64,000 nt of DNA from Burkholderiales bacterium (GTDB lineage: Bacteria > Pseudomonadota > Gammaproteobacteria > Burkholderiales > JBBRTU01). The stretch spans positions 32,592-96,591 of the forward strand of contig JBBRTU010000008.1 of assembly GCA_038244115.1 (NCBI GenBank), in the 5' to 3' direction. Positions 1-64,000 of this stretch are shown one piece after another; position 1 is the first letter of the stretch; each line of letters begins with the position of its first letter. The notes beneath the pieces are model-generated. The model made no database searches. It worked only from the letters and a program-made list of their open reading frames with translations, and was not told the origin of the DNA. Both the position numbers and the translations under genes were made by a program.

Positions 1-815
1 ACGCGTTGCAATGCCTGTAATAAGAAGGTTCTTGCTATGAGCAGGTTTTTGTCATGATTGGTCGGGATTACACGGTTATGGTCCGGGAATTTACCGTCGA
101 TAACCTTGCTTACCAAAATAATATTGCCGAATGTGAATTTGACCTGGTTTTGCGCTATTTCTATTATTGTTTCTTCTTCGCTGTCCGTTAATAATTTGAT
201 CAGTTCAACAACTGTCTTGCGTGGCAAAATGACTTCTTGCGATTCGATAGTTTCTTCCAGCGGAACACTTGCCAAACTAAGCCGGTGGCCGTCTGTAGCC
301 ACAACTTTTAATTGCCCCGCATCGACGATCAAAAGCAGGCCATTCAAGTAATAACGAATATCCTGTTGTGCCATCGAAAATTGAACCAAATTAAGTAGCC
401 GTTTCAATGTCTTTTGTGAAAGTCGAACAACACTCTTAACGTCTAGTGACGGCGCAACTCTTGGAAAATCAACGGCAGGCAGCGTTTGTAGGCTGAAGCG
501 ACTTTTACCGCCTTTAAGCTGTAAACGGCTGTCCTCCCCATCGAGACTGACCGTTGTTCCCTCTGGTAATGAGCGGCAAATATCCAACAATTTCTTGGCA
601 GAGACTGTAATGGAAAAATCTTTATCCTGGTCAGTACAAGCGGTTATCGCGGTTACCTGAATTTCCAGATCCGTCGCGATAAGCGATAATTTATCCCCTG
701 ACCGTTCTATCAAGACATTGGAAAGAATGGGCAACGTATGTCGGCGCTCAACAACCCCTGTAACTTCCTGGAGAGGTTTCAACAAGGTGTCACGATCGGT
801 TTTAATTAATAACAT
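1..815 (-). CDS. dnaN: DNA polymerase III beta subunit (sliding clamp), N-terminal part; gene continues past window start
   Basis: The minus-strand frame is open from the ATG at 813-815 to position 1. It is missing from the ORF track because there is no stop in the window. My translation, MLLIKTDRDTLLKPLQEVTGVVERRHTLPILS..., is a typical clamp N-terminus, and the gene sits directly downstream of dnaA. Confidence 0.9.
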   Translation of the reverse strand, partial: MLLIKTDRDTLLKPLQEVTGVVERRHTLPILSNVLIERSGDKLSLIATDLEIQVTAITACTDQDKDFSITVSAKKLLDICRSLPEGTTVSLDGEDSRLQLKGGKSRFSLQTLPAVDFPRVAPSLDVKSVVRLSQKTLKRLLNLVQFSMAQQDIRYYLNGLLLIVDAGQLKVVATDGHRLSLASVPLEETIESQEVILPRKTVVELIKLLTDSEEETIIEIAQNQVKFTFGNIILVSKVIDGKFPDHNRVIPTNHDKNLLIARTFLLQALQR

Positions 816-979
816 AATATATAACCCTGATAATAATAATTAAAATAGCCGTAAAAACTGTATAAGCATAAAAACACTTATCTTATCAATTAGATAAACG
901 TGTATTAATTGATGGGATAAATCATTTATAGTTTATGAGTAAATTGGGGACAAAAAATTTGATCTCAATTTTCTTACCT

Positions 980-988
980 TTATCCACA
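980..988 (+). promoter_or_regulatory. Consensus DnaA box TTATCCACA in the AT-rich dnaA-dnaN spacer
   Basis: Exact 9-mer TTATCCACA read in the sequence. The surrounding 816-1004 is very AT-rich and has several degenerate boxes (TTATCAATT, TTATCCCAT on the other strand). Confidence 0.6.
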
Positions 989-1004
989 TTTTGTACACAA
1001 ACGG

Positions 1005-2330
1005 TTAACTGTTTAATACCTGCAACAAAATTGCGTAATCTTTATTAATTTCGCCATCACTCTCACGTAATTCTTTAATTTTTCTGCAGGCATGCAGAAC
1101 CGTTGTGTGGTCACGTCCACCGAACGCTTGACCAATATCCGGCAAGCTCAATGGTGTTAATTCCTTTGCTAACGCCATTGCTACCTGGCGAGGGCGAGCA
1201 ACCGCCCGAGTCCGTTTTTTTGAAAACATTTCTGCAACTTTTAACTTGTAATAGTCAGCCACAGTTTTTTGAATGTTTTCAATGGAAACTAGCCGATTTT
1301 GGACTGCCAGTAAATCTTTCAATGCCTCTTTAGTAAGGTCAAGAGAAATTGGGCGTCCCGTGAAGCGAGAGAACGCTAACACGCGTTTTAATGCACCTTC
1401 CAGTTCGCGGACGTTTGATCGTATCTGTTTGGCAATAAAAAAGGCAGCATGCTCATCCAAGTCGATACCTTCCATCGCCGCTTTTTTTAGCAGAATAGCA
1501 ACCCGCATTTCAGGTTCCGGAGGCTCAATAGTTACCGTAAGGCCCCAACCGAAACGGGATATCAAGCGGTCTTCCATTCCGGAAATTTCTTTGGGATAGG
1601 TATCGCAAGTGATAATAACTTGTTTATGTGCTTCAATCAGGGCATTAAATGCATAGAAAAACTCTTCCTGAGTACGCGACTTCCCACCAAAGAACTGAAT
1701 ATCATCGATCAAGAGCAAATCAAGCGAGTGATAATAGCGCTTAAATTCGTCAAATGCCTTGTATTGATAGGCTCTCACCACATCTGAAACATAGCGCTCG
1801 GCATGAATATAACTGATTTTAGCGTTACCGTTATTTTCTCTGACGTAATTACCAATAGCTTGAATTAAATGGGTTTTACCAAGACCGACTCCGCCATAGA
1901 CAAATAACGGGTTGTAGGCGACACCGGGATTTTCTGCGACCTGTATTGCCGCAGCCCGGGCCAGCTGATTCGCTTTGCCCGTAACGAAAGTGTCAAAGGT
2001 AAAATTTGGATTTAAACGAGAAGTATCGACCTTATCTTTCGCTTTAGCGGAAGGAGTGCTGAGCCCCGCAGGATGAACTGTTTTGTCGGCGGTAGGCTCA
2101 GATAGGACTAACAGGATACTAACTTGACGATCAAAATATTCGACTGCGATCTCCTCAATACGAGAGAAGAATTTATCTTTTACCCATTGCATCACGAAGC
2201 GATTAGGGGCAAGTAAGCGCAGGGGTTCTTGGTCAGCTTCAAATTTGAGAGGCTTTATCCAGGTCTGGAATTGCTGCGCTGGAAGTTCCTTTTCAAATCG
2301 ATTTAGACAAGCGGACCAGAAGTTGTTCAT
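1005..2330 (-). CDS. dnaA: Chromosomal replication initiator protein DnaA
   Basis: 441-aa ORF with Walker [11 protein letters not shown], Walker [10 protein letters not shown] and the C-terminal DNA-binding signature [15 protein letters not shown]. Classic dnaA-dnaN order. Confidence 0.97.
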
Positions 2331-2405
2331 TAACTAACTTTTTATAAGGGCAGGCAAAAAATTTCAGGGGACGTGATTTAGACATTTTAGTCTTTTTGGC
2401 AACAC

Positions 2406-2414
2406 TTATCCACA
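2406..2414 (+). promoter_or_regulatory. Consensus DnaA box TTATCCACA in the dnaA/rpmH divergent promoter region
   Basis: Exact 9-mer, 76 bp upstream of the dnaA start codon on the opposite strand. This is the usual position for dnaA autoregulation or an oriC-type box. Confidence 0.6.
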
Positions 2415-2435
2415 GACTATTCGCCAGTATAATGG

Positions 2436-2465
2436 TTGACAAGAGAGCATGAAAACGGGTCTAAT
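2436..2465 (+). promoter_or_regulatory. Candidate sigma-70 promoter for rpmH (TTGACA-N18-TCTAAT)
   Basis: Perfect -35 TTGACA at 2436-2441 and a -10-like TCTAAT at 2460-2465. A perfect TATAAT also lies at 2428-2433. Motif reading only. Confidence 0.3.
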
Positions 2466-2502
2466 TGCACGTTTTTTATTAGATATTCAGAGAGGGTTCC
2501 CC

Positions 2503-2637
2503 ATGAAGCGCACTTATCAGCCTTCTGTAACGCGTCGTAAACGCACGCACGGTTTTTTGGTACGAATGAAAACTCGTGGTGGCCGTGCCGTAATTCGTGC
2601 ACGTCGTGCCAAAGGCCGGGTCAGGCTCGGCGTCTAG
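2503..2637 (+). CDS. rpmH: 50S ribosomal protein L34
   Basis: The internal ATG of ORF 2449-2637 gives [44 protein letters not shown] (44 aa), the canonical L34 sequence. GAGAGGG Shine-Dalgarno upstream. Confidence 0.97.
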
Positions 2638-2649
2638 TAAAGCATTGGG

Positions 2650-3018
2650 GTGACGCCTGCCAGCGGCTTTCCGAGGTGTTGCCGCTTAACGAAGACGGAT
2701 GAGTTTTCATCCGTCTTCGTTTTTAGGTGCACGGTACGTGGAAGCTTCCTGCATCTCATGGCAAAGCCCAGTGACTTGCCTTTCCCTCGCCTGGGCGTGG
2801 TAGTAGGTAAAAAAGTGGCGCGTCGTGCAGTGGCAAGAAACTATATGAAGCGGATTGTACGGGACACATTTCGGCTCAATCGCCCGGAAATAGCCAATCT
2901 GGATATTGTCGCGCGCGTGCATACCCCATTTGAACAAAAGGATTACACGGCAGTCAGGGAAGAATTACAAAGATTACTTACCGGCCTGAAAAAATGTCTC
3001 GAGCGCTCGTCTTCCTAG
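2650..3018 (+). CDS. rnpA: Ribonuclease P protein component
   Basis: 122-aa basic ORF with a GTG start, immediately after rpmH. It has the RNase P protein-like motifs [12 protein letters not shown] and [22 protein letters not shown]. Confidence 0.9.
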
Positions 3019-3203
3019 TTTCGCTGTACCGTTACCTGATCAGCCCTTTGTTAGGGCCACGCTGCCGTTTTAGCCCGACCTGCTCCGATTATGCCTGCCA
3101 GGCGCTTACCAAACACGGTGCGCTGAGGGGTGTTTGGTTGTCAGCCCATCGCGTGTGCCGTTGCCATCCTTGGCATCCTGGCGGCCACGACCCTGTACCG
3201 TAA
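2994..3203 (+). CDS. yidD: Membrane protein insertion efficiency factor YidD
   Basis: 69-aa ORF with the YidD signature [23 protein letters not shown]...[12 protein letters not shown]. It overlaps the rnpA 3' end and precedes yidC. Confidence 0.92.
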
Positions 3204-3216
3204 TGTGATTGGATCC

Positions 3217-4866
3217 ATGGATACTCAACGTCTTATTGCTTTCATCGTTTTTTCCTTCTCAATTCTGTTGTTGTGGGACGCCTGGCAGAAAGAAAATCAA
3301 CCGCAAGTGCCACAAACAGCGGTTATAAGCCCTTCCCAACAAATACCGACGCCTACTTATTCTGCTACATCCGGTAAAACGCCACAGGCGGTTATCGAAG
3401 TGGAAAAAAGCGCGTTGTTAGTAAAAGGCGCGCGAGTAAAGGTAGTAACGGATACGCTGCTTGCTGAGATTGACACGAATGGCGGCGATATTCGTCGGCT
3501 CGAACTTCTTAAACATCGTGATACTGTGGATGAAAAGAAAAATCTTGTCCTCTTCGATGATAAAGCGAGCGGTGAATATGTTGCCCAAAGTGGTTTGATA
3601 GGCAATGGGCTTCCGTCACACAAAGCCGTATTTCAGGCGGAACGGGCCGAATATGTCCTAGCGCCAAATGCGAGCGAGATAAAGGCAACCCTGTCCTGGA
3701 CTAGCCCGGATGGCTTGGTCAAAGTGGCGAAAAATTACGTTTTTCACCGCGACAGCTACTTGATGGATGTCTCTTTTGATATCACAAACAATGGGGCAGC
3801 AGCGATTGAGCCAAGCGCTTACTTCCAATTGTTGCGCAATGGCAACCCCCCTGCCGGCAGCCCAAAATTTGTCTCCACCTACACCGGCGCCGCAATTTAT
3901 TCGGACAAGGGAAAATTCGAGAAAATTCCTTTCGCGGATATCGAAAAAGGTAAGGAAAAATATACCAAGTTTGGCGAAGACGGCTGGGTTGCCATGCTGC
4001 AGCACTACTATCTAAGCGCGTGGCTTCCCAAAAATAATGGGCATCGGGAATTTTACGCACGCAAGGCAGGCGAGGGATTGTATGACGTGGGCACGATTCT
4101 GCCGCTAGGTACCATCCGGCCCGGTGAGACCAAGACCATGGCCGTTCCCCTCTACGCTGGCCCGCAGGAGCAGGACAAGCTAAATAGCCTTGCGCCGGGA
4201 CTGGGGTTAACGGTGGATTATGGTTGGTTAACAATAATTGCTGCACCGATATTCTGGGCGCTTTCCTTTATACACAAGAGCGTCAGCAATTGGGGCGTGT
4301 CTATAATTTTGCTGACAGTGTTTCTTAAGTTGCTATTTTTCCCCTTGTCGGCGAAAAGCTACCGTTCCATGGCACAGATGAAGCTGCTTGCGCCCAAATT
4401 GCAAAAACTAAAAGAACATTACGGCGACGACCGCCAAAAGCTGCATCAGGCCATGATGGAGCTGTATAAGACAGAGAAGGTCAACCCGCTTGGCGGCTGC
4501 CTGCCTATTGTGATCCAAATCCCCGTGTTTATTGCCCTCTACTGGGTATTGCTGGCTAGCGTGGAAATTCGCCACGCCCCCTTTATCTTCTGGATCCATG
4601 ACTTGTCTTCGCCCGACCCGTTCTATGTGTTGCCGATCGTTATGGGCATCACCATGATCATCCAGACCAAGCTCAACCCGACGCCGCCTGATCCCATTCA
4701 GGCCAAAGTGATGATGATCATGCCCCTAGCTTTCAGCATTTTCTTCTTCTTTTTTGCTTCTGGCCTGGTTCTCTACTGGGTAGTAAACAATGTGCTCTCC
4801 ATCACACAGCAATGGGCGATAACGCGCAGCATGGGGAGCGCCAAAGTGGCGCATGCCAAGCACTGA
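3217..4866 (+). CDS. yidC: Membrane protein insertase YidC
   Basis: I chose the start at the internal ATG, giving [24 protein letters not shown] (typical YidC N-terminus). The ORF-track start at 3130 lies inside yidD. The C-terminal 60-kDa insertase core includes [17 protein letters not shown]. Confidence 0.95.
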
Positions 4867-6130
4867 CGGCGATACAATCGCGGCCATCGCTACCGCACCC
4901 GGCAGGGGCGGTATCGGTGTTGTAAGGGTTTCCGGCAAGCTTGCAGCAACCATCGCCAGCGGTATTCTGGGCAAGTTGCCGCAACCGCGCAGCGCCACCT
5001 TGCGGCGTTTTCTGGACGAAAAGCATGATGCCCTGGACGAAGGCATTGCGCTGTATTTCCCCTCTCCCCATTCCTACACCGGTGAAGATGTATTAGAGTT
5101 GCAAGGCCACGGCGGTCCCGCAGTGCTGCAAATGGTGCTGCGCCGATGCCTGTCTTTGGGCGCACGCCTGGCCGAACCCGGTGAATTCAGTAAACGTGCA
5201 TTCCTCAACGACAAACTGGACCTGGCGCAGGCGGAAAGTGTCGCGGATTTGATCGACGCCGCTTCGGAAAGCGCGGCAAAGAGCGCGTTGCGCTCTTTGC
5301 AAGGCGAGTTTTCCCAGCGAGTGCATTCGCTAACCGATGCTTTGATCGAATTGCGCATGCTGGTTGAGGCGACGCTGGATTTTCCCGAGGAAGAAATCGA
5401 TTTCCTGCAGCGCGCTGACGCGTTCGGCAAGCTGTCCGCCATTCAGGCACGGCTTGCCGATGTAGTGAACACCGCCCGGCAAGGGGTGCTGTTGCGCGAC
5501 GGCCTGCAAATCGTGTTGATCGGCCAGCCGAATGTTGGCAAGTCCAGCCTGTTGAACCGGCTGGCAGGGGAGGAGGTGGCAATTGTCACGGCCATTCCCG
5601 GAACCACGCGCGACACCATTCGGCAAAGCATCGAAATTGAAGGCATTCCGCTGCACATCATTGATACTGCAGGGTTGCGTGTTACCCAGGACGAGGTGGA
5701 ACAGATGGGCATTGCCCGCACTTGGGCGGCCATCGAAAAAGCCAACCTAGCGCTGTTGCTGATTGACGCGTCAAAAGGGGTCGTCGCTTCAGACCTGGAA
5801 ATTCTCGAAAAAATGCCTATAAATCTTCCGGTGCTCAAGGTTTTTAATAAAATTGACTTGTTCGGGGATGCTGCGCGCCAAGCGGAGGCCGGCGGAGAAA
5901 CGGCAATATACCTCTCAGCCAAGAGTGGTCAGGGCATGGATTTGTTGCACGATCACATCCTGCGCATTGCGGGTTGGCAACCCAGCGGCGAGGGAGTCTT
6001 CATGGCACGGGAGCGCCATTTGCGTGCTTTGTCATCGGCCGACGAGCACGTAACCATCGCTAGCCAGAGCCAGGGACAACTAGAGTTTTTTGCGGAGGAG
6101 CTGAGCCTGGCACAGAAAGCACTCAGTTAG
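4853..6130 (+). CDS. mnmE: tRNA modification GTPase MnmE, truncated by an in-frame TAG 22 codons before the conserved C-terminus
   Basis: N-terminus [22 protein letters not shown] and G-domain [12 protein letters not shown] / DTAGLR / NKIDL. The ORF ends ...LAQKALS-TAG, while the same frame continues with [25 protein letters not shown] (6131-6199). Confidence 0.9.
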
Positions 6131-6199
6131 ATCACCGGCGAATTCAATGCAGACGACCTGCTGGGAGAGATTTTCTCGCGCTTTTGTATCGGGAAATAG
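6131..6199 (+). other. Orphaned in-frame coding remnant for the conserved MnmE C-terminal tail (ITGEF...FCIGK)
   Basis: My translation in the mnmE frame, directly after the TAG at 6128-6130, is [22 protein letters not shown] followed by a stop. This is the family-typical C-terminus. Confidence 0.85.
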
Positions 6200-6205
6200 C
6201 CTGTA

Positions 6206-6221
6206 TGTTTCACGTGAAACA
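6206..6221. promoter_or_regulatory. parS centromere-like site (perfect 16-bp palindrome TGTTTCACGTGAAACA)
   Basis: Exact match to the widely conserved chromosomal parS consensus. It lies in the mnmE-mnmG spacer, 2.6 kb upstream of parAB. Confidence 0.85.
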
Positions 6222-6310
6222 TGGTTAAAATAACGTACTTGCTTCCTTTGCCAGGCGGTTTTGCCGTATCATTCGCTTTCTTCTAAGCGACCAAGTTATC
6301 TTCCTGCCCC

Positions 6311-8212
6311 ATGGACTTTCCTCAGCAATTCGACGTCATAGTGGTCGGCGGCGGCCACGCCGGCACTGAAGCTGCGCTAGCCAGCGCGCGCATGGGCGTA
6401 AAAACCCTGCTGCTGACGCACAATATCGAGACGCTCGGGCAAATGTCGTGCAATCCGTCTATCGGCGGCATTGGCAAAGGACATTTGGTCAAAGAGGTAG
6501 ACGCTCTGGGCGGCGCTATGGCGGCAGCCACCGACGAAGGCGGTATCCAGTTTCGCATCCTCAATTCAAGCAAGGGCCCGGCGGTGCGCGCGACGCGCGC
6601 CCAGGCGGACCGTGTGTTGTACAAGCAGGCCATTCGACATCGCCTGGAAAACCAGCCCAATCTGTGGTTGTTCCAGCAGGCAGTGGATGATTTCATGGTG
6701 CATGACGACCAGATTGTTGGCGTGGTGACGCAGTTAGGCCTGAAATTTCGTGCGCGTGCTGTCGTGCTAACAGCGGGCACCTTTCTTGCGGGCTTGATTC
6801 ATGTTGGCCAGTCCAATTATGCGGCGGGGCGGATGGGCGATCTGCCTTCGGTCAGCCTGGCGCATCGACTGCGTGAGCTGAAATTGCCGGTCGGGCGCTT
6901 AAAAACCGGGACACCGCCGCGTATCGACGGCCGTTCTCTGGATTACTCCGTGATGCAGGAACAGCCGGGCGACGATCCGGCTCCGGTGTTTTCGTTTCTC
7001 GGCAACCGGGCACAGCATCCGCGCCAGCTTCCCTGCTGGACCACACACACCAATCTGCACACCCACGAAATTATTCGCGGCGGCCTGGATCGGTCTCCGC
7101 TGTATAGCGGCGTAATCAAAGGGATAGGGCCGCGTTATTGTCCGTCTATCGAGGACAAGGTGGTGCGCTTCTCGTACAAGGATTCCCACCAGATTTTTGT
7201 CGAGCCCGAAGGGCTGACTACGCACGAGGTGTATCCGAACGGGATTTCCACCAGCCTGCCGTTTGACGTGCAGCTTGAATTGGTGCGGTCGATTCGTGGT
7301 TTTGAGAACGCCCACATTACCCGGCCCGGTTACGCCATTGAATATGATTATTTCGATCCGCGCGGCTTGAAAAACTCGCTGGAAACCAAGGCTATTCGTG
7401 GTTTGTACTTCGCCGGGCAGATTAACGGTACCACCGGATACGAAGAAGCGGCAGCGCAAGGTTTGCTGGCCGGAACCAACGCCGGGCTGTTTGCCAAAGA
7501 GCTGGAGTCCTGGACGCCAGGGCGCAACGAAGCTTATTTGGGCGTGTTGGTGGACGACCTGATTACGCGTGGCGTGACCGAGCCGTACCGCATGTTTACC
7601 AGCCGGGCCGAATACCGGCTTAGTCTGCGCGAGGACAATGCTGACCTGCGGCTGACTGAAATTGGCCGTAAATTAGGTGTGGTGGACGATGTCCGTTGGC
7701 AGGCTTTTGAGAAAAAGCGCGAAGCGATTGCGCGTGAACAAGAAAGATTGAAAGCAACCTGGGTAAACCCCCGGCTATTGCCGAAAGCGGATGCATTGCG
7801 CGTGCTGGGCAAGGCCATCGAGCGGGAATATTCGCTATACGAATTACTGCGCCGACCGGATGTGACCTATACCACTTTGATGACGTTGACTGGCGCCGGT
7901 CCGGGCGAAGAGAACCCCCAGGTTTCCGAACAAGTCGAAATTCAGGCCAAATACCAAGGCTATATCGATCGGCAGCAAGAAGAAATTGAGCGCCAGCGCC
8001 ACCACGAAACCATGCGCTTACCCAGTGGACTGGACTACGCCGAAGTGCGCGGTTTGTCCATAGAAGCGCAACAAAAATTAAGCCAGCATCGCCCTGAAAC
8101 CTTGGGACAGGCATCAAGAATTTCGGGCATAACACCGGCCTCTATTTCGGTATTAATGGTGCACCTGAAGCGCGGATTTCCGGATGATTTTGCAGACCAG
8201 AAAAGCGCATGA
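6311..8212 (+). CDS. mnmG: tRNA uridine 5-carboxymethylaminomethyl modification enzyme MnmG (GidA)
   Basis: 633-aa ORF with the FAD-binding N-terminus [16 protein letters not shown] and the [16 protein letters not shown] motif. Conserved mnmE-mnmG-rsmG order. Confidence 0.97.
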
Positions 8213-8835
8213 GCCTGGAAGAGAAACTGGCTGCAGGGCTTTGCCAGCTTAAGCTCGAACTTGCGCCGGAAATGCAGGCGCAACTGCTTAAATTTATCGA
8301 GCTGCTGCATAAATGGAACAAAGTTCATAACCTGACCGCCGTGCGCGAGCCGTCCAAGATGATTGCGCATCACTTGCTCGACAGCTTAGCTGTGGCGCCA
8401 TACATAGAAGATAAGCGTTTGCTGGATGTGGGCAGTGGCGGTGGCTTGCCGGGCATCCCCTTGGCCATAGTAAAGCCCGGGTTAGGGGTAACTCTACTCG
8501 ACAGTAACCACAAGAAAACCGGTTTTTTAAGGCAAGCGGTGATCGATTTGGGGCTGAAGAACGTCAATGTGATTGCGGAGCGGGTAGAGCAATTTCAACC
8601 AGAGCAACGCTTCGATATGGTGATTTCGCGGGCGTTTTCCGAGTTGGCTGAGTTTGTGAAATTGACCCGCCATTTGCTGGCGGAGAATGGAAAGTTATTG
8701 GCCATGAAGGGGGTATACCCCGAAAAAGAAATGGCGGCATTGCCGCCCGATATAAAGGTGGAAGAAGTCATTTCTCTGGATGTTCCGGAATTAGGCGCAA
8801 AGCGACATTTGGTCGTAATGAGGGTTTTAGCATGA
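8209..8835 (+). CDS. rsmG: 16S rRNA (guanine527-N7)-methyltransferase RsmG (GidB)
   Basis: 208-aa ORF with an ATGA overlap with mnmG, the SAM-binding motif [17 protein letters not shown] and the [12 protein letters not shown] motif. Confidence 0.93.
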
Positions 8836-9623
8836 CAAAAATACTGGCAATTACGAACCAAAAAGGCGGCGTGGGAAAAACCACAACAACCGTGAACCTT
8901 GCGGCCAGCCTAGCGGCTGCCAAGCGCCGAGTGTTGTTAGTGGATCTTGATCCCCAGGGTAACGCAACCATGGGAAGCGGTATCGACAAGCAACGCCTGG
9001 CGCATACAGTTTACGACGTGCTGCTGGAACAACAGCCGCTGGAAGCGGTAAAGGTGCCATCGAAGAATGGAAAATACGACCTGCTACCGGCCAACCGTGA
9101 GCTGGCTGGCGCAGAGGTAGAGCTGGTCGGACTCGAGCATCGGGAATTGCGCTTGAAAGATGCCCTTGCAACAGTATCCGACCAATATGATTTCATCCTG
9201 TTGGACTGTCCGCCAGCGCTTAATTTGCTGACAGTGAACGGCCTGACCGCAGCGCACGCGGTGATGATTCCCATGCAGTGCGAGTATTACGCCCTGGAAG
9301 GGCTGAGCGATCTGGTACAAACCATCAAGAGAGTGCGCGCTCACCTTAATCCCAGCCTGGAAATTGAGGGTCTGTTGCGCACCATGTACGACCCGCGCAG
9401 CACGCTTGCCCAGCAAGTCTCCGCGCAATTGCAGCAACATTTTGGTGACAAGGTTTACCGCACAGTCATCCCGCGCAATATTCGTTTGGCAGAAGCGCCC
9501 AGCTTTGGAACGCCGGTGCTGTATCACGATAAAAATTCCAAAGGCGCGCAAGCCTATTTGGCCCTTGCCGGCGAGATGCTTAGAAAGCAGGGCGCGTCAG
9601 CAGGAAAGTTACAGAGGGCATAG
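8832..9623 (+). CDS. parA: Chromosome partitioning ATPase ParA (Soj)
   Basis: 263-aa ORF with the deviant Walker A NQKGGVGKTTT and the DLDPQGNAT motif. ATGA overlap with rsmG, followed by parB. Confidence 0.95.
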   Translation: MTKILAITNQKGGVGKTTTTVNLAASLAAAKRRVLLVDLDPQGNATMGSGIDKQRLAHTVYDVLLEQQPLEAVKVPSKNGKYDLLPANRELAGAEVELVGLEHRELRLKDALATVSDQYDFILLDCPPALNLLTVNGLTAAHAVMIPMQCEYYALEGLSDLVQTIKRVRAHLNPSLEIEGLLRTMYDPRSTLAQQVSAQLQQHFGDKVYRTVIPRNIRLAEAPSFGTPVLYHDKNSKGAQAYLALAGEMLRKQGASAGKLQRA

Positions 9624-9628
9624 TGATA

Positions 9629-10468
9629 ATGGCAAAAATGAAAGGATTGGGGCGCGGGCTGGATGCGTTACTGGCAGGCAGCATGGATGAAGAGCCGGGC
9701 AATGGCACCCTTCAAAACCTGCCTGTTGATCGGCTGCAGCCGGGTAAATATCAGCCGCGCAGCCGCATGGATCATGCGTCGCTGGAGCAGTTGGCAGACT
9801 CTATCAAGGCGCAGGGCATTATGCAGCCGATACTGGTGCGTAAAGTACTCGGAGAGCGCTTCGAGATTATCGCCGGGGAGCGGCGCTGGCGCGCAGCGCA
9901 GTTGGCTGGTCTGGCAGAAGTGCCGGTGCTGGTAAGAGATGTGCCAGATGAAGCGGCGCTGGCCATGTCTTTGATCGAAAACATCCAGCGCGAGAATCTC
10001 AATCCACTGGAAGAGGCGGCCGGAATACAGCGCTTACTGGATGAATTCAGCATGACCCACCAGGCGGCCGCTGAAGCGGTAGGCCGCTCGCGCAGCGCGG
10101 TAACAAACCTGTTGAGGCTGTTGTCTTTAGCCGCGCCGGTGCAGGATATGTTGATGCACAGCCGTATCGATATGGGCCACGCACGCGCTTTGCTCCCTCT
10201 GGGTCTGGCAAAGCAGATCGAAGCGGCGCACGAGGTTGCTGACAAGGGACTTTCTGTGCGGGAGGCTGAACGGCTAGCTCAGCGCCTGATGAAACCAGTC
10301 GCGCGCGCAACTACAAAACCGGACCGTGACATATTGCGACTACAGGAAAACCTATCCGACAGACTGGGCACAACGGTAACTATCAAGGCCGGAAAGGGTG
10401 GGCGTGGGAAGCTGGTGATCGAATATGGATCACTGGATCAGCTTGACAGCATCATTCAGAAAATATAA
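9629..10468 (+). CDS. parB: Chromosome partitioning protein ParB (Spo0J)
   Basis: GLGRGLDALL N-terminus, ParB box IIAGERRWRAAQLAGL and an HTH region. The ATG at 9629 is preferred; a GTG at 9623 (the ORF-track start) is an alternative. Confidence 0.93.
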   Translation: MAKMKGLGRGLDALLAGSMDEEPGNGTLQNLPVDRLQPGKYQPRSRMDHASLEQLADSIKAQGIMQPILVRKVLGERFEIIAGERRWRAAQLAGLAEVPVLVRDVPDEAALAMSLIENIQRENLNPLEEAAGIQRLLDEFSMTHQAAAEAVGRSRSAVTNLLRLLSLAAPVQDMLMHSRIDMGHARALLPLGLAKQIEAAHEVADKGLSVREAERLAQRLMKPVARATTKPDRDILRLQENLSDRLGTTVTIKAGKGGRGKLVIEYGSLDQLDSIIQKI

Positions 10469-10553
10469 TTGATTCAGTGCGCTACTACATATTGCATATG
10501 GAGAAGAGCACATCAAAAAGGCCCTGAAGTTACTCGCTGCGTGGGATAAGAAT

Positions 10554-12087
<1,534 letters not shown>

Positions 12088-12123
12088 TCCATTAACGAGC
12101 TTAGCCGAAAATAGAGGACGGGC

Positions 12124-12594
12124 ATGAACATCAATTTAACCCTGCTTGGCCAGTCGATCATGTTTTTCATGTTTGTCTGGTTCTGCATGAAATTTGTGTG
12201 GCCGCCCATTACCGGTGCATTGTCGCAACGCAAGCAGCAGATCGCCGATGGTCTAGCGGCGGGAGAACGCGGCAAACACGATTTGGAGTTGGCGGCCAAG
12301 CGGTCTGGCGATATCTTGCGCGAAGCCAAACAGAAAGCATCTGAAATTCTTGCCCAAGCAGAAAAACGCGGCGTGCAGGTTGTCGAAGAGGCAAAAGGTA
12401 ATGCGAAGGCTGAAGGCGACCGCCTGCTGGCAGGTGCGAAAGCTGAGATCGAGCAAGAAGTGTTTCGCGCCAAGGAAAGTCTGCGCAGCCAGGTAGCTGA
12501 ATTGGCAATTGCAGGCGCGGAGAAGATTCTGCGTCGTGAAGTCGATGCCAAGGCGCATGCTGAATTGTTAGCTATCTTGAAGAGCGAGTTGTAG
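12124..12594 (+). CDS. atpF: F0F1 ATP synthase subunit b
   Basis: 156-aa ORF with one N-terminal TM helix and then a long charged Ala/Glu/Lys-rich helix. Operon position. Confidence 0.93.
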
Positions 12595-12600
12595 GCAATC

Positions 12601-13137
12601 ATGGCAGAAGAACTTACGCTTGCTCGACCTTATGCCGAAGCGGTGCACCGACTAGCAATGCAACACAACGCATTCGCACAATGGTCTGACATGCTGGCGC
12701 TGACGGCATCGGTTGCTCAAGACGAGCAAATAGTGCGACTAGCGACGGATCCGAATTGCAGCGATCAGCAACTGGAACGTTTGTTGCTGGCAGTGTGCGG
12801 TGCCGAGCTTAGCGAGCAGGGCGTCAATTTTATCAAGCTACTGGTGGAGAACGGCCGAATTGGCCTTCTCCCGCGCATTCAGGAGTTATATGAAAAACTC
12901 CGCGCAGAGCAAAGCGGCGAAATTGACGCGTCTGTGACCAGTGCCTTTCCGATGACGGATGCACAGCTTGCGGAATTGGTAGCGGTATTGGAGCGGCGCT
13001 TCAAGCGCAAAATTAAGGCGACGGTCAAGGTTGACCCAGAGCTAATTGGTGGTGTGATGGTGGTGGCGGGCGATGAGGTGCTGGATGATTCCGTGCGCGG
13101 CAAGCTGCAAACCATGGCGAACGCACTCAAGGGATAA
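12601..13137 (+). CDS. atpH: F0F1 ATP synthase subunit delta
   Basis: 178-aa ORF starting LARPYAEA..., with VDPELIGGV near the C-terminus. Lies between atpF and atpA. Confidence 0.93.
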
Positions 13138-13187
13138 AGAATTACGAATCGGCCCCTCAGGGCCGCGACATCTCGTTAGGAGAGATC

Positions 13188-14729
13188 ATGCAGTTAAACC
13201 CTTCTGAAATCAGTGAACTGATTAAGAGCAAAATTGAGAATCTGGCAGCCGCTGCTCAGCTGCGCACCCAAGGCACTGTCGTGTCGGTCACAGACGGGAT
13301 CGTGCGTGTCCATGGGCTGGCTGATGTGATGCAGGGCGAGATGCTCGAATTCCCCGGCAATACCATGGGCATGGCGCTGAACCTTGAGCGCGATTCCGTC
13401 GGTGCGGTCGTGCTGGGCGAATACGAGCACATCACTGAAGGCGACACGGTCAAGTGCACCGGCCGCATTCTTGAGGTGCCGGTCGGCGAGGCGCTGATTG
13501 GCCGCGTGGTGAACTCGCTGGGACAGCCGATTGATGGCAAGGGCCCGGTTAATACGACAGAAACTTCTCCTATCGAAAAAATTGCGCCGGGCGTTATCGC
13601 GCGGCAATCCGTTTCGCAGCCGCTGCAAACCGGCCTGAAATCGGTTGATGCCATGGTGCCAATCGGTCGCGGTCAGCGCGAACTGATCATCGGCGATCGC
13701 CAAACCGGCAAGACCGCAGTTGCGGTGGACGCTATCATCAACCAGAAAGGTACCGGCGTTGTTTGCGTATACGTGGCGATCGGACAGAAGGCCTCCTCGA
13801 TTGCCAACGTGGTGCGCAAACTGGAAGAGCACGGCGCCATGGGTCATACCATCATCGTTGCGGCTACCGCTTCCGACCCGGCCGCCATGCAATACATCGC
13901 GCCATATGCGGGTTGCTCGATGGGTGAATATTTCCGCGATCGTGGCCAGGATGCCTTGATTGTGTACGACGATCTGACCAAGCAAGCCTGGGCCTATCGC
14001 CAAATCTCCCTGTTGCTGCGCCGCCCGCCGGGCCGCGAAGCCTATCCCGGGGATGTGTTTTACCTGCATTCCCGTTTGCTGGAGCGCGCCGCGCGCATTA
14101 ACGCAGCCGATGTAGAGAAGCGCACCAACGGTGCCGTAAAAGGCAAGACCGGTTCGCTGACTGCGTTGCCGATCATTGAAACTCAGGCGGGCGACGTGTC
14201 GGCCTTTGTGCCGACCAACGTGATTTCGATTACCGATGGTCAGATTTTCCTGGAAACCGATCTGTTCAACGCCGGTATCCGGCCGGCTATTAACGCCGGC
14301 TTATCGGTGTCCCGCGTCGGCGGTGCAGCGCAGACCAAAGTCATCAAGAAGCTGGGCGGCGGTATTCGTCTGGCATTGGCCCAATACCGTGAGCTGGCAG
14401 CGTTTGCTCAGTTTGCTTCCGATCTGGATGAAACCACCCGCAAGCAATTAGAGCGCGGCAAAATGGTGACTGAACTGATGAAGCAAAACCAGTTTTCGCC
14501 CATGCAAATTTCTGAAATGGCGTTGACGCTGTTCGCAGTAAACAAAGGTTTTATGGACGATGTGGACGTCAGGAAAGGGTTGGCATTCGAGTCGGCAATG
14601 CATTCGTTCATCAAGAGCAAGCACGGCGCGCTGCTGGAAAAAATCGAGACGGACAAAGACCTTGACGCTGATGGCGAGAAGACGCTATCTGCCGCGATCG
14701 AGGAATTCAAGGCGAGCGCGGCTTACTAA
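13188..14729 (+). CDS. atpA: F0F1 ATP synthase subunit alpha
   Basis: 513-aa ORF with Walker [10 protein letters not shown] and the motifs [12 protein letters not shown] and [21 protein letters not shown]. Confidence 0.98.
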
Positions 14730-14755
14730 TGCGACCCGGCAACTGAGGATAAAGT

Positions 14756-15619
14756 ATGGCTGGCGGCAAGGAAATTCGAACCAAGATCAAAAGCGTGCAA
14801 AACACGCAGAAGATTACGCGCGCCATGGAAATGGTAGCGGCATCCAAGATGCGCAAAGCGCAAGACCGTATGCGGCAGGCACGCCCCTACGCGGAGAAAA
14901 TTCGCGCAGTGGCCGCACATCTAAGTCAGGCGCACCCGGAGTACAAGCATCCTTTTCTGGTACAGAAAGAATCGACAAAGCGCATCGGGCTGATTGTGGT
15001 TTCGTCAGATAAAGGTCTATGCGGCGGTCTTAACACCAACATTTTGCGTTTGGTGGTGAGCCAAATGAAGGAACGAAATGGGAGTGGCATCGAGATTGAT
15101 GTGACGGCATTCGGCAACAAGGCATTGGGCTTCATGCAACGCTCCGGCGCAAACGTGGTTTCCCAAGTTATCGGTTTGGGCGATACGCCGCATCTGGACA
15201 CGATGATCGGGCCGGTTAAGGTAATGCTGGATGCTTATGCAGCAGGCCGCATTGATGCCTTGTACGTCGCCTACAACCGCTTCATCAACACCATGAAGCA
15301 GGAGCCGACATTTGAGCAGCTCTTGCCGCTAAGCAGCGAAAAATTGGGCGCAGCGGAAACACATTGGGATTATATCTACGAGCCAGAAGCCAAATCGGTT
15401 ATAGATGACCTGTTGGTACGCTACGTCGAGGCGCTGGTTTATCAAGCCGTGGCGGAAAATATGGCCTCCGAGCAGAGCGCGCGCATGGTGGCGATGAAGG
15501 CTGCCTCCGATAACGCCGGCAACGTGATTGAAGAATTGAAATTGATCTACAACAAGACCCGCCAGGCTGCGATTACCAAGGAACTTTCCGAGATCGTAGC
15601 GGGCGCAGCGGCGGTGTAG
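14756..15619 (+). CDS. atpG: F0F1 ATP synthase subunit gamma
   Basis: 287-aa ORF with N-terminus [32 protein letters not shown] and C-terminus [19 protein letters not shown]. Confidence 0.97.
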
Positions 15620-15643
15620 CCGCATAACAGAATTGAAATCTAG

Positions 15644-17053
<1,410 letters not shown>

Positions 17054-17062
17054 GGAACGGCT

Positions 17063-17488
17063 ATGGCAATGACCATTCATGTGGACGTAGTAAGCGCGGA
17101 AGAATCTATTTTTGCTGGCTTGGCGGAGTTCGTTGTGGTGCCGGCAGAGATGGGCGAAGTTGGCATTTACCCGCGCCATGCTCCACTGCTTACAAGGATT
17201 AAGCCGGGCTCTATCCGCTTGAAAAAGCCTGATCAAGCCGAGGAAGAGTTGATCTATGTTTCCGGCGGCATTCTGGAAGTTCAGCCGAACATGGTAACCA
17301 TACTTTCCGACACCGCTATTCGTGGCAAGGATCTGGATGAAGCAAAGGCAGTGGAAGCCAAACGAAATGCCGAAGAGGCAATGAAAAATCGAACCTCTGC
17401 TATGGATTATGCCCAGGCCCAGGCAGAGCTGGCTGAAGCCATTGCCCAATTGGCCACAATACATAAGCTTCGCAAAATCGGCCACTAA
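17063..17488 (+). CDS. atpC: F0F1 ATP synthase subunit epsilon
   Basis: 141-aa ORF, last gene of the operon, followed by a strong terminator. Confidence 0.93.
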
Positions 17489-17510
17489 ATAAGTGCGGTA
17501 TTTTTACATC

Positions 17511-17544
17511 AAAAAGGCGGCTCTGTGAGCCGCCTTTTTTGTTT
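17511..17544 (+). terminator. Rho-independent terminator of the atp operon
   Basis: AAAAAGGCGGCTC-tgt-GAGCCGCCTTTTTTGTTT: an 8-bp GC-rich stem extended by A/T pairs and followed by a T-run, 23 nt after the atpC stop. Confidence 0.85.
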
Positions 17545-17588
17545 ATACTAACGGACATAATTCTGTTTCCGATAATGACCCTGCCCGT

Positions 17589-18962
17589 ATGAGCTCAATG
17601 TTAAATGTCGTGATCCTTGCTGCCGGCAAGGGCACCCGGATGTATTCCGATTTGCCCAAGGTGTTGCATCCACTGGCAGGAAAGCCGTTGCTCGGTCATG
17701 CACTGACTGCGGCACGCCAGCTTGGGCCAAACAAAGTCTGTGTCGTGTTCGGCTACGGCGGTAACGCTCTGCCACAGGCCTTGAACGATTCCTCCATAAC
17801 CTGGGTGCAACAGGCACAGCAGTTGGGCACCGGCCACGCATTGATGCAGGCTCTGCCGGAACTGGATAATGCGGCAGTATGCTTGGTGCTGTACGGCGAT
17901 GTCCCGCTTATCCGGCATGAAACCTTGACGGAGCTGGTTGCGCTTGCCCGGGGCGGCGCCTTTGGCTTGTTGACCGCAGAGCTGGCTGACCCGACAGGTT
18001 ATGGCCGCATCGTGCGCAATGCCGATGGTGCAGTAACGCATATTGTCGAACACAAGGACGCTACCGATGCTGAGCGCGGTATCCGCGAAATCAACACCGG
18101 CATTCTTGCCATACCCGCAGGATATTTGGGGCGTTGGTTACCAAGCTTGAGCAACCAGAATGCCCAGGGCGAATATTACCTGACCGATATCATCGCCATG
18201 GCGGTGAATGAAGGGCTTCTGGTCGCAACCTGCCACCCGAGCCATGAATGGGAAATTATGGGGGTGAATAGCAAGTCGCAACTGGCCGAACTGGAACGCA
18301 TATTCCAGGGCGAAACAGCCCGCGCGCTTTTGGAAAAAGGCGTAAGTCTGGCAGACCCGGCGCGTATAGATGTGCGTGGTGAGCTGGTGTGTGGCCGGGA
18401 TGTGGCTATTGATGTGAATTGCGTGTTTGAAGGCGCCGTGAGTCTCGCGGACAAGGTAAGCGTGGGCGCAAACTGCGTGTTGCGTAATGTTTCCGTTGGG
18501 GCTGGGACCACAATCTTGCCCTTTAGCCATCTCGACGACGCAGTGGTTGGTGCAGATAACCACATTGGGCCATTTGCACGAATCAGGCCCGGCACCAAGT
18601 TAGAGGCGTCGGTGCATGTGGGCAATTTTGTTGAGATCAAGAATAGCCAGGTTGACCAAGGCTCCAAAATCAATCACCTGAGTTATATCGGTGACAGTAG
18701 CATCGGCAAGAAGGTCAACATCGGCGCGGGAACGATTACCTGCAACTATGATGGCGCCAACAAGCATCGCACGGTAATCGAGGACGACGTGTTCGTCGGC
18801 TCGGACACTCAGCTGGTTGCGCCAGTAACCGTTGGTCGCGGCGCCACCATTGGCGCGGGTTCAACGATTACGCGCGATGCACCGGCGGGTGAGCTGACAT
18901 TGTCTCGCGTTAAACAAACAACCATTGCCGGCTGGAAGCGGCCGGAAAAAACCAAAAAATAG
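17589..18962 (+). CDS. glmU: Bifunctional UDP-N-acetylglucosamine diphosphorylase / glucosamine-1-phosphate N-acetyltransferase
   Basis: 457-aa ORF with N-terminus [11 protein letters not shown] and a C-terminal left-handed beta-helix of hexapeptide repeats. glmU-glmS order. Confidence 0.96.
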
Positions 18963-18976
18963 GGCGGAGGAAAAGT

Positions 18977-20803
18977 ATGTGCGGCATCGTCGGGGGAGTA
19001 ACGCAACGCAATGTAGTGCCGATTCTGCTGGAAGGTCTCCAGCGGCTGGAGTATCGGGGTTATGACTCGGCCGGGCTGGCGGTACGCCAGGCAGATGGCA
19101 GCCTGGAGCGCATTCGTGCGGTGGGCAAAGTAGCCATGCTGCGGGATTTGATCGCGCAAAACCCGGTTCAAGGCGATCTGGGCATCGCGCATACCCGCTG
19201 GGCAACGCATGGCATGCCAGCCGAGCGCAATGCTCACCCTCATATGAGCGGCGAAAAAGTGGCGGTGGTGCACAACGGCATCATCGAAAACCATGGCGAG
19301 CTGCGCGAGGAATTGAAGGCAAAAGGCTTCTTCTTTACCTCGGAAACCGACACTGAAGTGATTGCCCACCTCCTTGCTCACATACTGAATACTGAGCCGG
19401 ATCTGTTGCGTGCAGTGCAAGCGGCGATCAAGCATCTGGTCGGGGCCTATGGCTTGGCCGTGGTGAGCCCGGGTGAGGCGGACCGGCTGGTGGTCGCGCG
19501 TGCCGGTAGCCCGCTGGTGATCGGACTGGGCGTGGGGGAAAATTTTATCGCTTCCGATGTCTTTGCCTTGTTGCCCGTCACGCAGCGTTTTATTTTCCTG
19601 GAAGAAGGTGATGTTGCTGAAATCCGTCGCGATAGCGTGCGTATCTTTGACGTTAGTGGTAATCCAGTAGACCGCCCGGAGAAAATTTCCCAATTGTCGG
19701 CGTCAACAGCAGACAAGGGCCCCTACCGGCACTACATGCTCAAGGAAATCTTCGAGCAGCCTGCAGTGATCGCCGAAACCCTGGAAGGGCGTATCCATAA
19801 AGGCAAGCTGCTGGAAGAGAGTTTCGGCCACGAGGCGAAAGCCTTGTTTGACCGCACCAAGGGGGTACACATCATTGCTTGTGGCACCAGCTATCATGCC
19901 GGTCTGGTGGCGCGCTACTGGCTGGAGGAAATCGGCATTCCCTGCTCGGTCGAAGTGGCCAGCGAGTACCGCTACCGCAAAGTGGTCGTGCCGCCGGGGA
20001 CCTTGTTCATTTCTGTTTCCCAATCCGGCGAGACGGCGGATACTTTGGCCGCCTTGCGCTTTGCTAAACAGGCCGGCTATATCGGAAGCCTTACTATTTG
20101 CAATGTTCCCGAAAGCTCCCTGACCAGGGAATCCGACGTGGCCATCATGACGCGGGCCGGCCCCGAAATTGGCGTGGCCTCCACCAAAGCATTCACTACG
20201 CAGCTTACCGCTTTCCGCCTGCTGACCATCGCGTTGGCACGTCGATGGGGTATGAGCCGTGAACAGGAAGAAGTGTTGGTAAATGAACTGCATGCCTTGC
20301 CAAGACAGATCGAGGTAGTGCTGGAGCTCTCTGCTGCAATCCAGCAAATGGCTAATGCTTTTGCAGACAAGAAAGACGCCCTGTTTCTTGGGCGCGGCCC
20401 CTTCTATCCGGTTGCCCTGGAGGGTGCATTGAAGCTGAAAGAAATTTCCTATATTCATGCCGAAGCCTATCCCGCGGGAGAGCTTAAACATGGCCCGCTG
20501 GCGCTGGTGGATGCGGATATGCCGGTGATTTGCGCTCTGCCAAATGACCCCCTGCTGGACAAAGTGCTGTCCAATTTGCAGGAAGTCCGTGCTCGCGGCG
20601 GCGAGTTGTTCCTGTTCAGCGACCAGCAGGCTAAAATTGAATTAGATCGCTACCAGAACTTGACGCTATCGGATATCTGCCCCAGCACGGCGCCGATTAC
20701 CTACAGTGTGCCATTGCAACTGCTGGCCTATCATGTGGCGATTTTGAAGGGGACGGACGTGGATCAGCCGCGGAATCTCGCCAAATCAGTTACCGTGGAA
20801 TGA
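18977..20803 (+). CDS. glmS: Glutamine--fructose-6-phosphate aminotransferase
   Basis: 608-aa ORF with MCGIVG N-terminal nucleophile Cys, SIS-domain motifs [10 protein letters not shown] and [13 protein letters not shown], and C-terminus KSVTVE. Confidence 0.98.
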
Positions 20804-20817
20804 GGAAGCAATAGCCG

Positions 20818-21582
20818 ATGTCGATTGTTGCGGTGTTCAACCAGAAAGGCGGGGTGGGTAAGACGACCACTTGCCTGAATGTTGCCGCTTCGCTTGCTTT
20901 ACTTGGGCGCAACCCCTTGGCCATTGATCTGGATCCACAAGCCCATTTGACGCTTGCCTGTGGGATTAAGGGGGTTGGCCCAGCGGATAGCATTTCTGCT
21001 TTTTTCCGCGAGGATAGTCCGCTAGCTGGGATGGTGCGCCGGCTGGCCAATGGCATGCGCGTTATTCCAGCCCACCCGGAACTCGCCAAGATCGATGCAC
21101 TTTACGGCAAAAGCACCAGCATCGCCAAGAAGCTGGACGAAGGCTTGCGGGTAGCGTTGGCGCAGGATGAAACGCCAGTGCTGATTGATTGTTGCCCGAT
21201 GCTCGGGGTGTTGTCGCTGAATGCTGTTTTTGCTGCAGACCGGGTGCTGATCCCAGTTTCCGCTGATTTTCTTTCACTCCAAGGCGCCCATCGTTTGGAC
21301 GCCGCACTGAAGGTGTTGGAAGGCCCCCTCAAACGGCGCATCGAGCGCCGAATCGTGGTGACCCGGTTTGATGGGCGCAGAAGACTCTCGCACGAAATTT
21401 ACGACAAACTCAAAGAACGCTTCGGTGACGCCGTGTGCGATACACGCATTACAGAAACCGTCGGCCTAGCGGAGAGCCCCGCACGTGGTCAGGACATCTT
21501 CTCTTTTGCGCCACATAGTAAAGGCGCACAAGATTATGGTGCGCTGACGATGGAATTGCTAACGAAGGGATTTTTTCAATAA
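20818..21582 (+). CDS. Orphan ParA/MinD-family P-loop ATPase (no adjacent ParB)
   Basis: 254-aa ORF with deviant Walker A NQKGGVGKTTT and DLDPQAHLT. It starts 14 nt after the glmS stop. No partner gene follows; the next gene is convergent. Confidence 0.85.
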   Translation: MSIVAVFNQKGGVGKTTTCLNVAASLALLGRNPLAIDLDPQAHLTLACGIKGVGPADSISAFFREDSPLAGMVRRLANGMRVIPAHPELAKIDALYGKSTSIAKKLDEGLRVALAQDETPVLIDCCPMLGVLSLNAVFAADRVLIPVSADFLSLQGAHRLDAALKVLEGPLKRRIERRIVVTRFDGRRRLSHEIYDKLKERFGDAVCDTRITETVGLAESPARGQDIFSFAPHSKGAQDYGALTMELLTKGFFQ

Positions 21583-21589
21583 CGGGGCT

Positions 21590-23251
21590 TCAAACCGGGC
21601 AAGACATTCCACCCAGCCTTGCGGTCAGTTTCAAATTCTCGCTGTAGTCCACCGGGCAGTCGATTATGCTGACTGTGTCATCAGCCAAGGCTTTCTGCAG
21701 GGTCGGCAGCAGTTCATCTGCAGCAGAGATACGATAACCCTTGGCGCCGAATGATTCGGCGTATTTGACAAAATCGGGGTTGTTAAACTTTATGTGTGAG
21801 GTGCGGCCGAACTGAGCTTGCTGTTTCCATTCAATCAGGCCGTAGGCGCTATCGCTCCAGATCACGATCACGATGGGAGCCCCTTCGCGCATGGCGGTCT
21901 CGATTTCCTGGGAGTTCATCAGGAATCCAGCATCCCCTGTTACCGCGACCACTTTTTTCTCCGGGACATTGAGCTTGGCGGCGACGGCGCCAGGTACGGC
22001 AATGCCCATGCTGGCAAAGCCGTTGGAGATAATGCAGGTATTGGGCTTCTCGCTGGCGTATTGGCGCGCCATCCACATTTTGTGGGCGCCGACATCACAC
22101 ACCACGATACCCCCGACGGGCAGGGCTCGGCGCAGATCGGCTACGATACGCTGGGGCTTGAGGGGGAAACCGTCATCGTGCGAATTTGACGCCATTTCAA
22201 GCTGGATAGCCTCACGCAGGGATTCGTAGCCATTGTGGCCGTGCGGTGTGATGCGTTTACCAAGCTCGCTTAGGGAAAACTGAATATCGCCTGTCACGCC
22301 ATCTGCCAACAAATAGTAAGCGTCTACTTCGGCAGGTTGGGTATCGATATGAATAATGAGGCGGTCACGCGTCTGATGCCACAGCTGAGGCGGGTATTCC
22401 ACAACGTCATAGCCGATACAGATGATCACATCTGCCCGGTCAAAGCCGCAAGAAATGTAGTCATGTGCACGAAGTCCGACCGTTCCCAGGCTCAGGGGGT
22501 GGGAAGCGGGAATGGCGCCCTTGGCCATAAATGTTGTCGCTACAGGAATGTTGAGCCGGGTAGCAAATTCCAGCAAAGCATCGCAGGCGTTAGCGCGCAC
22601 TACGCCGTTACCCGCCAAAATTAGTGGTACTTTTGCCGCATCGATTATTTTTGCAACCGCTTCTAGCCTGTACTCTGCAGGGTAGGGGGTGCTTACCTCC
22701 ATAGGGGGCAGTGGCTCGATATCCAGGCCGCCAATGGCCGCAATATTTTCTGGAAAATCAATAAAGACGGCTCCGGGTTTGCCAGTTTGCGCCACTTTGA
22801 ATGCTTTGCGCACGACCTCGGGAATGATTTCCGGGTTGAGGATTTGAGTGGCATATTTGGTTATCGGCTGGAACAGGTTGACCAGGTCGAGCACTTGGTG
22901 CGATTCCTTGTGCAGGCGGCTGGTTGCTGCTTGACCAGCGATCGCTATGAGAGGTGCGTGGTCCATGTTTGCGTCAGCTACCCCGGTAACCAGATTGGTG
23001 GCACCTGGACCGAGTGTGGACAAACACACACCAGCGCGACCGGTAAGGCGGCCCTGTACATCGGCCATGAACGCGGCGCCTTGTTCATGACGGGTAGTGA
23101 TGAAACGGATGGAGGAGGACAGCAGAGCATCCATGATGTCGAGGTTTTCTTCCCCAGGGATGCCATAGATAAAGCGCACGCCCTCTCGTTCCAAGCAGCG
23201 GACAAACAGTTCAGCGGCTTTCATTATTGGGAATGTCGTGAAACGACACAT
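21590..23251 (-). CDS. Thiamine-diphosphate enzyme, acetolactate synthase large subunit / AlsS-like
   Basis: 553-aa ORF with N-terminal motifs GIPGEENLD and RHEQGAAFMADVQGRLTGRAGVCLSTLGPGATNL, and C-terminal TPP-binding GDAGFLMNSQEIETA. No small regulatory subunit is adjacent. The ATG at 23251 has an AGGGAGA Shine-Dalgarno; the alternative start at 23224 gives MKAAELF. Confidence 0.85.
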   Translation of the reverse strand: MCRFTTFPIMKAAELFVRCLEREGVRFIYGIPGEENLDIMDALLSSSIRFITTRHEQGAAFMADVQGRLTGRAGVCLSTLGPGATNLVTGVADANMDHAPLIAIAGQAATSRLHKESHQVLDLVNLFQPITKYATQILNPEIIPEVVRKAFKVAQTGKPGAVFIDFPENIAAIGGLDIEPLPPMEVSTPYPAEYRLEAVAKIIDAAKVPLILAGNGVVRANACDALLEFATRLNIPVATTFMAKGAIPASHPLSLGTVGLRAHDYISCGFDRADVIICIGYDVVEYPPQLWHQTRDRLIIHIDTQPAEVDAYYLLADGVTGDIQFSLSELGKRITPHGHNGYESLREAIQLEMASNSHDDGFPLKPQRIVADLRRALPVGGIVVCDVGAHKMWMARQYASEKPNTCIISNGFASMGIAVPGAVAAKLNVPEKKVVAVTGDAGFLMNSQEIETAMREGAPIVIVIWSDSAYGLIEWKQQAQFGRTSHIKFNNPDFVKYAESFGAKGYRISAADELLPTLQKALADDTVSIIDCPVDYSENLKLTARLGGMSCPV

Positions 23252-23344
23252 CGTTCTCCCTCGCCCGCTTGTCTTGTGGGGGAGGGTTTGGGGTGAGGGA
23301 AACGGTCATGGCGCAAGCTGCCCTATCGTGACCGTGAAACGCGG

Positions 23345-23375
23345 ACAAAAAAATGCCCCGTCAGACGGGGCATTT
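23345..23375 (-). terminator. Rho-independent terminator downstream of the LuxR-family regulator gene
   Basis: The minus strand reads AAATGCCCCGTC-tgac-GGGGCATTTTTTTG, a GC-rich hairpin plus T-run about 120 nt after the stop at 23496. Confidence 0.75.
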
Positions 23376-23495
23376 GAATGAACAGAAACAAGCATCACAC
23401 TTGCGAGGCTAGTATAACACCGAACTTTTGAATATGGTACGGACAGACTAAAAAATTTGGTAGGTAATACCCAAGCGTTGCTCACAATATGCTCC

Positions 23496-24137
23496 TTATG
23501 CGGAGGAGTCCTTGCGTTTGACAATACCGTGTTCCAGAGCATAAGTGGCCACCTGAACACGATTGGTAAGTTCCAACTTGTCGAGGATGCTACGCAAATG
23601 GTTGCGCACAGTATTTTCTGATAACCCCAGTGCTTCGCCGATGCCCCGGTTAGTCAAACCACGGGCCACATAAGTAACAATTTCCTGCTCCCTGGCGGAG
23701 AGGCGGTCGAATGTGCCCAACATCGATTCACCCCGCGCGATTTTCTGCATGATGTGCGCAGGAAACATACTGTTACCCTGGTGCACCGAGAAAATGGCCT
23801 GCAATATCTGCTCTGGCTCGCTAGTCTTGAGTATGTATCCGTCCACGCCTTTTTCGATGGCAACACGAATTTCATAATCTTCGTCGGCGATGGTCAGCAT
23901 GATAATGCGGATATCATGTGCTTTAAGATCGGGCACCAGATCCAGGCCGTCGTCTTCGTGCAAGGTACGGTCGAGCAAGGCGACATCGGCCTTCCCGCCA
24001 TTGGCGAGCCAAGTTCGCGTGGAAACCAGGTCGGCACATTCGCCGACAATTTTCACATCGGAGTGACCCTCGAAAAGGCGAATCAGGCCCTGGCGGAACA
24101 AAGGGTGGTCGTCGATCAGGAGCACCGAAATGGTCAT
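23496..24137 (-). CDS. NarL/FixJ (LuxR)-family two-component response regulator, no cognate kinase adjacent
   Basis: 213-aa ORF. The receiver domain has LLIDDH, an LLD phospho-acceptor region and GYILK. The C-terminal LuxR HTH is LSAREQEIVTYVARGLTNRGIGEALGLSENTVRNHLRSI. Confidence 0.9.
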   Translation of the reverse strand: MTISVLLIDDHPLFRQGLIRLFEGHSDVKIVGECADLVSTRTWLANGGKADVALLDRTLHEDDGLDLVPDLKAHDIRIIMLTIADEDYEIRVAIEKGVDGYILKTSEPEQILQAIFSVHQGNSMFPAHIMQKIARGESMLGTFDRLSAREQEIVTYVARGLTNRGIGEALGLSENTVRNHLRSILDKLELTNRVQVATYALEHGIVKRKDSSA

Positions 24138-24145
24138 CGCATATC

Positions 24146-24907
24146 CTATATGGTCAAGTTGCGCGGCTTGCGAGGTGCGTTGGCGAACAGCTTATCATAC
24201 GCCCAGTCCGGTAGCATTTTTAACAACCTAAAAACTATTGCCATTTGCCATGGCAACACCACCAGCTTTCGCTTCATACGGATTGCTCGGGCAACCTGTG
24301 TAGCCGCCTTGTCGGCGCTCAGGATAAATGGCATGGGGTAAGGATTAACGGCGGTTAGTGGTGTTTTGATATAGCCTGGACAGATCGTAACAACATTAAC
24401 TCCCGAGCCGCGCAGCTCTACACGCAAGCTCTCCAGGTAGGAGATGGTAGCAGCCTTGGATGCAGAGTAAGCGCCGCCGCCAGGGAGTCCGCGGGCACCG
24501 GCTACACTGGCAATTCCGACCAGCGCGCCACGACCGCTGCTTCGCATTGCGGCAATAAATGGTTGAAATGTTTTCACCATGCCCACCACATTAATATCCA
24601 TGACTGACTGAAACACCGGTAAATCTTCCGGGTATTCAGTGAGGGTGCCGCAGCTTACCCCGGCGCTGGCGATGACAATGTCCGGCACGCCGAAGCGCTG
24701 CATAAAATCCAGCGCAGCTTCTTGCAGTTTGGCCGAATCGCGTACATCAAGCGGATAGATGGCCGCAGTGGCCGGCAGCTCGGCGGCAAGGGCAGCTAGT
24801 ATAGTTTCGCGCCGCGCTACCAAACCCAGCGTGGCGCCCAGTGCCGCGTAATGCTGTGCCAGCGCTTGGCCCAAGCCGCTGGACGCGCCGGTGATAAATA
24901 CGCGCAA
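24146..24907 (-). CDS. Short-chain dehydrogenase/reductase (SDR) family oxidoreductase
   Basis: 253-aa ORF with cofactor motif ITGASSGLG and catalytic YSASKAA. The substrate cannot be inferred. Confidence 0.85.
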   Translation of the reverse strand: MRVFITGASSGLGQALAQHYAALGATLGLVARRETILAALAAELPATAAIYPLDVRDSAKLQEAALDFMQRFGVPDIVIASAGVSCGTLTEYPEDLPVFQSVMDINVVGMVKTFQPFIAAMRSSGRGALVGIASVAGARGLPGGGAYSASKAATISYLESLRVELRGSGVNVVTICPGYIKTPLTAVNPYPMPFILSADKAATQVARAIRMKRKLVVLPWQMAIVFRLLKMLPDWAYDKLFANAPRKPRNLTI

Positions 24908-24922
24908 GGGCGGGTTTGTCCG

Positions 24923-25573
24923 CTACTTCTTTGCCCTGCCCGCAGAGCGCTCTTGACGTGCTTGAACAATAAGCTGGTTCAGGACGGACAGCATTGCGTC
25001 ATGGCTACCTGCCTGGGACGCGGAGGTGAGATATTTACCGTCCACGATAACTGACGGCACGCCGGTAATACCATAAGCCTTAGTCAGCTGTTTTGCCCGA
25101 AACGCTTTGTTTTGAACCGAGAAGGAGTTGTAAGCATTATAGAACTTGTTGCGATCCACGCCTTGCTTGGCAACCCAGCCGATAATGTCCGCGTCGGTTT
25201 TTAATTCGACCTTTTGTACATGGAAGGCCTTGAAAAGCTCGCCGTGTAAGCGGTCGAGCTCTTTAATGGCTTCCAACGCGTAGAAGGCTTTGGCAAGCGG
25301 CAACCAGCTATCGCTAAAAATGCCGGGCATGCGCCGGAAGGTCACATCTTTCGGTAATTGAGCAACCCACGGCGTTATGATCGGTTCAAGGTTGAAGCAG
25401 TGCGGGCAACCATAGAAGAAAATTTCCAATACTTCAATATTCTTGCCGGTTTCCACAGCCTGCGGCGGAGAAACCGGGCTATAGTCTTTGCCCCATTCTG
25501 CTGCAAAAGCTGTTTGGGCAAACAATCCGGTGGTGAAAATAAAACCTAGAAAAAATCGTCTGGAAAAGCTCAT
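24923..25573 (-). CDS. dsbA: Thiol:disulfide interchange protein DsbA
   Basis: 216-aa ORF with a signal peptide, the CPHC active site in FFYGCPHCFNLEP, and GVPSVIVDGKY near the C-terminus. Confidence 0.9.
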   Translation of the reverse strand: MSFSRRFFLGFIFTTGLFAQTAFAAEWGKDYSPVSPPQAVETGKNIEVLEIFFYGCPHCFNLEPIITPWVAQLPKDVTFRRMPGIFSDSWLPLAKAFYALEAIKELDRLHGELFKAFHVQKVELKTDADIIGWVAKQGVDRNKFYNAYNSFSVQNKAFRAKQLTKAYGITGVPSVIVDGKYLTSASQAGSHDAMLSVLNQLIVQARQERSAGRAKK

Positions 25574-25594
25574 CTAATAATCTCCCCGTTTAAT

Positions 25595-26197
25595 TTAATT
25601 TGGCGATGTGTCTTTAACTTTGATCAGGCTGGTGTCCACTTTGTTCTGGGCCAATGTTGCCCGTACCTTACTGGCCTCGTCAATACTGCTATAGGGGCCA
25701 ATGCGTACCCTGTGCCAGAGGCCCTTGTCAGGCAAGTTAGCAGTTTGGATCACGGCTTCTATTCCCAGCAGGGCAAGTTTGGCCTTTAGGTTATCGGCGT
25801 CACTTTCCGATTGAAATGCACCCGCCTGCAAATAAAAAACATCACTGCCGCTAGGTTGTTGCCGCGCTTGTTTGATGTTCTGTTCGGTGATCGGTTCCTC
25901 GCTGCCGGGTAATATATTGTAAAAATCGAAACGCGGTTTGGCTGGCGCCGTGCTTTGCTTGTCAGCGGAGGGAGCGGCTGCGGCCGGAAGCGCTTGCTTG
26001 GCATCTTTCTCCGCAGCGGGTTCTGACTGTTGTTTTGAGCGATCCATGAACGGACTGGGCGTTTGCTTAATGTACATGGCGACGCCCAACGCGATAGCGA
26101 GCCCGGCAAACAGGCCAACCATCAGTCCGGTTAGCAGAGGGTTGCCTTTCTTGTTCGGGGTGGTTTTTTGCGACATTTTTTTATAATCTCGGCTCAT
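25595..26197 (-). CDS. SPOR domain-containing membrane protein (peptidoglycan-binding, division-associated)
   Basis: Start taken at MSRDYKK (26197), just after the argS stop. One TM helix (LLTGLMVGLFAGLAIALGV), a low-complexity linker, and a C-terminal SPOR fold FYLQAGAFQSESDADNLKAKLALLG...WHRVRIGPY. Confidence 0.8.
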   Translation of the reverse strand: MSRDYKKMSQKTTPNKKGNPLLTGLMVGLFAGLAIALGVAMYIKQTPSPFMDRSKQQSEPAAEKDAKQALPAAAAPSADKQSTAPAKPRFDFYNILPGSEEPITEQNIKQARQQPSGSDVFYLQAGAFQSESDADNLKAKLALLGIEAVIQTANLPDKGLWHRVRIGPYSSIDEASKVRATLAQNKVDTSLIKVKDTSPN

Positions 26198-26202
26198 GAT
26201 GC

Positions 26203-27951
26203 TCACATTTTTTCTGGACAACTGACACCAAGCAAATTCAGGCCGCTGCATAGAACATGCCGCGTAGAAGCGACAAGCGACAAGCGCGCAAGTTTCAGGG
26301 CTTCGTCCGGCACAAGAAATTGTTCGGCGTTGTAGTAGCTGTGCAATTCGCTTGCCAGATCACGCAGATAGTAAGCGATAAGGTGGGGCGACATCTCGCG
26401 CGCAGCAGCTTCAACAATTTCCGGGTAGTCCACCAAGCGCTGCAACAACGCCAGTTCATAGATATTGGTTAACAGTGCGTGGTTGCTGGTGAACAAGGCG
26501 TCCGGCTCACCGCCCCATTGTTCAAACACGCTGCAAATACGCGCGTGGGCATACTGGATGTAGTACACCGGATTTTCGTTGCTCTGCGATTTGGCCAAAT
26601 CCAGATCGAAATCGAGGTGCTGATCGCTTTTGCGCAATACATAAAAGAAACGGGCGGCGTCATTGCCTACTTCGCTACGTAATTCGCGCAACGTGACAAA
26701 TTCACCGGAACGCGTGGACATGGGAATTTTTTTGCCCTCCCTATACAGTACGGCGAATTGGACCAATGTGACGGTAAGCTGCTCGGCAGGCAAATCCAGA
26801 GCAGTAAGCGCACCCTTGACGCGAGGAATATAGCCGTGATGGTCGGCTCCCCAGACATCGATGACTTCGTCAAAACCGCGTTCGAACTTGTTCAGGTGAT
26901 AAGCTATATCCGACGCGAAATAGGTGAACTGGCCGTTTTCGCGTTGCACCACGCGATCCTTTTCGTCGCCATATTTGCTGGAGCGAAACCACTTCGCACC
27001 ATCCTGCTCATAGAGATGACCGCTTTCCTCCAGCAGGGAGACTACGCGGGCAACCATGCCGTTGTCGTAGAGCGATTTTTCTGAAAACCAGCTGTCGAAG
27101 GTCACGCCAAATTCAAGCAGATCGTTGCGACAATCGCCCAGTTGTTCTGTCAGGACAAGGTCGTGGATATAGGCGTAATCCTGACCAAGAAGATTTTTAG
27201 CGTTGGCGATCAGGCCATCCAGGTGGGCTTCCGGCTGGGCTTCTGCGAGCGGCACATTTTGCAGTACGGTCCACGGTTGGTGCACATAACGGTCGCCATG
27301 CGATTCGAAAATTTGATGGGCCATGTCACGCACATAAGTGCCTTGGTACGCGTTGGCAGGGAAAGGCACATTGATACCGTTGAGTTCCAGATAGCGGAGC
27401 CAGGTGGACAGGGCTAAAATATCCATTTGCCGCCCGGCATCGTTGACGTAGTACTCCCGACTTACCTGGAAACCGGCGGCAGTGAGTACGTTGGCAAGGC
27501 TAGCGCCGAAAGCGGCGCCGCGACCGTGGCCGACATGAAGCGGTCCGGTGGGATTGGCGGAAACGAATTCAACCTGAATTTTTCTGCCACTATTTGCTGG
27601 TTGGTGCCCGTAGCCCGCACCTTGCGACAAAATTAGCGGAACAATTTGTTGTTTGGCGGCGTGGGTGAGAAACACGTTAATAAAACCTGCGCCAGCAATT
27701 TCATATTTTTCCACAAAGCGCGAAACTGGCAATGCATTAAGGATGTCTGTCGCCACGTCACGCGGATTGCGTCGCAGCGCTTTCGCCAAGCGCATGGCGA
27801 GATTACAGGCGTAATCGCCATGCTGGGCAAATTTGGGACGTTCCAATTCTATTGGCGCACCGGTATGTTCCGGCAAAACTTGATTCAGCGCTTCGTTAAA
27901 GAGGTCAACGGTATGTTGCTTGATGTCAGTGTAAGTAACGGTGGTGCTCAT
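26203..27951 (-). CDS. argS: Arginine--tRNA ligase
   Basis: 582-aa ORF with the class I HIGH motif ANPTGPLHVGHGRGAA and the KMSKS-equivalent MSTRSG. Confidence 0.96.
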   Translation of the reverse strand: MSTTVTYTDIKQHTVDLFNEALNQVLPEHTGAPIELERPKFAQHGDYACNLAMRLAKALRRNPRDVATDILNALPVSRFVEKYEIAGAGFINVFLTHAAKQQIVPLILSQGAGYGHQPANSGRKIQVEFVSANPTGPLHVGHGRGAAFGASLANVLTAAGFQVSREYYVNDAGRQMDILALSTWLRYLELNGINVPFPANAYQGTYVRDMAHQIFESHGDRYVHQPWTVLQNVPLAEAQPEAHLDGLIANAKNLLGQDYAYIHDLVLTEQLGDCRNDLLEFGVTFDSWFSEKSLYDNGMVARVVSLLEESGHLYEQDGAKWFRSSKYGDEKDRVVQRENGQFTYFASDIAYHLNKFERGFDEVIDVWGADHHGYIPRVKGALTALDLPAEQLTVTLVQFAVLYREGKKIPMSTRSGEFVTLRELRSEVGNDAARFFYVLRKSDQHLDFDLDLAKSQSNENPVYYIQYAHARICSVFEQWGGEPDALFTSNHALLTNIYELALLQRLVDYPEIVEAAAREMSPHLIAYYLRDLASELHSYYNAEQFLVPDEALKLARLSLVASTRHVLCSGLNLLGVSCPEKM

Positions 27952-28028
27952 GGCTTCTGGCTGATGTAAATTTGGCTATTATAGTCGCGTAGGCTGTCTA
28001 TCGCCATGCGCCTAGGATTAAGTCTGGT

Positions 28029-30218
28029 TTATAAATCCAGTGGATCGATATCGATAGACCAGCGTACTTTGCCACCAGCCAGCGTGCTTAAGCTGGTCAG
28101 CCATAGTCCGAGAAACGTTTGAAGTTTTTGACGTGATGCAGATTGCACCAGAAGCTGTGCGCGCTCCTTGCCGGCCAGGCGCGCCATCGGGGCGGCAACC
28201 GGGTCGTACAGAGTGATATCGGCGGCCAGCGGTTCAGCTGCGCGACGAGCACGCTCAAGAAATTCCATGGCAGCGGACAAAACGGTTGCTTCAGCGCGCA
28301 GCAGGGTCAGATGGGCAAAGGGAGGGAAGCCGGCCTGTTTGCGTTCGGTTAGCAAAATTTGCGCATAGGCAGCATAGTCATGGCTTAGCAGATTCTGAAA
28401 CAAGGGGTGCTCAGGAAACTGTGTCTGGATCAACACCTCGCCCGGTGTGGATGCCCGTCCCGCGCGGCCCGCGACCTGCACAAGCTGCGCGAATAAGCGC
28501 TCGGAAGCACGAAAATCCGCACTGTACAGGGCACCATCCGCATTCAGCACACAGACCAAGGTAATGTTGGGGAAGTCATGCCCCTTCGCCAGCATCTGTG
28601 TGCCGACTAGGATATCAACCGAGCCATCACGCACCTCACCCAGCATGCCTTCCAGCGCGTTTTTGCGCCGCGTGCTGTCCCTGTCGAAGCGCAAAATTCG
28701 TGCGGCAGGAAACATCCTGGTGAGCGCATCTTCCACCCGCTGCGTGCCATGGCCTACCGCTTTTAAATCCTGGTTGCCACAATCGGGGCAATGAACCGGC
28801 ACAGCGGTTTCATGACCGCAGTGGTGGCAACGCAGTTTTCTTTCGCGCAAATGCAATACCAGGCGGCTGCTACAGCGTGGACAGCCAGAAGCCCAGCCGC
28901 ATTCGCCGCACGCTAAGACCGGCGCAAACCCGCGCCGGTTGATGAATACCAAGCTTTGTTCACCACGCTGCAAGCGCGTCTGGATGGCCTGTACCAACGG
29001 CGCGGATTGTCCTTCGGCAAGTTTGTAGCGGCGCGTGTCGATCAGTTTTATTTCAGGTAATGCCGCACTATCGACAGCGCGACGGCTGAGCGTGAGTAGT
29101 TGATAACGCCCCTTAAGCGCGTTGTAGTAAGACTCCAGCGCAGGCGTGGCGGAGCCGAGAAGCACCGGAATGTTGGCCAGTTTGGCTCTTGCAATGGCGA
29201 CATCGCGCGCCGAATAACGGAAACCTTCCTGTTGTTTGAACGAAGCGTCGTGCTCTTCGTCCACGATGATAATGGCCAGCGCTGGCATCGGCGTGAACAC
29301 CGCCAGACGCGTACCCAGGACGATCTGCGCCGCACCCTGTTGTGCTTGCTGCCAATGCGCAGCGCGCTCGGTGTCGTTTAGACCGCTGTGCAGTGTGGCC
29401 AGCGCAGTGCCAGGAAAGCGGCTGCGAAAAATTTGTTCCAGCTGAGGTGTAAGATTTATTTCTGGCACCAATACCAATACCTGCTGGCCAGCTGCCACTA
29501 GCGGTGCAATGGTCTGCAAGTACACTTCGGTCTTGCCGCTGCCGGTAATGCCGTGTAGCAGTGAAACCTGGAAATGCCCGAATTGGCCTTGCAGGGTTTG
29601 CACGGCAAGGGCCTGTTCTTCAGTTAATGCATGCGGCGATGGAACGGTCTTTGCGCGGGCTGGAGGCGTTGGCGTGGCTGCATGCGCTGTGCTCGCCCAT
29701 CCGAGCTGAAGAAACTCCCGCAAGACCGCTCGATAGCCTGGCGCCAAGGCAGCCAGCTCCTGTGCCGAGAGGGCGCCGTTTTTTAATTCTGTCAGCAGTT
29801 TTCGCTTAAGCGTTGCCCGGGTAGGCAATGTATCGATGCTAATTGCCAGTCCCTCTTCAGTGATCTGGTAACGCGCAATCTTTTGTTTGGGCGCAACAGT
29901 TTTGCGTAGCGCTGCCGGCAACGCTGCCAGTATGATTTCCCCCAAGGGGTGGTGGTAATAACTGTTGCAGAAACTGAACAGCGCTAACATCTGCTGCGAC
30001 AGCAACGGGGAAGCGTCATCTAGAATCCGTGTTATGGCTTTTAATTTTGCAGCAGGGTGTTCCGAGTGGTCGGCGAGCCCAACTATTACACCAACTTGGT
30101 GTCGTCGTCCGAATGGCACCACCACGCGCGCACCGATATAGTCGCGCCCAACACCCTCGGCGGTGTAGTCGAAGAGGGTGTTGAGAGGAACGTCCAGTGC
30201 GACTTTGGCGATGGTCAT
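28029..30218 (-). CDS. priA: Primosomal replication restart helicase PriA
   Basis: 729-aa ORF with Walker A GITGSGKTEVY, DEEH box IIVDEEHD, and a Cys-rich zinc-binding insert CGECGWASGCPRCSSRLVLH...CHHCGH...CPDCG. Confidence 0.96.
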   Translation of the reverse strand: MTIAKVALDVPLNTLFDYTAEGVGRDYIGARVVVPFGRRHQVGVIVGLADHSEHPAAKLKAITRILDDASPLLSQQMLALFSFCNSYYHHPLGEIILAALPAALRKTVAPKQKIARYQITEEGLAISIDTLPTRATLKRKLLTELKNGALSAQELAALAPGYRAVLREFLQLGWASTAHAATPTPPARAKTVPSPHALTEEQALAVQTLQGQFGHFQVSLLHGITGSGKTEVYLQTIAPLVAAGQQVLVLVPEINLTPQLEQIFRSRFPGTALATLHSGLNDTERAAHWQQAQQGAAQIVLGTRLAVFTPMPALAIIIVDEEHDASFKQQEGFRYSARDVAIARAKLANIPVLLGSATPALESYYNALKGRYQLLTLSRRAVDSAALPEIKLIDTRRYKLAEGQSAPLVQAIQTRLQRGEQSLVFINRRGFAPVLACGECGWASGCPRCSSRLVLHLRERKLRCHHCGHETAVPVHCPDCGNQDLKAVGHGTQRVEDALTRMFPAARILRFDRDSTRRKNALEGMLGEVRDGSVDILVGTQMLAKGHDFPNITLVCVLNADGALYSADFRASERLFAQLVQVAGRAGRASTPGEVLIQTQFPEHPLFQNLLSHDYAAYAQILLTERKQAGFPPFAHLTLLRAEATVLSAAMEFLERARRAAEPLAADITLYDPVAAPMARLAGKERAQLLVQSASRQKLQTFLGLWLTSLSTLAGGKVRWSIDIDPLDL

Positions 30219-30334
30219 GGATTAAGTGGCGAGATAATAAATTGGTTGCCTGTCCCAAGCACAGTTAAAGTTATTTCTACAGAAACCTAACAACTAACTT
30301 AAATACAACACAATTTACAGTTTGTCACAAATTC

Positions 30335-30343
30335 TGTGGATAA
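30335..30343 (-). promoter_or_regulatory. Isolated consensus DnaA box (TGTGGATAA on plus = TTATCCACA on minus) in the priA-hemE spacer
   Basis: Exact 9-mer inside a 370-bp AT-rich non-coding spacer (30219-30588). Confidence 0.4.
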
Positions 30344-30588
30344 CTCTGTGCATATCGTATTTACAAACAGGCTAACTGCCTTTCCAATAACGCTTTTATC
30401 TCTATGGCTAAAATTTAAACTACGCATAAATTGCCATATAAACAATTGGTTATGTTATTCGGTTTGGTTCTGCTGGAAGTGGGCACATGGTATGATAGGC
30501 ACCCTGGTGTCATGTGCATAAAAGCCGATAATTGGCTTTTGCGAGAAGGGGTTGGTACGAAAAGACGTGGTTAGAATGGTAGTAGCCA

Positions 30589-31650
30589 CTAATGGTACTG
30601 GCGGCTTAAATCATGCACCAATTCAACCATGGCCTTAACGTTTTCTGGCGGCGTTGTCTGGTGAATGCCATGCCCGAGGTTAAACACGTGGCCGTTGCCT
30701 TGACCGTAGCTGGCTAAAATTTTGGCGGTTTCAGCCTCGATGGCTGCCGGGAATGCGTGCAGCACAGCAGGGTCCAGATTGCCTTGCAACGCAACTTTAT
30801 CGCCTACGCGCGTGCGCGCAGCCCCGATGTCTACTGTCCAATCCAGACCGACGGCGTCACAGCCGCTAGCGGCGATGCTTTCCAGCCAGTGGCCGCCGCC
30901 CTTGGTGAAAACAATGCTGGGGATACGGGCGCCATTATGCTCGCGGATCAGCCCCGACAGCACGCGCTCCATGTAGCGCAATGAAAATTCATGATAAGCG
31001 GAGTGGGAGAGTAGTCCTCCCCACGTATCAAAAATCATCACCGCCTGAACACCGGCCTCAATTTGCGCATTGAGATAGGTGGTCACGGCCTGTGCGTTGA
31101 CTTCAAGGACATGGTGCAACAAGTCCGGGCGTTGGTAGAGCATGGACTTTACCAAGGGGAAATCCGGGCTGCTGCCACCTTCGATCATGTAACAGGCCAA
31201 AGTAAACGGGCTGCCTGAAAAACCAATTAGTGGAACCTCGTTGTCCAGTGCTTTGCGAATCTGGCTTACTGCATCCAGCACGTAGCGCAGATGGGTGCCC
31301 GGGTCGGGTGCAACCAGACTGCGTATTTCCCATTCGTCGCGCAGCGGACGTTCGAATTTAGGCCCTTCACCTTGCGAGAAATACAAGCCTAAGCCCATGG
31401 CATCGGGGATGGTGAGGATGTCGGAAAACAGAATGGCTGCATCAAGCGGAAAGCGCGCCAATGGCTGCAAGGTAACTTCTGTGGCCAGATCCGGATTTTT
31501 GCACAGCGACAGGAAGTCCCCGGCGCGTGCACGGGTCTGGTTATATTCGGGCAAATAGCGTCCGGCTTGACGCATCAGCCAGACAGGTGTGTATTCGGTG
31601 GGCTGGCGCAATAATGCGCGCAGGAAGGTGTCGTTTTTAAGTTTAGTCAT
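30589..31650 (-). CDS. hemE: Uroporphyrinogen decarboxylase
   Basis: 353-aa ORF with N-terminus [15 protein letters not shown] and [12 protein letters not shown], typical HemE motifs. Confidence 0.96.
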
Positions 31651-31705
31651 GTGTTTAACTGAGCGGTTTACCGCAAACAGTATTCCTTCCGTTGCTGCGA
31701 GTTAA

Positions 31706-37560
<5,855 letters not shown>

Positions 37561-37666
37561 TACATCAACCTAAAAGCCATTTAAATCGGGCAAAAATTTC
37601 AGCGAAAAGTTCTCGATTTTACCCGCAACGTGCTTGCTCGGCAACGGGCGGTAAGTGCTTACCCTG

Positions 37667-38434
37667 CTACTGATCGGGTTTTTCGACAGGCGCCCCTGCT
37701 TGCAAAGCAGCTTCTGCCTCCGCTTCTGTCTGAAAGACGTGCGTGAGAGGAATTTCTATTTTAGCAGGAACCGATTGGGCAAGAACTGGCTGAGCTTTAA
37801 GGCTGGTTCCGAGCAACGGATTAGAGGCAGGTGACGCCTGCTGGAGAGGGAGCACACCAGACGGCAAAGCTGGAAATTTTTTATGTGTCAGCCACGCGCT
37901 ACCGATAAGGGCCAAGAACAGTATTCCCCAAGTTGCATAGCGCAGGATTCCAGAATCCTTATCTAATTGGTACGAGGCGGTTATGCGCTGTCGCAAAGCA
38001 TTTGGCAATTGTTTGGAGAGGGCGCTGTCGCCACACAATATGATGCTGAGATATCCTTCTTTGGGCTGGAGGTTGCTAAGTTGACGCAACTGCTCGAACA
38101 CGTTCGAACTGGGGCTATGCCCCATGGAACAGAGGAGGAGGGTGCTGGCATGATTCAGATGCTTGGTCAAAGAGGCGGCGGATTCTTGCAACAGGCCAAG
38201 AACGCTGGCGATCTGATCAAACAGACTTGCTGCTGGGTCAGACGCGTTTAAACGTACGATGCGACCAGTGTTTACCAATGCAGCTGAAAGGCTGTCGAGA
38301 AACAATTGGCAATTTTCGATATTACAACCAGCAATCAGAATAAGCGCTGGGCCGTGTTTAAGGTGTAATGCAATGTGCTGAGCGAGCGAGTGGCCATCAG
38401 TAAACCCTGGCAGGGCCGAGGCCTGGGCCATCAA
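37667..38434 (-). CDS. Hypothetical single-pass membrane protein; degenerate ExeA-like P-loop fold in the DamX-equivalent gene position
   Basis: 255-aa ORF, ATGA-coupled to the upstream dgt-like gene. The expected Walker A position reads [15 protein letters not shown] (no GxxGxGK[ST]). One TM helix ([14 protein letters not shown]), then a Pro/Ala/Gln-rich tail. No SPOR domain recognised. Confidence 0.5.
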
Positions 38435-39552
38435 ATTTCCTCGATAGCAAACAGGCGCCGGTACTCGCGGATAGCGTAGCGGTCAGTCATCCCCGCGACA
38501 TAATCGGCAATGCCGCGTGCCTTGTCCTGGCGTGCTTTTTCCTGATATTGCGGAGGCAAAAGGCGTATATCATCCATAAAGGCGTCGAATAATTCCTGGA
38601 TAATGCGCCGCGCTTTGCCGCTCATGCGCGCGACCCGGTAATGCTGGTAGAGATGATGACGCAGGAATTGCTTGAGTTCCTGCTGTTCCCGCTGAATTTC
38701 CGGACCGAATGCGATAAGCGGCGGCGCACAGTGTATGTCAGTCAGCTGTATAGGCGCTGTATGCTGGATATTCGCCTTGCTCTGCTGGATCAAGTCAGAA
38801 ACCAGTGTGTTGATCATGCGCCTCACGGTTTCATGAACCACGCGCCGCTCGTTGAGGTTGGGGTAGAGGTGCTTGACCTCGTCCAGGTGGCGGGCGAACA
38901 CGGTGACTTGTGATAGTTGCTCGATTTCAATCAGCCCCGAGCGCAAGCCGTCATCCACATCATGGTTGTTATAGGCGATTTCGTCGGCCAAGTTGGCAAT
39001 CTGCGCTTCCAGCGAGGGTTGCTGCTTGTTAAGAAAGCGTTCGCCTATCTCGCCCAGCTTTCGCGCGTTTTCCAGCGAGCAGTGCTTGAGGATACCCTCG
39101 CGGGTTTCAAAGCAAAGATTAAGCCCATCAAACTCGGCGTAGCGCTCCTCCAGCATGTCGACCACGCGCAAGGACTGAAGGTTGTGCTCGAAACCGCCAT
39201 GCGCCTGCATGCAGGCATTGAGAGCATCCTGGCCGGCGTGACCGAACGGCGTGTGTCCAAGGTCGTGTGCCAACGCAATGGCTTCCACCAATTCTTCATT
39301 GAGCTGCAGGGCGCGAGCAATAGATCGCCCGATCTGCGCGACTTCCAGGCTGTGCGTCAGGCGTGTACGGAACAGGTCGCCTTCGTGGTTAACAAACACC
39401 TGGGTCTTGTATTCAAGACGGCGAAATGCGGTGGAGTGAATGATGCGGTCACGATCACGCTGGAATTCGGTGCGGCCCCCAGGCGGTGGCTCGGCATAGC
39501 GGCGCCCTCGTGTATTGGTATTGGATGCCGCATAAGACGCCAGTTCGTTCAT
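38431..39552 (-). CDS. dgt: dGTP triphosphohydrolase-like HD-domain protein
   Basis: HD motif [37 protein letters not shown]-terminus and [16 protein letters not shown]-terminus. The ATG at 39552 forms an ATGA overlap with the aroB stop; the ORF-track TTG start at 39564 is less likely. Confidence 0.88.
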
Positions 39553-40634
39553 ATCTTGCCACAACTTTCCAAGGTTTCGTTAAGCAGCGCTGGCGGCACA
39601 TCGCCGGTCATAAAGGCTTCGCCAATGCGCTTGAGCAGTACAAAGCGGATTTTGCCGGCCTCAACTTTTTTGTCTATGCCCATGGTGGCCAAGTACGCAT
39701 TTACACCAAGATCAGGCGCGTCAACGGGCAATTTGGCGGCGACAAATAGACGTCGAATTCGTGCAACAACAGTGCTGTCTAACAGGCCGAGACGCTGCGA
39801 CAGGTTGGCGGCGAGTAGGGTTCCAGCGGCCACTGCCTCGCCGTGCAACCAGTTACCGTAGCCCATGCCGGTTTCGATGGCATGCCCGAAAGTATGGCCC
39901 AGGTTGAGCAGCGCGCGCAGCCCGAGTTCTTTCTCGTCGCTTGCCACAACTTCCGCCTTGTTCTCACATGAGCGCTTGATGGCATAAGCGAGTGCTTCAG
40001 GGTCGCACGTGAGGAGCTTGTCCATATTCAGTTCCAGCCATTCAAAGAAAGGCAGGTCGCGAATCAATCCGTATTTAATCACCTCAGCCAAACCGGCAGA
40101 AAGTTCCCGGTCAGGCAGCGTGTTCAGGGTTGAAGTATCTGCCAAGACCAGTCTGGGTTGGTAAAAAGCCCCGACCATGTTTTTGCCCAACGGATGATTA
40201 ATGCCGGTTTTTCCGCCGACCGAGGAATCAACTTGAGAGAGCAGGGTCGTGGGAACCTGGATGAAGGGCACACCGCGCAGGTAAGTGGCAGCGGCGAAAC
40301 CCGTAATATCGCCAATGACGCCGCCACCTAGAGCGATCAAAGTAGTTTTGCGTTCGCATCGGTGAGTGAGTAGTGCACTGAATATCTGGTTAAGCGTTTC
40401 CCAGTTCTTATACTGTTCTCCATCCGGCAGAATGACGGGAAGAATGTCGACACCATTTTGCTTGAGACCATGCGCTAGTGAGTCAAGATACAGTGGGGCC
40501 ACCGTGGTGTTAGTTACAATCACTGCCCGTGGTTGGGCAAGATACGGCAGGATCAGATTGGGCTGGTTTATTAGCCCTGCCCCGATTTGAATTGGATAGC
40601 TGCGGTCACCCAAGTCTACGTTTAAGGTTTGCAT
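39549..40634 (-). CDS. aroB: 3-dehydroquinate synthase
   Basis: 361-aa ORF with [45 protein letters not shown] and the metal-binding [12 protein letters not shown]...HGEAVA. Confidence 0.96.
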
Positions 40635-41158
40635 AAGGTCTTGTCGAGGTGCTGAAGTTTTTCTTCCAGATCGTGTACCAGGGACTGGGCGCTTTGTTTG
40701 CTGGTGTCAATAATTATACCGGCCACTTCGCGATAGAGCGGGTCGCGTTGTTCGAACAGTTGAACCAACTTGGCACGCGGGTCATTGGTCTGCAATAGCG
40801 GGCGGTTGTGGTCATGCCGTGTACGCTGCCACAAATCTTCAACGCTGGCGCGCAGGTAAATTACGGTGCCGCGATTTTTCAGGTATTCACGATTTTCCGG
40901 ACTGAGCACTGCCCCGCCGCCAGTCGCAAGAACAATGCCATGTTTCTGCGAGAGATCATTGATCACCGCGCTTTCACGACTACGAAAACCGGCTTCGCCT
41001 TCTATATCAAAAATCAGCGGGATGTTAACGCCGGTGCGGCGCTCGATTTCATGATCGGAATCGTAGAAGGTTTTGTGAAAGTGTTTGGCCAGCAGCTTGC
41101 CGACGGTGGTCTTGCCCGCACCCATCAAGCCGACCAGAAATATGTTAGTGCCATGCAT
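40622..41158 (-). CDS. aroK: Shikimate kinase
   Basis: 178-aa ORF with Walker [12 protein letters not shown] and the motifs [11 protein letters not shown] and ATGGGAV. aroK-aroB order. Confidence 0.95.
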
Positions 41159-41169
41159 GGCGGTATTTT

Positions 41170-41205
41170 AACGGAAAACGGCCTGCTCGGTAAGGAACAG
41201 GCCGT
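41170..41205 (-). terminator. Hairpin between pilQ and aroK (possible partial terminator/attenuator)
   Basis: The minus strand reads ACGGCCTG-N12-CAGGCCGT followed by TTTCCGTT: an 8-bp stem with a weak U-tract. Confidence 0.35.
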
Positions 41206-41223
41206 ATCGTTTTGACGCGAAAA

Positions 41224-43335
41224 TCAGCGGATGCTGGCGCTGTCTTTCAAAATCTTGGGCGTGATAAAGATCAGCAGCTCAGACTTGTCATCCTGTTTGA
41301 CCGTGTTGCGGAACAAACCGCCCAGCAAGGGAAGATCGCCAAAACCTGGAACCTTATCTACGTCATTACGCTGGGTTTGCTCGTAAATACCGCCAAGAAC
41401 GGCTGTTTCGCCATTGTCGACCAGAATCTGAGTAGTGACCTTTCGCGTATCGATAGAGGGAACCCCGGCAAAAACATTACCCACTGAATCTTTCTTCACT
41501 TCAAGATCCATGATGACCTTGTCATCCGGGGTGATTTGTGGCGTGACGGAGAGGCTCAAAGTTGCGGATTTGAACGATACACTGGTAGCACCGCTACTGG
41601 TGGCCTGCTGGTAGGGAATTTCCGTACCCTGCTCGATAGTGGCCTTTTGCTTGTCGGCAGTAATAACCCGCGGGCTGGAGATGACCTTGCCGCGTTTGTC
41701 GGCTTCAAGGGCGGAAAGCTCAAGGTTAACTAGTGTGCCAGTGCCCAGACGCAACAGGGTTAGCGCAAAAGTGCCCGTCGCGCCATTAACTGGAAGGTTA
41801 ACGTTTAAATCGCCGCCGCCGCTTGGCGCGGTTCCTGCGGCAATGCCACTAGAACTGGTCAAGTTGCCAGAGGTTCCCGTTTGCAGATTGTTTGCGCGGC
41901 CTGGGGACTGTAACCCAAATCTTGCACCAAGCGCCTTGCTGAATTTGTCGTCCGCAATAACAATGCGCGACTCAATCATGACTTGTTTGAGCGGCACATC
42001 GACCTGCTGGATCAAGTGGCGCAGCTCATCCAGCTTGGCCGGGGTATCCTGGATGAACAAAGTGTTGGTGCGCGGATCGACCACAGCACTACCACGCTTG
42101 GATAGTATGCTTTGCTTCGCATCATTGAATACGTTGAGGAAGTTTTGCGCCTTCTGGTATTTGAGTGCAAATGACTCTGTATAGAGCGGTTCAAGTTCCT
42201 CGATTTGTTTCTTGGCTTCCAGGGCGAGCTTTTCTTTGGTAGCAAGTTCGTCCGATGGAGCGATCAGGATAACGTTGCCGGACTTGCGCATGGCTAGGCC
42301 CTTGCTTTGCAGGATGATGTCTAACGCCTGATCCCATGGCACGTCTTTCAAGCGTAGTGTGAGATTGCCGGTTACCGTGTCGCTGGTAATGATATTCAAC
42401 CCGGTGAAGTCCGCGATGACCTGGAGTACGGAGCGAACCTCTACGTTCTGGAAGTTGAGTGAAAGCTTGTCGCCGGAGTACTTGGGCTTGGCGCCTTGCG
42501 CGATTTTATTCGGGTCTTCGATTACCGGTTTTACTTCTACAATGAACTGATTGTCAGTTTGGTAGGCGGAATGTTCCCACAAGCCTTTGGGCTCAATCAC
42601 CAGGCGGGTGTTGTTGCCTTGCGAAAAGGCGTCTACCGTCTGCACCGGCGTGCCGAAATCCAGCACGTCAAGACGGCGTTGCAGGTTTGCCGGCAACCCG
42701 GCATTGATGAAATCAACAACAATATTTTTTCCCTGCTGACGAATATCGATACCGGTAGTTGCGTCCGAGAGGGTTATAACAACACGGCCTTCCCCATTTT
42801 TGCCACGGCGGAAATCAATGTCTTGAACGCCATGTTTGGCTGCTGTTGCGGGCTTGGATTCGGCGAAGCGCGCTGTGACATTGCTGCTTGAAGCGGCGGA
42901 TTCTGCTCCCTGAAGTGTGACCAATAGGTATTTGTCTTCTATGCGAGTTTCATACTGCACTGGCTTGTTAAGGTTCAACACCAAACGGGTACGGTTGCCT
43001 GCTTGCACAATATTAAGGCTTCGCAGCGGATCCTCCCCGATGTTGAGGGAGCTCTTACCCAAACCGTTGCTGGTGTTGGGGAAATCCAGAGCGATACGCG
43101 GCGGGTTGCTAATGGTAAAACCGGCGGGTGTCGTTTGTAGAGCTTGCTTCATGCCCAGTTTGAGCATGATTTTCCCGCCCTGAGTGGTGGCGTAATCGAT
43201 ACTCTCAATGCTGTTGGCGGCTTCCGCTGTTTGTGTGACGGCGGCAGTCCTGGATTCCTCGGCGAAAGAACAGGGAGCGGCCAGCATCAACGCAAGCACG
43301 GCAGTGAGGGGGATAAAATGGCTAGTGTTTTTCAT
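41224..43335 (-). CDS. pilQ: Type IV pilus secretin PilQ
   Basis: 703-aa ORF with a signal peptide, N-terminal AMIN-type repeats and a C-terminal secretin domain (GVPGFGDLPLLGGLFR, LLIFITPKIL). Last gene of pilMNOPQ. Confidence 0.95.
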   Translation of the reverse strand: MKNTSHFIPLTAVLALMLAAPCSFAEESRTAAVTQTAEAANSIESIDYATTQGGKIMLKLGMKQALQTTPAGFTISNPPRIALDFPNTSNGLGKSSLNIGEDPLRSLNIVQAGNRTRLVLNLNKPVQYETRIEDKYLLVTLQGAESAASSSNVTARFAESKPATAAKHGVQDIDFRRGKNGEGRVVITLSDATTGIDIRQQGKNIVVDFINAGLPANLQRRLDVLDFGTPVQTVDAFSQGNNTRLVIEPKGLWEHSAYQTDNQFIVEVKPVIEDPNKIAQGAKPKYSGDKLSLNFQNVEVRSVLQVIADFTGLNIITSDTVTGNLTLRLKDVPWDQALDIILQSKGLAMRKSGNVILIAPSDELATKEKLALEAKKQIEELEPLYTESFALKYQKAQNFLNVFNDAKQSILSKRGSAVVDPRTNTLFIQDTPAKLDELRHLIQQVDVPLKQVMIESRIVIADDKFSKALGARFGLQSPGRANNLQTGTSGNLTSSSGIAAGTAPSGGGDLNVNLPVNGATGTFALTLLRLGTGTLVNLELSALEADKRGKVISSPRVITADKQKATIEQGTEIPYQQATSSGATSVSFKSATLSLSVTPQITPDDKVIMDLEVKKDSVGNVFAGVPSIDTRKVTTQILVDNGETAVLGGIYEQTQRNDVDKVPGFGDLPLLGGLFRNTVKQDDKSELLIFITPKILKDSASIR

Positions 43336-43350
43336 GGTGACCTCTGCAAG

Positions 43351-43848
43351 CTACTCTAGCAAGGGAAGGGCGGACATTTTTTCGATCCAGTCCCCACCGC
43401 TGTCCTGAATAATTTCTTTCAATGAAATTTCTGTATCGGTGATCTGGGTAATGACGCCGAAATTCTGACCCATGTGATTACCTTGTTTGACACGGTAGAG
43501 CGTGTTGTCAGGTGTTTTGATAAGCGCATAGGTAACGTTGTTTTGCCGTAAAGTGCCAACCATCTTCAGGCCTTCCATCGGGTAGGCTTCCAGCGTTTCC
43601 TTCGGACGATTTAAATCGGGCTGGTTGGCGCCGCCCTTAACTGGCTGTAATTTGCGCGGTTTAAAAGGGTCGGGAATTTCAAAAGCATTGTAAACGAAGG
43701 GCTCATAGGGTTTAACTTCGGGCAACGGCTCTACCTTGCCACGCATATCTTGTCCGGCATTGTTAACAAACTTTTCCAAATCCTCAAACTGGTTGCCAAC
43801 GCAGCCGGTTACCATTAGAACAATCGGAATGACAAGAGCCAGCTTCAT
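43351..43848 (-). CDS. pilP: Type IV pilus assembly lipoprotein PilP
   Basis: 165-aa ORF with lipobox LMVTGC, in the pilP position of the pil operon. Confidence 0.88.
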   Translation of the reverse strand: MKLALVIPIVLMVTGCVGNQFEDLEKFVNNAGQDMRGKVEPLPEVKPYEPFVYNAFEIPDPFKPRKLQPVKGGANQPDLNRPKETLEAYPMEGLKMVGTLRQNNVTYALIKTPDNTLYRVKQGNHMGQNFGVITQITDTEISLKEIIQDSGGDWIEKMSALPLLE

Positions 43849-44477
43849 TTCTTCTGCCCCTTCTCATCTTTTTTGGAGGCCTTTTTCTGCGCTGAAATTT
43901 CTTCTTCGTCCAGATAACGGAAGGTTTTGGCGACGACATCCATAACCAAATTATCTTTGCCAGCGGTAATGCTAATATTGTTCAGGGTGACGATGCGCGA
44001 CAAGAGGGAAACGTCGCTGGCAAACGCGCCCAAGTCGTGGTAGCCGCCGGTTAACCGGATGGTAATCGGCAGCTCGGCATAAAACTCTGTCTGAGTTTCA
44101 CTAGAGGCGGGCTTAAATAGATCAATTTGCAGACCACGCCCAAGGCCCGCCTGGTTGATATCCGTAAGCAGTGCTTCCATTTCAGATTTGTTGGGCAACT
44201 GTTTGAGTAATGCACCGAAAGATTGTTCAATGTCCTTTAGTTGCTGCTTATATGTTTCCAGATTGATAGCCTGTTTTTTCTTGCTGAGGAAAGTCTCCCT
44301 TAGCTTTACCTCTTTTTGCTGTTCAGCATCCAATTCGGAAAGTTGAGTGCTCCACACGAACCAATAGCCGGCAAAAAGGATGCTGGCAAAAAGGATGAGC
44401 ATGGCAACGACCTTGGGTAGCACCGGCCAGTTGGGGATATCCTTAATATTGAGATTGTTCAGGTCGTCCAGCGTCAT
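43845..44477 (-). CDS. pilO: Type IV pilus assembly protein PilO
   Basis: 210-aa bitopic ORF (TM LPKVVAMLILFASILFAGYWFVW followed by a coiled coil). Overlaps pilN and pilP by 4 nt. Confidence 0.88.
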   Translation of the reverse strand: MTLDDLNNLNIKDIPNWPVLPKVVAMLILFASILFAGYWFVWSTQLSELDAEQQKEVKLRETFLSKKKQAINLETYKQQLKDIEQSFGALLKQLPNKSEMEALLTDINQAGLGRGLQIDLFKPASSETQTEFYAELPITIRLTGGYHDLGAFASDVSLLSRIVTLNNISITAGKDNLVMDVVAKTFRYLDEEEISAQKKASKKDEKGQKK

Positions 44478-45076
44478 GCTTTTCCACCCTTCGCTTTTCC
44501 TGAGGGCATTGTTTTAGCACCAGTGCCGTCAGCCTTTGGTTGCGTAAGCTTGACGTTAAGAGAGAACTCGTTAGCACGTACCCCATTTACCGTGGCGGCA
44601 TGGATTTCTACCAGCGCAGGCGCTTCTAGCCAAGGCGATGCCTCCAGGTTGCGCATCAAGGTGGATACACGGGCGTTAGATTGCGCATAGCCTTGGATGT
44701 TGACGCTGTCGCCGGACTGTTTTATGCCTTTGAGGTAAACTCCCTCGGGCAATTGCCGAGCCAGTTGGTCAAGCAGATGAACCGCTTGAGCCCGGTTGCT
44801 TTGCAGTGCTTCTACGACTTTTTTTCGGGACAGCAGCGCTTGAGTTTGCTCCTTGAGCTTTTTTATCTCCTCGATTTGCTTGTCGAGTTTGGTTGTTTCA
44901 CTTTCCAGGTAGTGATTTCTACGATCCTGGTTTTCTTTCATGCCCGCAATGATTGAAAATACGAGCAGCACGGTAACAGCTGCAATAACAGCGACACCGA
45001 GCAGCATGAAATTGAACTGACGCATGCGCGCCGCACGTTTCAGCTCTCTGTGGGGTAACAGGTTAATGCGGATCAT
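44474..45076 (-). CDS. pilN: Type IV pilus assembly protein PilN
   Basis: 200-aa ORF with the conserved N-terminus MIRINLLPHRE, one TM helix and a coiled coil. Confidence 0.9.
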   Translation of the reverse strand: MIRINLLPHRELKRAARMRQFNFMLLGVAVIAAVTVLLVFSIIAGMKENQDRRNHYLESETTKLDKQIEEIKKLKEQTQALLSRKKVVEALQSNRAQAVHLLDQLARQLPEGVYLKGIKQSGDSVNIQGYAQSNARVSTLMRNLEASPWLEAPALVEIHAATVNGVRANEFSLNVKLTQPKADGTGAKTMPSGKAKGGKA

Positions 45077-46149
45077 GACGGATCAAACCTTCGCATGGCC
45101 AGTCCGCAAGCGATGATTAGCGCAGGTGCATCGGCGGCAAGTTGGCGCGGTTTGATGCGTTGCGATAACGCCATGTTTGCGAATGGGTTTGCAATCATGG
45201 TGCTAACCTGGGTGCGGCTTGAGACGGTTTCGTCGAGGCCTTGAATCATGGCGCAGCCACCCGCGAGCAGAATGTGGTCTACGCGGTTATATTGGGTGGA
45301 GGAGAAGAAGAATTGCAGGGCCCGGGCCACTTCCAGAGCAAGGGTGTCCATAAACGGTTGCAGTACTTCGGGTTCGTAGTTTTCAGGCAAGCCGCCATTA
45401 CGCTTGGCCAAATCTGCTTCTTCGGCCGACAGGCTGTAGCGGCGTTGAATTTCCTGGGTAAGCTGGTTGCCACCGAATGATTGTTCCCGCTGATAAATCG
45501 ATTGATTATTATGCAGAACGTTGATATGCATCATGGATGCGCCGATATCCACGATCGCTACGATTTGCTCCTTGCCGCCATTAGGCAGCTGCCGCGCAAT
45601 CAACTCATATGCCGACTGGGTAGCAAAGGCTTCCACATCCATCACGACAGCTTTGAGAGCCGATGCCTCTGCCGCAGCAACACGGTCTTCCACTTTTTCT
45701 TTGCGCGAGGCAGCAATTAACACTTCAACTTCATCAGGGCTGCTTGGTGCGGAGCCCAGCACCTGGAAATCCAGATTCACTTCATCTAATGCGAAAGGGA
45801 TATATTGATTGGCCTCGGTTTCAACTTGCAGCTCTAACTCGTTCTCATGCAAACCGGCAGGAACAATAATTTTTTTGCTGATTACTGCAGCAGAGGGCAA
45901 AGCCAGCGCAACGTTTTTAATGCGCGTACCAAGCTTTTTCCAGGCGCGTCGCATGGTTTCGCTAACGACTTCCAGGTTGGCGATGTTACCGTCCACTACA
46001 GCGTCTTTGGGCAGGGGTTCAATAGCGTATCGCTCAACACGGTATAGATTTTTGCCCGCGTCGGCAATTTCCACCATTTTGATGGCCGACGAGCTGATGT
46101 CGACCCCAATCAGGGGGGGTGATTTCGCTTTGAGGAGATCGAGCAACAA
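45073..46149 (-). CDS. pilM: Type IV pilus assembly ATPase-fold protein PilM
   Basis: 358-aa actin-like ORF (IGVDISSSAIKMVEI, DIGASMMHINV). TTG start; no ATG nearby. Confidence 0.9.
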   Translation of the reverse strand: MLLDLLKAKSPPLIGVDISSSAIKMVEIADAGKNLYRVERYAIEPLPKDAVVDGNIANLEVVSETMRRAWKKLGTRIKNVALALPSAAVISKKIIVPAGLHENELELQVETEANQYIPFALDEVNLDFQVLGSAPSSPDEVEVLIAASRKEKVEDRVAAAEASALKAVVMDVEAFATQSAYELIARQLPNGGKEQIVAIVDIGASMMHINVLHNNQSIYQREQSFGGNQLTQEIQRRYSLSAEEADLAKRNGGLPENYEPEVLQPFMDTLALEVARALQFFFSSTQYNRVDHILLAGGCAMIQGLDETVSSRTQVSTMIANPFANMALSQRIKPRQLAADAPALIIACGLAMRRFDPS

Positions 46150-46174
46150 ATAGAAATCCTTTTTTATAAGGCGG

Positions 46175-46205
46175 TTACATTAGATATGCATAATTTACAT
46201 TAGAT
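46175..46205. repeat. Direct repeat TTACATTAGAT x2 (20-bp phase) in the pilM/mrcA divergent promoter region
   Basis: An identical 11-mer at 46175-46185 and 46195-46205, flanking ATGCAT. Possible regulator binding site. Confidence 0.3.
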
Positions 46206-46344
46206 GCTAGCAACAACTGTATACCGTGTAAAGCAAATTATTTCAAATTACGTTTAAGTAACACGCTTTTTTTCGTCTAAGACTTGTTAGCGTTTATAAT
46301 GGCTATAACTTTAGCTCATTTTCTTCTTGCATAATCATTAATAA

Positions 46345-48672
46345 ATGTTTACCCGCTGGTGGCACTACCTAGCCGCAACGCTGCTGGGGTTCGGAGTGTT
46401 CGCCGCGATCCTGGCAATGCTGGCCGCGATCCTGGTCTACCCCACCCTGCCTTCCCTCGAGGCGTTAACCGACTATAAACCAAAAGTACCCTTGCGGGTA
46501 TATACGGCTGAGGGCGCATTAATTGGCGAGTTTGGCGAGGAGCGCCGTGCGCTGGTCAGGGTAGGGGCAGTGCCGCTGTTAATGAAGCAGGCTATTCTGG
46601 CCGCTGAGGATGAACGTTTTTACCAGCACGGTGGTGTAGATTATTTGGGCGTGGCGCGCGCTGCATTTGCCAATGTGGTATCTGGTGGGGCACGTGAGGG
46701 CGCCAGTACCATCACTATGCAGGTGGCGCGCAATTTCTTTTTGTCTAGCGAAAAGACATTGATGCGTAAATTTAGCGAAGCTTTGCTTGCGCTTAAGATC
46801 GAGCATAGCCTTAGCAAAGACCAAATACTGGAGCTGTACCTCAACCAGATCTATCTTGGGCAACGCGCCTATGGTTTCGCCTCTGCGTCCCAAACCTACT
46901 TTGGTAAATCCCTTAACGAGATAAATGTCGCCGAGATGGCCATGCTTGCCGGGCTGCCCAAGGCGCCGTCTCGGTATAACCCCGTCGTTAATTACAAACG
47001 GGCCAAGACCCGTCAGCTTTATGTTTTGCATCGCATGCACGAACTCAAGTTCATCAACGATGCGCAATATCAGCAGGCCGAAAAACAACATTTGACGGTT
47101 CGCCACCAATCACAGGTGTTCGCTGTGAATGGTGATTATGTGGCGGAAATGGTGCGGCAAGAGATGTTCAACCGTTATAAAGATGCTGCCTACACAAATG
47201 GGTATAGCGTTTATACAACGCTGCGGCGGCAAGATCAGGAGGCGGCCAACCAAGCCATCTGGCGCGGGGTTATGGATTATGACAAACGGCATGGTTACCG
47301 GGGGCCGGAGGATTTTGTTGAGCTTCCCAAGGAAAGCCAGGGCTTAGAGGAAGTGCTCGACGACGCACTGCAAGAAGTGGATGAGTTTAATGGGCTATTG
47401 CCAGCGGTAGTGGTGGCGGTGAGTCAGAAAAGCGTGCGTGTTTATCACAAACAGGGCGAGTATGTTGATATTAGCGGTGACGGCTTGCGATTCGTGCAGC
47501 GATTCTTGGTTGACTCGAGTGATCCTAAGCGCCACATCAGGCGTGGTGCCTTGGTTCGAGTGGCAAAGAATGAAAATGACGAACATTGGCAAATTGTCCA
47601 ACTGCCTCAAGTAGAGGCGGCTTTCGTTTCTCTCAACCCTAGCGACGGGGCCATTCGCTCCCTGGTCGGCGGTTTCGATTTCGACCGCAGCAAGTTCAAC
47701 CACGTAGTTCAAGCCTGGCGTCAGCCGGGCTCCAGTTTTAAGCCGTTTATTTATTCGGCCGCTTTGGAAAAGGGATTTACAGCAGCGACGGTGATTAATG
47801 ATGCGCCGCTCACATTTGATGATGGTAGCGGGACGCCGTGGCAACCACAAAATTATGATGGTGATTTTGCCGGGCCGATTCGTCTGCGCACCGCGTTAAC
47901 CAAGTCGAAGAATCTTGTCGCTATCCGCATTCTTCAAGCTATCGGGGTGGAATATGCGCGGGATTATATTACCCGTTTTGGCTTCGACGCCAAGCAACAC
48001 CCGCCCTATCTGACCATGGCGTTGGGGGCGGGGTCGGTTACGCCATGGCAGATGGCTAGTGCCTATGCAGTTTTTGCCAATGGCGGCTACCGTGTTACGC
48101 CTTACTACATTGACCGTATTCTGGATTCGCATGGCAATTTATTGGCTCGAACCAAACCGGTGCTTGCCGGGGGAGGGGCGGAACGGGCCATAGATCCTCG
48201 CAATGCTTTTATCATGAACACTTTGCTCCAAGATGTTGTGCGCCGTGGCACTGCGGCACGCGCCATGCAACTTGGCCGACATGATTTGGCCGGTAAAACT
48301 GGGACTACCAATGATCAGGTTGATGCCTGGTTTACGGGATTTCAGCCTTCGCTAGTGGCGATTGCCTGGATTGGTTTTGACCAGCCGCGCTCTCTGGGTG
48401 GGGCAGAAACAGGGGCGCAAGCCGCATTGCCTATATGGATGAATTACATGGGAAAAACGCTTAAAGGGGTACCCGAAGCCGTCTTCCCTGTGCCGGAAGG
48501 GATAGCCATAGTAAAAATTGACGCTCAGACAGGATTTCCTGTGCCGGAAGGGCAAGAGGGATTAGCGGAATATTTCTACCAGGAAAGCGTTCCAGCTGCT
48601 CAGGCTGGTGGCGGGTTAAGCGGTGGTGCAGGGGGAAAGCCCGCAGAAGAAGTAAAAGATCAGCTTTTCTAA
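46345..48672 (+). CDS. mrcA: Penicillin-binding protein 1A (bifunctional glycosyltransferase/transpeptidase)
   Basis: 775-aa ORF with GT51 motifs (EDERFYQHGGVD, GASTITMQVARN, RKFSEALLALKIE) and transpeptidase motifs SSFKP, SKN and KTGTT. Divergent from pilM, as in many proteobacteria. Confidence 0.95.
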   Translation: MFTRWWHYLAATLLGFGVFAAILAMLAAILVYPTLPSLEALTDYKPKVPLRVYTAEGALIGEFGEERRALVRVGAVPLLMKQAILAAEDERFYQHGGVDYLGVARAAFANVVSGGAREGASTITMQVARNFFLSSEKTLMRKFSEALLALKIEHSLSKDQILELYLNQIYLGQRAYGFASASQTYFGKSLNEINVAEMAMLAGLPKAPSRYNPVVNYKRAKTRQLYVLHRMHELKFINDAQYQQAEKQHLTVRHQSQVFAVNGDYVAEMVRQEMFNRYKDAAYTNGYSVYTTLRRQDQEAANQAIWRGVMDYDKRHGYRGPEDFVELPKESQGLEEVLDDALQEVDEFNGLLPAVVVAVSQKSVRVYHKQGEYVDISGDGLRFVQRFLVDSSDPKRHIRRGALVRVAKNENDEHWQIVQLPQVEAAFVSLNPSDGAIRSLVGGFDFDRSKFNHVVQAWRQPGSSFKPFIYSAALEKGFTAATVINDAPLTFDDGSGTPWQPQNYDGDFAGPIRLRTALTKSKNLVAIRILQAIGVEYARDYITRFGFDAKQHPPYLTMALGAGSVTPWQMASAYAVFANGGYRVTPYYIDRILDSHGNLLARTKPVLAGGGAERAIDPRNAFIMNTLLQDVVRRGTAARAMQLGRHDLAGKTGTTNDQVDAWFTGFQPSLVAIAWIGFDQPRSLGGAETGAQAALPIWMNYMGKTLKGVPEAVFPVPEGIAIVKIDAQTGFPVPEGQEGLAEYFYQESVPAAQAGGGLSGGAGGKPAEEVKDQLF

Positions 48673-49333
48673 GTTTGGCCAGTAACGGTGACGAAAACTT
48701 TTGACCCGAAACGTAAACATGATCGGGAGCGATAGCTAATTTGGCGGCAAGACAAATGGCGCAAGAGGATATCGAAAATTTTTCCAGAGCCTAACGTAAG
48801 GCAGCGCGCCAACAAGAAGGAAGCGATGCCAATTGTCTACCGTGTAATTCAGAAATTGAACTGGCATTACGCCAATATCACGCGGTTTATCGACCAGAAG
48901 AACAACGGAGTTGTATCAGAGTGCTACGGTCGTTGGCTGCGCACAAGATTGCGTACGGATGGGGCAAAGGGGTTTATGTTTGGCGGTTTTGCCGCATCCG
49001 TTCCGACCCCTAGAAGATGAAAATGCCTTGGTAGAGATCACCGTGATGGCACCGGAGGAGTGGCGAGCATTGCCTCGTGGCCACTTCCACGGACAGGTCT
49101 GGGTTAAGCTGCAACAGGTGGAAGCACCTTCTGGCGCAGGAAGAGGCCGAGAGTTTGATTAATTAAGGGATAATTTCCAGGTATGCGGATAAAATCCAGA
49201 GAGCATTCGCCAAAAGTTCGACACCGCAGTTGAGAAAGCGACACGGTTTTAATTCGTTTTTATCTTGTTTCTGCCTTCAAGCAATCACATAAACACGTTC
49301 CACAGGCTGCTCTAGGATGCTGTGCGCATAGTC

Positions 49334-49349
49334 TGGCACGGAATCTGCT
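49334..49349 (+). promoter_or_regulatory. Near-consensus sigma-54 (-24/-12) promoter TGGCACGGAATCTGCT
   Basis: Differs from TGGCACG-N4-TTGCW at a single position (C for the first T of TTGC), with correct GG-N10-GC spacing. It lies 158 nt upstream of the sugar-transferase ATG, and a sigma-54 activator (prsR) is encoded in the same cluster. Confidence 0.6.
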
Positions 49350-49365
49350 CTGGTCATGGGCACCC

Positions 49366-49381
49366 TGGCAAACATATCGCA
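49366..49381 (+). promoter_or_regulatory. Second, weaker sigma-54-like element TGGCAAACATATCGCA
   Basis: GG-N10-GC spacing is conserved, with 3 mismatches outside the GG/GC cores. 32 bp downstream of the first element. Confidence 0.25.
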
Positions 49382-49506
49382 GCCCAAATGAATCAAGCCT
49401 TAAAAAGTCTTATGAGCCAAGTAATAAAGATGAACGAATATGCCTATACGCATGCCATGCAACAGCTAGCATTGAAGAGTATTGCTATCATGGGGAAGCA
49501 ACGATC

Positions 49507-50904
49507 ATGATTCGATTTTTCAGACACTACATCCCTGCTCATATCTTATTGCTAGTCGCTTTGGAAGCGCTAATCATGGTCGTATCCGTTTATCTGGGCG
49601 TAACAACCCGATTTTTTGATACAGGACAGGCGCTACCGGTATCAGTGGATCCGTTGTTACCCAAAGCGATAGTGTTTGCGCTAGTCATGCTGCTGACTAT
49701 GACTTCGTTGGGTCTTTATCACTGGGAGTGGATAGATGGTGCTTGGGGAATGGTATTGCGCATGACGATGAGTTTTGTCGTTGGGTTTGGCGTGATGAGC
49801 TTACTCTTTTATTTGTTTCCCTCGCTATTTCTTGGGCGCGGCGCATTCCTGATTTCTTGCGGGGTGGCGTTGAGCGGTGTTGGGCTAACGCGGCTGTCAT
49901 TTTTTAAATGGGCGAATTTGGACGCGCTAAAACGCCGTACGCTGGTACTTGGTACCGGAAGCCGCGCTGCCAAAGTCGAGGCCTTGCTAAAGGCAGGCGC
50001 TGGCGAAAAGAGATTGCACATTGTTGGATATTTACCATTGCAGGGCACGCACCATTATGTTGAGCATTCGCGCGTATTGCCCGACGAAGATTCGATCCTC
50101 AGCGTGGTCGACAAATACAATATCGACGAGATTGTTATTGCTGTGCGTGACCGTCGTGGTGGCGGGTTGCCAATCAGCGAGTTGTTGGAATGTAAACTAC
50201 GCGGAATTAATGTGATTGAATTATCCGGTTTTTTTGAGCGCGAAGTCGGCCAGTTGCAGCTTGAGTCATTGAATGCGAGCTGGATGATATTGTCCGAAGG
50301 ATTTCACCAAGGCTTAATACGGGATACGGTTAAACGTGTATTCGACTTGGTAATGAGCGGTGTGGTGTTGGCTGTATCGCTACCCGTAATCATTGTAACG
50401 GGCCTCGCTATCCGATTGGAAAGCAACGGGCCGGTGTTATATCGCCAGGAGCGGGTTGGTCAAAATGGAAAGCAATTTACTATTTTCAAGTTCCGTAGCA
50501 TGCGTGAAGATGCTGAGGCAGATGGCATGCCGCAATGGGCAGACGCCAATGATAGCCGTGTGACAAAAGTTGGACGGATTATCCGTAAACTACGCATCGA
50601 CGAGTTACCCCAACTGTTTAATGTGTTTATGGGGGAAATGAGTTTTGTTGGACCCCGTCCAGAAAGAGCTTTTTTTGTCGAAAAGTTAAATCAGGAAATT
50701 CCTTACTTTGGTTGCCGGCATAGTGTTAAACCAGGCATTACCGGTTGGGCACAAGTTCGCTATCAATATGGCGCAAGCATTGAGGATGCCATCGAAAAAT
50801 TGCAATATGACCTGTATTATGTGAAGAATCACAGCCTGTTTTTGGATTTAATGATAATGTTTCAAACCGCGCAAGTAGTGCTTTGGGGGCGCGGGGCGCG
50901 GTAA
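49507..50904 (+). CDS. PEP-CTERM-system-associated priming sugar transferase (EpsB/WbaP-like polyprenyl-phosphate glycosyl-1-phosphate transferase)
   Basis: 465-aa ORF with an N-terminal multi-TM region (MIRFFRHYIPAHILLLVALEALIMV) and the bacterial sugar transferase core PVLYRQERVGQNGKQFTIFKFRSM...DELPQLFNVFMGEMSFVGPRPER. Directly precedes prsK/prsR/prsT. Confidence 0.85.
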   Translation: MIRFFRHYIPAHILLLVALEALIMVVSVYLGVTTRFFDTGQALPVSVDPLLPKAIVFALVMLLTMTSLGLYHWEWIDGAWGMVLRMTMSFVVGFGVMSLLFYLFPSLFLGRGAFLISCGVALSGVGLTRLSFFKWANLDALKRRTLVLGTGSRAAKVEALLKAGAGEKRLHIVGYLPLQGTHHYVEHSRVLPDEDSILSVVDKYNIDEIVIAVRDRRGGGLPISELLECKLRGINVIELSGFFEREVGQLQLESLNASWMILSEGFHQGLIRDTVKRVFDLVMSGVVLAVSLPVIIVTGLAIRLESNGPVLYRQERVGQNGKQFTIFKFRSMREDAEADGMPQWADANDSRVTKVGRIIRKLRIDELPQLFNVFMGEMSFVGPRPERAFFVEKLNQEIPYFGCRHSVKPGITGWAQVRYQYGASIEDAIEKLQYDLYYVKNHSLFLDLMIMFQTAQVVLWGRGAR

Positions 50905-50953
50905 CTCGCAACCAAAACGAAATTCTCGCCCCAAGTGAGGGGCGCACAATATA

Positions 50954-53035
50954 ATGATCATAAATATCGCAGCGGCTAGTTATGTATTAGCCGCGTTAGC
51001 GTTTCTCCTTCTCAGCTTATATGCCTTCCTGAGCGTAAATGGCCGTACGCACGGGGCGTCGCTGCCTCTTGCCGCCATAGTAACCGCGCTATGGGCTGGC
51101 ATTATTGCCTATGATGCGTCGCATAGTCTATTTTTATCACCCCTTGCGAATCTGCTAGAAGTGTCGAGAAATGCGGCGTGGTTCTTTTTTCTGATGCGCC
51201 TCCTTAACGTACCGAAATCAGTTGATGGAAACGCTCATCGCGGGCTACTCAAGGCGAGCGCCGGACTGTTTGGCTTCTGCGCCATTTTGCTAGTGGCCAC
51301 CTTGTATGGTGCTCTATCCGCGAGCAAAGTGGCTCAGTGGTTGTTTTCCATGTCGACTATTGGTGGTCGTGTTGTGCTGGCTATTGCAGGGCTGGTTTTG
51401 GTCGAACAGGTAATCCGCAATACCCGGGCTGATCAGCGCTGGGGTATTAAATTCCTCTGTTTTGGTTTGGGCGGAATATTTGCTTACGATTTTTTCCTAT
51501 ATTCCAACGCCATGTTATTTAAGCGCGTGGATTTTGAACTCTGGGCTGCTCGTGGTCTGGTGAATGCCTTGGTGGTTCCGCTAATCGGCATTTCCGCAGC
51601 GCGCAACAAGCAGTGGTCGCTTGATCTTGTAGTGTCTCGTCGGATGTTTTTCCATACGGCGGCTCTCCTGGGTGCCGGCGTGTATTTACTTATCATGGCT
51701 GCTGCGGGTTACTATCTTCGGGTGTTCGGAGGTACGTGGGGGGTGGTATTGCAAGCGGTATTTTTGTTTGGCGCGGCCATTCTGTTACTGGCCTTGCTTT
51801 TTTCGGGCATGCTGCGAGCAAGAATCCGCGTTTTCCTCAACAAGAATTTCTTCAACTACACCTATGACTACCGTGACGAATGGTTGCGATTAACACGGCG
51901 ACTGTCGGAAGGAGAATCCGGTACTTTGCGGGAGCGCGCTATTCAGGCAATTGCTGAGTTGGTGGAAGTGCCGGCGGGTGCGCTGTGGATGTGTCAAGAT
52001 GGCAAGGTATTTGCGCGTGTTGCCCATTGGAATATGCCAGCAGCGCTTGGCGAGGAAGCGCTTGAAGGACCTTTGGCGCGATATCTGGAGCAACGTCAGT
52101 GGGTGATCAATCTGGATGAGTATGACAGTCAACCGGAACGCTATCAGGGGCTTGTGCTTCCAGAGTGGGTTAGATCTGTGCCACGCGCTTGGCTGGTGGT
52201 GCCACTCATTGTGCATGAGCGGTTGCTCGGGTTTATGCTGCTGGCACGCTCGCTTGGCCAGGTGACGTTCAATTGGGAAGTGAGCGATATGTTGAAAACG
52301 GCAGCCCGTCAGGCTGCTACTAACCTAGCTCAAATGGAGGCCAGTGAAGCGCTGATTGTGGCGCGTCAATTTGAGGGGTTCAACCGGATGGCGGCATTTG
52401 TGGTGCATGATTTAAAAAATCTTGTGGCGCAACTGTCGTTGATGGTTGCAAACGCGCAAAAATACAAGCATGACCCGGAGTTCCAGGATGATATGATCAG
52501 TACAGCCGAAAATTCTGTTGAAAAAATGAATAAGTTGCTGGCACAGTTGCGAACCGGCGACACCGGTTTTGGTAATGAATCCAGCATGAATTTGGCTAGC
52601 CTGTTGCGAGAAACCATCGACAGCAAGAATGCGTATCGTCTAAAACCTTCACTACAACAACATACAGAGGACATTTTTATACGTGCAGATCGAGAACGTC
52701 TCTTGCGTGTGATTGGGCATATTATTCAAAATGCCATTGAAGCAACACCTTACGACGGTAGCGTGGAGGTGCGGGTTAACCGGAGAAATGCCACAGCAAT
52801 TATCGAGGTAGTAGACAACGGTTGCGGTATGGATGGGGCGTTTATTCGCGAACGGCTATTTCGTCCTTTTGATTCAACCAAAGGTTCGGGTATGGGCATT
52901 GGGGCTTACGAGTGCCGTGACTATATACACGAGCTGGGGGGGCAGGTAGAAGTGGCTAGCCTTGTCGGGAAAGGAACCACATTTCGTATAGAATTGCCGA
53001 TACAGGCGAATGACAATAGCGGAGTGATACAGTGA
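50954..53035 (+). CDS. prsK: PEP-CTERM system sensor histidine kinase PrsK
   Basis: 693-aa ORF with about 300 aa of polytopic membrane domain, a GAF-like middle region, an H-box (FVVHDLKNLV) and an HATPase domain (DNGCGMD, GSGMGIG). Start/stop overlap (GTGA) with the sigma-54 regulator gene. Confidence 0.85.
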   Translation: MIINIAAASYVLAALAFLLLSLYAFLSVNGRTHGASLPLAAIVTALWAGIIAYDASHSLFLSPLANLLEVSRNAAWFFFLMRLLNVPKSVDGNAHRGLLKASAGLFGFCAILLVATLYGALSASKVAQWLFSMSTIGGRVVLAIAGLVLVEQVIRNTRADQRWGIKFLCFGLGGIFAYDFFLYSNAMLFKRVDFELWAARGLVNALVVPLIGISAARNKQWSLDLVVSRRMFFHTAALLGAGVYLLIMAAAGYYLRVFGGTWGVVLQAVFLFGAAILLLALLFSGMLRARIRVFLNKNFFNYTYDYRDEWLRLTRRLSEGESGTLRERAIQAIAELVEVPAGALWMCQDGKVFARVAHWNMPAALGEEALEGPLARYLEQRQWVINLDEYDSQPERYQGLVLPEWVRSVPRAWLVVPLIVHERLLGFMLLARSLGQVTFNWEVSDMLKTAARQAATNLAQMEASEALIVARQFEGFNRMAAFVVHDLKNLVAQLSLMVANAQKYKHDPEFQDDMISTAENSVEKMNKLLAQLRTGDTGFGNESSMNLASLLRETIDSKNAYRLKPSLQQHTEDIFIRADRERLLRVIGHIIQNAIEATPYDGSVEVRVNRRNATAIIEVVDNGCGMDGAFIRERLFRPFDSTKGSGMGIGAYECRDYIHELGGQVEVASLVGKGTTFRIELPIQANDNSGVIQ

Positions 53036-54390
53036 GCGCGACACGCGGTACTTTGCTGGTAGTGGAGGATGATCCGGGACTGCAAAAGCAGTTGCGTTGG
53101 AGCTTCGATGGATATGATGTGCAAATTGCGGGTGATCGGGAAACAGCCATAAACCTGTTGCGGCGCTTCGAGCCACCTGTTGTGCTATTGGACCTCGGTT
53201 TGCCACCCGACCCAAATAGTGCCACCGAGGGTTTGTCCACGCTGGAGCAAATCCTCGGGCTTTCCCCGGCTACCAAAGTGATTGTTGTCACCGGCAATCA
53301 GGATCGAGTCAATGCGGTCAAGGCGATCGGCATGGGTGCGTTCGATTTTTATCAAAAACCGTTCGATTCCGAAATGCTTGGCATGATTGTCGCGCGGGCG
53401 TTTCGCGTGCATGAACTAGAACGCGAAAATCATTCCTTATTGGTGCGCCAATCGGAATCCCCCATGAAGGGCATAGTTACTGCTGACCAGCAGATGCTCA
53501 AGCTGTGCCGCACGGTGGAGAAAGTTGCGCCATCCGATGCAACGGTCTTGTTATTAGGCGAATCGGGCACAGGCAAGGAATTGCTGGCGCGGGCAGTACA
53601 GCAGCTGAGTGCGCGTGCCGATAAGCGTTTTGTCGCCATCAATTGCGCGGCGATTCCAGAAAACCTGCTTGAATCTGAGCTGTTTGGCTACGAAAAGGGC
53701 GCATTTACGGGCGCTTCCAAACATACTATCGGACGCATTGAATACGCCAATGAAGGTACCTTGTTCTTGGACGAAATCGGAGATTTGCCGCTCCCTTTGC
53801 AGGCCAAGCTGCTGCGTTTCTTGCAGGAGCGGGTGATCGAACGTTTAGGTGGTCGCGGGGAAGTGCCTGTCGACGTGCGTGTGGTCTGCGCCACGCACCA
53901 GAATTTACCAAATCTAATCAAAGAAGGCCGTTTTCGCGAAGACTTGTATTACCGGGTAAGTGAAATCACTTTTTTAATTCCGCCGCTCAGGGATAGGGAA
54001 GGCGACCCGGCGCTACTGGCACATGCTTTTCTGGACAAATTCAGTAAGCAGCAAAGCCGTACAATACGCGGCTTTACCCCGGACGCCATGGAGGCGATCG
54101 AAGCTTACCCATGGCATGGAAATGTGCGTGAAATGGAGAATGTCATCAAGCGTGCCGTGATTATGGCTGAAGGGGCCCAAATTACCGCTCCCGATCTTGG
54201 TTTGGCGGCAGCACAATCACAAGCCGAGCCAATAAATTTACGCCAGGTGCGAGAAGAGGCAGAGCGCAAAGCGATCATTCGCGCGGTAAGCCGCGCTAAC
54301 GGAAATGTTGCCCAGGCGGCAGAAATGCTTGGGGTCAGTCGCCCCACGCTGTATGACCTGATTGGTAAATACGGCTTGAAACAACCGTAA
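53032..54390 (+). CDS. prsR: PEP-CTERM-box sigma-54-dependent response regulator PrsR (NtrC/AtoC family)
   Basis: 452-aa ORF with a receiver domain (LLVVEDDPGL, VVLLDLGLPP), an AAA+ sigma-54 interaction domain (GESGTGKE, GAFTGA, ELFGYEKGAFTG) and a C-terminal Fis-type HTH (NVAQAAEMLGVSRPTLYDLI). Confidence 0.9.
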   Translation: MSATRGTLLVVEDDPGLQKQLRWSFDGYDVQIAGDRETAINLLRRFEPPVVLLDLGLPPDPNSATEGLSTLEQILGLSPATKVIVVTGNQDRVNAVKAIGMGAFDFYQKPFDSEMLGMIVARAFRVHELERENHSLLVRQSESPMKGIVTADQQMLKLCRTVEKVAPSDATVLLLGESGTGKELLARAVQQLSARADKRFVAINCAAIPENLLESELFGYEKGAFTGASKHTIGRIEYANEGTLFLDEIGDLPLPLQAKLLRFLQERVIERLGGRGEVPVDVRVVCATHQNLPNLIKEGRFREDLYYRVSEITFLIPPLRDREGDPALLAHAFLDKFSKQQSRTIRGFTPDAMEAIEAYPWHGNVREMENVIKRAVIMAEGAQITAPDLGLAAAQSQAEPINLRQVREEAERKAIIRAVSRANGNVAQAAEMLGVSRPTLYDLIGKYGLKQP

Positions 54391-54431
54391 CCATCTTGAA
54401 CAAAATTCTCCTGAGATCAAAAGGAATGTAC

Positions 54432-57218
54432 ATGAGCAAACGATTTAATAGAGTGATCACATCGGCTACGGTCTTGTTGGTGGTAATGGGTGGTTTGGCA
54501 GGTTGCGACCATGTGTTCGGCGTAGGTGAGCAGGAGCTGATCCAGCGGGCCAAAAATTTCAAGGACAAAGGGGATACCAAGGCTGCCATTATCGAACTTA
54601 AAAGCGCTTTGCAGAAAAATCCAAATAGCGCTGAGGCGCGCTGGTTGCTGGGACAGGTATATGTTCTGGCTGGACAGGGCAGCAACGCCGAGAAAGAGCT
54701 GGCGCAGGCGGCCAAGCTCGGCATAAAGGAGGAATCCATTGCGGCGTCAATGGGACAGGCGTTACTTCTGCAGCAGGACTACGAGCGCGTGCTTAAGGAA
54801 GTTAAACTCAATCCTAAGGCTTCCCCCAAAGATGCAGCGAGGATTCTGCAAGTGCAGGGCGAGGCACAACTTGGTCTGGGCCGCGTGGAACAAGGGTGTG
54901 ATTTGTATAAACAAGCACGCCAGTTTGACCCTGGCTATGTCCCGGTTTATTGGGGACTGGCTCGCTGCAACGTGGTGGAAAAAGACTTTGTACGAGCCAA
55001 AAGCCAACTTGAACAAGCGGTGAAGTTAGAACCGAAGAATGCAACCTCATGGATATTGCTTGGGAACCTAGCAAATTCGAGGGCTGACTTTGCAGCAGCA
55101 GAGGGCGCTTACACCAGTGCATTGAAGGTCGATCCAAATAATAGCGCTGCCCATTTAAATCGTGCCTCACTGTATTTGAACCTGGGCAAACTCGATGCAG
55201 CCCAAATTGAAGTCAGTGCGGCGAAAAAAGCAGACCCTAGCAACCCCGCAGCCATATATATGCAGGCACTTGTATCTTTTCGGCAGGCCAAGTACACCGA
55301 GGCGCGGGATAGTCTGCAAGAGGTCTTACGGATTGCACCAACGCACATGCCAAGCATATTGCTTTTCGGGGCTGTAGCCTATGAGCTTGGGAGCTACGAA
55401 CAGGCCGAAAAATACGCGACCAAATTCCTTGAACAGAATCCCGATAGCGTATATGCCCGTAAGATGCTGGTTGCAACGCAGTTGAAATCTGACCAGCTGA
55501 CGCGGGCGCAGGAAACGCTGAAACCGCTGCTCTCCCAAGAAAAGCCGGATGCACAGACGCTGGCATTGGAAGGTGAGGTATCGCTGAAGACGCGAGACTA
55601 TGTCAAAGCGAAAGAATTTTTCGAAAAAGCAATTGAACTTGACCCCAAAAATACCGCACTGCGCACGCAATTGGGTACAATTCGTTTGGCCAGCGGTGAC
55701 TCGGCAGGTGCAATCGGGGATTTTGAAAAAGCCGCCAGCCAAGACCCCTCTTCCTTTGGGGCCGATACCATCCTGATTCAGACTTTCTTAGGCAAGAAGG
55801 AGTGGGACAAGGCGTTTCAGGCCATCGCCGCGCTGGAGAAGAAACAGCCGAAGAACCCGATAACGTTCGATCTCAAGGGCGCTGCCTATGTTGGCAAGAA
55901 CGATTTCGCCAATGCCCGCAAGAGTTTTGAGCAGGCATTAGCGCTACAACCTACCCACTTTACTGCGGTCATGAGCCTGGCGCAACTGGACCTCAAGGAC
56001 AAGCTCCCCGAGGCTGCGCGCAAGCGTTTCGAGGACGTCCTGGCGAAAGACAAAAATAATATGCAGGCAATGTTGGCACTGGCCAACATTGCGGCGGGCA
56101 GTGGCAAAGAACTGGAATATGTAAGTTGGCTGGAAAAAGCGGCCAAGGCTAATCCTTCGGCTCTGCAACCGCTTGCGCTTTTGGCGAACTACTATGTGCA
56201 GAAGAAAGAGCCCCAGAAGGCGCTGAGGATAGCGCGCGATGCGCAAACTGCCAACCCTCAAAATCCCGACTCGCTGGATTTACTCGGCTCGGTACAATTT
56301 GCCGCAGATGAGAAGGAAAATGCACTCGCGACCTACCGCAAGCTTGTTCAATTGGTTCCCAAATCGCCGGTCGCCCACTACAAACTTGCCTCGATGCAGG
56401 CCACCGTTAAAGATGCTGCTGCTGCGCGGATATCTTTCAATAAGGCACTGGAACTTAAACCGGATTACCTTGAAGCGCAGACCGCGTTGATCTTGCTGGA
56501 AATGGAAAGCGGCAAGCCTGTGGAAGCAGTCAGAATCGCACAGAACATCCAGAGCCAGTCGCCCAAATCGCCTATGGGCTTCGCTCTGGAAGGCGATGTT
56601 CTGATGGCGCAAAAAAAATACCCCGAAGCGAAAAGCGCGTATGAAAAAGCCTTAGCGATTGGCAAAAATGGCTTGTTTGCTGTTAAGGTTCACCAGGCAC
56701 AAAGTCTCGCTGGCGATGTAAAAGGGGCTGATGCCGGGCTGCTCCAATGGTTGAAAGAATACCCCGACGACGTGGCTGTTCGTGGCCACTTGGCGCAGAC
56801 TTATATGCAAGCGGGGAGGAACAAACAGGCCATCGAACAATATGAGTTCATCTTGCAGAAAAGCCCGAATAGCGTCCCCGTGTTGAACAACCTCGCTTTT
56901 CTTTATCAGCAAGAAAAGAGCCCACGCGCCTTACCTATTGCCGAGCAGGCCTATAAACTCAGGCCGGACGTGGCTGAATCCGCCGATACGCTAGGGTGGA
57001 TTCTGGTGGAGCAGGGCAAGGTTGCGCGTGGTGTCGAAGTGTTGCAGAAAGCGGCTGCGGCAGCACCGAAGGATCCAGAAATTAGCTATCATTATGCGGT
57101 TGCATTGGTCAAATCGGGCGACAAGGCAAAGGCTCGCAAGCAGCTCGAGGCCTTGCTTGCCACCGGCCAGAAATTTCCGCAAATGGAACAAGCCAAGGTG
57201 CTGCTAAAGCAGTTGTAG
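54432..57218 (+). CDS. prsT: PEP-CTERM system TPR-repeat lipoprotein PrsT
   Basis: About 928 aa, with lipobox LAGC after a signal peptide (MSKRFNRVITSATVLLVVMGGLAGC) followed by TPR repeats throughout. The ATG at 54432 has an AAAGGA Shine-Dalgarno at suitable spacing; the ORF-track TTG at 54396 is less likely. Confidence 0.85.
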   Translation: MSKRFNRVITSATVLLVVMGGLAGCDHVFGVGEQELIQRAKNFKDKGDTKAAIIELKSALQKNPNSAEARWLLGQVYVLAGQGSNAEKELAQAAKLGIKEESIAASMGQALLLQQDYERVLKEVKLNPKASPKDAARILQVQGEAQLGLGRVEQGCDLYKQARQFDPGYVPVYWGLARCNVVEKDFVRAKSQLEQAVKLEPKNATSWILLGNLANSRADFAAAEGAYTSALKVDPNNSAAHLNRASLYLNLGKLDAAQIEVSAAKKADPSNPAAIYMQALVSFRQAKYTEARDSLQEVLRIAPTHMPSILLFGAVAYELGSYEQAEKYATKFLEQNPDSVYARKMLVATQLKSDQLTRAQETLKPLLSQEKPDAQTLALEGEVSLKTRDYVKAKEFFEKAIELDPKNTALRTQLGTIRLASGDSAGAIGDFEKAASQDPSSFGADTILIQTFLGKKEWDKAFQAIAALEKKQPKNPITFDLKGAAYVGKNDFANARKSFEQALALQPTHFTAVMSLAQLDLKDKLPEAARKRFEDVLAKDKNNMQAMLALANIAAGSGKELEYVSWLEKAAKANPSALQPLALLANYYVQKKEPQKALRIARDAQTANPQNPDSLDLLGSVQFAADEKENALATYRKLVQLVPKSPVAHYKLASMQATVKDAAAARISFNKALELKPDYLEAQTALILLEMESGKPVEAVRIAQNIQSQSPKSPMGFALEGDVLMAQKKYPEAKSAYEKALAIGKNGLFAVKVHQAQSLAGDVKGADAGLLQWLKEYPDDVAVRGHLAQTYMQAGRNKQAIEQYEFILQKSPNSVPVLNNLAFLYQQEKSPRALPIAEQAYKLRPDVAESADTLGWILVEQGKVARGVEVLQKAAAAAPKDPEISYHYAVALVKSGDKAKARKQLEALLATGQKFPQMEQAKVLLKQL

Positions 57219-57278
57219 TCGGTCGGTTGCGGCACACAATGTGCTTGGTGAACTAAGGCTTACCACATAGAGTCTGGG

Positions 57279-58067
57279 TTATTCCAGCTTCTTCAGGTAA
57301 TCCTTGGTAAACACCTTATCCGGTATATCTCGCAATTTCATGCCAGAGTAATCGAGCACGGATTGCTCGCCGTGACGTAACTCATCTTCCATCACCAGTT
57401 TGGTTGGTCGGATTCTGCCTGCCATAAGTTGAAAACCTTGGTACTTGCAAGTTTTCAGCAGCCTGTTGGAAAGCGAATAGAACTCGGCTTTGTAGGGCCA
57501 TGCACTGGCTTGTTTTACCCAATAAACTACGCGTTGATAAGTCACACTCCGATCCACAGCAGTAAGTTCAAGCACTTGGTAAACTTCGCCGTCGACGGTT
57601 TCGGCGCGCACGAGGCGTGGCACATAATCGCCGCTAAAGTTAGCGCGCGCCAAGTCTCCATTTGCCACCTGGCCTGTCAAACGCTGTGAAAGAGCAAGCC
57701 GCACCGGCTGTGAGACGTTGGGCATAAACACCCATAGGTCCCGCCCCTTCATGAGCATGATCTGTCCGCGTTCCGATGCGGGCTCGGTTACCATCACCAG
57801 CGCATTTTCGTTGCCCTTGGAAAGCACGCGGTACTTTCGCGCGTCGGCAACGCCTCCCTGATGGGTCGTGGTAATGGCAACATCGACTTGAAAGCTTTCT
57901 TGTGGAAATCGCACTGAGTCGGCCTTCTCAACGATACTTCGGGCCACGGGGTCTTCCATAGGAGGATTGGCCGCATCGACCGCATAACATTCCTTGACCA
58001 CGCCTGCAAACATCACAAGGATCCAAATACCATAGTGCACTGCGGCGGAGATTTTTGCCTCCATCAT
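57279..58067 (-). CDS. LolA-like outer-membrane lipoprotein-sorting family protein (periplasmic)
   Basis: 262-aa ORF with a signal peptide (GIWILVMFAGVVKECYA). The body resembles the LolA_like family often found next to FtsX-type ABC systems (MLMKGRDLWVFMPNVSQPVRL...LTGQVANGDLARANF). Divergent from the ABC ATPase gene. Confidence 0.7.
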   Translation of the reverse strand: MMEAKISAAVHYGIWILVMFAGVVKECYAVDAANPPMEDPVARSIVEKADSVRFPQESFQVDVAITTTHQGGVADARKYRVLSKGNENALVMVTEPASERGQIMLMKGRDLWVFMPNVSQPVRLALSQRLTGQVANGDLARANFSGDYVPRLVRAETVDGEVYQVLELTAVDRSVTYQRVVYWVKQASAWPYKAEFYSLSNRLLKTCKYQGFQLMAGRIRPTKLVMEDELRHGEQSVLDYSGMKLRDIPDKVFTKDYLKKLE

Positions 58068-58126
58068 AATTGTGTATACTCCATGTGACTAAGTGGTCGT
58101 CCTACCATCCCCCGCATAGGCCTAGT

Positions 58127-58900
58127 ATGAGTGTCGTAAGCGTAGAACATGTAAGCAAATATTATCTGCTTGGCGAGCAAAAAGTCCAAGCGTTAAAGGA
58201 TATCACCCTGGCGATTGAACCCGGCGTATTCCTTGCCATCGCAGGACCGTCTGGAAGCGGTAAAACTACGTTGCTTAACCTGATCGGCTGCATTGATACG
58301 CCCTCCAGCGGCAAGATATTCATCAACGGCCAGGATGTTAGTGGCAAAACACCAGACCAATTGGCGGACCTGCGCGCGCGTACCATCGGTTTCATTTTTC
58401 AGACTTTCAACCTGCTGCCGGTATTGACTGCAGCGGAGAACGTCGAATACCCATTGTTGCAATGCAAATCGTTGTCAAAAGCGGAGCGTCACGAACGTAT
58501 CGATTATTTCCTCGACATGGTCGGTCTGACCAAATTCGCCAGTCATCGCCCCAACCAGTTAAGCGGCGGGCAAAGGCAACGTGTGGCGATAGCCCGGGCA
58601 TTGGCTATCCGACCCGCAATTGTGCTGGCAGATGAGCCTACAGCCAACCTGGATTTAGCTACAGGAAAGGACATTCTGGTGCTAATGAAGCAGATTAACC
58701 ATCGGCTTAATACCACTTTCATCTTTTCTACGCATGATAGGCATGTCATGGCAATGGCCGATCGGTTGGTACGGATGGAAGACGGGGCTATCACTATGCT
58801 CGGCACCCGCAACAAGGATCAGTGGTCCATGGTGCCGGAGCGCCGCATGGTGCCGGAGCGCCGGCACGATCAAATCAATGTGGGGCAGGAAGGCATATAG
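58127..58900 (+). CDS. ABC transporter ATP-binding protein, LolD/MacB type
   Basis: Start at MSVVSVEHVSKYY. Walker A GPSGSGKTT, Q-loop FQTFNLLP, signature LSGGQRQRVAIARAL, Walker B IVLADEPTANLD. It also has an unusual C-terminal tail of about 40 aa containing the MVPERR duplication. Confidence 0.9.
   Translation: MSVVSVEHVSKYYLLGEQKVQALKDITLAIEPGVFLAIAGPSGSGKTTLLNLIGCIDTPSSGKIFINGQDVSGKTPDQLADLRARTIGFIFQTFNLLPVLTAAENVEYPLLQCKSLSKAERHERIDYFLDMVGLTKFASHRPNQLSGGQRQRVAIARALAIRPAIVLADEPTANLDLATGKDILVLMKQINHRLNTTFIFSTHDRHVMAMADRLVRMEDGAITMLGTRNKDQWSMVPERRMVPERRHDQINVGQEGI
58828..58863 (+). repeat. Perfect in-frame 18-bp tandem duplication (CATGGTGCCGGAGCGCCG x2) in the ABC ATPase tail
   Basis: Read directly in the sequence. 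It encodes MVPERR-MVPERR. Confidence 0.95.
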
Positions 58901-58918
58901 CCATTAGGGGATAAAAAT

Positions 58919-60604
58919 ATGAAAGCAACAGGGGCAAATGGAAGGTTGAGCCTAAGTGTAACGCTGGCCTTGTGCGCGGCAAGCACGTGGGCCTCAACGG
59001 CAAGTCAGGTAGGTGCGTTTTCCCAGACCGCCAATACAGAAGCAACAGCCCCTATAGTTGGCAAGGCAGGTTACGCAATTACGACACAGAAAACTAATCA
59101 AAACAAAGGGGAGCCAACCCGGGCGCTGGTTGACACCAATCCCAATACAGATATTCCGTTGACATTAAGCCAATTCCAGCGTGATGGATCACGTGTATAC
59201 GCGGTCAAGATTGCAGGGGATGCAGCGAAAGAGGGAAAGCCAATTTTGCTCGCGGCAGAGACGGCGGGCCGGGAAGGGATCATTACGCGCGATTCCCTGT
59301 TCTCAGACGTAGATGATGCCCCGAAAAAAGAAAATGCCAAGGAGTCACTATTTGGTGATGACTTAGACCTCCCGAAAAAGGAGAGCGCTGTATTCTCCAG
59401 CTGGAAAGGATTCATACAGGCCGAGTTGGCACGAACCATTGTTGGTCCCGCGCACTGGTCCAAGATGCTTACCCGCGCGGAATTTGGCAAGCAAGGCAAC
59501 CTGGGCGAAGAGATTAAGTGGAAAGCAAGCGCTCGGGTGGATTACAACGCAGTGTATGACCATGACAATTATTACCCCACTGATGTCCGCAACGACCAGC
59601 GGCTGAATTTCACCCTGCTGGAGAATTATGTCGATATCGGCGCCGGCGACTGGGATTTTCGCCTGGGCCGCCAACATGTCGTGTGGGGCGAAATGGTGGG
59701 ACTGTTTTTCGCTGATGTGGTTTCAGCCAAGGATATGCGGGAATTCATCCTGCCCGAGTTCGAAGTTTTGCGCATCCCCCAGTGGGCCGCTCGCGCCGAG
59801 TATTTCAAGGATGATTTTCACGCAGAACTGCTGTGGATTCCGGTTGCGTCCTATGACGAAATCGGCAAGCCCGGTGCAGAGTTCTTCCCTTGGGCGCCTC
59901 CAGCGCCATCTGGCTACGCTACCGTCTACAACAACGAGATACGTCCAAACCGCAATCTCGATAACGCCAACTACGGCCTGCGCCTGTCGACATTGCAAAA
60001 TGGCTGGGATGTCTCCGGTTTCTACTACCGCAGCATGGATTCGGCACCTACCTTTTACCGTGATATCGTAACCGTTCCCCAACCTACTTTCGTTTATGAA
60101 GCGCGGCATGACCGTATCGAGCAGTTCGGCGGCACAGTGGCTAAAGACTTGGGATCGGCGGTTCTCAAAGGGGAAGCCGTGTATACCCATGGACGAAAAT
60201 TCAACGTCTTGCGCCTAAACGAGCCAGATGGCGTGGTGCCGCAGGATACCTTTGATTGGGCGGCTGGGCTCGATTTCACTTTGCTCGCCGATACTCGGCT
60301 TAACCTGCAGTTGTTTCAGCGGGTGTACCTTGCGCACGATCCGGACATTATTCCAGAGAAATACGAGAACGGGTGCAGCGTACTGTTGAACAGTAAGTTG
60401 ACAGACCACATTGAGGCGCAGGCATTATGGATTTCAAGTCTTAACCGCAGCGACTGGGTGTTCCGACCGAGATTGGCGTGGACCATGGAGAAAAACTGGC
60501 GCCTGCTGTTTGGCTTCGACATCTTTAAAGGCCCACCGCTTGGGATGTTTGGCCGTTTCGACAAACAGGATCGGGCATATACCGAAATACGCTACAGCTT
60601 TTAA
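58919..60604 (+). CDS. Putative outer-membrane beta-barrel protein (DUF1302/alginate-export-like)
   Basis: 561-aa ORF with a signal peptide (LSVTLALCAASTWAS), a low-complexity N-terminal linker and an FRLGRQHVVWGE motif. It has alternating amphipathic stretches and the OMP-type C-terminus YTEIRYSF. The exact family was not verified. Confidence 0.6.
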   Translation: MKATGANGRLSLSVTLALCAASTWASTASQVGAFSQTANTEATAPIVGKAGYAITTQKTNQNKGEPTRALVDTNPNTDIPLTLSQFQRDGSRVYAVKIAGDAAKEGKPILLAAETAGREGIITRDSLFSDVDDAPKKENAKESLFGDDLDLPKKESAVFSSWKGFIQAELARTIVGPAHWSKMLTRAEFGKQGNLGEEIKWKASARVDYNAVYDHDNYYPTDVRNDQRLNFTLLENYVDIGAGDWDFRLGRQHVVWGEMVGLFFADVVSAKDMREFILPEFEVLRIPQWAARAEYFKDDFHAELLWIPVASYDEIGKPGAEFFPWAPPAPSGYATVYNNEIRPNRNLDNANYGLRLSTLQNGWDVSGFYYRSMDSAPTFYRDIVTVPQPTFVYEARHDRIEQFGGTVAKDLGSAVLKGEAVYTHGRKFNVLRLNEPDGVVPQDTFDWAAGLDFTLLADTRLNLQLFQRVYLAHDPDIIPEKYENGCSVLLNSKLTDHIEAQALWISSLNRSDWVFRPRLAWTMEKNWRLLFGFDIFKGPPLGMFGRFDKQDRAYTEIRYSF

Positions 60605-60615
60605 GGAAATCGGAA

Positions 60616-61827
60616 TTACACGTTAGCTCGCAACGCATCAAGGACAGGCGTTTTTGACACACGCGAAGCGGGTAGCAGGGCACCCAGGATCGTGGCGGCA
60701 AAGCCCACCAGGTAAGCCATGACGAGCACCGAGGGCATGATTTTGATGTGGCCTGTGAAACCCAAGTTGGCGTTGGGTGGTGGCGGCATGGGAATGCCGA
60801 TGGCTGAAATGGCCATTGCCAAGGCAGTACCCACGATAACTCCCAGCATTGCGCTAACCAGCCCCAACAAGGCGCTTTCCGTCAGAATCAGGCGAAAAAC
60901 ATGCCCCCCCCGGTTGCCCAGTGCCATCATGGTGCCGAATTCACCCAAGCGCTCGAACACGCTCATGTTAATGCTATTGGCCACGCTCAGCAGAACCATC
61001 ACTAGGATGATGAACTGCAGCACACCGAACTGTTGACGGTACATAATGACGGTTTTTTCGTAGAAGTCATTGAGCTCGGTCCAATTCTTGATTTCGTAGC
61101 CGGATTGACCGAACTGCTGTTTCAACAATGCTCCGACTGCGCCCGTGTCGCTTGTCTTGTGCAGGGAAATGACCAACGCGTTGACCCCCGAGGTAAGCAG
61201 CAATTCCTGGGCAGCAGGCAGGGCGATTCGCACGGCGCGCGCATCGTAGTCGCTAGAGAAGCTCTGGAACACCCCAACCACTTCGAAATCCAGACTGTTG
61301 AGAGCGCCCTCGGCAGCATTTGCGAGCAAGGTGACATGATCCCCAGGCTTGAGCTTGAGAGCCTTTGCAACGCCTTCACCGAGTAGGATGCCGAACGCGT
61401 CAGTATCTTTTAGTTGACGTCCCTGGCTGATTTTTAGGGAGCTACCAAGGCGGGCTTCCTTGTCAGGTTGGACGCCTTCGCCGATGACTGCCCAGTCGGT
61501 TCGGTCATTGTTCAGCAGGCCCGCGAACTGGATGCGAGCCATGACGTCGGCGACTTCCGGGCGTGCCGCAATCGAATTGCGCAAGGTCCCGGGGTTGCTA
61601 ATCAGATATTTCTCGGGCGTGCGGCTTCCCGCCTCGTAAAAACCTTGCCGGTATACTTGCAGGTGGCCGCTGCGGGAGTGGATAAGCGCTTCCCCGAGTT
61701 GGGTGAAGATATCCTGCACGAATCCACCCGAGAGGATGAGTGCCACCACGCCGGAAATGATCGCCAGCGCGGTGATCGCAGTGCGTGACTTTTGCCGGAG
61801 AAGGTTGCGTAAGGCTAGCGAGAGCAT
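60616..61827 (-). CDS. FtsX-type ABC transporter permease (LolC/E-like), paralogue 2
   Basis: Start at MLSLALRNLLRQKSRTAIT. TM1, a periplasmic domain of about 200 aa, then 3 C-terminal TM helices. Shares the SAIGIPMPPPP string and the overall layout with the upstream paralogue. Confidence 0.85.
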   Translation of the reverse strand: MLSLALRNLLRQKSRTAITALAIISGVVALILSGGFVQDIFTQLGEALIHSRSGHLQVYRQGFYEAGSRTPEKYLISNPGTLRNSIAARPEVADVMARIQFAGLLNNDRTDWAVIGEGVQPDKEARLGSSLKISQGRQLKDTDAFGILLGEGVAKALKLKPGDHVTLLANAAEGALNSLDFEVVGVFQSFSSDYDARAVRIALPAAQELLLTSGVNALVISLHKTSDTGAVGALLKQQFGQSGYEIKNWTELNDFYEKTVIMYRQQFGVLQFIILVMVLLSVANSINMSVFERLGEFGTMMALGNRGGHVFRLILTESALLGLVSAMLGVIVGTALAMAISAIGIPMPPPPNANLGFTGHIKIMPSVLVMAYLVGFAATILGALLPASRVSKTPVLDALRANV

Positions 61828-61832
61828 GGCGG

Positions 61833-63059
61833 CTACCTGTTGTGACGCAGCGCGTCGACGATGACCAGCCGCGAGGCCTTCCATGCCGGATATACGCTTG
61901 CGATCAGCGTTGTCGCCACTGCCAACAACACTGATTCAATTGCCAACGCCGGGGTGACGCGAATTTGTCCGATTAATCCATGGCTCATACCGGGCGGGGG
62001 CGGCATCGGGATGCCAATGGCAGAAATCACTTTGGCCAGCCCGAAACCGATTATCAGCCCCACGACTGCACCAATAATGCCAAGCAGTAGACCTTCGGTA
62101 AGGAACAGGCCCAGTAACTGCTTGCGGCGCGTGCCTAGCGCCATGACGGTACCGATTTCACCGGTTCGTTCCATAACGCTCATCATCATCGTATTGGAAA
62201 TGCCGAGGATAATGATGGCTCCGATAATAATTTTGACCACGCCGAATTGGTGCGAAAACAGCACCACGGTTTTGTTATAGAAATCGGCAAGCTGGTTCCA
62301 GGGTACTAGCGCGTATTTCCGGGGATCCAACTTGTTTTGCAAGGTCTCCATTATTCTTGCGGTGTCGTCAGTTTGTTCCAGCAGGGTAACCCAGATGTGG
62401 GCGCCAGATACACCCAGCAGCTCATGCGCCATAGGAAGGGGTACACGCAGGGCGGAGTCGTCATATGCCTTCGAAACGCCAGAAAAAAGTCCCCGTACAT
62501 GCCCTTCCACGGCCCTAACCCCGCCCGAAGGCAGATTCGAGAGCAACACGACCTTATCCTTAACATGGACGCCCAGATTGGCTGCAAGCCCTCGCCCCAT
62601 CACAATGCCTTTTGGGTCGCCGGGAACAAGATTCGCACCCTGGGAAAAAATCACTGACTGGTTAAGCGGCGCCTCTCGCTGGGGATCCACCCCTTCGCCT
62701 ATAAAAGATACGGTCGCCTCCCCGCTACTGACCAGCCCGCTGAACATGATTCTTGGGGCAACCGTTACTACCCCTGGCGTTCTCTCGATGCTTGCAAGCT
62801 CTGGGGACTGCGCCGGGAGTAGGTAACGGAAAGGATCGGCCGCGCCGAAATCCTGGTAGCCAGGGCGTGATATTTGTATATGGCCAAGACGGGATCGCAC
62901 CGTGTCCTCTCGCATTCCCCAGAAAATCCATTCGATGAAGCCGCCAGCCAGCAACAGAGCAATAACGCCAAAACTTACCGCAGCAAGGGCCAGCAAGCTG
63001 CGGCGTCGCTGGCGCACGACGTTGCGAAAAGCCAGAGTGAAGGTGTGCATGAAATCCAT
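61833..63059 (-). CDS. FtsX-type ABC transporter permease (LolC/E-like), paralogue 1
   Basis: Start at MDFMHTFTLAFRNVVRQRRRSLL. The part of the ORF-track product upstream of this start looks non-protein-like. Same architecture as paralogue 2, and the stop lies 5 nt before the next permease start. Confidence 0.85.
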   Translation of the reverse strand: MDFMHTFTLAFRNVVRQRRRSLLALAAVSFGVIALLLAGGFIEWIFWGMREDTVRSRLGHIQISRPGYQDFGAADPFRYLLPAQSPELASIERTPGVVTVAPRIMFSGLVSSGEATVSFIGEGVDPQREAPLNQSVIFSQGANLVPGDPKGIVMGRGLAANLGVHVKDKVVLLSNLPSGGVRAVEGHVRGLFSGVSKAYDDSALRVPLPMAHELLGVSGAHIWVTLLEQTDDTARIMETLQNKLDPRKYALVPWNQLADFYNKTVVLFSHQFGVVKIIIGAIIILGISNTMMMSVMERTGEIGTVMALGTRRKQLLGLFLTEGLLLGIIGAVVGLIIGFGLAKVISAIGIPMPPPPGMSHGLIGQIRVTPALAIESVLLAVATTLIASVYPAWKASRLVIVDALRHNR

Positions 63060-63251
63060 CGGAGTCGAGTCTCGTTGCCCGTGCTTGGGGAATTTTGGCC
63101 GGATTTTTGCAGGCGCAACAGGTGAAAGTGCTGCTCTCCTGATCTGATCCAATCTGCTTTGCAACTACGTCATCTACCCCCAATCGGAAGTAAGGTATGC
63201 AGGTGTCGAGAGCCCAGCGAAACGCGGACTCAACTCGCGTCGAATACGTGG

Positions 63252-63281
63252 ATTATCTGGTCAATTTTAGACTGGCGTCAA
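63252..63281 (-). promoter_or_regulatory. Candidate sigma-70 promoter for the permease pair (TTGACG-N18-GATAAT on minus strand)
   Basis: Motif reading only. It lies just downstream of the PEP-CTERM gene terminator and about 190 nt upstream of the permease ATG. Confidence 0.3.
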
Positions 63282-63295
63282 CAGACTATGCCACC

Positions 63296-63331
63296 GAAAA
63301 AACAAAGCCCGCCATTTTTGGCGGGCTTTGT
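63296..63331 (-). terminator. Rho-independent terminator of the PEP-CTERM protein gene
   Basis: The minus strand reads ACAAAGCCCGCC-aaaaat-GGCGGGCTTTGTTTTTTCGG: a 12-bp stem plus T-run, about 58 nt after the stop. Confidence 0.85.
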
Positions 63332-63388
63332 CAGCAAGCTAAGGAACAGCACATGTCCCCTAGCCGAAGTGCTTTACTCTGCTTAAGC

Positions 63389-64000
63389 TTATGCGCGACG
63401 GCGGGCGATACCCAATCCTAGAAGGCCCAAGCCCATCAAAGCTAGGGTTTCTGGCTCAGGTACAGTCTGAGCATCAGCTGTGGCAGTTGAACGGATGGTG
63501 AATTGATAGGCATCGGTGCTCAGCGCGACAGTCGTGCCGCTAAACCCGCAGGAATTAGCAACACCATAGCCTGCCCCCCTAAAACTTGCCCCATTAAACG
63601 GCGCGTTTCTGGAGATACCGTCGTTCAGGTTGAAACAATCGGTCTCGGCAGTAATGCCCTTTGCGCCAGCGCTGCCGGCATTGCTGGTTCCGTCTGGCTT
63701 CCAGGTGACGATGTTAGTACCGCCGGTGGTCAGGTCGTCGAGGGTGAAGACTAGGCTATACTGAGCAGAAGCATTAGTGGGGAACTTCTCTAGAGCGCTG
63801 GTGTAAGCCTCCATATATGCCCGTGCATCGAAGCTAATGGTGACCCCGCCTGCCTGTGCCAACTTGAAAATAAAGCTGGAATTAAGGCCATTATTGGCCG
63901 TCGAGCTGCCATCCTGACCCGAACCTGACAAGGAAACATAGGCTGCATGGCCTGCATGTCCAAGTGGACCCGAGCCGATGGGTGAACCCTCAATTATCTG
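63389..64000 (-). CDS. PEP-CTERM sorting-domain protein (exosortase substrate), 5' end beyond window
   Basis: The C-terminus VPEPETLALMGLGLLGLGIARRRA-stop has the canonical PEP motif, a TM helix and a basic cluster. The body is Gly/Ser/Thr/Ala/Asn-rich. I checked the frame upstream of the ORF-track start (a TTG at 63931) and it stays open to position 64000, so the gene is probably longer. Confidence 0.85.
   Translation of the reverse strand, partial: QIIEGSPIGSGPLGHAGHAAYVSLSGSGQDGSSTANNGLNSSFIFKLAQAGGVTISFDARAYMEAYTSALEKFPTNASAQYSLVFTLDDLTTGGTNIVTWKPDGTSNAGSAGAKGITAETDCFNLNDGISRNAPFNGASFRGAGYGVANSCGFSGTTVALSTDAYQFTIRSTATADAQTVPEPETLALMGLGLLGLGIARRRA

Follow-up and report, generated by a model that had tools for sequence, protein, structure and literature searches.

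A Lol-like ABC transport cassette with a predicted outer-membrane barrel, linked to Prs and lipid-biosynthesis genes in a Burkholderiales bacterium

The five-gene cassette and its flanks

The window analysed here is a stretch of 64,000 nucleotides from a Burkholderiales bacterium (contig JBBRTU010000008.1). All five open reading frames that a preliminary description had listed between 57279 and 63059 were confirmed at their coordinates, and the families guessed for them were borne out by Pfam and NCBIfam profile searches, with LolA_like, ABC_tran, DUF1302, MacB_PCD and FtsX all matched in Pfam. The cassette lies within a Prs/lipid island of ~20 kb that has housekeeping genes on either side. 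Upstream, the plus-strand genes at 49507..57218 encode a TIGR03013 XrtA/PEP-CTERM glycosyltransferase, PrsK, PrsR and PrsT (570, 857, 737 and 898 bits, respectively, all exceeding the NCBIfam cut-offs). Downstream, the window end cuts a minus-strand gene of the EDSAP-1 PEP-CTERM family, leaving its 3′ part at 63389..64000; this fragment scores 158 bits against NF041538 (cut-off 100), and the full-length protein of 332 aa, found in contig L081, scores 239 bits. The described setting between prsKRT and a PEP-CTERM gene is therefore upheld, since both flanks pass their cut-offs.

The carrier gene (57279..58067, minus strand) encodes a periplasmic LolA-fold protein of the LolA_like/TP_0789-like family (PF17131, E=1.6e-48), with a signal-type hydrophobic segment at aa 6-24 and no lipobox in its sequence. 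It is 68% identical over 222 ungapped residues (E=5e-101) to PDB 3BUU, the crystal structure of NE2245, an uncharacterised LolA-superfamily protein of Nitrosomonas europaea. A 59-bp intergenic region (58068..58126) separates it from the divergently transcribed ATPase-barrel operon. The ATPase (58127..58900, plus strand; ABC_tran, E=9e-34) is of the MacB/LolD/DevA type and carries a Walker A motif, GPSGSGKT, and the signature LSGGQ; its best NCBIfam matches, DevA (228 bits, cut-off 296) and LolD (214 bits, cut-off 308), are both sub-threshold.

The barrel gene (58919..60604, plus strand) encodes a 561-aa protein of a DUF1302 subfamily (PF06980, E=2e-14, exceeding the gathering score), which also has a weak match to the Wzi family in Pfam. 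The family comprises 2430 clusters at 50% identity, 287 of them with E<=1e-30. Both sequence features ascribed to the protein were located: the C-terminus reads ...IRYSF, and RLGRQHVVWGE stands at residue 248, with six motif residues invariant across 74 homologues. A signal peptide is followed by a degenerate SPOR-like N-terminal extension of ~110 aa and then by the barrel itself, which occupies roughly aa 160-561. For residues 160-561, the AF2 model has about 18-20 strands with pLDDT mostly between 80 and 95, and Foldseek relates it with a probability of 1.0 to OmpF-type porins and AlgE (TMq 0.44-0.45); no sequence relative was found in the PDB. The protein thus models as an outer-membrane β-barrel, as had been proposed, except that its first ~110 residues, modelled at low confidence, fall outside the barrel.

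Two permeases with MacB_PCD and FtsX domains complete the cassette, both on the minus strand: permease B (61833..63059), which leads the operon, and permease A (60616..61827). Hydrophobic segments in both agree with the layout of 1+3 TM segments described earlier, and the string SAIGIPMPPPP was located in each (residues 341 and 346); GIPMPPPP is kept in 47 of 60 and 61 of 83 orthologues of the two permeases. Their nearest solved relatives are LolE for permease A (E=3.5e-15) and LolC for permease B (PDB 7ARH, E=4e-19). The permeases are paralogous, as claimed (40% identity, E=1.8e-90), but they do not converge on each other; they lie in tandem and converge on the ATPase-barrel operon instead.

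Pattern matches from a consensus scan of 63252..63332 (minus strand) place a strong intrinsic-terminator-like hairpin at 63332-63301, closing the PEP-CTERM transcript, and a σ70-like TTGACG-18-GATAAT at 63281-63252, upstream of permease B. The scan gave only weak σ70-like matches in the carrier/ATPase intergenic region, and its counterpart in L081 contains no plausible σ54 element. Upstream of the PEP-CTERM gene, L081 reads TTTACA, a spacer of ~87 nt and TGGCATGACTTGTGC, which fits the PrsR/σ54 promoter architecture of Haft 2006. This architecture is confined to the PEP-CTERM gene and missing from the cassette operons, which argues against simple co-regulation of the two, and the co-regulation implied in the preliminary description was not supported.

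Relation to the housekeeping Lol system

No membrane-fusion adaptor or TolC gene was found among the cassette ORFs, which makes the architecture Lol-like and sets it apart from the MacAB-TolC type. The proposed component logic of LolCDE plus LolA, with a barrel replacing LolB, holds: a type VII ABC heterodimer with its ATPase, a soluble LolA-fold carrier and a barrel are all present. This raises the possibility that the cassette is simply a divergent form of the organism's own LolCDE/LolA lipoprotein-sorting system, given that LolC and LolE are the permeases' top solved-structure matches and that the carrier is a LolA-superfamily member; one structural comparison (bioRxiv 10.1101/2024.08.06.606844) regards 3BUU as ‘LolA’. 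Judged by profile scores, however, the cassette is not an orthologue of housekeeping Lol, as already claimed, because the permeases and ATPase score far below the LolCE and LolD cut-offs (94-97 bits against a LolCE cut-off of 362, with permease A at 94) and no NCBIfam model fits the carrier. Across the LolCE, LolE and LolC equivalogs, scores are 3-8 times under the cut-off, and the carrier's Pfam match is PF17131, not a LolA model. LolB is absent from the cassette, where a DUF1302 barrel takes its place; the permease pair is absent within 10 kb in about one-third of long related loci; and the genes around it vary and are accessory in kind, with the cassette itself lying in an island flanked by housekeeping genes. 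We regard a housekeeping role as scarcely credible. The five-gene set is a real envelope transporter, consisting of an ABC pump, a periplasmic lipid carrier and a predicted outer-membrane barrel, and is very probably separate from the housekeeping lipoprotein system.

Lipid genes linked to the cassette

The genes beyond the window end were deduced from contig L081, which is 98.5% identical to the window over 15 kb. On a single strand, it carries permease A, permease B, the PEP-CTERM gene, ThiF, an O-methyltransferase, a nitroreductase-type flavin oxidase, a ThiF fragment and FeeM, the latter of the N-acyl-amino-acid synthase type. NCBIfam fusion models join three of these enzymes (PRK14852, FeeM+ThiF+oxidase; PRK14851, ThiF+oxidase). 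The FeeM/ThiF/oxidase/O-methyltransferase set corresponds to a known, experimentally characterised type of lipid pathway that yields N-acyl-dehydrotyrosines and acyl-oxazolones. Examples are C12-tyrazolone, made by TyzA/TyzC/TyzB (PMC10404671), oxazolones, made by OxzA/OxzB (bioRxiv 10.1101/2020.06.11.147165), and the stieleriacines, linked to clusters of NAS, methyltransferase, ThiF and nitroreductase genes (PMC12479983).

The linkage between cassette and lipid genes holds in both seed directions, down to 31% barrel identity. Seeding with the barrel gave 45 genome loci of 20 kb or more. In nearly all of them the carrier and ATPase genes adjoin the barrel gene, and FeeM, ThiF or the oxidase is present in 32, these counts being drawn from best-80 relative lists weighted to close kin (Rhodocyclales and related Betaproteobacteria), with many contigs ending early. 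In the other 13, lipid genes are lacking within 10 kb; 7 of these are likewise devoid of PEP-CTERM, Prs and EPS genes. Conversely, when the oxidase served as seed, 29 metagenome loci of 10 kb or more showed ThiF in 28 cases, FeeM in 25, the cassette in 16 and PrsT in 14. Gene order is shuffled, and lipid genes are often interleaved with the cassette: two loci (L107 and L159) read ATPase-barrel-ThiF-oxidase in the same direction, another (L158) has lipid genes between barrel and ATPase, and the locus at 31% barrel identity (L170) reads FeeM, FeeM, a ThiF-oxidase fusion, ATPase, FtsX, carrier and barrel. Relatives at 37% and 35% identity have an O-methyltransferase with ThiF and a PilZ-FeeM fusion nearby, respectively. 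At 30%, the transport module stands beside other lipid genes (a desaturase, a KASIII-like enzyme and an acyl-AMP ligase), and one relative at 51% has unrelated neighbours (ScmC and small ORFs).

Candidate cargoes and a proposed export route

On gene neighbourhood, fold and family, the cassette is most likely a dedicated trans-envelope exporter of a hydrophobic, acylated small molecule, and we favour, by somewhat better than even chances, an N-acyl-(dehydro)amino-acid or acyl-oxazolone-type lipid as its cargo. The preliminary description preferred protein sorting. In this reading, a PepA/EDSAP-1-type PEP-CTERM protein (exosortase-processed and hypothetically lipid-attached) or PrsT would be extracted from the inner membrane, and the barrel would give it access to the outer membrane or the cell surface. 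The tie to the PEP-CTERM system that the description claimed is well founded: in 27 of the 45 long loci a single PEP-CTERM ORF of ~280-330 aa is found no more than 10 kb away, in many cases as the next gene after the barrel, which makes it nearly as frequent as the lipid genes, and PrsT is recurrent. Among ten such ORFs tested, four pass the cut-off for floc-associated PepA, one is of the EDSAP-1 type and one of the THxN type; bona fide PrsT is often found nearby, the window's copy being a lipoprotein with the lipobox LAGC; and LolCDE, the permeases' nearest solved relative, transports lipoproteins. Archaeosortase and rhombosortase substrates end up lipid-attached, which favours this reading. 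Against it, lipidation of a PEP-CTERM protein has, to our knowledge, never been demonstrated. Moreover, lipid genes occur without a PEP-CTERM ORF in 11 of the 45 loci and the reverse in only 6, distant relatives retain the lipid-gene linkage with no PEP-CTERM gene seen on their short or incomplete contigs, no more than 6 of the 81 barrel-seeded loci have PrsT beside the triad, and the PEP-CTERM gene forms its own σ54-type unit with a strong terminator. The lipid set stays intermixed with the cassette in many loci, even where the barrel is only 31% identical, and for this reason a lipid is the likelier cargo than a PEP-CTERM protein. Protein sorting is thus rather unlikely; of the cargoes first suggested (a PEP-CTERM or lipid-modified protein, or lipid-linked EPS), the idea of a dedicated shuttle survives, but the lipid genes are the more specific and better conserved partner.

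The resemblance of the barrel model to the alginate exporter AlgE, together with the Wzi match and the Wzz, Poly_export and tyrosine-kinase genes within 10 kb in ~20 of 81 loci, would fit a barrel serving as the exit for a lipid-linked or polymeric exopolysaccharide component. We consider this improbable, since loci with Wzz/Poly_export genes have their own Wza-type exporter and co-polymerase, LolA-fold carriers bind acyl chains rather than polysaccharide, and EPS genes accompany the cassette less regularly than lipid genes do and were not seen on the distant relatives' contigs examined. Even less probable is general efflux, tolerance or uptake of exogenous hydrophobic compounds with unrelated neighbours, on the pattern of AmeABCD and of DUF1302/DUF1329/RND clusters, although DUF1302 systems are found in gene clusters for the degradation of terpenes, aromatics and alkanes (PMC6394551; bioRxiv 10.1101/072470). 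Catabolic genes are absent nearby, and a reciprocal, deeply conserved tie to a biosynthetic lipid set would be unexpected for a general pump. Nor do we know of any MacB-type transporter acting as an importer.

For lipid export, we infer the cargo, direction and hand-over steps as follows. The lipid would be made by the adjoining FeeM-type synthase, ThiF-like cyclase, nitroreductase-type flavin oxidase and O-methyltransferase. The LolC/LolE-like heterodimer, driven by the cytoplasmic ATPase dimer, would pull it out of the outer leaflet of the inner membrane by type VII ABC mechanotransmission, in which the permease passes no substrate through itself. The soluble LolA-fold carrier would receive the lipid and move it through the periplasm to the DUF1302 barrel, which would put it into, or through, the outer membrane; outward transport is assumed by analogy with known MacB/Lol-type ABC transporters. 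The module's conserved neighbourhood includes PrsT, PepA/EDSAP-type PEP-CTERM proteins and exopolysaccharide export genes, so the lipid probably works at the cell surface, where it would probably contribute to floc or biofilm matrix formation. Counting against this explanation, other bacteria make N-acyl tyrosines and oxazolones and do so without such a cassette.

The cassette shares LolC/LolE-like permeases and a LolA-fold carrier with the Lol system and differs from it in the DUF1302 barrel that replaces LolB. A DUF1302 protein, a LolA-superfamily protein and an RND pump form a cofit export system (bioRxiv 10.1101/072470), whereas the pump here is an ABC transporter. The pairing of lipid genes with a transporter has a parallel in the Mtb tyz cluster, which adjoins the lipid transporter gene mmpL9 (PMC10404671).

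Gene content and family membership of the cassette

An ORF scan recovered all five genes of the preliminary description in their places, and the Pfam families agreed with those guessed there: a LolA_like carrier (57279-58067, minus strand; PF17131, E=1.6e-48), an ABC ATPase (58127-58900, plus strand; ABC_tran), a 561-aa barrel protein (58919-60604, plus strand; DUF1302, PF06980, 53.9 bits, above the gathering score of 23.2, with the match covering profile positions 100-371 only), and permeases A (60616-61827) and B (61833-63059), both on the minus strand and both with MacB_PCD and FtsX domains. At 57.2-63.4 kb, no extra ORF of at least 80 aa was found beyond those overlapping the five genes. 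The permeases are paralogues, as had been proposed (40% identical, E=1.8e-90), but they do not converge on each other; they lie in tandem on the minus strand and together converge on the ATPase-barrel operon. Each has the 1+3 arrangement of hydrophobic segments expected from the claimed transmembrane layout, and the string SAIGIPMPPPP is present in both; most orthologues of each permease share GIPMPPPP as a signature. The barrel protein ends in ...IRYSF and contains RLGRQHVVWGE, a motif in which 6 residues are invariant across 74 homologues. The position between Prs genes and a PEP-CTERM gene was borne out by curated models on both sides, with a TIGR03013 glycosyltransferase, PrsK, PrsR and PrsT upstream, each above its NCBIfam cut-off, and an EDSAP-1 family PEP-CTERM gene, likewise above its cut-off, downstream, where it is cut by the window end. 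The observation of the cassette as a whole is thus confirmed.

The scanned region at 13-49 kb of the window carries housekeeping genes (atpAGD, glmUS, argS, priA, hemE, gltBD, dgt, aroB, pilMNOPQ and mrcA), and the Prs, cassette and lipid genes form an island of ~20 kb between mrcA and hemB. Elsewhere, the first 2 kb of the window have a GC content of 0.42, compared with about 0.53 in the remainder, and two 274-aa ORFs on opposite strands overlap almost fully (10972-11796, minus; 10975-11799, plus).

Both permeases match MacB_PCD and FtsX above the Pfam cut-offs and have 1+3 segments, and the ATPase motifs are present, which places the transporter among type VII (MacB-type) ABC systems. Identity with the housekeeping LolCDE/LolA/LolB system was rejected on curated HMM cut-offs and genomic context, in agreement with the earlier claim. 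On the LolCE equivalog TIGR02212 (cut-off 362) the permeases reached 94 and 97 bits, and on the NCBIfam LolE and LolC models (cut-offs 439-540) 52-71 bits, while the ATPase scored 214 bits on the LolD equivalog TIGR02211 (cut-off 308), with the DevA family slightly higher. The sole family match of the carrier was PF17131, and no NCBIfam model matched either the carrier or the barrel protein. No LolB-like ORF occurs in the cassette, where the DUF1302 barrel stands in its place, nor is there a membrane-fusion (HlyD-family) adaptor or TolC-type gene; no canonical lol gene was detected among the ORFs scanned at 13-64 kb of the window. Despite the sub-cut-off scores, the kinship of the permeases to LolC and LolE is still clear from sequence comparison: among solved structures, LolC is nearest to permease B (E=4e-19) and LolE to permease A (E=3.5e-15). 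The permease hairpin that aligns with the "hook" region of LolC is 5-6 residues shorter.

The LolA-type fold of the carrier is experimentally established, because the protein is 68% identical over 222 residues, without gaps, to PDB 3BUU, the "uncharacterized LolA superfamily protein NE2245" of Nitrosomonas europaea. Since its N-terminus is of the signal type and has no lipobox, the carrier is predicted to be a soluble periplasmic protein. For the DUF1302 family, a PDB sequence search returned no solved structure, in line with the literature (PMC13499233). The barrel protein was modelled with AlphaFold2 on the basis of 74 homologues. Residues ~160-561 formed a confident barrel of about 18-20 strands (block pLDDT mostly 80-95), and the N-terminal ~160 residues were of low confidence or disordered. 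In Foldseek, AlgE, the alginate exporter, and porins of the outer membrane were matched at a probability of 1.0, AlgE giving the best query TM-score (0.44-0.45). The 561-aa protein is accordingly modelled, as the preliminary description had proposed, as a putative outer-membrane barrel, and the non-barrel outcome which that description named as counting against its hypothesis did not arise. Its N-terminal extension (residues ~25-110; window 58990-59250) aligns with a genuine SPOR domain (E=2e-10) in P0002, a 73%-identical orthologue, the window copy being degenerate (E=0.09); in more distant barrels its place is taken by an AMIN domain (P0002, L085 and L166 are the examples recorded for these two domains). 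Because SPOR and AMIN domains occupy this part of the protein in P0002 and in distant barrels, respectively, this DUF1302 subfamily seems repeatedly to place a peptidoglycan-binding module on the periplasmic side.

Linkage to N-acyl amino acid synthase genes

The region beyond the window end could be followed in L081, a metagenomic contig whose DNA is 98.5% identical to window 48910-64000. The exact barrel protein of the window was absent from the records, and a 99%-identical protein served in its place. After the permeases it encodes, all on the minus strand, a PEP-CTERM protein (332 aa), a ThiF-family protein (284 aa), an O-methyltransferase (345 aa), a nitroreductase-family protein (361 aa), a 90-aa ORF and a FeeM-type N-acyl amino acid synthase (NAS; 254 aa), followed by a PilZ protein and hemB. 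It is this near-identical contig, rather than the window itself, that shows the lipid genes. The ThiF protein passed PRK08223 (345 bits, cut-off 266), the oxidase matched Nitroreductase (41.9 bits against 23.5) and resembles the Acg/Rv1355c flavin oxidases, and FeeM was matched at E=8e-52. The 90-aa ORF (L081 18879-19151, minus strand) was considered as an acyl carrier protein and rejected; it is an N-terminal fragment of ThiF, located between FeeM and the oxidase, and is probably what remains of a ThiF gene that was duplicated or split. NCBIfam contains fusion models for the same proteins, PRK14852 combining FeeM, ThiF and the oxidase and PRK14851 combining ThiF and the oxidase.

FeeM, ThiF and an FDO-type nitroreductase, encoded together in L081, constitute a gene set of the Tyz/Oxz type. 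In Mycobacterium tuberculosis, tyrosine is N-acylated by TyzA and then desaturated by TyzC, an oxidase of the nitroreductase superfamily, after which TyzB, a homologue of ThiF, closes the ring to give an acyl-oxazolone; the tyz cluster adjoins the lipid transporter gene mmpL9, and the study leaves open what becomes of the lipid (PMC10404671). OxzA and OxzB perform the same chemistry in gammaproteobacteria (bioRxiv 10.1101/2020.06.11.147165), and sets of NAS, methyltransferase, ThiF and nitroreductase genes have been tied to stieleriacines and kyonggic acids (PMC12479983). Term searches of the Tyz, Oxz and stieleriacine papers gave no mention of LolA-like proteins, ABC transporters or PEP-CTERM.

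Species-representative genomes were searched with the barrel alignment, which identified at least 493 genomes, and the best 80 loci were used. These are mostly from Rhodocyclales and related Betaproteobacteria (Propionivibrio, Accumulibacter, Dechloromonas, Azonexus, Rhodocyclus and Methyloversatilis). Among the best barrel-seeded loci, the triad of carrier (minus), ATPase (plus) and barrel (plus) is almost invariant, and 38/81 have the permease pair within 10 kb. Three different clusters of the FeeM family recur in these loci, as do ThiF, the oxidase, methyltransferases and an FAD oxidase, and often they abut the triad; other recurrent neighbours are PEP-CTERM genes, ManC, an LMW phosphatase and Wzz/Poly_export/tyrosine-kinase genes. 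When the 45 of the best loci that span at least 20 kb were counted, in lists weighted toward close relatives and truncated contigs and with presence calls that hinge on tblastn thresholds, FeeM, ThiF or the oxidase was present in 32, a PEP-CTERM ORF in 27 and Prs or EPS genes in 20, with 7 loci containing none of the lipid, PEP-CTERM, Prs or EPS genes. In Accumulibacter-type loci, the carrier gene has two conserved immediate neighbours, which encode a histidine kinase with an HDOD domain and a receiver-PAS-GGDEF-EAL protein (L029, L041, L042, L057, L063, L069, L075 and L076, at about 2.7-8.2 kb in each); most of these loci also have a FeeM-like GNAT gene, the exceptions being L041 and L042.

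The reverse scan, in which metagenomes were searched with the oxidase alignment, yielded 80 independent loci. Among the 29 of at least 10 kb, ThiF was encoded in 28, FeeM in 25, cassette genes in 16 and PrsT in 14; the PrsT matches tested were genuine TIGR02917 members, even at 24% identity. Gene order is shuffled and interleaved across loci. ATPase, barrel, ThiF and oxidase genes run in one direction in both L107 and L159, the lipid genes of L159 lie between barrel and permeases, and in L158 the row FeeM-FeeM-ThiF-oxidase is inserted between barrel and ATPase.

The barrel family comprises 2430 clusters at 50% identity, 287 of them at E<=1e-30, and the linkage extends to distant members. At 31% barrel identity, locus L170 encodes, in one direction, FeeM, FeeM, a ThiF-oxidase fusion (677 aa, a full-length PRK14851 match), the ATPase, a single FtsX permease, the carrier and the barrel, and nearby are genes for a PEP-CTERM protein and a TPR protein resembling PrsT. 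In a relative of 37% identity, the carrier and an AMIN-domain barrel are followed by the same O-methyltransferase family and ThiF, and a relative of 35% identity combines the barrel with a PilZ-FeeM fusion. At 30% identity, the ATPase, FtsX, carrier and barrel are preceded by a desaturase, a KASIII-like enzyme and an acyl-AMP ligase, a gene row in which the same transport module is joined to different lipid genes. A complete five-gene cassette in a relative of 51% identity lies beside ScmC and unrelated small ORFs.

Possible regulatory domains were also noted. PilZ (c-di-GMP receptor) genes adjoin FeeM in two loci and are fused to it in one distant locus (L081 20073-20807; L084 4145-4903; L167 2561-3586), which hints at c-di-GMP control of N-acyl amino acid synthesis. 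The cassette ATPase of a 51%-identity relative (L168 4427-5443) carries an N-terminal FHA domain, suggesting a putative phospho-threonine-dependent control of the pump.

Promoter architecture and the probable cargo

PrsK, PrsR, PrsT, the TIGR03013 glycosyltransferase and the PEP-CTERM protein together make up an XrtA/PEP-CTERM neighbourhood. No exosortase model matched the window ORFs scanned (13-64 kb), and none appeared among the Pfam labels of the extra L081 genes. Ten PEP-CTERM neighbours were tested: four scored above the cut-off for PepA, a family associated with flocs, one was EDSAP-1 and one THxN. A literature search for "EDSAP" returned nothing relevant, and no motif of these letters occurs in the EDSAP-1 protein.

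By pattern reading, the promoter of the EDSAP-1 gene in L081 (15469-15713, corresponding to ~64388-64632, just past the window) has exactly the PrsR/sigma-54 architecture of Haft et al.: a motif ending in TTTACA, a spacer of ~87 nt, TGGCATGACTTGTGC and ~75 nt to the start codon. The gene appears to be its own transcription unit, closed by a predicted terminator with a 14-bp stem. Targeted reading upstream of both cassette operons and of FeeM revealed no -24/-12 element, and permease B is preceded by a sigma-70-like pattern match, TTGACG-18-GATAAT. Sigma-54/PrsR co-regulation of the cassette was therefore rejected, the Haft-type combination of enhancer and -24/-12 element being located solely upstream of the PEP-CTERM gene. 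A sigma-54 scan of the window with 2 mismatches allowed was uninformative, with 126 matches against 99 expected. One sigma-54-type -24/-12 element, TGGCACGGAATCTGC (49334-49348, plus strand), lies ~160 nt upstream of the TIGR03013 glycosyltransferase-prsK-prsR-prsT row, which would place the Prs regulators under sigma-54 control.

Read most economically, the cassette is a modular route of lipid export, and its cargo in this lineage would be the N-acyl-amino-acid-derived lipid of the neighbouring genes. Judged from family, fold and neighbourhood, we consider this reading somewhat more probable than its negation. The LolCDE-like extractor would feed the soluble LolA-fold carrier, which in turn would feed the DUF1302 barrel, the direction of transport being assumed from known MacB/Lol-type transporters. 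The preliminary description suggested a shuttle for an exosortase-processed or lipid-modified surface protein, or for a lipid-linked EPS component. It is partly supported: its Lol-like, non-housekeeping system and its barrel stand, and the lipid genes are more frequent partners than PEP-CTERM. A lipidated PEP-CTERM protein, or PrsT, is a less probable candidate cargo, suggested by the frequent presence of a single PEP-CTERM gene near the cassette, with 4 of the 10 tested passing the PepA cut-off. Against such a cargo, lipid genes occur without a PEP-CTERM ORF in 11 of the 45 loci and the reverse in 6, distant relatives retain the lipid-gene linkage, and the PEP-CTERM gene is a separate sigma-54-type unit with its own terminator, whereas the cassette operons have no -24/-12 element.

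A bolder alternative, to which we assign a low probability, is that the whole island is a non-canonical surface-lipidation and sorting pathway, in which an acyl-oxazolone serves as lipid anchor of the PepA/EDSAP-type PEP-CTERM protein. FeeM, the oxidase and ThiF would make the acyl-oxazolone, a chemically activated acyl-amino-acid; azlactones react with amines with no need for ATP. The Lol-like cassette would take this compound or its adduct out of the inner membrane, the anchor would be attached there or at the surface, spontaneously or via exosortase, and the DUF1302 barrel would be the outer-membrane insertion or exit site. If true, such a pathway would explain the long-known genomic link of NAS with PEP-CTERM-exosortase systems and would say what exosortase substrates get attached to.

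The lipid export reading offers a concrete, testable function for NE2245 (PDB 3BUU), for a widespread DUF1302 barrel subfamily and for a family of Lol-like ABC transporters that is conserved among floc-forming wastewater bacteria (Accumulibacter, Propionivibrio, Dechloromonas and Azonexus). For acyl-oxazolone and N-acyl-dehydrotyrosine lipids, which were discovered recently, it supplies a transport step; more broadly, specialised lipids may cross the Gram-negative envelope by a modular route built of an ABC pump, a LolA_like carrier and a DUF1302 barrel.

Comparison with described systems

The linkage of NAS with PEP-CTERM-exosortase systems has been published (Craig, Cherry & Brady 2011, as cited in PMC11072679 and PMC4897644) and is reproduced here together with a transporter partner. 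Term searches of these two citing papers gave no mention of a transporter or LolA, those of floc-genetics papers gave none of an ABC transporter, LolA or an N-acyl compound, and no description of a transporter partner was found in the searchable literature. The cassette appears to be an undescribed third partner of this linkage. Its neighbours are the same enzyme set as in TyzABC of M. tuberculosis, OxzAB of Pseudoalteromonas and the stieleriacine/kyonggic-acid sets.

Overall, the cassette is a variation on the envelope systems already known of the Lol-like and DUF1302 kinds, and its proposed lipid cargo is specific and testable. It shares with LolCDE-LolA-LolB of Escherichia coli the paired MacB_PCD and FtsX permeases, the separate ATPase, the soluble LolA-fold carrier and the lack of a membrane-fusion adaptor. 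Unlike that system, its components fall far below the Lol equivalog cut-offs, its carrier belongs to PF17131 rather than LolA, a DUF1302 beta-barrel replaces the lipoprotein LolB, and its context is accessory and biosynthetic. The permease superfamily is common to MacAB-TolC and DevBCA-HgdD, and the DevA family is the best NCBIfam match of the ATPase; DevBCA-HgdD exports heterocyst glycolipids and is a precedent for glycolipid export. In contrast to both, the cassette has no adaptor or TolC-type channel, its ATPase is not fused to a permease, and it includes a soluble carrier and a DUF1302 barrel.

The closest described analogues are the DUF1302/DUF1329/BNR(Ycf48-like)/RND systems, such as AmeABCD of Castellaniella and Sama_1588-1591. 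They are proposed movers of hydrophobic or envelope molecules (PMC6394551; bioRxiv 10.1101/072470; PMC13499233); their genes are cofit, export of an envelope component has been proposed (bioRxiv 10.1101/072470; PMC6394551), and a DUF1302-DUF1329 complex is predicted with an ipTM of 0.84 (PMC13499233). The cassette contains no DUF1329 (PF07044), BNR/Ycf48-like or COG1033 RND pump gene. Its carrier is of PF17131 and only distantly similar to 4Z48 (E=2e-9), its motor is a type VII ABC transporter rather than an RND pump, its barrel represents a divergent subfamily with a partial Pfam match, and its linked genes are biosynthetic, not catabolic. What the two share is a DUF1302 barrel, recognised in the cassette by PF06980 and the barrel fold, together with a periplasmic protein of the LolA superfamily and an inner-membrane pump.
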